From Tubulanus polymorphus (Eukaryota > Animalia > Nemertea), in contig NC_134034.1 in NCBI RefSeq assembly GCF_964204645.1, positions 744,001 to 808,000 of the forward strand: a stretch of DNA of 64,000 bases, read 5' to 3'. Shown here one piece after another: positions 1-64,000 of the stretch. The position numbers and the translations under genes were made by a program. The notes under the pieces are model-generated. The model saw only the letters and a program-made list of their open reading frames with translations. It searched no databases and was not told where the DNA came from. Position 1 is the first letter of the stretch. Each line of letters opens with the position of its first letter.

Positions 1-100
1 CGTGTTGCACGCGCTATTTCAATTCTAACTCTGTATCGTGATCATTAGCAATTTCTGGACCCAGTTCCGAATCTTTGCCTCGAGGATTTTAAAAAAGAAC

Positions 101-439
101 GAGAAGGTCGTCATTAGTAACTAATTATAATTTTACTGAATCGTTGAAGTCATTGAGAATGAGAAGGTCGTCATTAGTAACTAATTATAATTTTACTGAA
201 TCGTTGAAGTTGTCGAGAATGACAAGGTCGTCATTAGTAACTAATTATAATTTTACTGAATCGTTGAACTCATCGAGAATGAGAAGGTCGTCATTAGTAA
301 TTAATCATACTTTTACTGAATCGTTGAAGTCGTCGAGAATGAGAAGGTCGTCATTAGTAACTAATCATAATTTTACTGAATCGTTGAAGTCATCGACAAT
401 GAGAAGGTCGTCATTAGTAACTAATCATAATTTTACTGA
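101..439. repeat. 60-bp tandem repeat, ~5.6 copies
   Basis: Unit gagaaggtcgtcattagtaactaatyataattttactgaatcgttgaagtcrtcgagaat recurs every 60 nt; explains the repetitive ORF 144..443. Confidence 0.95.
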
Positions 440-1939
440 CTAATCGTGATTTCACCAAAGAAGGCCAATTTCATATAGATATAGCTTGTAAAATACAAGA
501 TTAAGACGATTAGAATCAGTTTTTAGATAGCTTCAAGTAAAGAAAAAGTCAAAAGTTAAAAGTAAGTCGACCCACATATTTTACCTGTCTCTGCGTCGTG
601 TCCCGCTCTCTATTCAACGTTAATATGATTAAATCCTAAATCCCGTTTAAATCCTATTCAAACGTTTAACAAAACGTCAAATTCAATTCAAACGCGTTTA
701 ACGCGTAATAAAAACGTTTGCCTTAACTTTACAACCCGATATTAGTTTATAGCCTTTTCCTAATTATCGCTAATGTTTCGTTGGTGTCTTTGATTAGTGT
801 TAGTCGATGTCGTCCTGTCATAAAAACTAGTTCTAATGTGGTCAGTTTTATGATAGTCTTTAACTATTATTAGAGACATTCATTGTGATTTACTGAAGTG
901 CCATAGCTGCGGGAAGGGGGTTGGGGTGCAGATTGCGAGTCACTGGCGCCACTTTTGTTTCAAACTAACTCAAATTCAGTTCCACAGTTCTGCAATAAGT
1001 TCTTCATTTGACTCCAGAAAAACAACAATATCTGTGCTTCGATTTCCGATTTCAAAACGAAACCCCCTGTATCGATCCCGGCAGGTGTGTGGTCGGTTTG
1101 TAGGGACACCATCAAACAAATCAAACGAAATCTACCAAACGAATAAATAACAAGGTCAATCCCTATTTCAAGATAAAAAAAATTTCGAATAAAATTAACT
1201 CAAACTAGAGTGAAACTGGGGAGTGAAACCCGGGAGTGAAACCGGCCAGAACTGTGAAACCAGATCATGATTTAAAAACGATATATATCATAGTATATAC
1301 TTATTACTCATCACAGTTGTACAAACTGGTCTGATGGGAAAAATAATTTTACAATAGTTTTACAGATGGCAGTCTACTGACGACTGCGGAATAAGAGTAT
1401 GACAAAAGGTTATGTTATAGGTTAAACATCATACAGAGATGATTAATTTTCTGATATATAATTCTAGAACTGTAGAGTGGTCATTAGTACAAATTGACGA
1501 CGAACTGGTTTTTAGAAGGAATTAGCTTCCTTATTTTCTAGCGATTTCCCACGCAATAAAACTGTCAACTGAACACAATAAACTCGAATTGAATATAACA
1601 GAATTCACGCGGTGCTCATACATATATCATTAATATATACGTCAACTTCCTGGTTCGCGGTGAATTCATTTAAAAACCGTCAAGGCGTATAAAAATAACA
1701 CCGAGCTATAGTCGTTAGATTTGATCGATTACAATAAACATTAACAACGGGTCAACTACAGGAGATTATTATTAAAAAGGTCACGTACGCACATCAAACG
1801 GCACCCTTAACCGTAAATCCACCTGATGTGGTTCAGGGGGTACTATCACACCAGGAAAGTGCTCAGGTGCTCTCTGAAAAATATCCTTTGAATACAAAAT
1901 CTAAGTCCAGAATATTCAGAAATATTGTGTCCCATTGCT

Positions 1940-2630
1940 AGTGGTCAGTTACAGATCCTGGTGATCAGTTGCGGTTCCTAGGGGTCAGTTACATATCCTA
2001 GTGGTCAGTTGCGGTTGCTAGGGGTCAGTTACATATCCTGGGGGTCAGTTACAGTTCCTAGGGGTCAGTTACATATCCTGGGCCACCTTCGGTTATCTGA
2101 GTTAGTCGACTATAGTCGAACTAAACGAAACCGAATGTCCGTTAGTCGGAACTATATTCCGGAAATAGTAAGAAAATTAAGCGCATTCGGTTATTAGTTC
2201 CGACCACTAGTCGACTAGATACGAAACCCGAATTTGGCCCTGGTGGTCAGTGACGGTTCCTAAGGGTCAGTTACATATCCTAGTTGTCATGTTCGGTTCC
2301 TAGGGGTCAGTTACAGATCCTGGTGGTCAGTTACAGTTCCTAGGGGTCAGTTACAGATCCTGGTGGTCAGTTACAGTTCCTAGGGGTCAGTTACATATCC
2401 TGGTGGTCAGTTACAGTTCCTAGGGGGCAGTTACATATCCTGGTGGTCAGTGACGGTTCCTAGGGGTCAGTTACATATCCTGGTGGTCAGTGACGGTTCC
2501 TAAGGGTCAGTTACATATCGTAGTTGTCATGTTCGGTTCCTAGGGGTCAGTTACAGATCCTGGTGGTCAGTTACGGTTCCTAGACACATGTTACAAACCC
2601 TAATGGTCAGTTTTGGTTCCCAGTGGTCAA
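1940..2630. repeat. 20-bp (40-bp dimeric) minisatellite interrupted by a MITE
   Basis: Alternating units cctaggggtcagttacakat / cctggtggtcagttacrgtt; array is split by the insertion at 2081-2239. Confidence 0.9.
2081..2239. mobile_element. Palindromic MITE (PIF/Harbinger-like) with CTG target-site duplication
   Basis: Ends GGCCA...TGGCC, long internal inverted repeats (tagtcgacta, aactaa/ttagtt, accgaatg/cattcggt), CTG at 2078-2080 and 2240-2242; removing it restores the minisatellite unit. Confidence 0.8.
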
Positions 2631-3151
2631 TTGTTGTAGAGGCTAGCTAGTGGTCAGTTACGTTTCCTGATGGAATCTTGACCGTATAGATATTGCTCCA
2701 TAGCAGCAGCAGCAGAGTCAGTGAGCGCTGGCCTGAATAACTAGGTTCCCTGCCCTCCTTTACACAGCTGTGACGCTGTTTTCTATAATAACCCGCTAGG
2801 AGACCCGGTCTCCACAGCTGCGAACCCAACACACTGCGAAATAACGTGTAAAATGCACAATTTATACAAATTGTCACATGAAAGATAAGATTAATGAGTT
2901 TTTTCAATGCGACACATGTGGCCTGTGAACCACAACGCTGGATCGTATAAACAGCTGTTCGCTATAATTATTGATAAATTATGCGCGACATTTTTAAAGC
3001 ACTAAAACAAACTTAAATGAATAAATACGAAATCGATTGCCATTTTTGATTCCTCACATGACGTCACCATATCATAATGGTATCTTTTTTATCGAGTTTT
3101 TCTAATCTATATATGATCAAACCTAATTAAGTTACTTGTTTTAGAGATCTG

Positions 3152-3222
3152 GGGCCGGTTTCACAAAGCATAATAAACTTTAATCATGATTAAGGGTTAA
3201 TTAGGTTTTGTGAAACCGGCCC
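3152..3222. mobile_element. 71-bp MITE, 16-bp TIR, CTG TSD
   Basis: gggccggtttcacaaa ... tttgtgaaaccggccc flanked by ctg on both sides. Confidence 0.8.
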
Positions 3223-4182
3223 CTGTGATATTCTTTCAACTTAAACGTGTAGTGGTTCTTTAACTAAGTATACAATCTATCTTTCTTTTTACCGGAACGG
3301 TTTTTGTGCGTGTGTCGACCGACGACGTAAAACCTGTTCTACGCGAGACGAGGCCGGAATCATCGCAGTAAAAACCAGCACGTCGTCCCGGAGGTCGTTG
3401 TTAGGTTCGTTCATTGCCGAGTTACGGAACTATTGACGGCGGTGATGGGGAGTTTTGAAGTACCGTCTGTCCGCACATTAAATAAAGCCGTCTGCTGTGG
3501 TTAGGAAGTGAGTGAATGTGTATTTTGTCGTGTTACACGACGATATAAAATGAAACACACGAAACGCATTGTATGCCGGTAATGACCGCGGCAGTGATTG
3601 ATTCCCGCTGGGATTTCCCCGGTAATTCCGCCATCCGGGTCTTAATCTTATATATCGCTTGATTGCTTCTTGAGAGAGACCCGCGCCGAATCCTGTACGC
3701 GACACCAGCAGAACTTGTCCTAGAAATGTCGAGATATTCGATCTTGGGAAAAATAGTGGAATAATTCAACCTCTGGTTGATTGATCGATTCTATTCGACA
3801 CACGGTGGCGTTAGAAAAACGTTTTCGACTACACTAAATGTTTTTTTTTGCAAATCAAGCAGGTGCTTGTTTCGTTTGTCTGTTCGGTGTTTTGAGTTAT
3901 GACTCCTCCGCACACGGCGTAACGGAACACGAATCGAGGACGTTTTCTATGGCAAAAAAACGTTTATTCCTCGCCGTGTGCGCGTTGGAATGAAGGGGTT
4001 ATGTCCGTTTCTTTTTAAATTTCTTTGTCGTTTTCCACACGGCTGCTGTCGGGTTTTTTGTAAAGTCACCCCGAGAAAGCGAGCTATAGTCGCATGGCGA
4101 TAGACAGGTGTTATAACCTGCAGTAAGTTTGCGATTGCTAACAGAACCAAATTTCAGCCACATCTCGAAATAAAGCGAACAG

Positions 4183-4372
4183 GATCCAGTTCCACAGTTC
4201 CGAGTTAAGATTTAACTCAGAGATAACTCATTGAAAATGAACCGATCTTAACCCAGAGTTAACTTTAACTCAGAACTGTGGAACTGGATCCTGAGTTCAC
4301 AGTTAACTCTAACTCACAACTGTAGAACTGGATCCCGAGTTCAGAGTTAACTCTAACTCCTGTGGAACTGGA
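4183..4372. mobile_element. MITE of the GATCCAGTTCCACAG-TIR family plus two extra right-end units
   Basis: gatccagttccacagtt ... aactgtggaactggatc with CWG flanks; related copies at ~28730-28833, 32834-32943, 37347-37454. Confidence 0.75.
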
Positions 4373-5555
4373 GAATTTTTCCAGAATCAATTATTATTAT
4401 TTTTGCTTCTATTGACGACGATGAAAGAATCGTGGCAGAAAATGACGTATTATATTCTAGTTGTAACCACTAGTTACGCACGAGTGATTTATTCTCAGAG
4501 GGGGATCTCGACAATTGGCATTTCCGGCTGATAACGCTCCAGCGAACAAGCGAGCCTTACTTACATTCAGCGCCCCCTAGGGAGCTAAGGTGGAATAATC
4601 GAGCCGAACGAACGATGCAGATTCGATATAGAATGATTACGTGCACGTGGACGGTGACTAGTGGCGTCCCCTGTGGATTGGAATCAACATTAAGTGCTGG
4701 AATTGAGTTTCCCGATCGGTGCAGGTGAGAATGGAAATGAGAGAGGACGGCACACAGACTAACTGACTACTGATCGTGACCTAACTGAACCTAATGATGA
4801 GGCCCTCACTCGGCATCCAGCTCGAACAACCTGCTAGAGCCTGCGACCCTTCAGACAATCTGTAGCCTGGAACCTGCACCCATTCAGACAATCTGCAGCC
4901 TGTAACCTGCACCCATTCAAACAATCTGCAGTCTAGAGTCTGCAGCCTTTCAGACAATCTGCAGCCTAAGCCCCAACCTATTTACATTTCAAAGCCTGAA
5001 TGATTACTTATTTTAAAGTTTACTGACAAAATGTCTAATATCTGGTGCTTGTAGTTCATTTTCAATTAAAAATGTAATGTGCTAATGTATTAGGTGAAGC
5101 CCTGAACACATGTGAAGTGTGGATGATCAGTGTTTGAAAGTGTGCTGATAAAGTTTCTGATGTCTAATTTTTGCAGTCTATTTTCAATGGACTATGTCTC
5201 ACGTGAAGCACTGAACACATGTGAAATGTGAATGAGAATCAAGACGCGCGGCATCCGTTCCTCTAACCCTGCGAATTAGAAATCCGTATGACTTTCGCGC
5301 CACCAATCGCATTCATTCCTGCGCAATGAAACATGAATTGATCATGATTTAAAAAGAAAAAAAATGAATTTTCATTAATGTCGATCTGGAGGCCATTTTC
5401 TCATCGAGCGACAACTGAAATTAACGGATGAAAAATCTCGGTAAATTGGGTTTTATTTGCTCCGGTAAAAAACTGCTCCGAATAAAAAACCGTTACGAAT
5501 TCTACTCGCACCGGAAATGGTTTAATACGCGACGATAAATAATCTCAACGAGACT

Positions 5556-5585
5556 ACTTCCGGTTGAGATGGGCGCCGCCATTTT
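5556..5585 (-). promoter_or_regulatory. ETS + YY1 motif pair, possible promoter of a minus-strand transcript
   Basis: acttccggt (5556-5564) and gccgccatttt (5575-5585) in a CpG-rich patch; no downstream gene model could be built. Confidence 0.35.
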
Positions 5586-5685
5586 GTGCACGACACGCGA
5601 ACGCCGGCCGAGTTGATGGAAAATCAATAATGGGTTTTTACTCTGGTTACTGATTTTGTAAAAATTAAATTTGTTATTTACCAAA

Positions 5686-5957
5686 GGCCCAGTTGCACAG
5701 TCATGGCTTGGATTCATAAGATCAGTATCCTGGTTTTATAGCCAATCTAACAACTTAAGACCAGTCTAAGACCAAGTTCTATAACGAAATTGACAACTTG
5801 AGATAAGTCTAAGCTAGCCAATCTAACAGCTTAAAACCAGTCTAAGCTCATTTTGGTTCTATAGCCAATCTAGCGACTAAAGACCAGTCTAAACTCATTC
5901 TGGTTCTACAACCAATCTAACAAGATAAGACCAGTCGTATGACTTCGTCGCAACTGT
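5686..5957. mobile_element. MITE-like element with internal 47-bp subrepeats
   Basis: ggcccagttgcacagtcatggct...gcaactg ends enclosing ctaacaacttaagaccagtctaagctcattttggttctatagccaat units; related pieces at ~9800-9990, ~19320-19420, 27165-28110, ~33181-33585. Confidence 0.6.
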
Positions 5958-6758
5958 TCCAATTTCAAAAAGTTGACCCTAAGACAGATCTGCTCTTCAG
6001 GTTAAGGTCATGACCGTTTATCCGTCTTCTAGTTTAATGAATCAAGTCATTTCCCGGGTGGTTTAAAAGGTTCTATTTGTGTAAGTCGACTGCGAACTGT
6101 AGTTTCAGTGATGGACAATCATCTCAAACGACCTCCATTAATTGAGAGACAACAAGTCGTTAACAGCGGTCGCCACCAACATCAACAACAACAGCAGCAG
6201 CAGCAGCAGCAGCTCCAGCAATTCGGCGTATGTTTGTTGTTTACAGCGAGTAAAACCGGAAATCAATTCACCGGCTCTTATCGTCTGCTCGCGATAACCA
6301 GCTAGATCCGTCTGTCTGTGATTGAGGGAGAGGGAGATGGATCAATGGACGAGAAGGCAATGTTCAAATAAATGTACAATTAACCGCCGAAAAACAAAAT
6401 CAAGCTGATGTGAGTTGTTTATATATACCACTAGATCAATGTACAATCAACACAGGTTCCATAGTTGCTCAGAAGGTTTAATTCAAAACTGTTTGAAAAT
6501 GATTCAATTCTAACTCTATAAAAAAATGAACTATATCATATAGACTAGAGAGTATTGCGGTATTCGAGAAACGACGAATACGGAAAACGCATAACGTCTA
6601 ATTCTAGAAAATTCTGTGAAATGTTTATCTAAAATCTGAAAAAAAAATTATATAACTTGTGCAACTGTTTCCTTCGTGTCGGTGTTTAGCAAGTTTAAAT
6701 AATTCGAGGTTACGGTTGAGGGTGATTTTAAAAAGCTATCGGTCCAGGGTTCTGCATG

Positions 6759-7135
6759 TGACTGTCTACCAAACCTGTCTATTTGTTGACTGTCTACCAA
6801 ACCTGTCTATTTGTGGACTGTCCATCAAACCTGTCTATTTGTTGACTGTCTATCAAACCTGTCTATTTGTTGACTGTCTACCAAACCTGTCTATTTGTTG
6901 ACTGTCTACCAAACCTGTCTATTTGTTGACTGTCTATCAAACCTGTCTATTTGTTGACTGTCTATCAAACCTGTCTATTTGTGGACTGTCCATCAAACCT
7001 GTCTATTTGTTGACTGTCCATCAAACCTGTCTATTTGTTGACTGTCCATCAAACCTGTCTATTTGTGGACTGTCCATCAAACCTGTCTATTTGTTGACTG
7101 TCTATCAGACCTGTCTATTGATAGACTGTCTATCA
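6759..7135. repeat. 27-bp minisatellite, ~14 copies
   Basis: Unit tgactgtctatcaaacctgtctatttgt; source of the repetitive ORFs 6659-7305. Confidence 0.95.
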
Positions 7136-8255
7136 ACGTTCAATATAAAACCGATCTGAATTGCCCATCGTACGCAATCTTACTCCAAATCCACCCACTT
7201 AGACTTGATAGAAGATTCAGTCAGTTTGTCTGGTTTATTTTCTTTACGAGTTGTATTTATTTGGCGTCAATCTATCGACCCAGTCTGATCCGAGTTAAAC
7301 ACTAAATCGATAGCTATACGCGGCCGGCCCGGACTCAAGGCTCCCAACTCGACAAAACCGATCGATCGATTAGAAAACACGTTTTCCTGTGGCTGAAGCT
7401 AGGCAGCTTTTTGAAATTACGTAACAATCGAAGCGGCCAAACAAAGTATATCACTTTCGTCGCCTAACCACACAATATAAGCTAAACTGATCCTCAAGTT
7501 TGACAAGGGGTGAACCTAACTCCAATCTATAACCCTCTACTCTAATCTACTTCTCATTGGGGCAATTTATTTCACACACAAAAAAAAACAGTAAAGACTT
7601 GTTGTAAATTGCAGGTTGTTAAAGGGTGATTTAGTTTGTACTTCAAATATCGAGCCGAGCGCCATATGGCTGGCGACGATCTCTCGCGGAATCTCGCAGA
7701 CTCTCGTGAATTACCGCACACTTCGAAATGTAAAACCACTCCGCAATGTTGTAGTAAATGAATTATCAGCAGATATCGTGAGCGAGGATATATTCACGTC
7801 TTGTTTTTATCTGATTTATCGCCGCCGTATAAACGGAATGCGAGATTTTTTCCGCGGTGCCCTCCACGGCGCTCAATGTCTCGTCTCGGTCGCTCTCAAC
7901 GCTCTACAGTTTAAATATTGTTGATTTACGGCGGGATGAAAATCGAGAAAGTTGAAATAGTGAAATAAATATGCACGGTTCGAGTTGTCGAGTCGGTTGC
8001 GGCGGAATATTTGTAATTCCGGTTCCCATCATCGGCGGCTGAGTTGCGGTTTGTTTTACAAGCATGAACAGAATTCTTATGAATTCGTTTTTAGGTGTTC
8101 CTTGGGGTGATTGATGATGATGAACCTGATTAGAAATTCGAATCACTGAGAGGCGGGTATTGTCACCACACCTGACTGGTCACCGCAGGCTAGCACAATG
8201 GGTCACCACACTGACCAGACTGACTTATAAACTCTCCCTTTAAACTACTGAACTA

Positions 8256-8345
8256 TGGTTTAGTGGTTAGCATACTCAACTGTTAAGCTGGAGGTCGACG
8301 GTTCGAGTCCTGCTAGGGTTAGGGTTTTCGGCGAACTGGGGTTAA
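8256..8345 (+). mobile_element. tRNA-derived SINE head / tRNA-Asn-like pseudogene
   Basis: A-box tggtttagtgg, loop ctGTTaa, B-box ggttcgagtcc; acceptor and anticodon stems do not pair well. Confidence 0.6.
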
Positions 8346-9055
8346 GATTGCAGTTACCATATATGGGCCTCTGCACTTGGTTGTGTTCATTTTTGTGATT
8401 AGGAACAATAACTGTTCAAAGTTAATACGCATCCAACGGAGTTGAAATTTTATTCAGGTCTTTAATTAGCTCTTTGAAAATGCAGCTGAAGAGACAAATC
8501 TTTAATACTGTCGAATTATGTCCTTAGTTAAGAGTTAACTGTAACCCGCCGACTATGGAAGTGGATCCTGAGTTCAGAGTTTACTCGAACTCTTACAACT
8601 CTTGAGTTATGTGGTACTGGGTCCTGAAGTATAGAAGATTATGATTGGTATTTGGATGATGACTTGACTCGTCATTTTGTATTCCGCTGGTCGGATCCTA
8701 GCATGTCACTGTGCCCTGACCCAATCAATCAAACCAGTCAGTACCGGTCGGACAGCCGACCACTGAGCGGTAACTTGTTTGAGTGTAATTGATCGGTTAC
8801 CGACGGCTGGAGGGGTCCATTGATTCCCCTTAAGACAATCGGGTTCGAAAAACCGAAATATATCTACGCGTTCTACACAAATAAAGATTGATCACCGAAA
8901 ATATCGATGTATTTAGACTCAGAATTCTGAGCATGATTGTCCCAGATGATTGTCAGCTTTGATTGTCCGATATCATTGTACGGGTCGGTAATGATTGTCC
9001 TTGAAGGTTGTCTGAGAATAAGATCATTGTCTAAGACTTGTGTTCTACAGCTCAG

Positions 9056-9173
9056 GGCCCAGTTTCACGAAAAGGTTTAACTCTTAAATCGATTTAATTT
9101 CTACATTAATTCAGTTAAATTTGTATTTATCTTAAAACGATTAAGGCCTTAATCCTTTTTGTGAAACAGGGCC
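9056..9173. mobile_element. MITE, TIR ggcccwgtttcac, CAG TSD
   Basis: cag|ggcccagtttcacgaaaagg ... cctttttgtgaaacagggcc|cag; same TIR family as 3152-3222. Confidence 0.8.
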
Positions 9174-10104
9174 CAGAACTGAAAAAGAACTGATCTTAAC
9201 GAGTTTTTTAAACTTTATAACTCACAGCACTGTAGTACTGATTGTCTGTAGAGTGATTGTCCAGTAGCGAGACGATTGTCAACATAATTGTGGAATTTTT
9301 TAAGAAATTGATAAACGGATTAAGACAAGGCATCAAAGATGATCTTAAATCTTCGATGATATCCGAACCCGCGGAGGGAAACTCAAACTCAAAATCTATA
9401 TCTAATCTCTGATTTAATTTAACGTCTAGACGCAGATCCTTCATTAAAATTCAGGACACGAATCGCGTTTATTTGATTCAATCAAATCAAATCAGAAAAA
9501 AGTAAAATTTCTAGAAAACAAAAATTCTCGTTCCAGTCGCAAGCCGTAAAAATGTCATTGTTTGAAAAATATACTGACATTCAACACCGTAAATTCTTAA
9601 AAGAATTGTTTCTAATCATTTTCGTGGCAATAGTCGAATGTTTTTCTACAAGAAACGTTTGTCTCAACTCGACGGTCATCAAATCTTGCGTTTTCTCCAA
9701 TGAAAATACATCAAATTCTAGAACGCAGTTTCTTTTAGATTTCTTACGATTGAACAAGAGAAATCATCAGTGAAATTGGCTTAGTGAAATTGATTATCGG
9801 CCCAGTTGACGTAGATTCTAAAATGAGCTTAGACTGGTCTTAGTTAGTTGTTAGATTGGCCATAGAACCAAAATGAGCTCAGACTATGGCCTTGCTGTGC
9901 CTTGGGTTTTAAATGTTCTTGTTGTAAGATTGACTTAAGAACTAAGAAAGTCTTAGACGGGTCTTAAAGCTAAGCCATGACTGGTGTAACTGGAGTCTGG
10001 AGCGCTAAATGACTGCTGGGGCTAAATGTCTGGTTTCCTCAAGTTTAGACGCATTACTTTATGCACTGATGTCAGGAGTTTTTTTAATTCAACACCCTTC
10101 GACC

Positions 10105-10264
10105 CGTCTCCCTCCCTGTCCCTCCCCTCTCTCCTCTCCCTATCCCTTACTCTCCCTCTCTCCCCCTCTCTTTCACTCTCTCCCTCTCTCTCTCTCCCTC
10201 TCTCTCTCTTTATCCCTCCTCCTCTGCTCCCTCTCTCTTTCTCCCCCCTCTCTCTCTTCTTCTC
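10105..10264. repeat. CT-rich polypyrimidine tract
   Basis: Degenerate (CT)n; similar tracts at 14220-14580, 17510-17730, 30757-31045 and GA-rich at 51126-51200 / 60909-60983. Confidence 0.9.
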
Positions 10265-11004
10265 ACGGATGAATTGTTTTAAGCCGATTGGAATCATGTT
10301 TCCGCAGTGATGCACGATACAAGGTCAACTCATCCGGGGGCCGTCAGCTCCACACACACGCGAGCTCCACTCTTCAGCGGAATATCGCGCAAACTAGAAC
10401 TACAGTTATAATCGCCTTAACCGCGCGCGCGCGCGATACGACGGGGTTTCAACGACCGATTCGAAGGCGATTTAAACGTTTAACCTGACTACAACTAATA
10501 GGTTTATGAGTTGAATCACGCGACGCAATTGAATTAATTCCGAAATCGCTTTTCCGAACTAGAATTTGATGGCGATTCTCCCTGATGCGTCAAAAACAAA
10601 TTCGGGTTCATTGACCGCGCAGTAACGAGGGAGGCTGCAGCATTCTGAGAGTACCCCTCCACCCCGTCAGCCCCGCCACCATTACCTGCTGCTTACACAA
10701 TCACCCCTACTCAAAAGCAAATTAAATATTTATTCCTAGTAAATGGAAAGCGAAACGAAAGGGTAAACACTCGTTAAAGCCGGATAAACCTAATAGAATA
10801 CAACTTATCCTTCCTGCTTATCCTGCCACTTATCCGGGGCATGATGAGATCAGCTCAATGATTGTTTAGTGAACGGTTTAAATGTTTACCTGGTGGGTTC
10901 AAACCACAATAAACAGTAACACTGACTCGCCGCACAGACTCTGACAGTCGAGACGATGACCCGGACACAAAGCTACTCTGGCAGTCAAGCATGACTTCTG
11001 ACAA

Positions 11005-11256
11005 CGGTTGCAGTCGAGGGTGACTCCGGACAGTGTAACTGTGGCAGTCGAGAATGACTCCGGGATGTCTTACTGTGGCAGTCGAGGATGACTCCGGGAA
11101 GTGTTACTGTTGCAGTCGAGGATGACTCCGGGATGTCTTACTGTGGCAGTCGAGGATGACTCCGGGACGTCTTACTGTGGCAGTCGAGGATGACTCCGGG
11201 AAGTGTTACAGTGGCAGTTGAGGATGACTCCGGGAAGTGTTACTGTGGCAGTCGAG
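11005..11256. repeat. 34-bp minisatellite, ~7 copies
   Basis: Unit gtggcagtcgaggatgactccgggawgtsttact. Confidence 0.9.
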
Positions 11257-13184
11257 CGGGGGTGGATGTGTCTCTGCGGATGGCTGCTCGGTTTCTATCA
11301 GACGACGATCTCGTTCTCGGTTAATTACAACAATCGTGACGGTTAATTAGACTTTATTAGTAACAGTAATCAACTGAAAATAATTGCTATTTTCCCAAAC
11401 ACAGTCGCTGAGTACCCGGATGAGTACCCCCATGAGTACATCTATGAGTACCCTTCACCCACTCGCCAGGAATTCAAATAGCAATAAGATTATACACTCC
11501 GATAAGATGTAGTTATAATTATAGGCTCTCTATCTAGCTCTGTATCGATGCTCTTTTCTCCAGTCCCCGTCAATCTAAGGTTTGTTTAAACTGATTATTC
11601 ATCAATACTTGATGCGCATCTCCCGTAAACAAATCGTACATTAGAATGCGTTTCGCATCGAATCTGAATCCGATCTAGAATTATGAAATCGTATTTATCC
11701 CTGCTGAAGATCTGTAAAATTATCATATATTCAAATTATGCCTTTTACTATGCAAATTTATTCAATATTTCTCAGATAAAAACGGACGAAAACTTCTTGC
11801 GAGAAAGAAAATCTAATATTTAGAGATTATCTGATCATTTGTTATGAATAAATGGAAATTAGAAGACTCGGATTCTTGGCGAACTCATTTCATAGATGTG
11901 GCGGCCCCTAGTGACTAGAACAGTCACTATAGAAAAAATCTATCAATCTGTTATTATCAATATATTATTAATATTATTATCTATCAAAGCTACGTAGCAA
12001 CTCCTTGTGACTAGAACAGACACTGGGATTATTGTTGAGCCCTCTTACAGCTTTGGCGACCCCTAGTGACTAGAACAGACATTATGGTTCTCTGGGAACT
12101 TCCCTCACAGCTGTGGTGACCCCAGCAGCAGCAGCAGCCAGTGACGGGCGGTCGGCAGCGGTTTAAGTAGGTGTGTAATTCATTAAATCTGGTGATGTTG
12201 TGTTGATGACAATTTGAAGATGCCGCCACCGCCGCCGCCGCGGGAGCCTGGGGAGTAATTTGACATTTAATGACGTACGACCAGTTTCATTGTTTAAATT
12301 CCACGATTACTCCGTCAGAACATACGCATACACTCACACGAGGAGCAGACGATCTCAATGATTCAAAAAACAAAACGTAACCGATGATAATCGATCATGC
12401 CTGCTCGAAAACAACATCTCAAGATGGCGCCATTTTATTCCGGATGCTGGACAGACGAACTTATGATTGATAATTCGCCTTTCCGTGAAATAAACTTGAA
12501 TTTGAATATCAATGTGAAATTGTAGTTGTGCTACTTGTATTTGGACATCAGTCGCGTTCATGTTGGCCTACTTCGACTTGTATTTGTAATTCAACTTTAG
12601 AATTTGAACTTGAATTTGAACCTGGACTTGTAGTTGTACTGGATTTTACCCCACACGACTTTTGCGCGGATCGAAGCTGAACAAGTGATTGAAGAACCCA
12701 GATGCCACAGACCGGCGAATAATGTCACAGGCGACCACGAGCTCCTTTACAATATCGCGTATATAGAACGCATAGGTTTCCCTCGTGGAATCCACGCGTA
12801 AAGTGAAACCATTTAACACCGGACACAGATGATTGTAATAAGCCATAAATAAATATGAGTCGATGTGTATTTATACGTGATATAAAGGAAGGCCTTTAAT
12901 TTATTTATGTAGAGATAAGTATAGCGTTGTAAGTCCTGTTTGCTCCGGCGCTGGTGCACAGGAAGAACAAAGCGAGCAAGGTACGTGAGAGTGCAGAGAA
13001 ATGACCGTGACATTCAATGCAATCCCGGATGAAATACTAACCCGATAAAGTGTGTAAACTTGATGCATTATTAAACAATGTAAACACACTAGGCTATGAG
13101 AACTAAACCAGATAGCTAAACCAGATACTTTTGAAATAAGCTTTTTAATAACGATTGTAACTGGATTATCAGCTGGTCAGTTCG

Positions 13185-13272
13185 TCGACTGCTGATTGTC
13201 AGCTGCCGACTGTCGACTGCTGATTGTCGACTGCTGATTGTCGACTGCTGATTGTCGGCTGCTGATTGTCGG
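13185..13272. repeat. 14-bp tandem repeat
   Basis: Unit tgtcgactgctgat, ~6 copies. Confidence 0.85.
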
Positions 13273-14219
13273 TTGCCGCCGTTTGATGTTAAACGCTGAT
13301 TATTTCTGCGGTTTGTTTTGCGTCGTTCGCCGTTTGGTTCGTCGACCGGAAGTTGACCGTAGCGTACTATCAGCGGGGTTTATTTCCGGTAAGGAATGCC
13401 GGGAACACAATCACAAAGATGTCACACTGTTAACGAGGCGGAATATTCAACGAAGCTAGACACGGTTGGACAAGCATTTTTATGCTCCTAAAAAGAGACT
13501 TTTCTTTTCCCGAAATATCCGCCTACCTGTTCACGGAGTTGTCGACGCTACCGGTGGTTTTTGTACCGAAGCTGAAATGTCGAAGGTTAGAAGCTCGACA
13601 CTGAGTGTCTCCGAACTCGCGGATAGAATCTGAGATCGTGCTGAACTGAACCGATAGAATATCCGTGAATTCCTGAATCAGAAATTTGAAGAAATAATGG
13701 CAGCAGAATCCGAGAGAGTATTTTTAGATTCGAGTTGATTCTTAAACCACCCCATCCCCCCCACCCATTTGGCCCGAACCAAAATCGTCGGACCAGGCTC
13801 GAGCCCAAATTTTAGCACGGGTCAAATTATTGCGCGTGACCTGCAATTGGTTCCGTTGGAGCATTGTTTAGTATCGAGTGAGTGTTTTATGTGATCGCGG
13901 CTTATCAACGGTATGTTCAACTGAGTAATTGAACGAATCCGTTAGAATTATCTTGAAGCGTCGGGTTGATATTAGATACTGTCTGTCCACGTTTAACTAA
14001 TATAACACCAAGTAGCCAAACGAGATCTTTGTGTAGCTGAACAAATTATTAACAGGTTACACCCTAAAACTTTTAGAGAGAGAGACAAAGATGCGTCTAG
14101 CTTGTGTAAGAATCATGCGACCACCGGGATGTGAGGAGCGATAATGAGTAATTACCTCTGCTAATGGTATTGATACAGATGCCTTACAGACCCCTCGGGT
14201 AACATCAGCAGCAGCAGCG

Positions 14220-14580
14220 CTCTCTCCTCTCTTTCTCTCTTCTCCTTCTCTTCTCTCTCCCCTCTCTCTCTCTCTCTTCTCTCTACTCTCTCTCCGCTCT
14301 CCTCTCTCTCTCTCTCTCTTCTCTCCCCTCACTCTCTCTCCTCTCCCCTCTGCACTCTGATTTTCTCCTCTTCTCTCCCTGTCCCCTCTCACTATCTGCC
14401 CTCACTCTCTATCACTCTCTCCCCTCTCGCCTCTCTCCTCTCCCCTCTCTCCTCTCTCCTCTCTTCTCTCATCTCCCCTCTCTCCTCTCTCCTCTCTCCT
14501 CTCCCACTCCCTCTCCCCTCCCCTCTCCCTCTCTCTCTCCCCTCCCCTCTCCCCTCCTCTGTCTATTTCTCCATTCTCTC
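14220..14580. repeat. Long CT-rich tract
   Basis: Degenerate (CT)n; explains R/E/G-rich ORFs 14057-14659. Confidence 0.9.
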
Positions 14581-15655
14581 GCTTTTTACCAAGCGATTTG
14601 GTCAGACAGTAAATTAATAAGTAACTTTGTGCATCAGCAAACTTGGCCCGGGGGTTCATAATACACCGAGAAACTTTCCATCCATCGCCACCAAATGATG
14701 AAAATTATATCACCAGCGACAAAGAGACAGAATTAATTAAATTTTAACATCAATTGCAGCCCAACAATGAAGCAATTTGGGCTGGAAATTGGCTGGAAAT
14801 ATGTTCCACCGGATCAAACCGAGGAGAGGTCGAGGAAGCTTTATCCGTTAGTGATCGGAGCAGAGTGGGTAGTGCCGAGCTATTGGGGGGGGGGAGGGGG
14901 GCTCACAGAAGTGTGAAATTTCTACAAATCTTTTTGTGTAAAGATTAACAAAACCTTGTTAATGATGTACTAAGCACATGGGACTAGATTCATTTCATCA
15001 CTTCGGCTTGTGCTCGGTCTATAAGACTATCTTTTTTAGCTGTAGCTAACAAAGGACAAAATCCACCATTCATTTATTTGATGATTATTTTTCGGATATT
15101 TTGAAGTTTTGACTAAACTACATCAGCAAAGAAACGAAAATAACAACGTGATGGTGATGAGGAACTCGTAGAAACTGAACCTCAGTAATTCAGAGATAAT
15201 GAGTAAAATCCCATCTCTGTTGATCATTAAAGCATTCATTTTTTACTAAATTTCATCATCAAATTCGAAACCGTGTCAGGAAAATAAATTGTTGAATCAT
15301 CACCTGTGGTTTTAACTCTGAGATCAATGAGTCTAACAGTAAATCTAAACCAGTCTTGAGATCAAAGATAACTTTCGGTTTAAAGTTACATGTATGGAAC
15401 TGACCAGTTGGAAACAAAAACTATAATTATTTAGGAATCGATGTTGTCGTGTAAATGTCAGTAATTGCCGTTTGCCAGCAATTCGATGCAATGTGATATT
15501 GTATAATACATGCATGCCGGATATTTGTGCATTTCTAATTATGCTTTCTATGCGAGACTAATTAGAAATTTGGATAGAACTGTCAGTTAGATTTGACTTC
15601 CGGATAGCGAGTTAACAATTAGTTCATTCGCGAGTGAAATTTTAATTTGTCGAGC

Positions 15656-15915
15656 TGAACTGTGGAACTGATTCCTGACCTGTGGAACTGATTCCTGAAC
15701 TGTGGAATTGAGCCCTGAACTGTGGAACTGATTCCTGATTTGTGGAATTGAGCCCTGAACTGTGGAACTGATTCCTGAATTGTGGAACTGAGTCCTGAAC
15801 TGTGGAACGGATTCCTGAACTGTGGAACTGAGTCCTGAACTGTGGAACTGAGTCCTGAACTGTGGAACTGATTCTGAATTGTGGAACTGATTCCTGAATT
15901 GTGGAACTGGATCCT
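15656..15915. repeat. 20-bp minisatellite derived from a MITE terminal repeat
   Basis: Unit tgtggaactgattcctgaac matches the TIR aactgtggaactggatcctg. Confidence 0.9.
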
Positions 15916-18900
15916 GAATTGTGTAATTTGGTCCAGGATTGTGGAGCTTAGTCTTCGACGAGTCCCCTCTATAGTTTAAATGCTGGGAAAAGCGGCAACA
16001 ATTTTGAAAAACCTTCATTCATTCAAAAATTCCATCATTCTTCGTTTCTCGACGATTTATTTCTACGATATTTGACACAAGATGAATTCCTTCTAAATTG
16101 TCTCTCACTCCCTCAGTTTCCTCCGCGCTGGAATCCGCAAATCTCCGCTTAAAAGATTCCAGCGGTTTTGGAGGCGCTAACACAGGGGTCATATTTCAAT
16201 TTGCGTCAGCAGCTGCAGCAGCGACAGCAGCAGCAGCAGCCTGCTCGGATCGACGGGGATAGACCACACATTGATAAAAGGGTGATGCTAATAGTCATGA
16301 GGTGTAACCTAAACCCCGGACACTGATATGACAGTCTAATAGCTTCCAGATTATATCAAGAGGTAAAGACAGTCCATTTACGCGATTTAATTATTTAAAG
16401 TGATCGTCTGACAGAGAGAGAGAGAGAGAGAGACGGAGAGTGAGAACGGGTTTTAAATTGTCAGAGGAGTCATCTCCGGAACTGCGGCCGCTGAAATAAC
16501 CATGGTCATGAATGTGCAAATTTGTGGTTTCTTGCGTATCAGGCGGCCCATCTGTACTCTATATTGCTGAAGAACACCTCAGCAAGAACCCTGGGTTCTT
16601 CGAGGAACCGTTTGGGCGTATAGGCAATTCATTGATTATTTTTTCTAGACTCAATTGTGTTGAATTTTAATATCATACCATCCTTGCGCCTTGCACCTTA
16701 CAAAATCGTAGGAAATAAACACATCAGTTTTCTTAGAAGCAAACTCATCCTAATAGATGATGAAAAATGGAAAAGGCAGAAATTAATTGAATCAGAGAAT
16801 CGCGTGTAAAACGGCGATATTTGCGGCTACGGCTGGTGCGGTTTACCGGTTCCACTTCGCTAGAAAATAAACCTTAATTACATAGACCGCGTAGCAGACA
16901 GATCCACCGTTAATTTATTAATTGATTTGTTAATTAGCTATGGATTAAACCGTGCAGCGGCCGTACGAATAGTCGCAATAATCCGATATTTATGAAAATG
17001 ATGACCATCCAGACAACTAAATCATCAACATCGACCATAATTACACACGTGTAATTCAAAACTTTACTGGCGCGGGAGCGAAATCAAATTAACACGACCG
17101 TTAACTGCCAATCAATTTTCCGATGTTAATTAATCAAATCAATGGTTTCACTAATTGATAAGGAAAACGTATAACCGTATTGTGGTTCCTAAACCGCGCC
17201 TATCTCGCCGAGCGAAATGTTGAATTCGCGTGAATGGACGGACAGTATTCTTCAAGCGCTTACAGAAAGCATGATGTAAAAACTATCGTTTCTGAAATAT
17301 GACCCAGGATTAAAGAAACTCCCTCGGGCAAATTCCGTACTCTATTTTTCGTAACTGGCTTTTAAGAGCTGCTTTTAGATTTGATATATCATCAGTTGTC
17401 GCATTCATACTCGCTCCATTCATTCAACTGTGTACGCGGCCCTACATTATTTATTTCTATATCCATCAAGCAATAACTGAGATCACTCTGATATAATATC
17501 TTTAATAAAACCTCTCCATCTCCCTCCCTCCCTCTCTCTTCTCTCCCTCTCTCCTCGCATCCATATATCCTCTCATTTTCCTCTCTATCTCTCTCTTCTT
17601 TCCTCTCTCTCATCTCCCTCTCTCCCCTCTCTCCCTCTCTGGTCTCCTTCTCTACGTCTCTCCCTCTCTCCTCCATCTCATCTCTTTCCATCTCTTCTCT
17701 CTCTAACCCACTCTCCCTCTTTTCTCCTTCCTACTCATATCTAAGATGTACAGATCAAAGCTATAGGTTTAAGTATTCGTTGTGAAGTTCGATTCCGCTG
17801 ATGCATCTTTTTACTTGAACACATGAAAGCCAGAAATTATTAGAAAGTGACGATAAAAACCCGAATAAAAGCCGATCTCAGACGCTGACTGCTGCTGAGG
17901 TTTAATATACATACATCAATAACAAATCAATGCGAGAAAAAACAACAAGTTTATAGACGAATATAAAATGAACTCCCCTACCCTATACAGATCATAGAAC
18001 TGAACAGTTCTCTCTCTCTCTGGCCTGCTTCTCATCCGACCGAGCCTAGCACCATAAATACATCCGACGTACTACTAAAATTTATTTTCTAAACTATAAC
18101 TATATCCCTATCGACGAGTGTTGATGTATCGAGGCTTTTTGTGGAACTTTTACATCATTTTCATGATTTACCCGACCACAGTTATTGGTCTGTACATGTC
18201 AAGTTGAAACAAGTTCAAATGTAATTTTTTCATCTTCAAATAAAGACCTCTGTCTATTTTTCTAGATTTGATTTCTATCTACTTATTTGTAGTGTCCCTT
18301 ACAAACCCACCAAGTCACGCCTGCTAGGCACCAGTCACACCTATCGGGACTGAAACTGAGTAGGTTTGGTTTTAATTTTATATCTCTTTTTGGGATCTAT
18401 GTAAGCGATGTTGCACCTACCACGCATCAAGTGTTCAGAAAAAAGTTCGAGCAAAGAATCGCCGATCTTCATCCGAAAGCTGGAGTTGTCTAACCTGGAA
18501 AAACGGAATCAAGTTTCGCGTCCCTCGTGGGTGAGACAGTGTTGAAAATTAGATTAAAAAATTGAAGCTGTCAGACAGTAAATACACCTCGCAAAATAAC
18601 GAAACAATCTTCCCTCGAGCCTGACAGACACTTCGGTCTAAATACACATTCAATATTCAATTAACTTTCAATCAGGATCCTAGTCTCACGGGGGACACTC
18701 TAAAGTCAGAAACTTCGAATAAATATGTGTATATTACGTATGTTTGAGTTTTTATTAGAATGGTTGCATATTTACGCAGACGATTCTCCTAGACCGCGAA
18801 CAAACATCGTATTGATCGAAGAAAGACAGGTAAATCTCTCCGCTGACACAAGGAGGAATTCAAAATACGACTTCTCTTTCATTATACGTACTAAGTATAC

Positions 18901-18926
18901 ACTGAGACAAGATCTGGTACAGACAA

Positions 18927-18960
18927 CCATGGACGTATAAACTAGATTATACGTCCATGG
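18927..18960. mobile_element. 34-bp perfect hairpin flanked by GACAA direct repeats
   Basis: gacaa|ccatggacgtataa-actaga-ttatacgtccatgg|gacaa. Confidence 0.65.
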
Positions 18961-20575
18961 GACAACCAACCAGACAAGGCAGCGGTTTCTGCACGTGGTG
19001 GTGTATTCGAGGGCATGTCGAAAAAGGTTCCCCTCCCCCCATTGTAAATCTGAAAATCTGAATCTGAAGTTGCTTGGCTTTGCATTTATACCACAAGGTC
19101 AGGTAAAGACAGACAGGGCATTATTCACTTGGCTCGTGTATATATATATCTTTATGATAGGAAAAACCACGCCAAGTTTAATGTAGACATCAACTAACGA
19201 TTTTAGACACAATAACTCGTTCAGTGGCAACAACAGAGCGATGCCCCAGATTCCAGTTTAAACAGATACCTGAATTAAATCCAAACGTAGAGTGAATCCT
19301 GTGAAGTTTTAAAATAGATTGGCTATTGAACTAAATTCGTCTTAGACTGGTTTTAAAACTAAGCCATGACCGGCGTGAAAGACGGGTTTTAAAACTAAGC
19401 CATGACTGGCGTGAAACTGTAGATTGAACTAAGCATATCAGTTTTATAGATCGGTTGAACCACCAATGAGTCGCGGTAACATGGGACATCTAAAAACGCC
19501 GTGTAAAATAACGGACAATATTATTGAAATATCTATTTGAAAATGACTTACCGAATTTGACGAAGCGATGAGCACCAAAACGAGCGATAAAACCATCAAC
19601 ATATTGATGTAGATAATTGAGTCCACGAATCGCGTCCGAATCTACACCAACTTTAGAATTCCATAAGTGACGAGACGCTAGTCAGAGCTGCTCGCGCGCG
19701 CGTGAGTAGATACAACTCCGTGACTCTGTCACTGCGCATTCATCGTCATTTAGAACAATATCACAAGTTGTGTATCGCTGGTTTTAACTTCCTTATAATC
19801 TGCAGCCAGGTTTTTGTCACGATTTCAGTGATGAACTCGACAGCCTGTCTACCGCCACATTCTATCGTTATGTGAACGATGGAAGGAGGTGATGAAAGTT
19901 TAATTTGACCGCGCATCGCAACTCGCTTGCCGGCGCCACCGCATCACGTCACGTCGATCCGATACAACTGCTTCACATTGCGGCTGCCAGATCACTGGCG
20001 GCGTACACGCACACGCACCACGCATGCACGCACGCACGCATGCGGTCGGAAGTTTAGTCAATTTATGGCTTCTTTTTCAAACGACTTAAAAGCTTCCTGA
20101 GACCGTGAGAAATTTACCCTACTTTATAAACTCGACTGGTGCAGTCAGCCACAGCGCCAACCTGAAATCACTAGGTCCACTAGGAGGCACGCTCGTCTAG
20201 GCTGAACTAACACGATTAACCTTAAACTAACTTTATTCATAGTAAATTTATCGCAAGCGGTGAAAATTTACATAATTTCAAACACGAGATTTTTTTGTCA
20301 TTTCAGTTCATTGAAAAACCAACAGAGGGCGTAAAACGCATCCTTTAAACCTGAAAAACCCAACGGTCAACTTAGCTAAATTCATTAAGACCGGCTTAGA
20401 TGTATATAGATCCCTCCAATAGTATATATAGTATTGTAAATAGTTGATGTATATATATTTTGTTAAGTTTTCATTCTCAAAATTTTAATCACTTCAGTGT
20501 TGTTTTGTAAGTATTTGTAAATACATGTGTAATAGTTTTCCTCCATATACCATGGAAATGTTTGGAGTGTAAATA

Positions 20576-20610
20576 AATCGTAATCGTAATCGTAATCGTA
20601 ATCGTAATCG
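20576..20610. repeat. (TAATCG)n microsatellite
   Basis: About 6 copies of taatcg. Confidence 0.9.
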
Positions 20611-22001
20611 AAACCACAGAGGAAACTACAAACATGCTATATTAACAATATTCAAAATGCATCGGTTATCAAAAGATACAGTATAAAATAAGAATGATAA
20701 TATATTTTCTTATATAACGTGGTTATAAAAACTAAACCACCGCGGTTTACGTTCGAAAACTACATTTGAAAAGTATAAGTTAAAGATTAAACACGATTTT
20801 ATGAGTTTATAAAAAGAAAATCTGGATTTGAAGGCTGAGACAGATGGAGACTCTGAACAGGCAGATGGAAACGCTCTTATGCTACGAGGTAGTTTATATA
20901 GTACTAACTACTAGTTGATTAGGCAACGCAACTATTTTAGAAACGACGACTGTGCAGTATTTCAAAATGTTAAGTACAATCGGCTGAGCTTACAAGATTT
21001 GCAACATTGAGATTAATCTATAACGTTTATTATATAGAAATATATGAGACCATGTAGAAAAGCGTGCTGAGAGTAACTTAGACTTCACCGTAAAACTTTA
21101 AGTTCAGTTGTATCCGATAGATGGCGAACTAGTGGCGCATTCACACGTTCCGTAAGTTTATAATTTTTATTAGTTTAGATGATGCTGTGATTGTTTCGTT
21201 TGCTTTTGTATGTTTTCGGCTTTATGTCGCTTGGTTTCCCAAGACTATAACCCTATTGGATTAGTAATCAACGTCGTTTCCGATAGATGGCGTACTAGTG
21301 GCGAGGTTGTACTCAATATGAAGTATTAAATTGATTTGAATCCCAAACGCTTTGGATCAAAATCGCAGTATAAATATCAGGGATATAAGACGCGTTTATG
21401 AGCAATAAGACGCCGCCGGGCCCGAAACTCAACTCCAAAACCGTCCGGTGCTGCCATCTATATACGTTTCGACTACTAGCAGTGTTGGTTTCAGTTTTAG
21501 GAAATGATTCACCGGGCGTTCCCTTAGGTGTCCGATGCGTATAGCCGCCTTCTTTATAATTGAAGAAATCGCCAGGCTAGAACCTAGCGCAAGGATATTC
21601 GGCGCCTTTGTAAACACACACCAGTCGATTGCCAGACCACTGCGTTCAAATTGCTAATACATTTGTATGGAAACGACGAAATAATTCAATTATAATTCTT
21701 GTCGATTTTAATTATAGATTCTGTATATAATAAACAATTTTAGATTCAATTCATTGTCTCTTGAAATTTTTTATAGAAATCAGGCTTTGAAGATGGTTGT
21801 TTTGAGAACGTGTGACTATAAGGCGTACGATCTAAACTCGACTATAGTTTACATGTAGTGACAAGTTTTTACTTCCTGGTTCCGTGAATTTCGCGTTTAT
21901 TTCCCCGACCCGAGGATTTTCTGGTGTTTTGTGAATGATGTCATCCTAGGCCGCTCGAGCCTATTGATCAACCGAAACTGGAGTTTGAAAGTTTAAAGAT
22001 T

Positions 22002-25000
22002 ATGGTTCTACAACAACTTGTTGATGAGGTAAAGAACGCTCCCTATTTTCGACCCGACCGACGAAGTCGAAACGAAGTCTGATCCCCAGCCCCCACCCGA
22101 CCTACACCTTTACCCCTCCCCACCGAACTTGAGACTTGATCTCCCCTCTTCCTACCTGTATTCCCAGACCCCAGCCCCTCCCACACAGCAACCAGGCCTG
22201 TTCACGAAGGTAGGGTCGACGGAAATGTCCTCTCTAGTGAGAGTGTCTATATCTGTCTCCTCAGCATCGATCACCCATCAATGTGTGCCTGGTTTCGTGA
22301 TTCATATAATGATCTTATCCCCCTCTGTGTACACAGCTATCTGTGGCCTTGGAATTATTGATTGAAATGTTAATTTCTCATCTGTTTTAGCCGCCTCTAG
22401 TACAGGCATGTTTCCACGGCGACCCGGATGAAGTACGCGCTCTTCTCTACAAAAAAGAGGACGTTAATTATCAGGTAGAAAAATTACCGAATTCGCTTCG
22501 ACAGTATCGATGATGTCATAGGGGGATTTATGGAGGCACACATAGTTCTAGAATTTGCGATAGAAATTGAGTTGATTTCAGCTTATTTAGGCCTACAATA
22601 TCTTGACTTTAAAGTCAAGTTTTAACTCGGAGAACTGTGGACCTGGGTCCACAACTGTAGAATTGGGTTTAGAACTGTGGATCTGGGTCCACAACTGTAG
22701 AACTGGGTTTAGAACTGTGGATCTGGGTCCACAACTGTAGAACTGGGTTCAGAACTGTAGAATTGGGTTTAGAACTGTGACTGGTAGTGATGAGACTGTT
22801 GAGATAGTGATATGTTGATTGTTGTTTTTAGGACGGCGAGAGGCGAAGTCCCCTTCACGCTGCTGCGTTCTGCGGTGAAGCTGAAATCGCTGATTTATTG
22901 ATTCTAAGCGGAGCTCGAGTTAATACTAAAGATAATAAATGGTTGACACCGTTACATAGAGCATGCTGCAGTAACAGTGATGTAAGTATTGATGATGTCA
23001 TAGGGGGATTTATGGAGGCAGACATCTTTCCTTGAAGTGTCTATAGATCAAATCACTACTAGACAATATGATGATGTCATAGGGGGATTTATGGAGGCAG
23101 ACATCTTTTCTAGAAGTGTCTATAAATCTAATCACTAGTAGATAATTTGATGATGTCATAGGGGGATTTATCGAGGCAGACATCTTTTCTAGAAGTGTCT
23201 ATAGATCAAATCACTAGTAGACAATTTGATGATGTCATAGGGGGATTTATGGAGGCAGACATAGTTCTAGAACTTAAGTGTCTATAGATGAAATCACTAG
23301 TAGGTAGTCTGATGATGTCATAGGGGGATTTATGGAGGCAGACATAGTTCTAGAACTTAAGTGTCTATAGATGAAATCACTAGTAGGTAGTCTGATGATG
23401 TTATAGGGTGATGTAAAGGTAGCTCTATGGGTTGTTGTATATTTGTTGTAGGAGACAGTAGAAGTGTTATTGAGGCATTCAGCTGATGTAAACGCTCGTG
23501 ATAAGAACTGGCAGACGCCGTTACACGTCGCTGCTGCTAATAACGCTATCAAATGTGCCGAGTATATTATACCATTGTTAGCTAACGTGAATGTATCGGA
23601 TCGGGCCGGGCGGACATCTTTACATCACGCGGCTTATAACGGACATGCTCAGGTACGTCGTGTTACTTTTACTTATCAGCCTGGAACCTGCACTCCTTCA
23701 GACAATCTGTAACCTGCAGCCCTTCAGACAATCTGCAGCCTGTAACCTGCAGCCCTTCAGACAATCTGTAACCTGCAGCCCTTCAGACAATCTTTAACCT
23801 GCAGCCCTTCAGATAATCTGCAGCCTGTAACCTGCAGCCCTTCAGACAATCTGTAACCTGCAGCCCTTCAGACAACCTGCAACCCTCAGACAATCTGCAG
23901 CCTGGAACCTGCAGCCCTTCAGACAATCTGCAGCCTGTAACCTGCAGCCCTTCGGACAATCTGCAGCCTGTAACCTGCAGCCCTTCAGACAATCAGCAGC
24001 CTGTAACCTGCAGCCCTTCGGACAATCAGGAACCTGCAACCCTTCAAACTCCTGCTGATTGATACCGGTAGATTGCTCTGTCACTGTCTGTTATGTAGAT
24101 TATGTTGATTATGTAGATTATGTATTGATTATGTTTTGTAGATGGTGAAACTATTATTAGAACACGGAGCAACAATAAACGCGTTTGATAAGAAAGACAG
24201 ACGTGCGATTCATTGGGCGGCGTTTAGAGGTCATCAGGAGGTCATTAGAGTTCTCGTACAGAACGGAGCCGAACTCAACTGCAGAGATAAACAGGTGAGT
24301 TTCAACACAAACCCTGGCAGGCGAGCATCAACCCCTAGAACCAGACCATTTTACAATGATTAGATACAAGAGTTACTGCACGTCACTGTCAGTCTTACCC
24401 AGCAGCAGTCAACTCAGTTAAACAGCTCTCAAGTCATGAGTGAATTGAAAAAAGATTTCTGTAAACGAAACATCAACTTTATAAATCACAATTGAATCGC
24501 TAGATAAAAGATTACCTGCAAATGTCAGATACTTCATAAACCAACTGAATTTTACTAGAACTTATGAAAAAGGCTATTTCTTTATCTAAAACAGTTAACT
24601 ATATTTCAGTAAACCAAACATTAAATTTAGGATTCACTTGTTTTAGTGTTGTATGGGGGTTAACGCTATTTATGTTATTTACAGATGTTTACGCCGCTGC
24701 ACGCGGCCAGCGCGGGAGGTCAGGTCAGCACGGTTAGAGATCTATTAGAGTTAGGAGTTGAGGAAGATGCAGTGAACGCCTGCGGTAACACGGCGCTACA
24801 CGTCGCGTGTTTAAACGGTCAGGATATGGTCGTTAACGAGGTCATCTGTCACGGAGCCAATATCAACGTCACCAATCACCAGATGATGGTAAGTCTGAAT
24901 CATCCGTAATTCCCCCTATGACATCATTGTCAGCGTTTTACATAGGATACTGTAGAGGAGGCGGGAATCTCATCGTTGAAAAAATCTGATCTAAAGAAAA

Positions 25001-28000
25001 GATGTCTGACTCTGTTAATCTCACTATAACATCATAAGAATTTCTAGTTAAGTGATTTTATCTAAAAATGATTTAAGAAAAAGATGTCTGCCTCTATAAA
25101 TCCCCTATGACATCATCAAATTGTCTACAAGTGATTTGACCTATACGCACTTCTAGAAAAGATATCTGCCTCCATAAATCCCCCTATGACATTATCAAAA
25201 TACCTACTAGTGATTTGATCTATAGATACTTCTAGAAAAGATGTCTGCCTCCATAAATCCCTCTTTGACATCATCAAATTGTCTACTAGTGATTTGACCT
25301 ATAGACACTTTGAGAAAAGATTTCTGCCTCCATGAATTTTCCTTTGATCTCATGATTACTGAAACTTCATCTACAGACATTTCACTACAAAAATGATGGC
25401 GTCTTCCTTTAATCTCCCTATGACATCACAGAATTGTCAACTCTTCCAGAGAAGATACCTGAAAAGATGAAATCACTTTAGACAATATGATGATGTCATA
25501 GGGTGATTAATGGAGTCAGCCATGTTATTCTATGATTGTTGTATGATTTCAGACACCGTTACACTACGCGGCAGCTGCGACTCACGGCGCCATGTGTTTA
25601 GAGATCATCGTAAACGAGGGAGCAGACGTCAACGCTAGGGTACGTCACCATCAACGCCACCTGCTGGCGAATACGGCGAACTACGACCTCGTAATCGTCG
25701 CGCCGGTCGCGTTTTACGTTATTAATCGGTTATGACTATTTGCAGGATCAGGATAATCGGACTCCGTTGCACATGACGGCGTTGCACGGACGGTTCACGC
25801 GCGCTCAGTCACTGTTACAACACGGGGTCAACGTCGACGCCGTGGATTCGCACAATAATACAGCGTTACACATAGCGGCGCGATACGGGCACGAGTTGAT
25901 GATTGACACGCTTATAGCTAATGGGGCGGAGCCTATCAAGTAGGTTTATAGTATGATACACTCCCCCTCATCTGTACCTACCCGACAGACTGAAGCTACC
26001 CGGCCTCATCTGTACCTACCCGACAGACTGAAGCTACCCGACCTCATCTGTACCTACACGACAGACTGAAGCTACCGGGCCTCATCTGTACCTACACGAT
26101 AGACTGAAGCTACCCGGCCTCATCTGTACCTACCCGATAGACTGAAGCTACCCGACCTCATCTGTACCTACCCGACAGACTGAAGCTACCCGACCTCATC
26201 TGTACCTACACGACAGACTGAAGCTACCGGGCCTCATCTGTACCTACACGATAGACTGAAGCTACCCGACCTCATCTGTACCTACCCGACAGACTGAAGC
26301 TAAGTGTTAAATGTTGTTGTTCATGTTTAGGACGGGACCGTGTGGAATGTTACCGATTCACCTAGCTGCGTTGAATGGTTACCTCGATTGTTGTAAGAAA
26401 CTCCTCGGCGCCGTTCGACAATTCGACATCAATACAACCGACGATCTCGGACGAACTTGCCTCGACGCTGCAGCCTGTCAGGGGTAGGTGTACAACTGTT
26501 ATCCTAATATTCTACATAGTTAATGATGTCATAGGTGGATTTATGGAGGCAGACATCTTTTCTCAAAGTGTCTATAGATCTAATCACTAGTAGACTATTT
26601 GATAATGTCATAGGGGGATTTATGGAGGCAGACATCTTTCCAGAAGTGTCTATAGATCAAATCACTAGTAGACTAATTGATGATGTCATAGGGGGATTTA
26701 TGGAGGCAGACATCTTTTCTAGAAGTGTCTATAGATCTAGTCACTAGTAGACAATTTGATGATGTCATAGGGGGATCTACTACTTGAGGTGGCCATGTTG
26801 AATGAGATTAATGTGTGATATTTCAGTAATGTCGAAGTGGTTGATTATCTACTATCGGCTGGCGCTGATTTCCGGTTAAGAGATGCGTCCGGTCGCACAG
26901 CGCTGCATTACGCGGCGGCTAATACCAATCATCAGTGCGTTATATCTCTAATGGCCGCCAGGTCGAATATAGATCTACAGGATCAGAGAGGATGTACGGC
27001 GTTGCACTATTCCGCTGCATTCGATAGCGACGCCAAGTGAGTATTAAATACATCCTACAATTCATTAGAATTGAATTTGAAACTATAAAGACTTAGACAC
27101 TGATGACTTGCTGCCTGAAAGTACTGCTTACTACCTCACAACTCATGTACACAGACAGAACCTAATACCAGTGTTAAGACCATTTTGGTTCTATAACCGA
27201 TCTAACAACTTTAGGACCAGACTAAGCTCATTTTGATTCCATAACCAATCTAACAACTTCAGACCAGTGTTAAGACCATTTTGGTTCTATAACCAATCTA
27301 ACAACTTAAGACCAGTCTAAACTCATTTTGGTTCTATAACCAATCTAACAACTTAAGACCAGTCTAAGCTCATTTTGGTTCTATAACCAATCTAACAACT
27401 TAAGACCAGTCTAAACTCATTTTGATTCCATAACCAACCTAACAACTTAAGACCAGTCTAAACTCATTTTGTTTCTATAACCAATCTAACAACTTAAGAC
27501 CAGTCTAAGCTCATTTTGATTCCATAACCAATCTAACAACTTAAGACCAGTCTAAGCTCATTTTGGTTCTATAACCAATCTAACAACTTAAGACCAGTCT
27601 AAGCTCATTTTGGTTCTATAACCAATCTAACAACTTAAGACCAGTCTAAGCTCATTTTGATTCCATAACCAATCTAACAACTTAAGACCAGTCTAAGCTC
27701 ATTTTGGTTCTATAACCAATCTAACAACTTAAGACCAGTCTAAGCTCATTTTGATTCCATAACCAATCTAACAACTTAAGACCAGTCTAAGCTCATTTTG
27801 GTTCTATAACCAATCTAACAACTTAAGACCAGTCTAAGCTCATTTTGGTTCTATAACCAATCTAACAACTTAAGACCAGTCTAAGCTCATTTTGATTCCA
27901 TAACCAATCTAACAACTTAAGACCAGTCTAAGCTCATTTTGGTTCTATAACCAATCTAACAACTTAAGACCAGTCTAAGACCATTTTGGTTCTATAACCA

Positions 28001-31000
28001 ATCTAACAGCTTGAGATCAGTCGAAGCTCATTTAGTTTATCTAACAAGTCCAGTCTCTAGATTTAGGACCACTTATGGGCATACTCAAGTCATAACTGGA
28101 TACTTGTCCTGTTTTAGCCTTCGGCTTACTTTAGTAAATACTTTATTTTACAGACTTTGAAGTCAGTTATTGTAATTATTTTGTAGAGTTGTTGAGTTGT
28201 TATTGCGTCACAATGCAAACGCTTGTCTTCGTGATGAAGATGGGTTCAATGCCGTCCACTACGCTTCATTAAACGGCAATAAGGCTGCCGTAGAAATGGT
28301 ACGTATCATGATCTAGTTAGAGTTAACTCTGAACTCGGGATCCGGTTCTACAGTTCTGAGTTAAGAGTTAACTGTGAACTCGGGATCCGGTTCTACAGTT
28401 GTGAGTAAGAGTTAACTGTGAACTCTGGATCCAGTTCCACAGTTCTGAGTTAAGAGTTAACTGTGAACTCAGGATCCAGTTCTACAGTTGTGAGTTAGAG
28501 TTAACTCTGAACTCGGGATCCAGTTCCACAATTGTGAGTATGAGTTAACTGTGAACTCTGGATCCAGTTCTACAGTTGTGAGTTAAGAGTTAACTCAGGA
28601 TCCAGTTCCACAATTGTTAGCAAGAGTTAACTGTGAACTCGGGATCCAGTTCCACAATTGTGAGTAAGAGTTAATTGTGAACTCAGGATCCAGTTCCACA
28701 GTTGTTAGTAAGACTTAACTGTGAACTCAGGATCCATTACCACAGGGTTGTGAATTTTGTTGAAATCAGTTCATTTTCAGTGTTTTAATATCTTTATGAG
28801 TCAAATCTTAACTCTGAACTGTGGAACTGGATGCAGTTAGTTATCCACATGTTAATTCTAACCAACCTCCTTTTAACTGCAATTCCCCGCCTGTTTACTA
28901 TATAGAATTGAATTGAATTATTTGCTATTTTGTTTTTTAGTTGCTTGATTTGGCAGCTACTGAATTACTATGTCACAGTATAGGATCTCCAACCACTCCT
29001 TTACATATAGCAGTAAGTACTATTGAATACTACAATATCAAATCACCTTCATCATTTATTGATCACTCTTACTCTTACTGGAATAACAGCGGTCTAGTTG
29101 TTTCGGGTTATGTTTCTTTATCAATACTTCATTCAGTAAAAAATGAATGAATCGTAACATTTTATAACTAAAAATTTCTCTGATTAACTCGAGGAATTTT
29201 GTATAAATCACATGGAAACCCTACTGTAGTTCCTAGAAATGACGCTAAAGAGCGAGCTGGAAATTTCCTAGAAATTACTCTATTCCAATTTCCTGTTCGT
29301 AATTCCTAGAAATGGCTATGGAATCAGGGTCAGGGTTAACGTTAGTTTTGTTATTACAGGCTTACAACGGTCACTCAGGAGTTGTGAATATACTAATGCA
29401 CTATTTAGCCAATATAGATATACAAGATTGCCAGGGTAAGTGTGTCGGTCTGATCAGGCCCATAGAGAGCCCTTAGAGGCCGGTAGAGATGTCAGTCCCT
29501 ATAGAGAGCGGTTAGAGGCCGGTAGAGATGTCAGTCCCTATAGAGAGCCCTTAGAGGCCGGTAGAGATGTCAGTCCCTATAGAGAGCCATTAGAGGCCGG
29601 TAGAGATGTCAGTCCCTATAGAGAGCCCTTAGAGGCCGGTAGAGATGTCAGTCCCTATAGAGAGCCGTTAGAGGCCGGTAGAGATGTCAGTCCCTATAGA
29701 GAGCCCTTAGAGGCCGGTACAGATGTCAGTCCCTATAGAGAGCCATTAGAGGCCGGTAGAGATGTCAGTCCCTATAGAGAGCGGTTAGAGGCTGGTAGAG
29801 ATGTCAGTCCCTATAGAGAGCCATTAGAGGCCGGTAGAGATGTCAGTCCCTATAGAGAGCCGTTAGAGGCCGGTCGAGTTGATAATGTGTATGTACGGTA
29901 TGTATTTCAGGACGAACCCCTCTTCACGTTGCTGCTGGTAGTGGACATATCGATATCTGTGACAATCTATTATCGCAAGGATCGCTGTTACTAGTGAGAG
30001 ACGCAATTACTAGAGCTACACCTATACATATTGCTGGTCAGTACAATCTCATCATCAAATTGTCTACTAGTGATTTGATCTACAGACACTTCTAGAAAAG
30101 ATGTCTGCCTCCATAAATCCCCCTATGACATCATCAAATTGTCTACTAGTGATTTCATCAATAGACACTATAGAAAAGATGTCTACCTCCATGAATCCCC
30201 CTATGACATCATGGAAAAAACACTTCAGTGAATGATCTATAGACACTAACAGAAAAGATGTCTGCCTCCATAAATCCCCCTATGACGTCATCAAATTGTC
30301 TTCTATTGATTTGATTAATCTATACGGGTAGACACTTCCAGAAAAAATGTTTTACTCCATCAGTCTATCTAGGGCTTTGATCTATAGCCAGTAAAGATGA
30401 CTGCCTCTATAAATCCCCCTATGACATCATTGTTTTCTGTGTGTTTCAGCTGCGTACGGGCAGACGGAATGTTTGAGAGTTTTTCTAGAAAGTTCTGACG
30501 ATCACCAAATTATTGATTGTTTGGACGATCAAGAAAGGTACGAATTAACATCAACAATCGCTCAACAATCATTCACAGTTACCGATCAATATTAATCATT
30601 GTTCGATTCCTCGTAGGACGCCTCTTCAGATTGCTATTGGTAACGGTCACACAGAGACTAGTTTATACCTCATTATAGGTGGCGCTAGTATTTCATCTGT
30701 AGATGTGTTCGGACGCACTGCATTACATAGAGCTGTAAGTAAAACAAACTCTTACCTCCCCTCACTCTCCTCTCTCTGCTCTTCTCCCTCTTTCTCTCCT
30801 CTTTCTCTCTCTGCTCTCTTCTCTCTCTTCCCCTCACTCTCTCCTCTCTTCTCTCTCTTTCTCGATATCTCTCCGTCTCCCCTCTCTCCCCTCTCTCTCT
30901 CTCCCCTCTCTCTCTCTCCCTCTCTCCCTCTCTCTGCTCTCTCTTCTCCCTCTCTCCTCCCTCCCTCCCTCCCCTCCCTCCCTCCCCTCCCTCCCTCTCC

Positions 31001-34000
31001 CTCCCTCTCCCTCCCCTCTCTCCCTCCCTCTCTCCCCCTCTCCATCCTGTAATCACTGTAATTACTGATTATTGATATCTAGGCTGCTAACGGTCATGAA
31101 GTTTGCGTTGAGGATTTACTACAACACGGAGCTGATCCGACGGTTAAAGATGGCCGAGGACGAACACCCTGCCACCTAGCGGCCATGTGTGGAAACGTTG
31201 TTGTACTGAACTCGCTATTACAGGTGAAGTAAAGTCTAATATCTGGTGTTTGTCGTTCATTCATCGATCAAAATTCGAATTATCATTTTTGATGTTTCTG
31301 ATATTTTGTAGTCGGGTCCGCTGAGTTATAATCAGTTATTAGATCACCATGGTTACACTCCGTTACACTGGGCGTGTTATAACGGCCACGACACCTGCGT
31401 AGAGTTATTGCTTCAACAAACTCAACATAAGAAATTTTTCGGGAATCCTTTTACTCCGTTACATTGCGCTGTGTAAGTTTCACGCGATGATGTCATAGGG
31501 GGATTTTATGGAGGCAGACATCTTTTCTAGAAGTGTCTGTAGATCAAATCACTAGTACACAATATGATGATGTCATAGGGGGATTTATGGAGTCAGACAT
31601 CCTTTCTGGAAGTGTCTTGCTCAAATCACTAGTAGACATAGGGGGATTTTAATGGCAGGTATCTTGTAAAAAACCTAATTGTCATTGCAGGATAAATGGT
31701 ATCGATACTTGTACAGAATTATTATTAGATGCTTCCAATGGTCCAATATCGAATCTTAAAGACAGCAAAGGCAGGTCAGTGATAGTACCGGTATACCAGT
31801 TGGAATCCACACAACTGTGGAACTGGGTTCAGATTCACATAGAACCCACGCAACTGTGGAACTGGGTTCAGATTCACAACCCACGCAACTGTGGAACTGG
31901 GTTCAGATTCACATAGAACCCACACAACTGTGGAACTTGATCCAGAGTCAAATCAAACCCACGCAACTGTTGAACTGGATTCTGAGTCAAATCAAACCAA
32001 CACAACTGTGGAACTTGATCCAGAATCGTTTCAACCCACACAACTGTGGAATTGTATCTAGAATCATTTCAACCCACACAACTCTGGGATTGGATCCAGA
32101 ATCACATTAAACCCACACAACTGTGGAACTGGATCAGAATCACATTAGATGAATGTGTTTATATTCTGCTGTCCATACCGCTGTCTATTTTTTATATTTT
32201 ATAGAACTGCTGTCCATACCGCTGTCTATTGTTTATATTTTATAGAACTGCTGTCCATGCTGCTGCCTACTCAGGACAATGTGAATCTCTACAGTTGTTA
32301 TTAACTAATGGTGCTGATGTGAATGTAGTTGATGAAATGAATCGTAGTTCGTTGATGATGGCTGCGACGAGTGGAAACTGTTCGGCTATCGGTACGTTAC
32401 ACCGGTTCCTAGTTATATCTCATTTCATTTTGCTGTCAAATTCGCTTAAGTCATTAAGTAGTTGTGCTGATCATTTTGTTGACGACTTTTCCAAATGCAC
32501 TTAATGCGATGAATTGCAAATAGAAATTGAGACTATGAAATAGAGATGACTTCAGAAATGTGATGATTTTATCAATGAATTGAGTTGGAAAACATGAATT
32601 TGGACTCAAAAATAAAGACAACTTCAGTAATGACTTTTGCGACCATGACTTCAGCGAGTCTTACTGTAAAGTCATTCTAAATGTCTTGGATCTTCATTAC
32701 TTGAGCGGGGGCTGCATTTGGTCAAAAGTTATTATAGTTAACCAGTAGATAGTGACAATCAAAAATTCATTGTTACTACGATTTTCATCCGCTGGTCAAA
32801 TCTTCGACGAACTCTTCAGTGACTGCTGACCACGACCCAGTTCCACAGTTGTGAGTTAGAGTTAACTCTGAGTTAGAATTAGTTCATTTTCAATGAGTTA
32901 AAACTCAGAGTCAAATCTTAACTCACAACTGTGGAACTGGGTCCTGTATATTTAATATATATTGAATGGTGTGTTTTATTGTTTTTATATAGAGTTATTA
33001 TTAGAACATGAAGCTGATGTATCGTTGTGTGATATCCATCAGAACAATGTTCTGCATTACGCGTGCGCATTCGACGACGACAGCGCCGCCATTTTACTTC
33101 TTGATAAAATCGACGATAAGAACATCATCAACGCGGCGAACTGTGAACATAAAACGTTAGTAGACAATTTCTGGAATCGAGGGCTGATTCCATAGTCATG
33201 GCTTACACTTACGAACCAGTTCTATAATCTAACAGCTTAACCCTTTTAGTGCCGACTAATTAATACCCTATAGTGCTTAAGAAAATGTGAAAATTTGGGA
33301 AAATTCCGCCCTTGTGTGTTGAATAACCGGAATACCGCTACAGTGCGTCTACACCACGGCGCGGTTTATCATTAGTTACTGATATTTCACTATGTTTTAC
33401 AGGTGCTGCCATCTTTCAATAGAGATAATTACTGATTACATCAATACTCCGCAGTGCGGTGTACTAGCAAAATTCATCACCGATTTATACACTGCACTGC
33501 GGTGTAGACGCACTGAAAGGGTTAAGACCAGTTTTGATATTTAAGACTGAGTTTGGACTTAAGTCTCGACTATGGTACCGGCCCCTAATTATTAGATCTA
33601 ATTTACAGGGGTGGATTTACGACGTGGTTCTCCGAACCCACACCCATAACAAGGATTGGGACTAAGATATTTGTTTATGTAGTGTTACCCATGTTTCAGG
33701 CCTCTGCACCTGGCCGCTAAGAATGGTTTAGTCACCGTCGTTCAAATGTTGATAACAAGTGGAGCCAGTATCCTTGCGGTCGATGACAACGGGCACACGC
33801 CGGCATTGTCGTGCGCGCCTAACAACCGCGTCGCCGACTGCTTAGCGATAATCCTCGCGAATATGATGCCGTTTTCGAATTCAACGCAAGCGATTAGAAT
33901 CGGTAAAAATAATCTGAGCGGAACTTATAGCTTGGGTAAGTCATTCACTCATTAACGGTTAACGTGGCCTCTCAACAACTCAAATCATTTATCTCTAACC

Positions 34001-34114
34001 TTGATTTGTATTATAGATGGCACCGCTGATAATCGAACTGCGAACGCTGCTGATACCGATAAAGACCTTGACCTTCCGAGTTCTCATCAAAGTTCTGATT
34101 CGGAGTTTTTTTAA
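22002..34114 (+). CDS. ANKRD28: Serine/threonine-protein phosphatase 6 regulatory ankyrin repeat subunit (ANKRD28/44/52 family), 23 exons, ~1,027 aa
   Basis: GT-AG exons: 22002-22028, 22391-22474, 22832-22981, 23452-23652, 24142-24294, 24685-24888, 25553-25639, 25746-25939, 26331-26483, 26827-27036, 28187-28298, 28941-29012, 29360-29435, 29911-30036, 30450-30537, 30617-30734, 31083-31223, 31312-31472, 31691-31774, 32246-32391, 32993-33155, 33700-33935, 34017-34114 (3,084 nt, one open frame). N-terminus [37 protein letters not shown], many TPLH ankyrin repeats, late [20 protein letters not shown] and C-terminal SSDSEFF match the family. Likely co-ortholog of ANKRD28/44/52. Confidence 0.95.
22991..23410 (+). 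repeat. 79-bp satellite-like repeat (dispersed family)
   Basis: Unit gatgatgtcatagggggatttatggaggcagacatcttttctagaagtgtctatagatcaaatcactagtagacaattt; also at ~22510-22555, 24905-25520 (mostly -), 26521-26780, 30050-30430 (-), 31487-31650, 35390-35600, 52205-52400 (-), 61988-62183 (-). Confidence 0.9.
23678..24046. repeat. 24/33-bp minisatellite in ANKRD intron 4
   Basis: tcagacaatctgcagcctgtaacctgcagccct; same family at ~4830-4970. Confidence 0.9.
25966..26301. repeat. 38-bp minisatellite in ANKRD intron 8
   Basis: cctcatctgtacctacccgacagactgaagctacccgr, ~9 copies. Confidence 0.9.
27165..28032. repeat. 47-bp tandem array in ANKRD intron 10, ~18 copies
   Basis: ctaacaacttaagaccagtctaagctcattttggttctataaccaat; same unit as inside the element at 5686-5957. 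Confidence 0.95.
28315..28833. repeat. ~41-bp array of a MITE left end followed by the MITE body and right TIR
   Basis: Repeated gagttaactgtgaactcaggatccagttccacagttgtgagtaa, then cagttcattttca...aactgtggaactggatg. Confidence 0.85.
29456..29875. repeat. 39-bp minisatellite in ANKRD intron 13
   Basis: ccctatagagagccnttagaggccggtagagatgtcagt, ~11 copies; source of the [16 protein letters not shown]. Confidence 0.95.
31805..32145. repeat. ~39-bp degenerate array from the same MITE TIR
   Basis: acccacacaactgtggaactgg... units. Confidence 0.8.
33241..33521. mobile_element. piggyBac-like non-autonomous element (TTAA TSD) nested in another MITE
   Basis: ttaa|cccttttagtgc ... gcactgaaaggg|ttaa; flanks rejoin as ctaacagcttaagacca, the 47-bp-family unit. 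Confidence 0.8.
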
Positions 34115-34671
34115 CGTTCAAATAATCGATGAATTATTCGAGAGGAAAAACAGACTTTTCCGTCTGTTGTTTTTAGCGTGATGTGTGTTACTGCGTGTAT
34201 AATTCGATCCTCGCCGAGATTCAAACTCTGCTGCCATTGATTTTAGATCTATCGCCATTGATTCAATGAGAAATCTCATAAAATCAATGTTGGCCGAACC
34301 AAAATCAATGGTTTTGCGATGTCTATTCTATTTTAAAGTTCTGGTTCTGCAACGATTGCTTTCGAGATATCTTGCAATATAGGATACTCAACTGTTGCCT
34401 TTAGGAGATATTTCAATGTTCTGGATCTGTGACCATTGATTCTGGATCTGTTAACATTGATTCAGTGAGAAATCATATAGAATCAATGTTAACGAAACCC
34501 GAATCAATGGTGTTTATTATCATGTAGGGTACGCGAGTCGACATCGGAGGTTTGAGTCCCGACGAGGTTTCAATGATGATAAACCTTTTAAATTTTCTTG
34601 TTTACGAGTTTAGAGAAAAAATAATGATGATATAGATTTTAGTTTTTCATAGAGATCTCATACACAGTGAA

Positions 34672-34674
<3 letters not shown>

Positions 34675-34722
<48 letters not shown>
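34675..34722. repeat. (CAG)16 microsatellite downstream of the ANKRD stop (likely 3' UTR)
   Basis: Pure cag run. Confidence 0.95.
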
Positions 34723-34723
<1 letters not shown>

Positions 34724-37097
34724 TGCTCCAGTCCCTTTCTATAATCCTCTTACTAACTAAATCGGTATCACTGATTCTATCTTCCTCTCTCTCTCTCTCT
34801 TTCTTCATGAATTCTCAAACTCTTACTCCAGTAATTGAGTCTTAGTTGCGACAGAATTTCGACTGGATTCAGGTCTTCAGGATCTGTATTCCTATCACAC
34901 TTGTTAAAATGTACAGGATGTTTATATGTATTGTGTACGCGCGTTTATATACTAGAAATATTACATTCCTTTTAGGTTTATTCAATTCTAGAGTATATTC
35001 TATATTTTTGTTAATATATTGTTATTTATTACTGAGTTAACGTCATCTCAAAATAGAGATAAGGAAAACATTCTCTCAAACCAACTCAGAGTGAAGGGGG
35101 GAGGGTGGTTACTTACTGGAACCAGGCGACCTTACGTCAGTTTGATGAATACTGAATTTTTATTTCATTAATAATTGATCCTAATCAAGTGGAAGGTCGT
35201 ATTAATTATTCATGACCTTGTTCAGCTCCACTGAACCTTGGTATCGGTTCAAGGTTAAACTTAAAGGTTTTCTTCAATATTTTGAGATGGTCTAACTTTT
35301 TATTATAGTGTATTCAATTCTTTCTTTAGAGAATCTTAAGAGAAAGGGTTTATTTAAACAATATAGTTCTAAAAGTATGTATAGAGACTACCTAAAACAA
35401 GATGGCTGTCTCTATAAATCCCCCTACGACATCATCAGATTGCGCCTATTAAGGATCTACCGGTATATAGACACCCCCAGAAAACATGGCTGTCTTTCAA
35501 TGAATACCCCTAGGAAATTGCTTCACAATTTTGAAATTCATCATGTCTGTGGTGCAGAGCATGTCTGTGGTGATTAGTGATGTCATAGGGGGATCTCGAG
35601 GCGTTGGCCATCTCAAAATTTAGATTTTATATAAAGTATCATGTGTATACCTCGGAGTGGGGAGGTGTCCAGCAAGGACAAATAGATATATCAAAGCACA
35701 TAGAGACTTATCAATGAAAGGGGGAGGGGTATGGTCCTGGGGGGGGGGGGGGCGGCGTAATGAATAAAAGGCTTGTATACATACTTAATGAACAAACCTC
35801 TAATTTTTAGAGTTTATAAATTTGCTCAATAATATTCCGTTATATGAATTTAAATATAGATATTTTAAGTTATGATAATGTCTAGTAATGCAAGAGAGTT
35901 TAACCACAGTGAATGCATGGGACGGATTTTCATTTTAGGGCGTCACAATAAAACCTCAGTTTGACTAGTACGACAACCTGAACGTAAACCACACGATTTG
36001 GAATTCAGAATCTAAAACCTGTTGAAATCAATACATACGAATTCTTTTTTTAAGAAAAAAAAAACAATTTTGCAGAACGGCCTACATAAAACCAAATCTT
36101 TTTTTGTTATAACGTATTTGTTACATCGATTACTAAACAATATTTTTCCATCCAAAATGAATTGTTCTTCTAGTTATAACTTGTAAAATGTATGGAAATT
36201 ATCCAGTAACATAAAAAAAAAGAATTGTTGATTTATGAGAAATAGAGATTGGTTATAACTTCATCGTTTTGTGATGTCATATTTTTAGTTCGCCGTGAAC
36301 CCTAGTTTCAAACTGTATAAACAGAATTCCGGTACCATCCGCCACACATCACGTGCTCGTTACCACGGCAACCTTCGTTACATTCAGAATCAGGTACGCG
36401 ACCTTGGTTGCCATAGAACTTGCCGCAGTAACATTCATCCCTATGTTGTACTGCCGCGTAGTAGTAACCTGGAGAAAGTCAATTAAAAACCGATCAAGGT
36501 GTAGAATTGTGAATTATATAAAAATCTGAATAACAAGTTCGTCTACTCAACATCAATTATATATGAAATATTTATAATATATAATATAATAATACATGTC
36601 ATATACGTTGCTGGGCCGATTGTAAAGCCGCGATAGAGGCTGTATCCCAAAGGGACCCGAGCACACAGAAAAAAAGATTAATTTCATTAACAGTATCCAA
36701 TATTATTTTTCATCCGTTACGAAATGTCTCCCTCTGGCCGTAGTATTGCTTCGATATACGGCCAGTATGACGTCATAGAGCGTACCTTTTTGCCCGCAGC
36801 TTTTTCTGCATAAGTCCGGATGTTGCGGGTTGTGATGTCCGGTCGTGAAGGGGAAATCCCTTGTTTCATTGTCGCGATAGCAACCTCGATAAACTGTGGA
36901 GATACAATCATAAATGTGGATTATATTATCACTATCTACAGTTCCACAATTTGTGGATATTTGTGGATTAGTTATAGAATCCTACTTTACTAGCGACACC
37001 TGGTGGATCAGCCCCCACATGCTATGGATATCGACGGATGCTGCTATGACAATGATACGAAGTAAAATAGATTTTTTTTCTAGAATGAGCAGACGAT

Positions 37098-37343
37098 CAG
37101 GGGACAGCAAACCGTTTTCAGAGACTGTTCCTGACAATCAGAGGACAGTAAACCATTTTCAGAGACTGTTCCTGACAATCAGGGGACAGTAAACCATTTT
37201 CAGAGACTGTTCCTGACGATCAGGGGACAGTAAACCATTTTCAGAGACTGTTCCTGACAATCAGGGAACAGTAAACCATTTTCAGAGACTGTTCCTGACA
37301 ATCAGGGAACAGTAAACCATTTTCAGAGACTGTTCCTGACAAT
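37098..37343. repeat. 41-bp minisatellite, 6 copies, abutting a MITE (37347-37454)
   Basis: caggggacagtaaaccattttcagagactgttcctgacaat; a partial unit resumes after the MITE. Confidence 0.9.
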
Positions 37344-38498
37344 CTGGGTCCAGTTCCACAGTTCTGAGTTAAGATTTGACCCTGGGTTAAAACATCGAAA
37401 ATGAACTAACTTTAACTCAGAGTTAACTCTAACTCACAACTGTGGAACTGGGTCCAGGGGACAGAAACTGTTGCTGACGGTCAGAGGACAGACGTCTCTA
37501 TTAACAGTTTGATGATTGAGTTTGTTGGACTGCAGACTGTGGTTTGTTTTTGCTGCTAGACGACGCTGTCCTCCGATTCATCAATTTGCTTGACGTATGT
37601 GAATAATGTATAGAATAGAAACAGCAGAACCATCAATTTTTCCACTGAGAATTTTCAACGATTATCAATATGTGAACTAATGATTCTGTGGCCAAAGAAA
37701 AAAGTTTTCCATCACGTTATTTGTGAATTTATTGACTTGACGAGTCTAGTCCTGAGAACATCCTGATCTTGTTTGACTAACGAGTAAATTAAACCTGGAC
37801 ACAAATGGGGAACTAGTACTGTAAGAGTCATATTGAACTGAACCCGCACTAGTGGAGAACAGGACGCAGAGACAAGTAGAAAACTCCATTTGTAATAATG
37901 AACAACGAAGAAATTACTAGTCAAATAAAACGATGTTGCCTAATCCGTGTGTCTTAATTCGTGGTAGATAACTTGGATTTCGAAAGTTTACTATCTTGAC
38001 CCGTCAAGGGATTCGAACCCACTACGCTAAAGCTGTTCGCCGAACCCCTTGACCTCACGAATCGTTGGAGTCGTTACTAGCCGACCAGAATCCGGTCGTA
38101 CCAATCACAGCGCTTGTAACAAACCGTCAGTAGACTTCTGTTGGTTTTCCATTTAAATGGACCAATCAGCGAACGTTTTACCGAACAAGGAAGTATTTCG
38201 CAAATCGATATATGACGTCACGCGCAACAGCGCCAGTAATGAAATCACGCTTCGTGAGGCCAGGGGGCTGGTGGAAGCGAGTTCGGGAGTGATACCGGAC
38301 CCCTGGCAAGCGAGGATGAAAGTTTACAAGAAAGGGTTGAAACTGCTGTCTCTTGTGAATGTCTGTACAGGGATGGATGGATAAGTTTCGATTTCTCTAA
38401 GTCAAATTGGTAATTGGTAGTAAAATCGTGATTAGCGACCCCACTTTCTACAGTACCCTTTGTTGTTTTTATCGCTAGTTCTGTTAATTGTTAGTTCT

Positions 38499-38791
38499 CA
38501 GTGGCGGATCCAGAGGCATAAAATGACTACCGCATTTCGGCAACCGAGCGCCGAAGGCATGAGATGTGCAATACGAGTGCCTACGGGGGTTTGGGGGTCC
38601 TCCCCCAGATAATTTTGAAAAATTTAAAGGGCTGAGATGACATTTCCTGGGTTTTGGAAGAGAAAATTCCTGTTTTAATATGGGTACTTTTTTCTAAGTC
38701 GAGTCCATCCATGAAATAAATAAAATGTTGTTAGAGGAAAAATGTTGACTACCGCATTAGCGGCAAGTGCGGTAGGCTAAATCCGCCACTG
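38499..38791. mobile_element. Non-autonomous DNA transposon, TIR CAGTGGCGGAT, 5-bp TSD GTTCT
   Basis: gttct|cagtggcggatcc ... aaatccgccactg|gttct. Confidence 0.75.
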
Positions 38792-38950
38792 GTTCTGACA
38801 CGTAGCTTCTGTAGTTTATGTGGTCGTTCAGGTCACATTCCACCTGATGATGGCCGTTCGTCGTCAACAGCCGAAACGTTCTGGTTTCATAATTAATAAA
38901 TTCAATCATATAAAATTCTATTATTGAACTTCTTAATTCAAAGAAATTAC

Positions 38951-39257
38951 CTTTGCCGTAAGTAATCATCTGCTCGCTTGCCGGAGTCGGTGTTTGAAGT
39001 TTACGGGATGAATCCTTATAGAGTTCACATGTACCTGAAATAGATCTGTAGCCATCACAGTTCCGGTCATTGCCACACGCCCATGCGCAATCTATCCAAT
39101 ATCTGACCGGAACAGACGAGACTTTAACACCCGGGTCTTCATCCAGTTTCAACCGGCGAAACCTGAACGATTCATCAGTCCCTTGACCACCGGTCATCAG
39201 AGCTGACCAACACATCACCATAGCAACGATAAAAACTAAACTCAAACTGGTTTTCAT
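38951..39257 (-). CDS. Small secreted PAN/apple-like domain protein, exon 1 (3' exon unresolved)
   Basis: Signal peptide MKTSLSLVFIVAMVMCWSALMTGG, then YWIDCAWACGNDRNCDGYRSISGTCELY (C-x3-C-x5-C-x9-C, PAN-type spacing); donor G|gtaat after ...YGK at 38951; TATAAG at ~39294-39299. Confidence 0.65.
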
Positions 39258-39801
39258 AGTAACTGGTCGTATATACTGTTGTGGATACGGATCCTTATAG
39301 TTTTAATGTATGCCGATATTCAGAAAAATCGGAGTGGACTTCACAACAGACGAGAGCTTGTTGAATAGAGGCATGGGAAAAAAACACTAGTAGGTCTCGC
39401 GAATACGCGTTTGCTCCACGAGTGTACTGTTTTTTCTTTATTGAGTATATCGGTCTATACCGCAACTTAGATAGTTATCTAGTCCTGTAAGTGTGGCTGT
39501 CTCCACGTCGCTCTACGATTCTAGTGTACTCTGTGGTATAACAGACACTAAGGTTCTTGGTGAACTTAGACTGGACCTCAGGTGAGGTCAGTTCCCGTAG
39601 TACATGGCCAACACAGAGGTTGAACTTACGTGACGTCACGGACGTTTGGGTCATTAAAGTCGGGATACTTTCACTGAGATTCGAACCCAAAGTAAGACAA
39701 ACAAGTTAAGACAATGGAAATATGTAAGATTTACGATGTTTATTGTGAAATGTTGTAATATTTCAAATTTGTCTCCAAAATAAAAAGATACATTCAACTA
39801 C

Positions 39802-39950
39802 GGATCCTCGATTGCCAGAGGAAGAATCGGTTGACTGTCGTACACAAAAAACCACTAGCACACCTGGTGGATCCTCGATTGCCAGAGGAAGAATCGGTTG
39901 ACTGTCGAACACAAAAACCACTAGCACACCTGGTGGATCCTCGATTGCCA
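39802..39950. repeat. ~66-bp tandem duplication (2.3 copies)
   Basis: ggatcctcgattgccagaggaagaatcggttgactgtcg...cacctggt repeated. Confidence 0.9.
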
Positions 39951-40361
39951 GTACATCAGCTATATGTATTATTCACAATGTGGAAATTTCAACAAATATC
40001 TAACAATTATTGATATCATGCGATTTTATTTAGTTCAATAGAATTCCGCCAGAGGTAGTCAAACATCGAAACGCCAATAATAGTTTTGAAATCTGCATCT
40101 CAAGAATCTGTCAAACAGAACATGGAACATGAACAAAAATATGAGGTCTAGAAAAACATAATCTACAAGGCAAAACACGCTACTACTGAATTTCATACGT
40201 TAGAGGCAAAAGCCTCGGTCGGTTCAACACCAGGACCAGCAGAGTGTTAGTAAAAATCAATTCACTAATGTCTAATTTCGTGGAACTGGTTGCCGACTAA
40301 TGTAGGTGGCTCTGCTGTCTCATCGATCCGTCTGTCTGTGTTCCCGCTGTCTACATCAGCT

Positions 40362-40516
40362 CTAAGCACCTTGTTTGAGTTCGGACGGTGACGCGGATCT
40401 CGGAGGTGGGGTTACATCTCGTGTCGTAGAACAACAACCGCCGACTGATCGCTTCTGATCCGAGCTGAACTGATCACTAAACGTCGACTACAAAATCAGA
40501 AATATTAATGATAATG

Positions 40517-40614
<98 letters not shown>

Positions 40615-43600
40615 TTATTTCTTATATAGCGCATAACTAAAATAATAATCTATGCGCTGTACAAAGGGTTAATACATTTACATAAAATGAAGAACTTAAT
40701 AACATAGCATATGATAAAACATCAGGAGCAAAGACACAGTAAAATAACTTACAATATATATTAAACATTTATATTCAAATGAAACAATATGTAGAACGGT
40801 AACTTTCGGGACCATCAATATTCATCCGATATAAGCGATTATCCGACTTTCGCTGATCCGTGACTTACGCAAGGTTGGGTACTTTACAAATTCATAATCA
40901 TATCCCTTTGCTCGGAGGTAAAAAGTAAGCTATACCGTATAAAACCGTATCCGTACGCGGGAACCAATCGGTGGGCAGTATAGCCAGCGAAAGTAGCGCG
41001 TACGATGACGTATATGCAAATTACGAACCTTTTTATCTTTAGATCTTTGCGCGGCGCGATATAAACACTCAAATATGGCGACGACGACCGCTACGATAAC
41101 ACCGAGCACCAGAATGACGAAGGCTCCTCGTATTTCAGACACTCCGATGTTTACATGACGCGGAAGCTTATCATCGTCATCCTGCACGCAGCTGTTCGAG
41201 TGAAACCATTTCCGATAGAGTTGATGCAACCTTCCACTTTCTTGTAATTTCAACAGAGCCAAGTTGACCGAATCCTTGTATGGGGATCCTTTCAAAAATT
41301 TGAAAACGAATAATTACTCATTTGATATCTTTTACATTCAACGAGGACCCCATCTCTTTATAAACAAATTATTTTACCAGCAATGCCTTCACTTTGATTT
41401 CTATATTCTTAATCGCAAACGTTAAAGATTAGTCATGTCTTTAGATAAGTATTGATTTTTGGGGCTTATATATAGCGCCATCTTTGTTCATTGTTTAACA
41501 GTCATTTAGAGTCTCACTGTAGCACCATTTGCTCCCATCGAGAATGGCACGGTCCGTGCTGTGGCTGGAGGATAGTAATGCTATCAGGTTCGAGTCCCGA
41601 CCGGGGGAACATGCTGTAGCATATTTACCTTTCGGGAAAGCGAGTCCATAACCTTTCGAATCGAGAAGACCTCCGACTTTCATCAGGGAGCATTCGCGCT
41701 GGACGATGTAATCGATCGTCGTCGATTCGGCGATAAAGGCGTAATTTCCTCTTCTGGCGCGTTCGAATCCTTCTTTACTTGTTCTCACAAATACAGACGG
41801 CTCATGCGTGCTCATAAACTGCCACATCTTCTCGTAGACAGATATCTTTGACTGCAATAAGATACAATTCACGTGCGGTTATTAGGAACTTAATCTTTAA
41901 ATATTATACTCGGATCATCTTTAACAACATGGATGGAAGGATAGCACACTTCAACTTTGCTCAAGGAAGAACTAAATTGCTTAAGTATCAAAATTCCCAT
42001 AGAGGAACTTCTATAGAGGTAATTTGGGGTTCTTCAACATTTCCTTTCGAGCTACATTTATAATCCCTCCACCGCCTCAGCTGTTCTCTGGTGAAGGAAT
42101 AGACCCAAAATCTTGAAAGAAATGTTCTTTTCGAGCTAAAGTTTCAAGTCTATACTTTGACTCATCTTCAATGATATTGGAACTTCAAACGTCATTAGAA
42201 ACACAAAAAGGGGACGCTAGTTCTACATGAAGGGTTTCTGACTTTAAAAGATTGAAAATCATTACTGTTTTGAAAAACGTCATCGTTGAACCGCCAGCTA
42301 TTGTTCCGTACTTGATTTTGGTCTGAGCTGCGAGGTCAGATGCACTTTCTACGGTTGGTTTCGGCATACTGTTGGAAACGACCCCGATTATTGACGAGAG
42401 CGAAGCCACATAGGTGGCAAATACAAAAAATGAAAATATCCACCAGACGGCGCTGACTATACGAACTGATAACGAGATTGGTGTCAAACCTGTAAATAAA
42501 AATCAATCCCATGTACAATAAACTTGTTTTGATTACACAATTCTCTGAGTTTAAGGCGTTGAGTGTGGCTTCAATACTCTGATATGGCTGCTTTGCGGCC
42601 ATTTTGAATATTCAAATTAATTACAAGTTATTCACAATCAAATCCTCTCTTAAAATATGGAAGGTCCTAGTATAGATAAGCATCAAATTTTTTCAGATAG
42701 CCGCCTTGTGGCAATTTTAGCTTTGATTCTATTTACCAGCTTTGCCCGGAAATCCGAACAGAAACCAAGCGCTGTTGAGGCACGAGAATGCGTTTCGTTC
42801 CTCGATATCGGAGTGATCGGAGTTTGGGTTTTGTTGCCACTCTGTGAATCTGCCGAGTAGGAATAGTATGAAACTCATAACGGCGTACGCGATAACTATA
42901 AACACCCAAACCTCCACCTCAAACGGGGCCAATATTGCGAACATCGACGACTGGCGCTCCCTGGTGGGTTTCCGCATAAGTATAGTAGTGCCGAGCTTCA
43001 AGTAAGGTTTGCTGAAATCTACAACTTGTGATCTGATGTAGGATATCGTTAAAGCTGCAGCCGACATATCCACTGTCTGAAATAACGAGAAAAAAACCAA
43101 TCAATACTTGACGACAGCGTCTACAGTATGCAAATTACTTGACTACAGTGTATACAGTATGCAAATTACTTGACGACTGTATCTACCGTATGCAAATTAC
43201 TTGACGACTGTATCTACAGTATGCAAATTAGTTGATGACAGTATTTAACAGTATGTATGATCACCTGCTTAAATATGATAATTACCTAGACGAAAATTAA
43301 CTTTCCCATATTCAAATTAATTTTACGAGAGTTCCTAGAAGACATGTATATGCAAATTACCTTGTTGAGCAGTTCGCCAATCATCCCGTTCCATTTGCCG
43401 TCTGGCGTGAGAGCCCCGTATCTCCCGTCGGCGACTAACTTCAATTTGTACTTGAAACCGACTTCATCAGCGAGAGCGTTCACTAAATCAACGATATATC
43501 CTTCAAAAGTCCCGGCAGAAGTTATCATGAGAAACGGTTTCTCCTGAATCAAATAAATCATACATTTTAAAATGAACTGTTAATTACATTAAAGCGGCCA

Positions 43601-44431
43601 TCTCGGATCTCGCACAATTTCGATTAGACCACGCGAGACTTTATCAAAATCCAAGATGGCCGCTGTAATGTGAAATAGGCCGGTTAACAGCACTTACTGT
43701 AATTGTAGTGATTTTCAGTTCACCGGGAGGCTCTGAAAGTATATTGATTACAAGACTCATACAGAACAATAATCGCAAAAACCGACAATATATACACAGG
43801 ATCTGGTTGAGAGGACATTTTCACGAGTCCTTCTCAGGAAAGAAATTGTGTAAACCTGCTGCAAATTTGACACCGATTCTCTGGAAATTGCATGTTTTCC
43901 TATGCATTCGTATTTTCGAAGAATCCTAACACCAATAGGGAAACCCTGCACCCATTTATTCATTAAGTTTTTGAACTGTTCGCTGACGAATTGAGGTCCT
44001 TTGTCACTGACTAAGATATCAGGAATACCAAATCATGCCAAATGATCCTTCAGTTTACTAATGACCACGTTCGATTTCGTGGAGTATCTCGGTCATCTCC
44101 CAGTAATTGCTCAAATAATCGACTGTTATCAGGTAATCTACCGCGTCTATTTCGAAAAGGTCACAACCTATTTTTTCCCAGGGTCGCGATACGGTTTTCG
44201 GCAAAAATTCACAGTCCGGTGTCATATGCGGGCTCGAAACTTGAATGTAGTGCAGGCTATCTCAAGGGCGAGGGGGGAATTACGGAACAATTCTTGATCA
44301 ACGTTCTGTTCACGCATATGTTATAGAAAATGTTTTAGAGAGAACTTACTTGGTGTCGCCTGAGCTGCAGTCATCGAGGTCGCTGTCACCATCAGTAACA
44401 GAAAACTAACCAACAAATTCATTGCATCCAT
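40362..44431 (-). CDS. Ionotropic glutamate receptor, kainate-like ligand-binding domain, no amino-terminal domain, 8 exons, ~490 aa
   Basis: Exons (-): 44431-44350 (signal peptide [27 protein letters not shown]), 43732-43698 ([11 protein letters not shown]), 43543-43361 (EKPF...DGRYG...WNGMIGEL), 43076-42737 ([17 protein letters not shown]1, M2), 42489-42266 (M3, GSTMTFFK), 41851-41629 ([17 protein letters not shown]), 41288-41029 (GSPYK..., M4), 40487-40362 (tail, TAG). All GT-AG, phases consistent, 1,473 nt. Last exon is less certain. Confidence 0.9.
40507..40613. repeat. (TAA)n microsatellite in the last iGluR intron
   Basis: About 35 taa units. Confidence 0.95.
43105..43252. repeat. ~31-bp minisatellite in iGluR intron 3
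   Basis: acttgacgactgtatctacagtatgcaaatt, ~4.5 copies. Confidence 0.85.
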
Positions 44432-45674
44432 TTCATAAAATCACTATTCAACTTCACGCAATGAACCGTGAAGCTAAAACTCGATTATATATTAATATAG
44501 TTTGTAGCGCGCAGTACGGCTTATCCCCGAATAGCAGTAACAGGTAATATATAGATACTGTGTGTAGAACGCAGCCGCGTCAAACAGTGAGGTAAACCCG
44601 CCGCGGATTCATGCTGAGATAACAATACTCAATTGGGTTACCGCTGCTACTGGCTGCTGCTGCTGTTGTTGTTTTTTGAAAAGTAGGACGAACATCAACG
44701 GAAATAAGTATTTATCGAAAATTGCGGTCACACAATAATTAAAGTCAATCGTTTCTGTCCCGCGCGGTCGCAGACGCAATCTGGCGGTGACGACTGTAAT
44801 ACTATAATGGTCAAAGTGAAAGTGTAAAATAAAAATGAATGCAGTAAAAAAAGAATTGTTTGATTTATTACGAGAAATATAACTTCATTGAATATCGTTT
44901 TATATGAATCTATACATCGGTTAACGTAGACTGGTTGCCAGTCCCATTCAATATGTAATATCTAATATCTAATTGAATATAGAGACCGGTAACCAAACCG
45001 GACGATAGCCTAAACTGGTGACGACTTCAGTCAAAACTTCCAGACATCTAGAGCAACGACTATACCGTCAGGTGCTGCCGCCATGCTCGATGTTGGCGGG
45101 TCTTTCATAAACTAACGTGAAAAGGAACCATTCCGACTCAGGCAATCGAGTTCGATTAACTGCTAACAACTTCCGTACAATAACAACTACAAGGAATTAG
45201 ATGAAATAAGTTGTATATTCACAATTTTATTTTAACGTAAAATATCTTTTTATTCAATTAACAGTGCAAAAATACACATTAAAAACCACTAAAAAATTTA
45301 TAATAAATTTGAATCGAGTGATGAAATAAATTTGAATCGAGTGATACCGAATCCAGTGTTCACTTCACGACGGTTACGCAATATGAAGCTAATTTACCAA
45401 AGGCCCTGAATTTATCGGCAAAGAAAGATATAATTCACGTTACATCAGTAGTTTCAAGGCACCGCCTGGTCTAGTCTATTAGATCTAGCCGCGGCCGGTT
45501 CTAGAGGGGTCCGTAACAACGTCCTGGTTGTCCAGATTAAAAATTGTTTATAGGCCTACATCCTCGCTTGCCAGGGTTTGATTGCGATGAAATTCTGGAT
45601 AGACATTGTCATCATCCACGACAACTATTCCGAAGTGAGGGTATCCCAAAATTAAACTAATTTTAGTCTTGTGC

Positions 45675-45900
45675 AGTTAGCTAGCTCAGTTGGTTGAGTG
45701 GAGGTCTGCGAACCGAGAGGTCCTTAGTTCGAAACCACCTCTGGCATTGGATGTCGAGACACATACATGGACTAAGCTCTGCTAACTTAAGTCAGGTTGT
45801 GAGCCATAACAACCTATAAAAAGGCTCTGGCCGTCTCTTAAGACCCACTAGAGTTACACTGTTACTTGCAGTTGGGACGTACAACTCTTCTAAACTTTAC
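45675..45900 (+). mobile_element. tRNA-derived SINE (second copy 55458-55683)
   Basis: A-box tagctcagttgg, B-box gttcgaaacc, followed by a non-tRNA body. Confidence 0.55.
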
Positions 45901-46034
45901 ACCAGGATAAAACAACTAATTCATATCGACATTAAATACTATTTATTGTAATAACTTTGTACAAAAAACAATTTATACAATATGTTGAATAAAATCTGGT
46001 CTGGTGTTGATTGTAGAATTCTGGCTGCCGTTCG

Positions 46035-47501
46035 TTATTGCCACAATAAACTAAAATAGAGACAAAAACATCATAAATCACTACCTAGCAACTATGATGG
46101 GAAGGGTGAGACAACAGGCGCGGATCCAGACTATCGATCATGCAGCACGTGCGGTAGTCGCAGTTTTCAAATGCCTTTAAAAAATTCATGTTTCGGGAAA
46201 AAAGTAAATAAAAGGGCACACAATTTGTGCGCCATAAAAAATAATTGCCCTTCTGTACTAGGACTAAAGCAAAATGTGAATGAAAATAAATTGCCCAAAA
46301 TAAAAAAGGCAATCTAAGGCATTTTTCTTTACTCAAACGGGCACTATTCTAAAAGAGACATTATTGTTGCTCTATAAATCTAATCGAAAAAGGGCAAATT
46401 TCGCCAAAAATCTAAAAAAGGTACACAAGTGGCATGATACAAATAAATGGCACTCAAAATCAAACTCAATCGCTGGACATTAATACTGGCCATTTTCAAA
46501 GTTGGTGCCCTTTTTTCACTGTGCCGTAGTCACTGAATGGACCTGGATCCACGCCTGGACAATAGCAACAACAAAGTCTCTAAATCCTGAAAGGGCAATT
46601 TCCATCTTCCAGCGTGAAATCCAGTATCAATGACCCCCCGGTGACAGTGTGGATCCAGTTATTGCTGTGACATGTCGTTGTGGTTTCTCCTATAGAGGCC
46701 TACGTACGTACCTGAGTACTGTTATTTCTGGCATACCCGGTTCTGCGCCTTTCTTGAAACCTGACAAAAATTAAAACCCAACATTCAGTAAAAACGTCAA
46801 AATCTCTTCTTCATATCACCTGCAACCATTGAACTGTATGTACACCAAAATAAACTTGCGTTTGAACGGAATAGTATCTCGGTCAAAAGTAACCCGGACA
46901 AAGAGGAACTCACAATTTTCGGATATTCAATAAAATTCATCAATTCGGGGTATATTTAGATCCTATAACCGAGTCGTACACAAAATGGTGGCTTTTTCAA
47001 ATGATAAGATCAGAAGGGTTAGTATCAAGAGGGTTTAGGGTTAGGTGAGGCTTTAGGGTTAGTATTAGGTGAGGCTTTACAGTTTATTACTATAAGGTAG
47101 CTTAAGGTAAGATTATATGAAGTTATAAAACCAGTGAACTGGCAAGCTAGCATCGCTAGCACCTCGGGATAGCGTTATGCTTGCGCTCACATGGTTGCGT
47201 GTTCGAGTCCTGATTTTTAGTTACTTTTCAAGAGTTTTCTAAGTCCAGGCAGTGCGCATGCGCGACGAGTCAGTTATAGGATCTAACATCTACCCCAGTA
47301 CCGGGTTAGGAGTAGTTTACCGGTACAAAACGTAGTATATATCAATTTCATTAGCAAATAAACTGAATTTAAATTGTGTTTTGACTGTTCTCGCTTACCT
47401 AGATATAACACGGTAGGAATGAATCCCCAATGAAACGCTGTTTTACCAATAGAAAATACCGTCGAAATTCTCTTCTTCATCGCTGTACTTAATTTAACCA
47501 T
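46035..47501 (-). CDS. TOMM7: Mitochondrial import receptor subunit TOM7, copy 1 (55 aa)
   Basis: Exons 47501-47399, 46760-46712, 46050-46035 give MVKLSTAMKKRISTVFSIGKTAFHWGFIPTVLYLGFKKGAEPGMPEITVLSLLWQ*; WGFIP and G.EPGMPE..VLSLLW are Tom7 signatures; AATAAA at ~45942-45947. Confidence 0.97.
46115..46557. mobile_element. Non-autonomous DNA transposon in TOMM7 intron 2, TIR CAGGCGYGGATCCAG, 5-bp TSD GACAA (copy 55898-56340)
   Basis: gacaa|caggcgcggatccag ... ctggatccacgcctg|gacaa; internal aaagggca subrepeats. Confidence 0.8.
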
Positions 47502-48239
47502 GATTTCTGTGAGATTTATTCGCTGTTCTTTTCGTGTGAAATGTTTTCAATACGGCGAGGTAAGACTGAACTGAAGAACGCGCAGCTCAAGCGCGGTGGA
47601 ATCGTGAGCGTCTGTGTAGTGTAACACCACGAAAACTCCAACACGAAATGTCGAGTCATTAGAAAAATCAAATATAAATCAAATTATATTGGGTCCGTTG
47701 CCCTCTACATGTTTCCCTGGTCCGAAGGGGTTGTTCAGATTGTAGATTGATACCCGCTGCGAGTCGTGCGAGAAATTAAATCAAAAGAAGTTTGATATGT
47801 TTCAAAAAATGAAAAGAAAACGGCTAACAAAATTGATACGTTTCTACAGGCCCGCGGCCGTCGCGACTCGGCCGGCCGCCTCTCAATACATTACTTTTTT
47901 CTAAAATCATGATTTAACAGACCCGGCAGTTATAGAAATGAACTGATTTTAAAACCGATTACACTGGAACGCACCTGCCTGAAAGAGTTTCAGATGGAAC
48001 TGATCTTTTACAATCCTCAATCGGTTTGTGAAACGGGATTTCTGGCGGAGTTTTAAGTCATCGAAAAAAATATCGTCAAGTGTCTCTGGTATATCAGACA
48101 CTGGATAAACACTAAATTTCTAATCGGGAGAAGTCATCACATTACTGAAGTCTTTATTTTTGAGTCCTATTACAATTCAACTAACGACTTCAGAGCTTGA
48201 ATGTATTTCATACAATGATTTGCACTATTGGACCTGACT

Positions 48240-48781
48240 CTATTTAGAACAGGCCTTCAAGCAAGCTTTCTTCGTTTGGAAGTTGTTCGCGTTTCCTTTG
48301 CAGCCTCCGTACACGAATTCTTCACAAGTTCCCGTGGCGGAATTATAGTGGAATCGAATAAACATGGCCTCACATGGTCCAGTCGATTTGGGCAGGTCAC
48401 ACGGTGCTGAAATATATCAAAATTATACCAAGCCTTACTACTGGGAGTTGCCGAATAGATTATGCAAATTACGATAAAATGTTTAGTATGAGCTTACACT
48501 TTGACGCCTGTATTCTGCTGCCCGCTAATATCGTCTGCAATGAATATTAAAGGCGTAACTTCATTTATGATACCGGCAGCTTTTACTTGAATTTTTCTAA
48601 AACCTGCGAAAAGGTCTCCTAGTTCAACAATTAACCATTCCAGTTAAATCTGGACTCAATATTCTGGAACCAGTTCCACAATCGACCCATTCAAACAAGA
48701 ATGACGGTATCTAAAAGAGTTAAAATAACTTACGCACAAAAGAACGCAAATTATAATTGAACTCGGTCGTGAATGATGCAT
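48240..48781 (-). CDS. Secreted single-domain Kunitz/BPTI protein, P1 = Glu (Kunitz-1, 83 aa)
   Basis: Exons 48781-48734, 48534-48498, 48406-48240: MHHSRPSSIIICVLLC-TILAGSRIQASK-SPCDLPKSTGPCEAMFIRFHYNSATGTCEEFVYGGCKGNANNFQTKKACLKACSK*; six canonical Cys; TATAAAA at 48830-48836. Not in the ORF track. Confidence 0.92.
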
Positions 48782-49001
48782 CTTTCAGAAATCAACGTGT
48801 GAACTATGAGTACCGCCACGTCCAGCCTGTTTTATATCGAGTCAAATCGATAATTTTTACTAGTCATCATTTTTCAAATCTGTTTCTAATTTATTTGTTT
48901 TGTGTCGTCTGCCGTAGATACAGGAGATAACGGAAACACGTGACGTTTTTCTCATTAAGTGATATTCGAACAGGGGTCGGGCGGGAAGGCGGTAGAGGTC
49001 T

Positions 49002-49160
49002 CACGCTGCTGAAAGGGTGTCTCCAGGCGGAGAGGCCGGTTCCACGCTGCTGAAAGGGTGTCTCCAGGCGGAGAGGCCGGTTCCACGCTGCTGAGAGGGT
49101 GTCTCCAGGCGGAGCGGAGAGGCCGGTTCCACGCTGCTGAGAGGATGTCTCCAGGTGGAG
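49002..49160. repeat. 41-bp GC-rich minisatellite (copy 58785-58943)
   Basis: cacgctgctgaaagggtgtctccaggcggagaggccggttc, ~4 copies. Confidence 0.9.
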
Positions 49161-49460
49161 GATGGTTCCAGCTACGAGAGCGTGTGCCTTCCGGACTGCT
49201 GAGAAGGTGCCTTCAACAAGGTGCAGGAGATTTTTAGCCCTCATTGGTGCTGTTTAACGTCAAAAGATAATCAATTCCAGTTTAAATTCGAATTTTATTT
49301 GATACAGAAAAAACAATTTCTAGTAACGGAAAAATGAATTCAAAACAAACATTTGCTATATCATCACATACAACGATATAACTTATAAATCAACAATCTT
49401 CAAATGACATAGTTTTCAGTAATCGCCCCAGGAGAGACCAGTCCCGCATAGTAATATCAC

Positions 49461-50833
49461 CTATTCTGCCTGCAAGAAATAGAATTTTATGGTGGTATTT
49501 CATTAATTTCATATGGATTGTTGAAGCGACAAGGTAATGATCCTCCGGGTCAATTCCGTAGTCGAGACTTGAAACTAAAATCCTAAGACTGGTCTTAAAT
49601 AAAACATTAGATTGTCTACAGAAGAAAGATGGTCTCGGTCTATACCTCTAGACTATGGGACCAGCCGCTGGTTTTGATATCAAATTTCTATATTTCAAAC
49701 TAATATGATTTGTTATTTCAAACTGCTGAACAAACCTTCACAATACAAGAGCCTTGTTTTAATAACGCGGCGCATCTTTCGCAATCTTTCGGTTCTTCTG
49801 GTATCATTGTTCTGTAAAAAACAAACAAACATAATTTCTCAATGTGCCATATTCACCATTAAGGCTTAAGTCATGATCAAGCTAAACTATAATCAACAGA
49901 CCCGGTAGTTATAGAAATGAACTGATTGCGGTTTACAAAAGTGACCCGGCCGATTAGGAGAAACAAGGTATCATTTTCAGCCCAATCATTGGTTTCTGAG
50001 ATGAGGGCTCAGAGTTGTGATGGGTTCATGATACAGTTTTACCCATATTAGACCAGTAATGCTCGGACAATGGTTGATATTTACTTGTAAATGCAGCGGG
50101 CCTCGCAAAGTTCCTTGGCTAGGAAGTTATTTTTATTTCCCTTACATCCGCTGAAATAGAACTTTTCGCAGTTCTTGGTCTCGTGGTTGAAGAAATATCT
50201 CAGCGTTTTGAATTCAAAAATAACATCCATACAAACACCTTTTATTGCAGGTAGGTAACACTCCACTATAGATTATAAATAGAAAAACACTTTCATTTCA
50301 TATCAGGCCTACTTAAACACGACCTGAGCTCAATGGAGGATTTGTGTGGACTTGGATGGACAACTATGGAATAGATTGAAAAACTCGGAAGTTGTGAATG
50401 GACAGGCGCGGGACTGGTTGGACTTGGTGTGCGGCCGGACCGTTACAGAACTTAGTGGACAAATGTGGGTTTTCACCCAGTCCTGGAAGTGGTTGTAGCA
50501 CCAGTGGACTCCGTCGATCCAGGATCCTCTGTGGTCTTAAACATCAGACACTTCGGTGCTCGGGTGGACAACTGTGGAACTTAATAGGCAACAACTGTGT
50601 TGGCATGGCCACTTGCGGGTTGGGTGCACAGCTTCAAAAAATGCTGAAATACAAAATGGCAGATATTACTTACTTGGTCTTAGCTCAATGCATTGACTGT
50701 AGGCGAAAATAGTCTGAAAAATTTGAAATAGACATAAGAATTAGTGCTGAATCTAGGACTGCTCCATGGTTACCGAATATACGTAGGTTGCACATACCCA
50801 TAAACAGATAACTCCTATTGAAAGGTTGTTCAT
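49461..50833 (-). CDS. Secreted Kunitz protein with loop insertion and Cys-rich tail (Kunitz-2, 113 aa)
   Basis: Exons 50833-50798, 50713-50674, 50265-50085, 49811-49736, 49469-49461: MNNLSIGVICLWTIFAYSQCIELRPMECYLPAIKGVCMDVIFEFKTLRYFFNHETKNCEKFYFSGCKGNKNNFLAKELCEARCIYKTMIPEEPKDCERCAALLKQGSCIVKAE*; TATATA ~50881-50886, AATAAA ~49294-49299. Confidence 0.88.
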
Positions 50834-51760
50834 CGTGTTGAAGGTTGACTGATATTGAGTCTACTCGGCATCCTGCTCTCTATATATTCAATCGTCCATA
50901 TAAATATCATTCATTATCATTTGTTTGATCCACACGTAAAAAATTGTGTAACAGTTCGACGATAGAGCACATAGTCAACCGGGTATGGATTAATTTTTAT
51001 GTTTACCAAACATGTCCTATCTCTCAAATTGTTTCTAGTGCATCTGAAGTCGTTCTCTCTCCATTCCTGTCGAGACAGTGATTATAGGCTGGGAGAGGGT
51101 GGCTCCAGCATGAAAGTGGCTGACGCGAGAGAGCGGAGCGAGGGAGAGAGGGAGACGGAGGGAGACGGAGGGAGAGGGAGGGAGACGGAGGGAGAGAGGG
51201 TGCTAGGATATCCCCCGACAAAAATGCAACCAAAAATAATTCACAAGTTTGTTTCAATTTTTGATAAAACTTTTATTTAATGATTTTTGTACATAAGATG
51301 CAACTTCATTTGCTGTTCATATAAGGAGCTTCGTCAAATCGATAATTTTTACTAGTCGTCATTTTTCAAATCTGTTCTTAATTTATTTGTTTTTTGTCGT
51401 CTGCCGTGGATACAAGAGATAACGGAAACACGTGACGTTTTTCTCATTAAGTGATATTCGAACAGGGATCGGGCGGGAAGGCGGTAGACATCCGCAATGG
51501 CAAACTCACTAACAACCCAATGAATTTTCCGGCACAACAAACAATATTTAAAGCAGTATTCAACCATTATCCGTCGGATGGGCTCTTGCGAAACTTATGA
51601 TATGGATATCTTAATAAATAATCATACTAAATAATGTATTATAATATACTATCAAACTATCATTACCAATCACCATGTCTAACTGGTTACTACCGCAATG
51701 GGTCACCACCATGTCTGACCAGATTCCTGACCAGCCAAGTTTACCAATTTCGTCCGGTTC

Positions 51761-51840
51761 TATGGTCTAGTGGTTAGAATGCTCGACTGTCATGCTCGTG
51801 GTCGAGGGTTCGTGTCCGGTTCAGGGTTCCCCGCTGGACC
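51761..51840 (+). mobile_element. tRNA-derived SINE head / tRNA-like pseudogene (copy 61544-61623)
   Basis: tggtctagtggttag A-box, ctGTCat loop, degenerate B-box ggttcgtgtcc; resembles 8256-8345. Confidence 0.5.
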
Positions 51841-52449
51841 GATTTGCCTGTGCCACCGAGGTGTCCCTTTTTGGTATATGGAACATTTTTTTTCTTCAAA
51901 TTAAGCACGTAAAGACAAACAAACTTTCGACTGAAATTAAGACTAACTTCGGTGACAACCACTTGGATGAGAATAAGTCGGACAAATCACGAAATAACAC
52001 GAAAAACCAACAATATACGATAACGATGACAACGCGAGTTGTGATGAATAAATTTATTCATTTTATGAAGAATTCAAAACATCAATATCAATCAGTTGTG
52101 GTCATTCTGCGCATGCGCCTGTGGTCAGCAACTGGTCACGTCCATCTACAAATATAGACATGTTTAAATTCCCGTACTCAATGTAAATATGACTGCTTTC
52201 ATTAATCCCCCTATGACATCATGTAATTCTTATGTGCTCTGATCTATAGACTCTTCTAAAAAAAGATGGCTGCCTCCAAAATTCCGCCAATTACATCATA
52301 ATATAAACGTGCTCTGATCTATAGACTGTTCTAAACAGATGTCTGCCTCCATAAATCCCCCTATGACATCATCAAATTGCCAACTAGTGACTTGATCTAA
52401 TAGAGCCTTTTAGACCTGTTCTAGAAGTCTCTTAACTTACCTAGATGTT

Positions 52450-52963
52450 TCAACATTCTTTCTGGCACTGTTCCAGCGTGAGGAAGTTATTTGCATTTCC
52501 CTGGCAACCTCCGTACGTGAACGACTGACAGGTCTTTGTTGATTGGTCAAAGTAAAATCTCGGCATCAGCGCCATACACGGTCCGGTATCCTTTGGTAGG
52601 AAGCAGGCAGCTTGAGGGAAGAGAAATAGAATAACATCTTGTTTCAATTCAAAACTTGAGACCACTCAAAAATTGAATATACACGTTTTGCGAGACTGCT
52701 TACTTGAGTGTAACGCCGCCTGGGAACACACGAAAACCGTCTACAAAAAATACGAATAAAATTCATGTAGTCAATTTGAATTTCTCTAGAAAAAAAAAAC
52801 AAAGATGGCGCTGCCTCCACGGTTTCTGGAAATGTCAACATTAGGCCTGAATATATGAAACAGGGTCGCATTGGGCCCAGTATAAGTTCAAGTCAATAAA
52901 ATCAATAAGATATCTACTTACGCATAGCAACGCGACACAAATCAATAATTTATTCGACGCCAT
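52450..52963 (-). CDS. Secreted single-domain Kunitz/BPTI protease inhibitor, P1 = Met (Kunitz-3, 79 aa)
   Basis: Exons 52963-52922, 52740-52704, 52610-52450: MASNKLLICVALLCTVFVCSQAALHSTACFLPKDTGPCMALMPRFYFDQSTKTCQSFTYGGCQGNANNFLTLEQCQKEC*; TATAAAA at 53021-53027; probable 3' UTR intron after 52441. Confidence 0.93.
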
Positions 52964-53513
52964 TGTAAAGGGATTGCGATCTAACAGTCATGTATCTAAC
53001 AGTCGACTGAACTCACGTTGTTTTATACCCGAACCGGCGGAAACGGAATCCCGGACGTTATCACCACTATCTACTATAACGACGATTTAAAATTCACCGA
53101 AATCAAATGTATTTTTATCTTTTTCATTTTTTCGAGATTAACGATTTTCATTATTCAATACGCAATCCGACAGGTCACGTGACCGTGCGAAACGTTGCAC
53201 GTGACCTTCCCTAGCAGACGGCAAACAAAATCATCAACCACCTCTACTACATACTCGACTGTGAAGCTAGAGATGGTGGCTCGGGGGCCAAGGGCCCGTT
53301 CCATAGTCAAGAACTAAGGCAAATTGGTGTTCGATTGGTCGCAGAAGTAATTTTCCAGATTGGTTATAGAATAACATTAGATAAAAAATACGTCAAAAAT
53401 GTATCTGTCTTGTGAAATGGTTTTTATGATAATGGAACAATTAATCGGATTTTTAAATCAATTCTATCATAATTTCCAGAATTCCAGTTCCCCAGTTGTT
53501 GAATTGTTGCTGC

Positions 53514-54453
53514 CTATTCGTCCAAATCCTGAAAGAAATAAGACTTGTCAGATCTATAATATATTTTGTTATGGTGACCACGTCGTTGTGTCGTCACTCG
53601 AAACCCTAGAGTTCCACGACAGGTCTGTCGGTAAAGATTTCGAATATTTTTAACTCATTTCGAATATTTCAGAGTTAACTCAACAAACCTTCATTGTACA
53701 AGAGCCTTGTTTCAGTAAGGCCGCGCATCTTTCGCAATCTTTCGGTTCTTTTTCTACGATGACCGATCTATAAAATAACCAAACACAGTCTCAATCATTG
53801 TGCCCTACACGCAGCACGCACGCACGCACGCACGCACGCACACCAATATTTTCAAATTATTTGTGTTAAGTCTGTAGGCTAACCCTGAGTTTGATTGGTC
53901 GAGATACGATTGTTTCTTGTTGACCAGGGCGTCAGAGTGGTGGACCCATACTGATCAAGTTGTTGGCCTATATTGTCGAAGTTGTAGGCTCACGTCGTTT
54001 AGGCCCGCCATATTAACAAAGTTGTTGTTGTGGACACATATTGGCGTGCGCATTGATGGCTGGAGGATGGGCGCTTACACGAGATGGGGCGCTTTATTTA
54101 ATCCCACAATAAATTCAGCCAAAAATGAAAAGTTCTATATTAAAATGATTATATTTCGAGCAACATTTCGGCTAAGCCATCATCGGGCGTACTGGACCTT
54201 CATTTTTGGCTCAATCTATTTTGGGATCTCTCTCGTAAAAGCAGTCATAATTTGATTTGTGATAATTACTTGTCAATGCAGTATGCCTCGCAAAGATCCT
54301 TGGCGATGAAATTATTGCTATTTCCATTGCACCCTTCGTATAGGAACTTTTCGCATTTCTCGGTCTCTGTGTTGTAATAATATCTATAAGGTTTAGTGAA
54401 GCCATATGGGGTGTAAAGACAGTGACCAACTTCTAAAGGCAGATAACAAACCA
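53514..54453 (-). pseudogene. Tailed Kunitz gene (Kunitz-4), copy 1, apparently 5'-truncated by the duplication breakpoint
   Basis: Exons 54453-54270 (VCYLPLEVGHCLYTPYGFTKPYRYYYNTETEKCEKFLYEGCNGNSNNFIAKDLCEAYCIDK), 53767-53689 (SVIVEKEPKDCERCAALLKQGSCTMK), 53528-53514 (DLDE*). No signal-peptide exons found between 54455 and the junction at 55126. Confidence 0.75.
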
Positions 54454-55817
54454 CTGAAAATCAGACAGAAAAAAAAACAATGTCAGTTCATCGCAAAGTA
54501 GTGAAACTCGTTATGGAGGACAGCTTATGCGGTGGTACTAGATAGTGAAACGGGGTTTACAGACATTTCTACCGAGTTGAGGGAAATATAGAAATGAGGT
54601 AATTGTGGAACTGAGGAATGAACAACAGAGTTTGGTAGACAACTGTGAGCTGGGTGGATAACACTATCGACAGTGAGCATTGGAGAGAACGGAGGACTTG
54701 GTCATTGCACAACTTAAATGAAGGACCATATGGGTCCAGTAGGATCAAAAGAGTTACTTTTGGGGACAAAAATCGATTTGTTCCAAGATTTGCAATTACG
54801 TAAACAGCTGATAGGGATGAAATCATGGTGCACTGTGTACATTTTCAACTTTGATGATATAGCATGGTATAAGACTCACTGGCATATGGTAGAACAATCA
54901 GTACTATGTTCTTGATAAGGATATCTCTGGGAAAGCCCTTCTTAAGAGATTTCCAAGTGATGTCTTCATGGAGGGCTTTCCCTGTGATGTCATGAAACAA
55001 GGTCAAGCATCGATTAGCAGAATAGGGAAAAATTCTGTGAAGTTTTGCACATTTTCTCCCCCAGCACTTCCAAACGGCTTAGAGCTGATGGACGAAACTT
55101 TCCAGATCAACACCTATCTCCCTCCTATACCGAATCCAGTGTTCACTTCACGACGGTTACGCAATATGAAGCTAATTTACCAAAGGCCCTGAATTTATCG
55201 GCAAAGAAAGATATAATTCACGTTACATCAGTAGTTTCAAGGCACCGCCTGGTCTAGTCTATTAGATCTAGCCGCGGCCGGTTCTAGAGGGGTCCGTAAC
55301 AACGTCCTGGTTGTCCAGATTAAAAATTGTTTATAGGCCTACATCCTCGCTTGCCAGGGTTTGATTGCGATGAAATTCTGGATAGACATTGTCATCATCC
55401 ACGACAACTATTCCGAAGTGAGGGTATCCCAAAATTAAACTAATTTTAGTCTTGTGCAGTTAGCTAGCTCAGTTGGTTGAGTGGAGGTCTGCGAACCGAG
55501 AGGTCCTTAGTTCGAAACCACCTCTGGCATTGGATGTCGAGACACATACATGGACTAAGCTCTGCTAACTTAAGTCAGGTTGTGAGCCATAACAACCTAT
55601 AAAAAGGCTCTGGCCGTCTCTTAAGACCCACTAGAGTTACACTGTTACTTGCAGTTGGGACGTACAACTCTTCTAAACTTTACACCAGGATAAAACAACT
55701 AATTCATATCGACATTAAATACTATTTATTGTAATAACTTTGTACAAAAAACAATTTATACAATATGTTGAATAAAATCTGGTCTGGTGTTGATTGTAGA
55801 ATTCTGGCTGCCGTTCG

Positions 55818-57284
55818 TTATTGCCACAATAAACTAAAATAGAGACAAAAACATCATAAATCACTACCTAGCAACTATGATGGGAAGGGTGAGACAACAG
55901 GCGCGGATCCAGACTATCGATCATGCAGCACGTGCGGTAGTCGCAGTTTTCAAATGCCTTTAAAAAATTCATGTTTCGGGAAAAAAGTAAATAAAAGGGC
56001 ACACAATTTGTGCGCCATAAAAAATAATTGCCCTTCTGTACTAGGACTAAAGCAAAATGTGAATGAAAATAAATTGCCCAAAATAAAAAAGGCAATCTAA
56101 GGCATTTTTCTTTACTCAAACGGGCACTATTCTAAAAGAGACATTATTGTTGCTCTATAAATCTAATCGAAAAAGGGCAAATTTCGCCAAAAATCTAAAA
56201 AAGGTACACAAGTGGCATGATACAAATAAATGGCACTCAAAATCAAACTCAATCGCTGGACATTAATACTGGCCATTTTCAAAGTTGGTGCCCTTTTTTC
56301 ACTGTGCCGTAGTCACTGAATGGACCTGGATCCACGCCTGGACAATAGCAACAACAAAGTCTCTAAATCCTGAAAGGGCAATTTCCATCTTCCAGCGTGA
56401 AATCCAGTATCAATGACCCCCCGGTGACAGTGTGGATCCAGTTATTGCTGTGACATGTCGTTGTGGTTTCTCCTATAGAGGCCTACGTACGTACCTGAGT
56501 ACTGTTATTTCTGGCATACCCGGTTCTGCGCCTTTCTTGAAACCTGACAAAAATTAAAACCCAACATTCAGTAAAAACGTCAAAATCTCTTCTTCATATC
56601 ACCTGCAACCATTGAACTGTATGTACACCAAAATAAACTTGCGTTTGAACGGAATAGTATCTCGGTCAAAAGTAACCCGGACAAAGAGGAACTCACAATT
56701 TTCGGATATTCAATAAAATTCATCAATTCGGGGTATATTTAGATCCTATAACCGAGTCGTACACAAAATGGTGGCTTTTTCAAATGATAAGATCAGAAGG
56801 GTTAGTATCAAGAGGGTTTAGGGTTAGGTGAGGCTTTAGGGTTAGTATTAGGTGAGGCTTTACAGTTTATTACTATAAGGTAGCTTAAGGTAAGATTATA
56901 TGAAGTTATAAAACCAGTGAACTGGCAAGCTAGCATCGCTAGCACCTCGGGATAGCGTTATGCTTGCGCTCACATGGTTGCGTGTTCGAGTCCTGATTTT
57001 TAGTTACTTTTCAAGAGTTTTCTAAGTCCAGGCAGTGCGCATGCGCGACGAGTCAGTTATAGGATCTAACATCTACCCCAGTACCGGGTTAGGAGTAGTT
57101 TACCGGTACAAAACGTAGTATATATCAATTTCATTAGCAAATAAACTGAATTTAAATTGTGTTTTGACTGTTCTCGCTTACCTAGATATAACACGGTAGG
57201 AATGAATCCCCAATGAAACGCTGTTTTACCAATAGAAAATACCGTCGAAATTCTCTTCTTCATCGCTGTACTTAATTTAACCAT
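55818..57284 (-). CDS. TOMM7: Mitochondrial import receptor subunit TOM7, copy 2
   Basis: Exons 57284-57182, 56543-56495, 55833-55818, same as copy 1. Confidence 0.95.
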
Positions 57285-58022
57285 GATTTCTGTGAGATTT
57301 ATTCGCTGTTCTTTTCGTGTGAAATGTTTTCAATACGGCGAGGTAAGACTGAACTGAAGAACGCGCAGCTCAAGCGCGGTGGAATCGTGAGCGTCTGTGT
57401 AGTGTAACACCACGAAAACTCCAACACGAAATGTCGAGTCATTAGAAAAATCAAATATAAATCAAATTATATTGGGTCCGTTGCCCTCTACATGTTTCCC
57501 TGGTCCGAAGGGGTTGTTCAGATTGTAGATTGATACCCGCTGCGAGTCGTGCGAGAAATTAAATCAAAAGAAGTTTGATATGTTTCAAAAAATGAAAAGA
57601 AAACGGCTAACAAAATTGATACGTTTCTACAGGCCCGCGGCCGTCGCGACTCGGCCGGCCGCCTCTCAATACATTACTTTTTTCTAAAATCATGATTTAA
57701 CAGACCCGGCAGTTATAGAAATGAACTGATTTTAAAACCGATTACACTGGAACGCACCTGCCTGAAAGAGTTTCAGATGGAACTGATCTTTTACAATCCT
57801 CAATCGGTTTGTGAAACGGGATTTCTGGCGGAGTTTTAAGTCATCGAAAAAAATATCGTCAAGTGTCTCTGGTATATCAGACACTGGATAAACACTAAAT
57901 TTCTAATCGGGAGAAGTCATCACATTACTGAAGTCTTTATTTTTGAGTCCTATTACAATTCAACTAACGACTTCAGAGCTTGAATGTATTTCATACAATG
58001 ATTTGCACTATTGGACCTGACT

Positions 58023-58564
58023 CTATTTAGAACAGGCCTTCAAGCAAGCTTTCTTCGTTTGGAAGTTGTTCGCGTTTCCTTTGCAGCCTCCGTACACGAA
58101 TTCTTCACAAGTTCCCGTGGCGGAATTATAGTGGAATCGAATAAACATGGCCTCACATGGTCCAGTCGATTTGGGCAGGTCACACGGTGCTGAAATATAT
58201 CAAAATTATACCAAGCCTTACTACTGGGAGTTGCCGAATAGATTATGCAAATTACGATAAAATGTTTAGTATGAGCTTACACTTTGACGCCTGTATTCTG
58301 CTGCCCGCTAATATCGTCTGCAATGAATATTAAAGGCGTAACTTCATTTATGATACCGGCAGCTTTTACTTGAATTTTTCTAAAACCTGCGAAAAGGTCT
58401 CCTAGTTCAACAATTAACCATTCCAGTTAAATCTGGACTCAATATTCTGGAACCAGTTCCACAATCGACCCATTCAAACAAGAATGACGGTATCTAAAAG
58501 AGTTAAAATAACTTACGCACAAAAGAACGCAAATTATAATTGAACTCGGTCGTGAATGATGCAT
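58023..58564 (-). CDS. Kunitz-1 (P1 Glu), copy 2
   Basis: Exons 58564-58517, 58317-58281, 58189-58023; same as 48240-48781. Confidence 0.9.
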
Positions 58565-59243
58565 CTTTCAGAAATCAACGTGTGAACTATGAGTACCGCC
58601 ACGTCCAGCCTGTTTTATATCGAGTCAAATCGATAATTTTTACTAGTCATCATTTTTCAAATCTGTTTCTAATTTATTTGTTTTGTGTCGTCTGCCGTAG
58701 ATACAGGAGATAACGGAAACACGTGACGTTTTTCTCATTAAGTGATATTCGAACAGGGGTCGGGCGGGAAGGCGGTAGAGGTCTCACGCTGCTGAAAGGG
58801 TGTCTCCAGGCGGAGAGGCCGGTTCCACGCTGCTGAAAGGGTGTCTCCAGGCGGAGAGGCCGGTTCCACGCTGCTGAGAGGGTGTCTCCAGGCGGAGCGG
58901 AGAGGCCGGTTCCACGCTGCTGAGAGGATGTCTCCAGGTGGAGGATGGTTCCAGCTACGAGAGCGTGTGCCTTCCGGACTGCTGAGAAGGTGCCTTCAAC
59001 AAGGTGCAGGAGATTTTTAGCCCTCATTGGTGCTGTTTAACGTCAAAAGATAATCAATTCCAGTTTAAATTCGAATTTTATTTGATACAGAAAAAACAAT
59101 TTCTAGTAACGGAAAAATGAATTCAAAACAAACATTTGCTATATCATCACATACAACGATATAACTTATAAATCAACAATCTTCAAATGACATAGTTTTC
59201 AGTAATCGCCCCAGGAGAGACCAGTCCCGCATAGTAATATCAC

Positions 59244-60616
59244 CTATTCTGCCTGCAAGAAATAGAATTTTATGGTGGTATTTCATTAATTTCATATGGA
59301 TTGTTGAAGCGACAAGGTAATGATCCTCCGGGTCAATTCCGTAGTCGAGACTTGAAACTAAAATCCTAAGACTGGTCTTAAATAAAACATTAGATTGTCT
59401 ACAGAAGAAAGATGGTCTCGGTCTATACCTCTAGACTATGGGACCAGCCGCTGGTTTTGATATCAAATTTCTATATTTCAAACTAATATGATTTGTTATT
59501 TCAAACTGCTGAACAAACCTTCACAATACAAGAGCCTTGTTTTAATAACGCGGCGCATCTTTCGCAATCTTTCGGTTCTTCTGGTATCATTGTTCTGTAA
59601 AAAACAAACAAACATAATTTCTCAATGTGCCATATTCACCATTAAGGCTTAAGTCATGATCAAGCTAAACTATAATCAACAGACCCGGTAGTTATAGAAA
59701 TGAACTGATTGCGGTTTACAAAAGTGACCCGGCCGATTAGGAGAAACAAGGTATCATTTTCAGCCCAATCATTGGTTTCTGAGATGAGGGCTCAGAGTTG
59801 TGATGGGTTCATGATACAGTTTTACCCATATTAGACCAGTAATGCTCGGACAATGGTTGATATTTACTTGTAAATGCAGCGGGCCTCGCAAAGTTCCTTG
59901 GCTAGGAAGTTATTTTTATTTCCCTTACATCCGCTGAAATAGAACTTTTCGCAGTTCTTGGTCTCGTGGTTGAAGAAATATCTCAGCGTTTTGAATTCAA
60001 AAATAACATCCATACAAACACCTTTTATTGCAGGTAGGTAACACTCCACTATAGATTATAAATAGAAAAACACTTTCATTTCATATCAGGCCTACTTAAA
60101 CACGACCTGAGCTCAATGGAGGATTTGTGTGGACTTGGATGGACAACTATGGAATAGATTGAAAAACTCGGAAGTTGTGAATGGACAGGCGCGGGACTGG
60201 TTGGACTTGGTGTGCGGCCGGACCGTTACAGAACTTAGTGGACAAATGTGGGTTTTCACCCAGTCCTGGAAGTGGTTGTAGCACCAGTGGACTCCGTCGA
60301 TCCAGGATCCTCTGTGGTCTTAAACATCAGACACTTCGGTGCTCGGGTGGACAACTGTGGAACTTAATAGGCAACAACTGTGTTGGCATGGCCACTTGCG
60401 GGTTGGGTGCACAGCTTCAAAAAATGCTGAAATACAAAATGGCAGATATTACTTACTTGGTCTTAGCTCAATGCATTGACTGTAGGCGAAAATAGTCTGA
60501 AAAATTTGAAATAGACATAAGAATTAGTGCTGAATCTAGGACTGCTCCATGGTTACCGAATATACGTAGGTTGCACATACCCATAAACAGATAACTCCTA
60601 TTGAAAGGTTGTTCAT
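59244..60616 (-). CDS. Kunitz-2 (tailed), copy 2
   Basis: Exons 60616-60581, 60496-60457, 60048-59868, 59594-59519, 59252-59244. Confidence 0.87.
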
Positions 60617-62232
60617 CGTGTTGAAGGTTGACTGATATTGAGTCTACTCGGCATCCTGCTCTCTATATATTCAATCGTCCATATAAATATCATTCATTAT
60701 CATTTGTTTGATCCACACGTAAAAAATTGTGTAACAGTTCGACGATAGAGCACATAGTCAACCGGGTATGGATTAATTTTTATGTTTACCAAACATGTCC
60801 TATCTCTCAAATTGTTTCTAGTGCATCTGAAGTCGTTCTCTCTCCATTCCTGTCGAGACAGTGATTATAGGCTGGGAGAGGGTGGCTCCAGCATGAAAGT
60901 GGCTGACGCGAGAGAGCGGAGCGAGGGAGAGAGGGAGACGGAGGGAGACGGAGGGAGAGGGAGGGAGACGGAGGGAGAGAGGGTGCTAGGATATCCCCCG
61001 ACAAAAATGCAACCAAAAATAATTCACAAGTTTGTTTCAATTTTTGATAAAACTTTTATTTAATGATTTTTGTACATAAGATGCAACTTCATTTGCTGTT
61101 CATATAAGGAGCTTCGTCAAATCGATAATTTTTACTAGTCGTCATTTTTCAAATCTGTTCTTAATTTATTTGTTTTTTGTCGTCTGCCGTGGATACAAGA
61201 GATAACGGAAACACGTGACGTTTTTCTCATTAAGTGATATTCGAACAGGGATCGGGCGGGAAGGCGGTAGACATCCGCAATGGCAAACTCACTAACAACC
61301 CAATGAATTTTCCGGCACAACAAACAATATTTAAAGCAGTATTCAACCATTATCCGTCGGATGGGCTCTTGCGAAACTTATGATATGGATATCTTAATAA
61401 ATAATCATACTAAATAATGTATTATAATATACTATCAAACTATCATTACCAATCACCATGTCTAACTGGTTACTACCGCAATGGGTCACCACCATGTCTG
61501 ACCAGATTCCTGACCAGCCAAGTTTACCAATTTCGTCCGGTTCTATGGTCTAGTGGTTAGAATGCTCGACTGTCATGCTCGTGGTCGAGGGTTCGTGTCC
61601 GGTTCAGGGTTCCCCGCTGGACCGATTTGCCTGTGCCACCGAGGTGTCCCTTTTTGGTATATGGAACATTTTTTTTCTTCAAATTAAGCACGTAAAGACA
61701 AACAAACTTTCGACTGAAATTAAGACTAACTTCGGTGACAACCACTTGGATGAGAATAAGTCGGACAAATCACGAAATAACACGAAAAACCAACAATATA
61801 CGATAACGATGACAACGCGAGTTGTGATGAATAAATTTATTCATTTTATGAAGAATTCAAAACATCAATATCAATCAGTTGTGGTCATTCTGCGCATGCG
61901 CCTGTGGTCAGCAACTGGTCACGTCCATCTACAAATATAGACATGTTTAAATTCCCGTACTCAATGTAAATATGACTGCTTTCATTAATCCCCCTATGAC
62001 ATCATGTAATTCTTATGTGCTCTGATCTATAGACTCTTCTAAAAAAAGATGGCTGCCTCCAAAATTCCGCCAATTACATCATAATATAAACGTGCTCTGA
62101 TCTATAGACTGTTCTAAACAGATGTCTGCCTCCATAAATCCCCCTATGACATCATCAAATTGCCAACTAGTGACTTGATCTAATAGAGCCTTTTAGACCT
62201 GTTCTAGAAGTCTCTTAACTTACCTAGATGTT

Positions 62233-62746
62233 TCAACATTCTTTCTGGCACTGTTCCAGCGTGAGGAAGTTATTTGCATTTCCCTGGCAACCTCCGTACG
62301 TGAACGACTGACAGGTCTTTGTTGATTGGTCAAAGTAAAATCTCGGCATCAGCGCCATACACGGTCCGGTATCCTTTGGTAGGAAGCAGGCAGCTTGAGG
62401 GAAGAGAAATAGAATAACATCTTGTTTCAATTCAAAACTTGAGACCACTCAAAAATTGAATATACACGTTTTGCGAGACTGCTTACTTGAGTGTAACGCC
62501 GCCTGGGAACACACGAAAACCGTCTACAAAAAATACGAATAAAATTCATGTAGTCAATTTGAATTTCTCTAGAAAAAAAAAACAAAGATGGCGCTGCCTC
62601 CACGGTTTCTGGAAATGTCAACATTAGGCCTGAATATATGAAACAGGGTCGCATTGGGCCCAGTATAAGTTCAAGTCAATAAAATCAATAAGATATCTAC
62701 TTACGCATAGCAACGCGACACAAATCAATAATTTATTCGACGCCAT
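62233..62746 (-). CDS. Kunitz-3 (P1 Met), copy 2
   Basis: Exons 62746-62705, 62523-62487, 62393-62233. Confidence 0.92.
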
Positions 62747-63296
62747 TGTAAAGGGATTGCGATCTAACAGTCATGTATCTAACAGTCGACTGAACTCACG
62801 TTGTTTTATACCCGAACCGGCGGAAACGGAATCCCGGACGTTATCACCACTATCTACTATAACGACGATTTAAAATTCACCGAAATCAAATGTATTTTTA
62901 TCTTTTTCATTTTTTCGAGATTAACGATTTTCATTATTCAATACGCAATCCGACAGGTCACGTGACCGTGCGAAACGTTGCACGTGACCTTCCCTAGCAG
63001 ACGGCAAACAAAATCATCAACCACCTCTACTACATACTCGACTGTGAAGCTAGAGATGGTGGCTCGGGGGCCAAGGGCCCGTTCCATAGTCAAGAACTAA
63101 GGCAAATTGGTGTTCGATTGGTCGCAGAAGTAATTTTCCAGATTGGTTATAGAATAACATTAGATAAAAAATACGTCAAAAATGTATCTGTCTTGTGAAA
63201 TGGTTTTTATGATAATGGAACAATTAATCGGATTTTTAAATCAATTCTATCATAATTTCCAGAATTCCAGTTCCCCAGTTGTTGAATTGTTGCTGC

Positions 63297-63550
63297 CTAT
63301 TCGTCCAAATCCTGAAAGAAATAAGACTTGTCAGATCTATAATATATTTTGTTATGGTGACCACGTCGTTGTGTCGTCACTCGAAACCCTAGAGTTCCAC
63401 GACAGGTCTGTCGGTAAAGATTTCGAATATTTTTAACTCATTTCGAATATTTCAGAGTTAACTCAACAAACCTTCATTGTACAAGAGCCTTGTTTCAGTA
63501 AGGCCGCGCATCTTTCGCAATCTTTCGGTTCTTTTTCTACGATGACCGAT
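63297..63550 (-). CDS. Kunitz-4 (tailed), copy 2, last two exons; rest lies beyond the window
   Basis: Exons 63550-63472 and 63311-63297; the Kunitz exon would be at ~64053-64236. Confidence 0.8.
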
Positions 63551-64000
63551 CTATAAAATAACCAAACACAGTCTCAATCATTGTGCCCTACACGCAGCAC
63601 GCACGCACGCACGCACGCACGCACACCAATATTTTCAAATTATTTGTGTTAAGTCTGTAGGCTAACCCTGAGTTTGATTGGTCGAGATACGATTGTTTCT
63701 TGTTGACCAGGGCGTCAGAGTGGTGGACCCATACTGATCAAGTTGTTGGCCTATATTGTCGAAGTTGTAGGCTCACGTCGTTTAGGCCCGCCATATTAAC
63801 AAAGTTGTTGTTGTGGACACATATTGGCGTGCGCATTGATGGCTGGAGGATGGGCGCTTACACGAGATGGGGCGCTTTATTTAATCCCACAATAAATTCA
63901 GCCAAAAATGAAAAGTTCTATATTAAAATGATTATATTTCGAGCAACATTTCGGCTAAGCCATCATCGGGCGTACTGGACCTTCATTTTTGGCTCAATCT

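Follow-up and report, generated by a model that had tools for sequence, protein, structure and literature searches.

Since 1989, kainate-like subunits that lack the amino-terminal domain (ATD) have been on record from frog, chick and fish. To our knowledge, these kainate-binding proteins (KBPs) have been described only in non-mammalian vertebrates, have gone more than 30 years without a clear function and are not placed by current ionotropic glutamate receptor (iGluR) class schemes. High-affinity binding of kainate or glutamate, with no current from homomers, is taken to mark the type. They are the classic ATD-less kainate-like subunits, and were left out when the first-pass annotation of the locus described here listed known ATD-less layouts. 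Prokaryotic GluR0 is likewise built without an ATD, and is also without M4 and has a K+-channel-like pore.

In lophotrochozoans, ATD-less genes of the iGluR family are usually filed as IRs (PMC2924276; PMC11730519), a group not found in deuterostomes; its tuning members have lost ligand-triad residues and carry N-terminal regions of about 150-200 aa (PMC2924276). The Phi class (GluF) is a bilaterian AKDF lineage outside AMPA, kainate and Delta (Ramos-Vicente 2018, PMC6307864; Zeng 2021, PMC8437780). Its gate motif is poorly conserved in some members and its Q/R site is without Gln (PMC6307864; PMC8437780). One Phi protein, Ptychodera GluF_Pfl, is 472 aa long with an N-terminal region of 50 aa (Ramos-Vicente 2018, PMC6307864); we found no discussion of ATD-less members in that paper or in later phylogeny papers.

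An expressed glutamate receptor gene without an ATD

The gene lies within a 64,000-nucleotide stretch of DNA from the nemertean Tubulanus polymorphus (the window) and encodes a 490-aa iGluR in eight exons on the minus strand, from 44431 to 40365. The protein runs from a signal peptide through a 12-residue linker directly into S1-M1-M2-M3-S2-M4 and ends in a short tail, where the hydrophobic core of the signal peptide spans residues 3-20 and S1 starts at residue 33. The intron borders in the window sequence are all GT-AG and the reading frame is kept throughout. The spliced model is identical to the 490-aa RefSeq model (P0160, labelled "glutamate receptor ionotropic, kainate 2-like"), with which whole-protein searches were run; exons were searched individually. 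The features are as follows.

44432..44550, minus strand: 5' UTR; X4 contig 44350-44550 is unspliced and continuous with exon 1
44350..44431, minus strand: exon 1, ATG at 44431 and signal peptide, 27 codons plus 1 nt (82 nt), phase 1, donor GTAAGT
43733..44349, minus strand: intron 1, 617 nt, skipped in X4
43698..43732, minus strand: exon 2, a 35-nt micro-exon with the linker and first S1 strand (..ELKITTIT), ending at a phase-0 intron
43361..43543, minus strand: exon 3, first part of S1 (61 aa), EKPF...LLNK, Lig_chan-Glu_bd (Pfam E 7.7e-18; X4 joints)
42737..43076, minus strand: exon 4, end of S1 (T110, R115), M1 and start of the pore loop (Pfam; X4 joints)
42266..42489, minus strand: exon 5, end of the pore loop, divergent M3 gate TYVASLSSI and start of S2 (GGST) (Pfam; X4 joints)
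41629..41851, minus strand: exon 6, S2 core (E330, C342) (X4)
41029..41288, minus strand: exon 7, end of S2 (C397) and M4 (E436), ending in ..SKDKK (X4 loose ends)
40362..40487, minus strand: exon 8, cytoplasmic tail of 41 aa (..GGCCST..ELKQGA) and stop codon (X4 loose end 41029; P0160)

Inspection of RNA run X4 reveals contigs without introns, with the joints 43732>44350, 43543>43698, 43076>43361, 42489>42737 and 41851>42266. The other two junctions are matched by loose ends at about 41288-41293/41629 and at 41029, and X4 depth is present for exon 8 in the 40400-40596 bin. These contigs were assigned to the gene and not to its closest paralog because their pieces carry 0-2 mismatches, whereas the paralog DNA is 81-92% identical. 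The first-pass annotation had described a signal-peptide exon spliced in frame to a 35-nt exon and then to S1, about 617 nt between the first two exons and a protein of about 490 aa. The GT-AG borders and the first two X4 joints bear out this arrangement, intron 1 has the length given, and the junction 44350^43732, put forward as a check in RNA, is present in an X4 contig. Its exons stand as described, with the small correction that exon 3 begins at 43543. The gene at this locus is intact and transcribed.

Per-exon Pfam searches found Lig_chan-Glu_bd and Lig_chan and no ANF_receptor, and PF01094 is also missing from the precomputed Pfam assignments of P0160, which is the outcome that the first-pass annotation had anticipated. 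The closest PF01094 match on the contig lies about 300 kb from the gene. An unseen upstream ATD exon was rejected because the transcribed 119-nt 5' UTR contains four stop codons in frame with the ATG, the closest lying 4 codons ahead of it, and because the upstream neighbour on the same strand is a Kunitz gene. Pfam, the X4 joints and the UTR stops thus agree that this is a short glutamate receptor without an ATD, real and expressed.

Three smaller observations concern the same region. The 5' UTR contains a 5-codon, out-of-frame uORF (ATG at 44436) that overlaps the start codon. A 9-nt in-frame indel allele occurs at about 42807 in exon 4, in both X1 and X4. Within intron 1, at about 43760-44261, lies the degenerate remnant of a transposon, seen as ORFs with integrase-like strings; a Pfam search of 43760-44032 gave no match at E 0.01.

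A kainate-like core outside the kainate clade

The best PDB matches of P0160 are kainate receptors. Residues 33-459 align with GluK2 433-864 at 392 bits (E about 2e-116), and AMPA receptors reach about 361 bits. Core identity is 41-46% to AMPA and kainate receptors (43-46% for kainate alone), and at about 41% is lower to the hemichordate ATD-less proteins than to kainate receptors. The ligand residues Y55, T110, R115, S281/T282 and E330 are kept, with the R/T/E triad intact, as are the S2 disulfide cysteines (C342, C397); none of these positions varies across ten ATD-less proteins. M1, pore loop, M3 and M4 are all present. The S2 motifs differ very little from those of GluK2, as the first reading of the locus as strongly kainate-like in S2 had it, and the likeness to kainate receptors (GluK1-5, KaiR1D) extends to the ligand-binding residues, the membrane-proximal C-tail motif and the intron positions. 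In contrast to kainate receptors, the Tubulanus protein is without an ATD, its loop 1 is shorter by 7 residues and its pore loop by 2, the M3 gate is changed, and Lys (K212, in the exon 4/5 region) replaces the Q/R-site Gln.

The phylogeny also sets it apart. In an NMDA-rooted ML tree, the Tubulanus protein and two paralogs group with ATD-less receptors of Lineus (a second nemertean), hemichordates and teleosts (UFBoot 96 / SH-aLRT 97) in a clade of 13 rows, where curated KBPs (chick, frog, goldfish, Xenopus U1), Phi, Delta and IR25a/IR8a are not among the rows of the tree. Both the AMPA clade (98/95) and the kainate clade (98/96), the latter joining vertebrate GluK with arthropod KaiR, exclude the ATD-less rows, and the trio stays outside AMPA and kainate when the other ATD-less rows are removed. 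All ATD-less lineages have long stems, such that long-branch attraction could inflate the clade, and an AU test does not reject the trio and kainate receptors as one clade, in sister position (p 0.15). One seemingly ATD-less protein inside the kainate clade (P0243) proved to be a fragment of a 901-aa protein and was dropped. A profile search for Phi or KBP relatives with the ATD-less alignment (A1) returned 7 proteins only. The tree places this AMPA/kainate-like receptor outside the kainate clade, grouped with ATD-less receptors, and its loss of the ATD is not an isolated one.

Within the Tubulanus genome, one of the two paralogs (P0001) is 90% identical, has the same 8 exons and is ATD-less; the second (P0002) is ATD-less with the same leader-exon design. 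dN/dS between gene and paralog is 0.40. In P0007, a paralog that bears an ATD, a phase-0 intron sits at the corresponding place after ..IVTTIL, but nine ATD exons and a phase-0 acceptor come before it, and the phase-0 end of exon 2 is conserved in ATD-bearing paralogs. Intron positions match those of kainate-like paralogs. About 30 further PF10613 loci lie in the genome without PF01094 nearby, and the other ATD-less loci have diverged much further, with 24-39% identity in exon 4.

Relation to kainate-binding proteins and other short receptors

The fish members of the clade are four KBP-like teleost proteins with KBP or "glutamate receptor U1" names. They include the named 'putative glutamate receptor' of Halichoeres itself (P0408, XP_074536626.1) and a protein from its 90% cluster (P0219). 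The nearest Atlas clusters are chordate 'glutamate receptor U1' and 'probable glutamate receptor' of 457-461 aa. Gene architecture is also held in common. In a fish gene the signal-peptide exon is again of phase 1, the next exon has 32 nt (..ELSITTIK) and the later borders, down to the last, coincide with those of the Tubulanus gene, and the hemichordate genes share the leader design, with a tiny exon ending ..ITTI; signal-peptide exons of phase 1 are common in general. Across the ATD-less clade, exon 2 measures 32, 35, 53 or about 149 nt.

Vertebrate KBPs, like the Tubulanus receptor, are about 460-490 aa, join the signal peptide directly to S1, have no ATD and carry an S1-M1-P-M3-S2-M4 core related to AMPA/kainate receptors; their SYTANLAAF gate is likewise divergent, no Gln occupies the Q/R position, and the two-exon leader and later exon borders are shared with the Tubulanus gene. 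The Tubulanus gene differs in being that of a protostome, and from the fish protein in having Lys where that protein has Leu at the Q/R position, with core identity of only about 35%. Taken together, the short length (about 440-490 aa, signal peptide directly before S1, no ANF_receptor), the AMPA/kainate-type core, the grouping with the four teleost proteins and the common architecture make the gene, which is already in RefSeq, probably an invertebrate member of the known KBP type of short receptors, where the family label draws on a single named teleost protein, on automatically assigned names and on Atlas leads.

GluR0 has no ATD either; the Tubulanus gene differs from it in its M4, its introns and its AMPA/kainate-type core. 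Phi resembles the Tubulanus receptor in lying outside AMPA and kainate and in its gate motif, poorly conserved in some members, and Q/R site without Gln, and GluF_Pfl matches the Ptychodera ATD-less proteins of the clade in length, although Phi sequences are not among the tree rows; in contrast, the N-terminal region measures 330-420 aa in most of the Phi proteins listed (sea urchin, starfish, amphioxus).

Origin of the short receptor

The best explanation, and one we regard as quite likely, is a non-NMDA ATD-less subunit of KBP type that goes back to one old ATD loss. As predicted from sequence, the mature protein would sit in the plasma membrane, bind glutamate or a kainate-like amino acid and assemble through its LBD and membrane domains. 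It could be either a low-conductance, Ca-impermeable channel, given Lys at the Q/R position and the changed M3 gate, or a binding or modulatory subunit dependent on a partner with an ATD, as in vertebrate KBPs and ATD-less IRs. An ATD-bearing ancestor would have lost its 5' ATD exons, so that a signal-peptide exon came to be joined to a linker exon of reduced length, most likely a single time before the protostome-deuterostome split.

The first-pass annotation had instead suggested that a kainate-like receptor lost its ATD independently, which here would mean a nemertean-specific event, giving a new compact, possibly chemosensory receptor. The kainate PDB matches, the GluK2-like S2 motifs, the intron positions equal to those of kainate-like paralogs and the AU result are all consistent with such an event. 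We nevertheless think it unlikely, as the kainate clade excludes the trio, which groups at 96/97 with fish, hemichordate and Lineus proteins whose fish and hemichordate genes have the same leader-exon design. The loss is not a lone one in any case, as both paralogs have the same layout.

A tuning-type protostome IR, chemosensory and working with IR25a/IR8a-like co-receptors, would match a protostome gene of the iGluR superfamily without an ATD, and both the usual filing of lophotrochozoan ATD-less genes and the further PF10613 loci lean the same way. IRs are, however, recognised by an LBD without one or more of the R/T/D-E residues, and here R115, T110, S281/T282 and E330 are all present, in a core 41-46% identical to AMPA/kainate receptors. 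The N-terminal linker has 12 residues versus the far longer region of tuning IRs, and the other ATD-less loci of the genome are far more divergent. Membership in a protostome-only IR clade is argued against because the relatives include fish and hemichordate proteins, in a tree without IR anchors. That the gene is a tuning IR is thus improbable. Least credible of all is a truncated relic or mis-modelled gene, non-functional, with its ATD exons elsewhere or decayed. The rather relaxed dN/dS, the transposon remnant and the uORF would suit decay; against it stand the intact open frame, wholly canonical splice sites, spliced transcripts at appreciable contig depth, in-frame stops in the 5' UTR, a good signal peptide, a paralog of the same structure and a layout conserved across phyla.

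By itself, the single gene is of a known type and already annotated in RefSeq. A wider reading of the KBP-type assignment, which we offer tentatively and at somewhat less than even confidence, is that KBPs are the vertebrate remnant of an ancient bilaterian ATD-less class related to AMPA/kainate receptors. That class would have arisen by a single loss before the protostome-deuterostome split, would survive in nemerteans, hemichordates and non-mammalian vertebrates, and may overlap Phi, which is reported lost in vertebrates. ATD-less subunits offer a test of iGluR assembly, trafficking and gating when the domain usually responsible for assembly and synaptic anchoring is missing. If the wider reading is true, the class would be old and conserved, with relatives at the orthologue level both in a ribbon worm and in acorn worms; these would provide new species in which to seek KBP function and partners, and iGluR class schemes would need revision.

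Gene structure and the short N-terminus

The minus-strand receptor gene at 44431..40365 comprises eight exons encoding a 490-aa product, with GT-AG at every border and compatible phases. Searches were run with individual exons or with the RefSeq protein P0160 ("glutamate receptor ionotropic, kainate 2-like", Tubulanus polymorphus) as query. The spliced model is identical to P0160 at every letter, and its length and 617-nt first intron match those the first-pass annotation had proposed (~490 aa and ~617 nt).

Exons and leader introns of the receptor gene
44431-44350, minus, exon 1: 82 nt; ATG at 44431, hydrophobic signal peptide, phase 1 end with GTAAGT donor
Between exons 1 and 2, minus, intron 1: 617 nt
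43732-43698, minus, exon 2: 35 nt; 12 residues including split codon
Between exons 2 and 3, minus, intron 2: 154 nt
43543-43361, minus, exon 3: EKPF start, ..LLNK end; Lig_chan-Glu_bd
43076-42737, minus, exon 4: Lig_chan-Glu_bd and Lig_chan
42489-42266, minus, exon 5: Lig_chan
41851-41629, minus, exon 6
41288-41029, minus, exon 7
40487-40365, minus, exon 8, plus stop

Exon-by-exon Pfam searches place Lig_chan-Glu_bd in exons 3 and 4 and Lig_chan in exons 4 and 5, both domains as had been anticipated, while no exon of the gene matches ANF_receptor (amino-terminal domain, ATD). The signal peptide, M1, M3 and M4 appear as hydrophobicity peaks of the product.

Inspection of intron-less contigs from RNA run X4 reveals explicit joints at five of the seven junctions, and the other two are represented by loose ends whose letters fit the adjacent exon. 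A contig of 409 nt passes through exon 3-exon 2-exon 1, including the 44350/43732 joint, and continues unspliced up to 44550, so the proposed leader is both spliced and transcribed. A paralog origin of these contigs was ruled out: the X4 pieces carry 0-2 mismatches to the gene, whereas aligned paralog DNA, introns included, is only 81-92% identical, and the contigs thus derive from the gene under study. Within the 409-nt contig, the 119-nt 5' UTR is interrupted by in-frame stops at four places, the closest lying four codons upstream of the ATG. A multi-exon Kunitz gene lies upstream on the same strand, and the closest ANF_receptor match on the contig is ~300 kb distant. The ATD-less N-terminus is therefore real.

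Several further features were observed at the locus. A degenerate retrotransposon integrase-like remnant occupies 43760-44261 of intron 1 on the gene's strand, part of it missing from the paralog's intron 1, and intron 7 holds a long (ATT)n/(AAT)n microsatellite of ~130 nt (40494-40625). Runs X1 and X4 both contain a 9-nt in-frame deletion allele at ~42807, which lies at a CTCCGAT repeat and costs the M1-M2 loop three residues; this shorter form is also present in the paralog. A five-codon uORF (MKWMQ, 44419-44436), out of frame and overlapping the main start codon, might damp translation. Downstream, among ORFs in 36311-39302, a weak WSC-domain match below the Pfam cut-off (36706-36981, minus, E 0.001) and a 181-aa Cys-rich, secreted-looking ORF lacking any Pfam match (38760-39302, minus) were found. 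Elsewhere, 45344-54217 and 55127-64000 form a perfect tandem duplication (8,874 bp, 100.000% identity, no gaps, period 9,783 bp) that contains a multi-exon Kunitz/BPTI gene and extends past the window end; it is either very recent or an assembly artefact.

Receptor type and paralogs

Over its residues 33-459, P0160 matches GluK2 433-864 with 392 bits (E about 2e-116), compared with about 361 bits for AMPA receptors. The alignment begins precisely at the first S1 strand, such that only about nine mature residues precede the ligand-binding domain (LBD). Ligand-holding residues (Y55, T110, R115, S281/T282, E330), the S2 disulfide cysteines C342 and C397, and the M4 glutamate E436 are all retained. 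In contrast to GluK2, loop 1 is shorter by 7 residues and the pore loop by 2, Lys212 occupies the Q/R position, and the M3 gate is TYVASLSSI where GluK2 has SYTANLAAF.

The 268 Mb genome contains two related copies. P0001, 90% identical and 534 kb away, matches in all eight exons, phases and splice sites; P0002 (512 aa, about 50% identical, on a different contig) is likewise arranged as a signal-peptide exon, a short exon ending ..KITTIL and then the S1 exon. Divergence from P0001 (dN/dS 0.40, dS 0.128) is patchy, with dS of 0.013 in M1-M3 and 0.28 in S2. Across M1-M3 (window 42266-43076 versus 3487-4323 of the P0001 locus, L001), 115 codons hold one synonymous and one non-synonymous change, a pattern that suggests either gene conversion confined to exons or unusual constraint.

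The ATD-bearing kainate-like paralog P0007 shares with the gene a phase-0 intron after ..LIVTTIL and later intron positions. Its linker exon is 102 nt with a phase-0 start and follows nine ATD exons, in contrast to the 35-nt exon 2 here. These shared positions argue that the short form derives from an ATD-bearing ancestor, which would have lost its 5' exons and captured a signal-peptide exon. That is to say, the Tubulanus form would be derived, unlike the primitively short GluR0.

Genome-wide, about 47 Lig_chan-Glu_bd (PF10613) loci were found, roughly 30 lacking ANF_receptor (PF01094) nearby. These ~30 are much more divergent and are probably IR-like (IRs, Ionotropic Receptors), pointing to a large divergent ATD-less iGluR/IR-like gene set. 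ANF_receptor ORFs that span 700-760 aa in a single exon are also numerous, some in tandem arrays. L013 (G000:C7:14632001-14642000) and L014 (G000:C12:2964001-2973000) are iGluR genes that carry an ATD, are very divergent and branch at the AMPA/kainate group's base; both are candidate IR25a/IR8a-like or Delta-like genes.

Relatives and phylogenetic placement

Searching the whole library by HMMER with exon 4 as query, together with word-based searches, recovered ATD-less proteins of about 460-525 aa from hemichordates, the nemertean Lineus and transcript assemblies. In Glandiceps, Ptychodera and Saccoglossus the genes form small tandem groups leaving no space for an ATD, and transcript L015 has in-frame stops upstream of its ATG. 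The 989-aa Lineus longissimus RefSeq protein P0026 seems to be a fusion in which a tandem pair of ATD-less iGluR cores (residues 36-479 and 529-982) was joined. P0219, a protein from one of the transcripts, falls in the same 90% cluster as XP_074536626.1 from the wrasse Halichoeres, which is named "putative glutamate receptor"; ESM Atlas neighbours of both P0160 and P0219 are, as leads only, clusters of chordate proteins, 457-461 aa long, that bear the names "glutamate receptor U1" and "probable glutamate receptor".

Kainate-binding proteins (KBPs), cloned in 1989 from frog and chick and later from goldfish and Xenopus, are 40-50 kDa, have no N-terminal domain and bind kainate with high affinity. 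To our knowledge they pass no current when alone, and in 1997 Villmann et al. reportedly found their pores functional in chimeras.

Gene structure offers independent support for the ATD-less grouping. The leader exons of fish gene L018 are 64 nt (signal peptide, phase 1) and 32 nt (..DAKELSITTIK, then S1), compared with 82 and 35 nt in Tubulanus, and the later borders coincide at ..FFK|, ..G|SP.. and ..K|(tail exon). In Glandiceps, Ptychodera and P0002 the leader intron is also in phase 1, and the short exon after it closes with ..ITTI/..TSIL at the conserved phase-0 intron. Their exon 2 is longer than the 35 nt seen here, and the internal introns have been lost in hemichordates.

A tree of LBD and TMD cores (47 rows, without curated sequences of KBPs, the Phi and Delta classes or IR co-receptors; 433 columns; LG+C20+F+G4; outgroup, Tubulanus GluN1- and GluN3-like genes) gave the following clades.

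Support for major clades (UFBoot / SH-aLRT)
AMPA clade (named anchors): 98 / 95
Kainate clade: 98 / 96
ATD-less clade, 13 rows (the Tubulanus trio with four fish KBP-like rows, four from hemichordates and the two halves of the Lineus protein): 96 / 97
Sister grouping of the ATD-less and kainate clades: 58 / 23

The idea of a lone new receptor is not borne out, as the trio joins the fish, Lineus and hemichordate rows. The kainate-like label stands by similarity, GluK2 being the best match, but not as membership of the kainate clade, outside which the gene falls; nesting of the trio within kainate is not what these data show. With the other ATD-less rows dropped, the trio still stands apart from AMPA and kainate as a third lineage. 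A single clade of trio and kainate receptors was not rejected (AU test, p 0.15), so the trio may be the sister of kainate. Every ATD-less lineage sits on a long stem.

Most Phi (GluF class) proteins have a 330-420 aa N-terminal region, while Ptychodera GluF_Pfl, at 472 aa, has a 50-aa region that passed uncommented (Ramos-Vicente et al., PMC6307864). Given this short member, the ATD-less clade may be part of Phi.

Predicted function

Sequence and transcripts together show an intact, spliced membrane protein of the secreted type, in which both the amino-acid-binding clamshell and the channel core are complete. P0160 would be expected to bind glutamate or a kainate-like ligand, and its tetramerisation would have to depend on the LBD, TMD and M4. 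Lysine at the Q/R position would mimic the edited arginine, so that conductance and Ca permeability would be low and polyamine block absent, and the altered M3 gate may change or abolish gating. ATD-less IRs mostly require ATD-bearing co-receptors (PMC5615767); by analogy with these and with KBPs, P0160 may act as a partner or modulatory subunit, not a stand-alone receptor. The gene, already annotated in RefSeq, adds a nemertean to an established kind of ATD-less kainate-like receptor, and the one point of broader interest is the apparently ancient, bilaterian nature of that kind.
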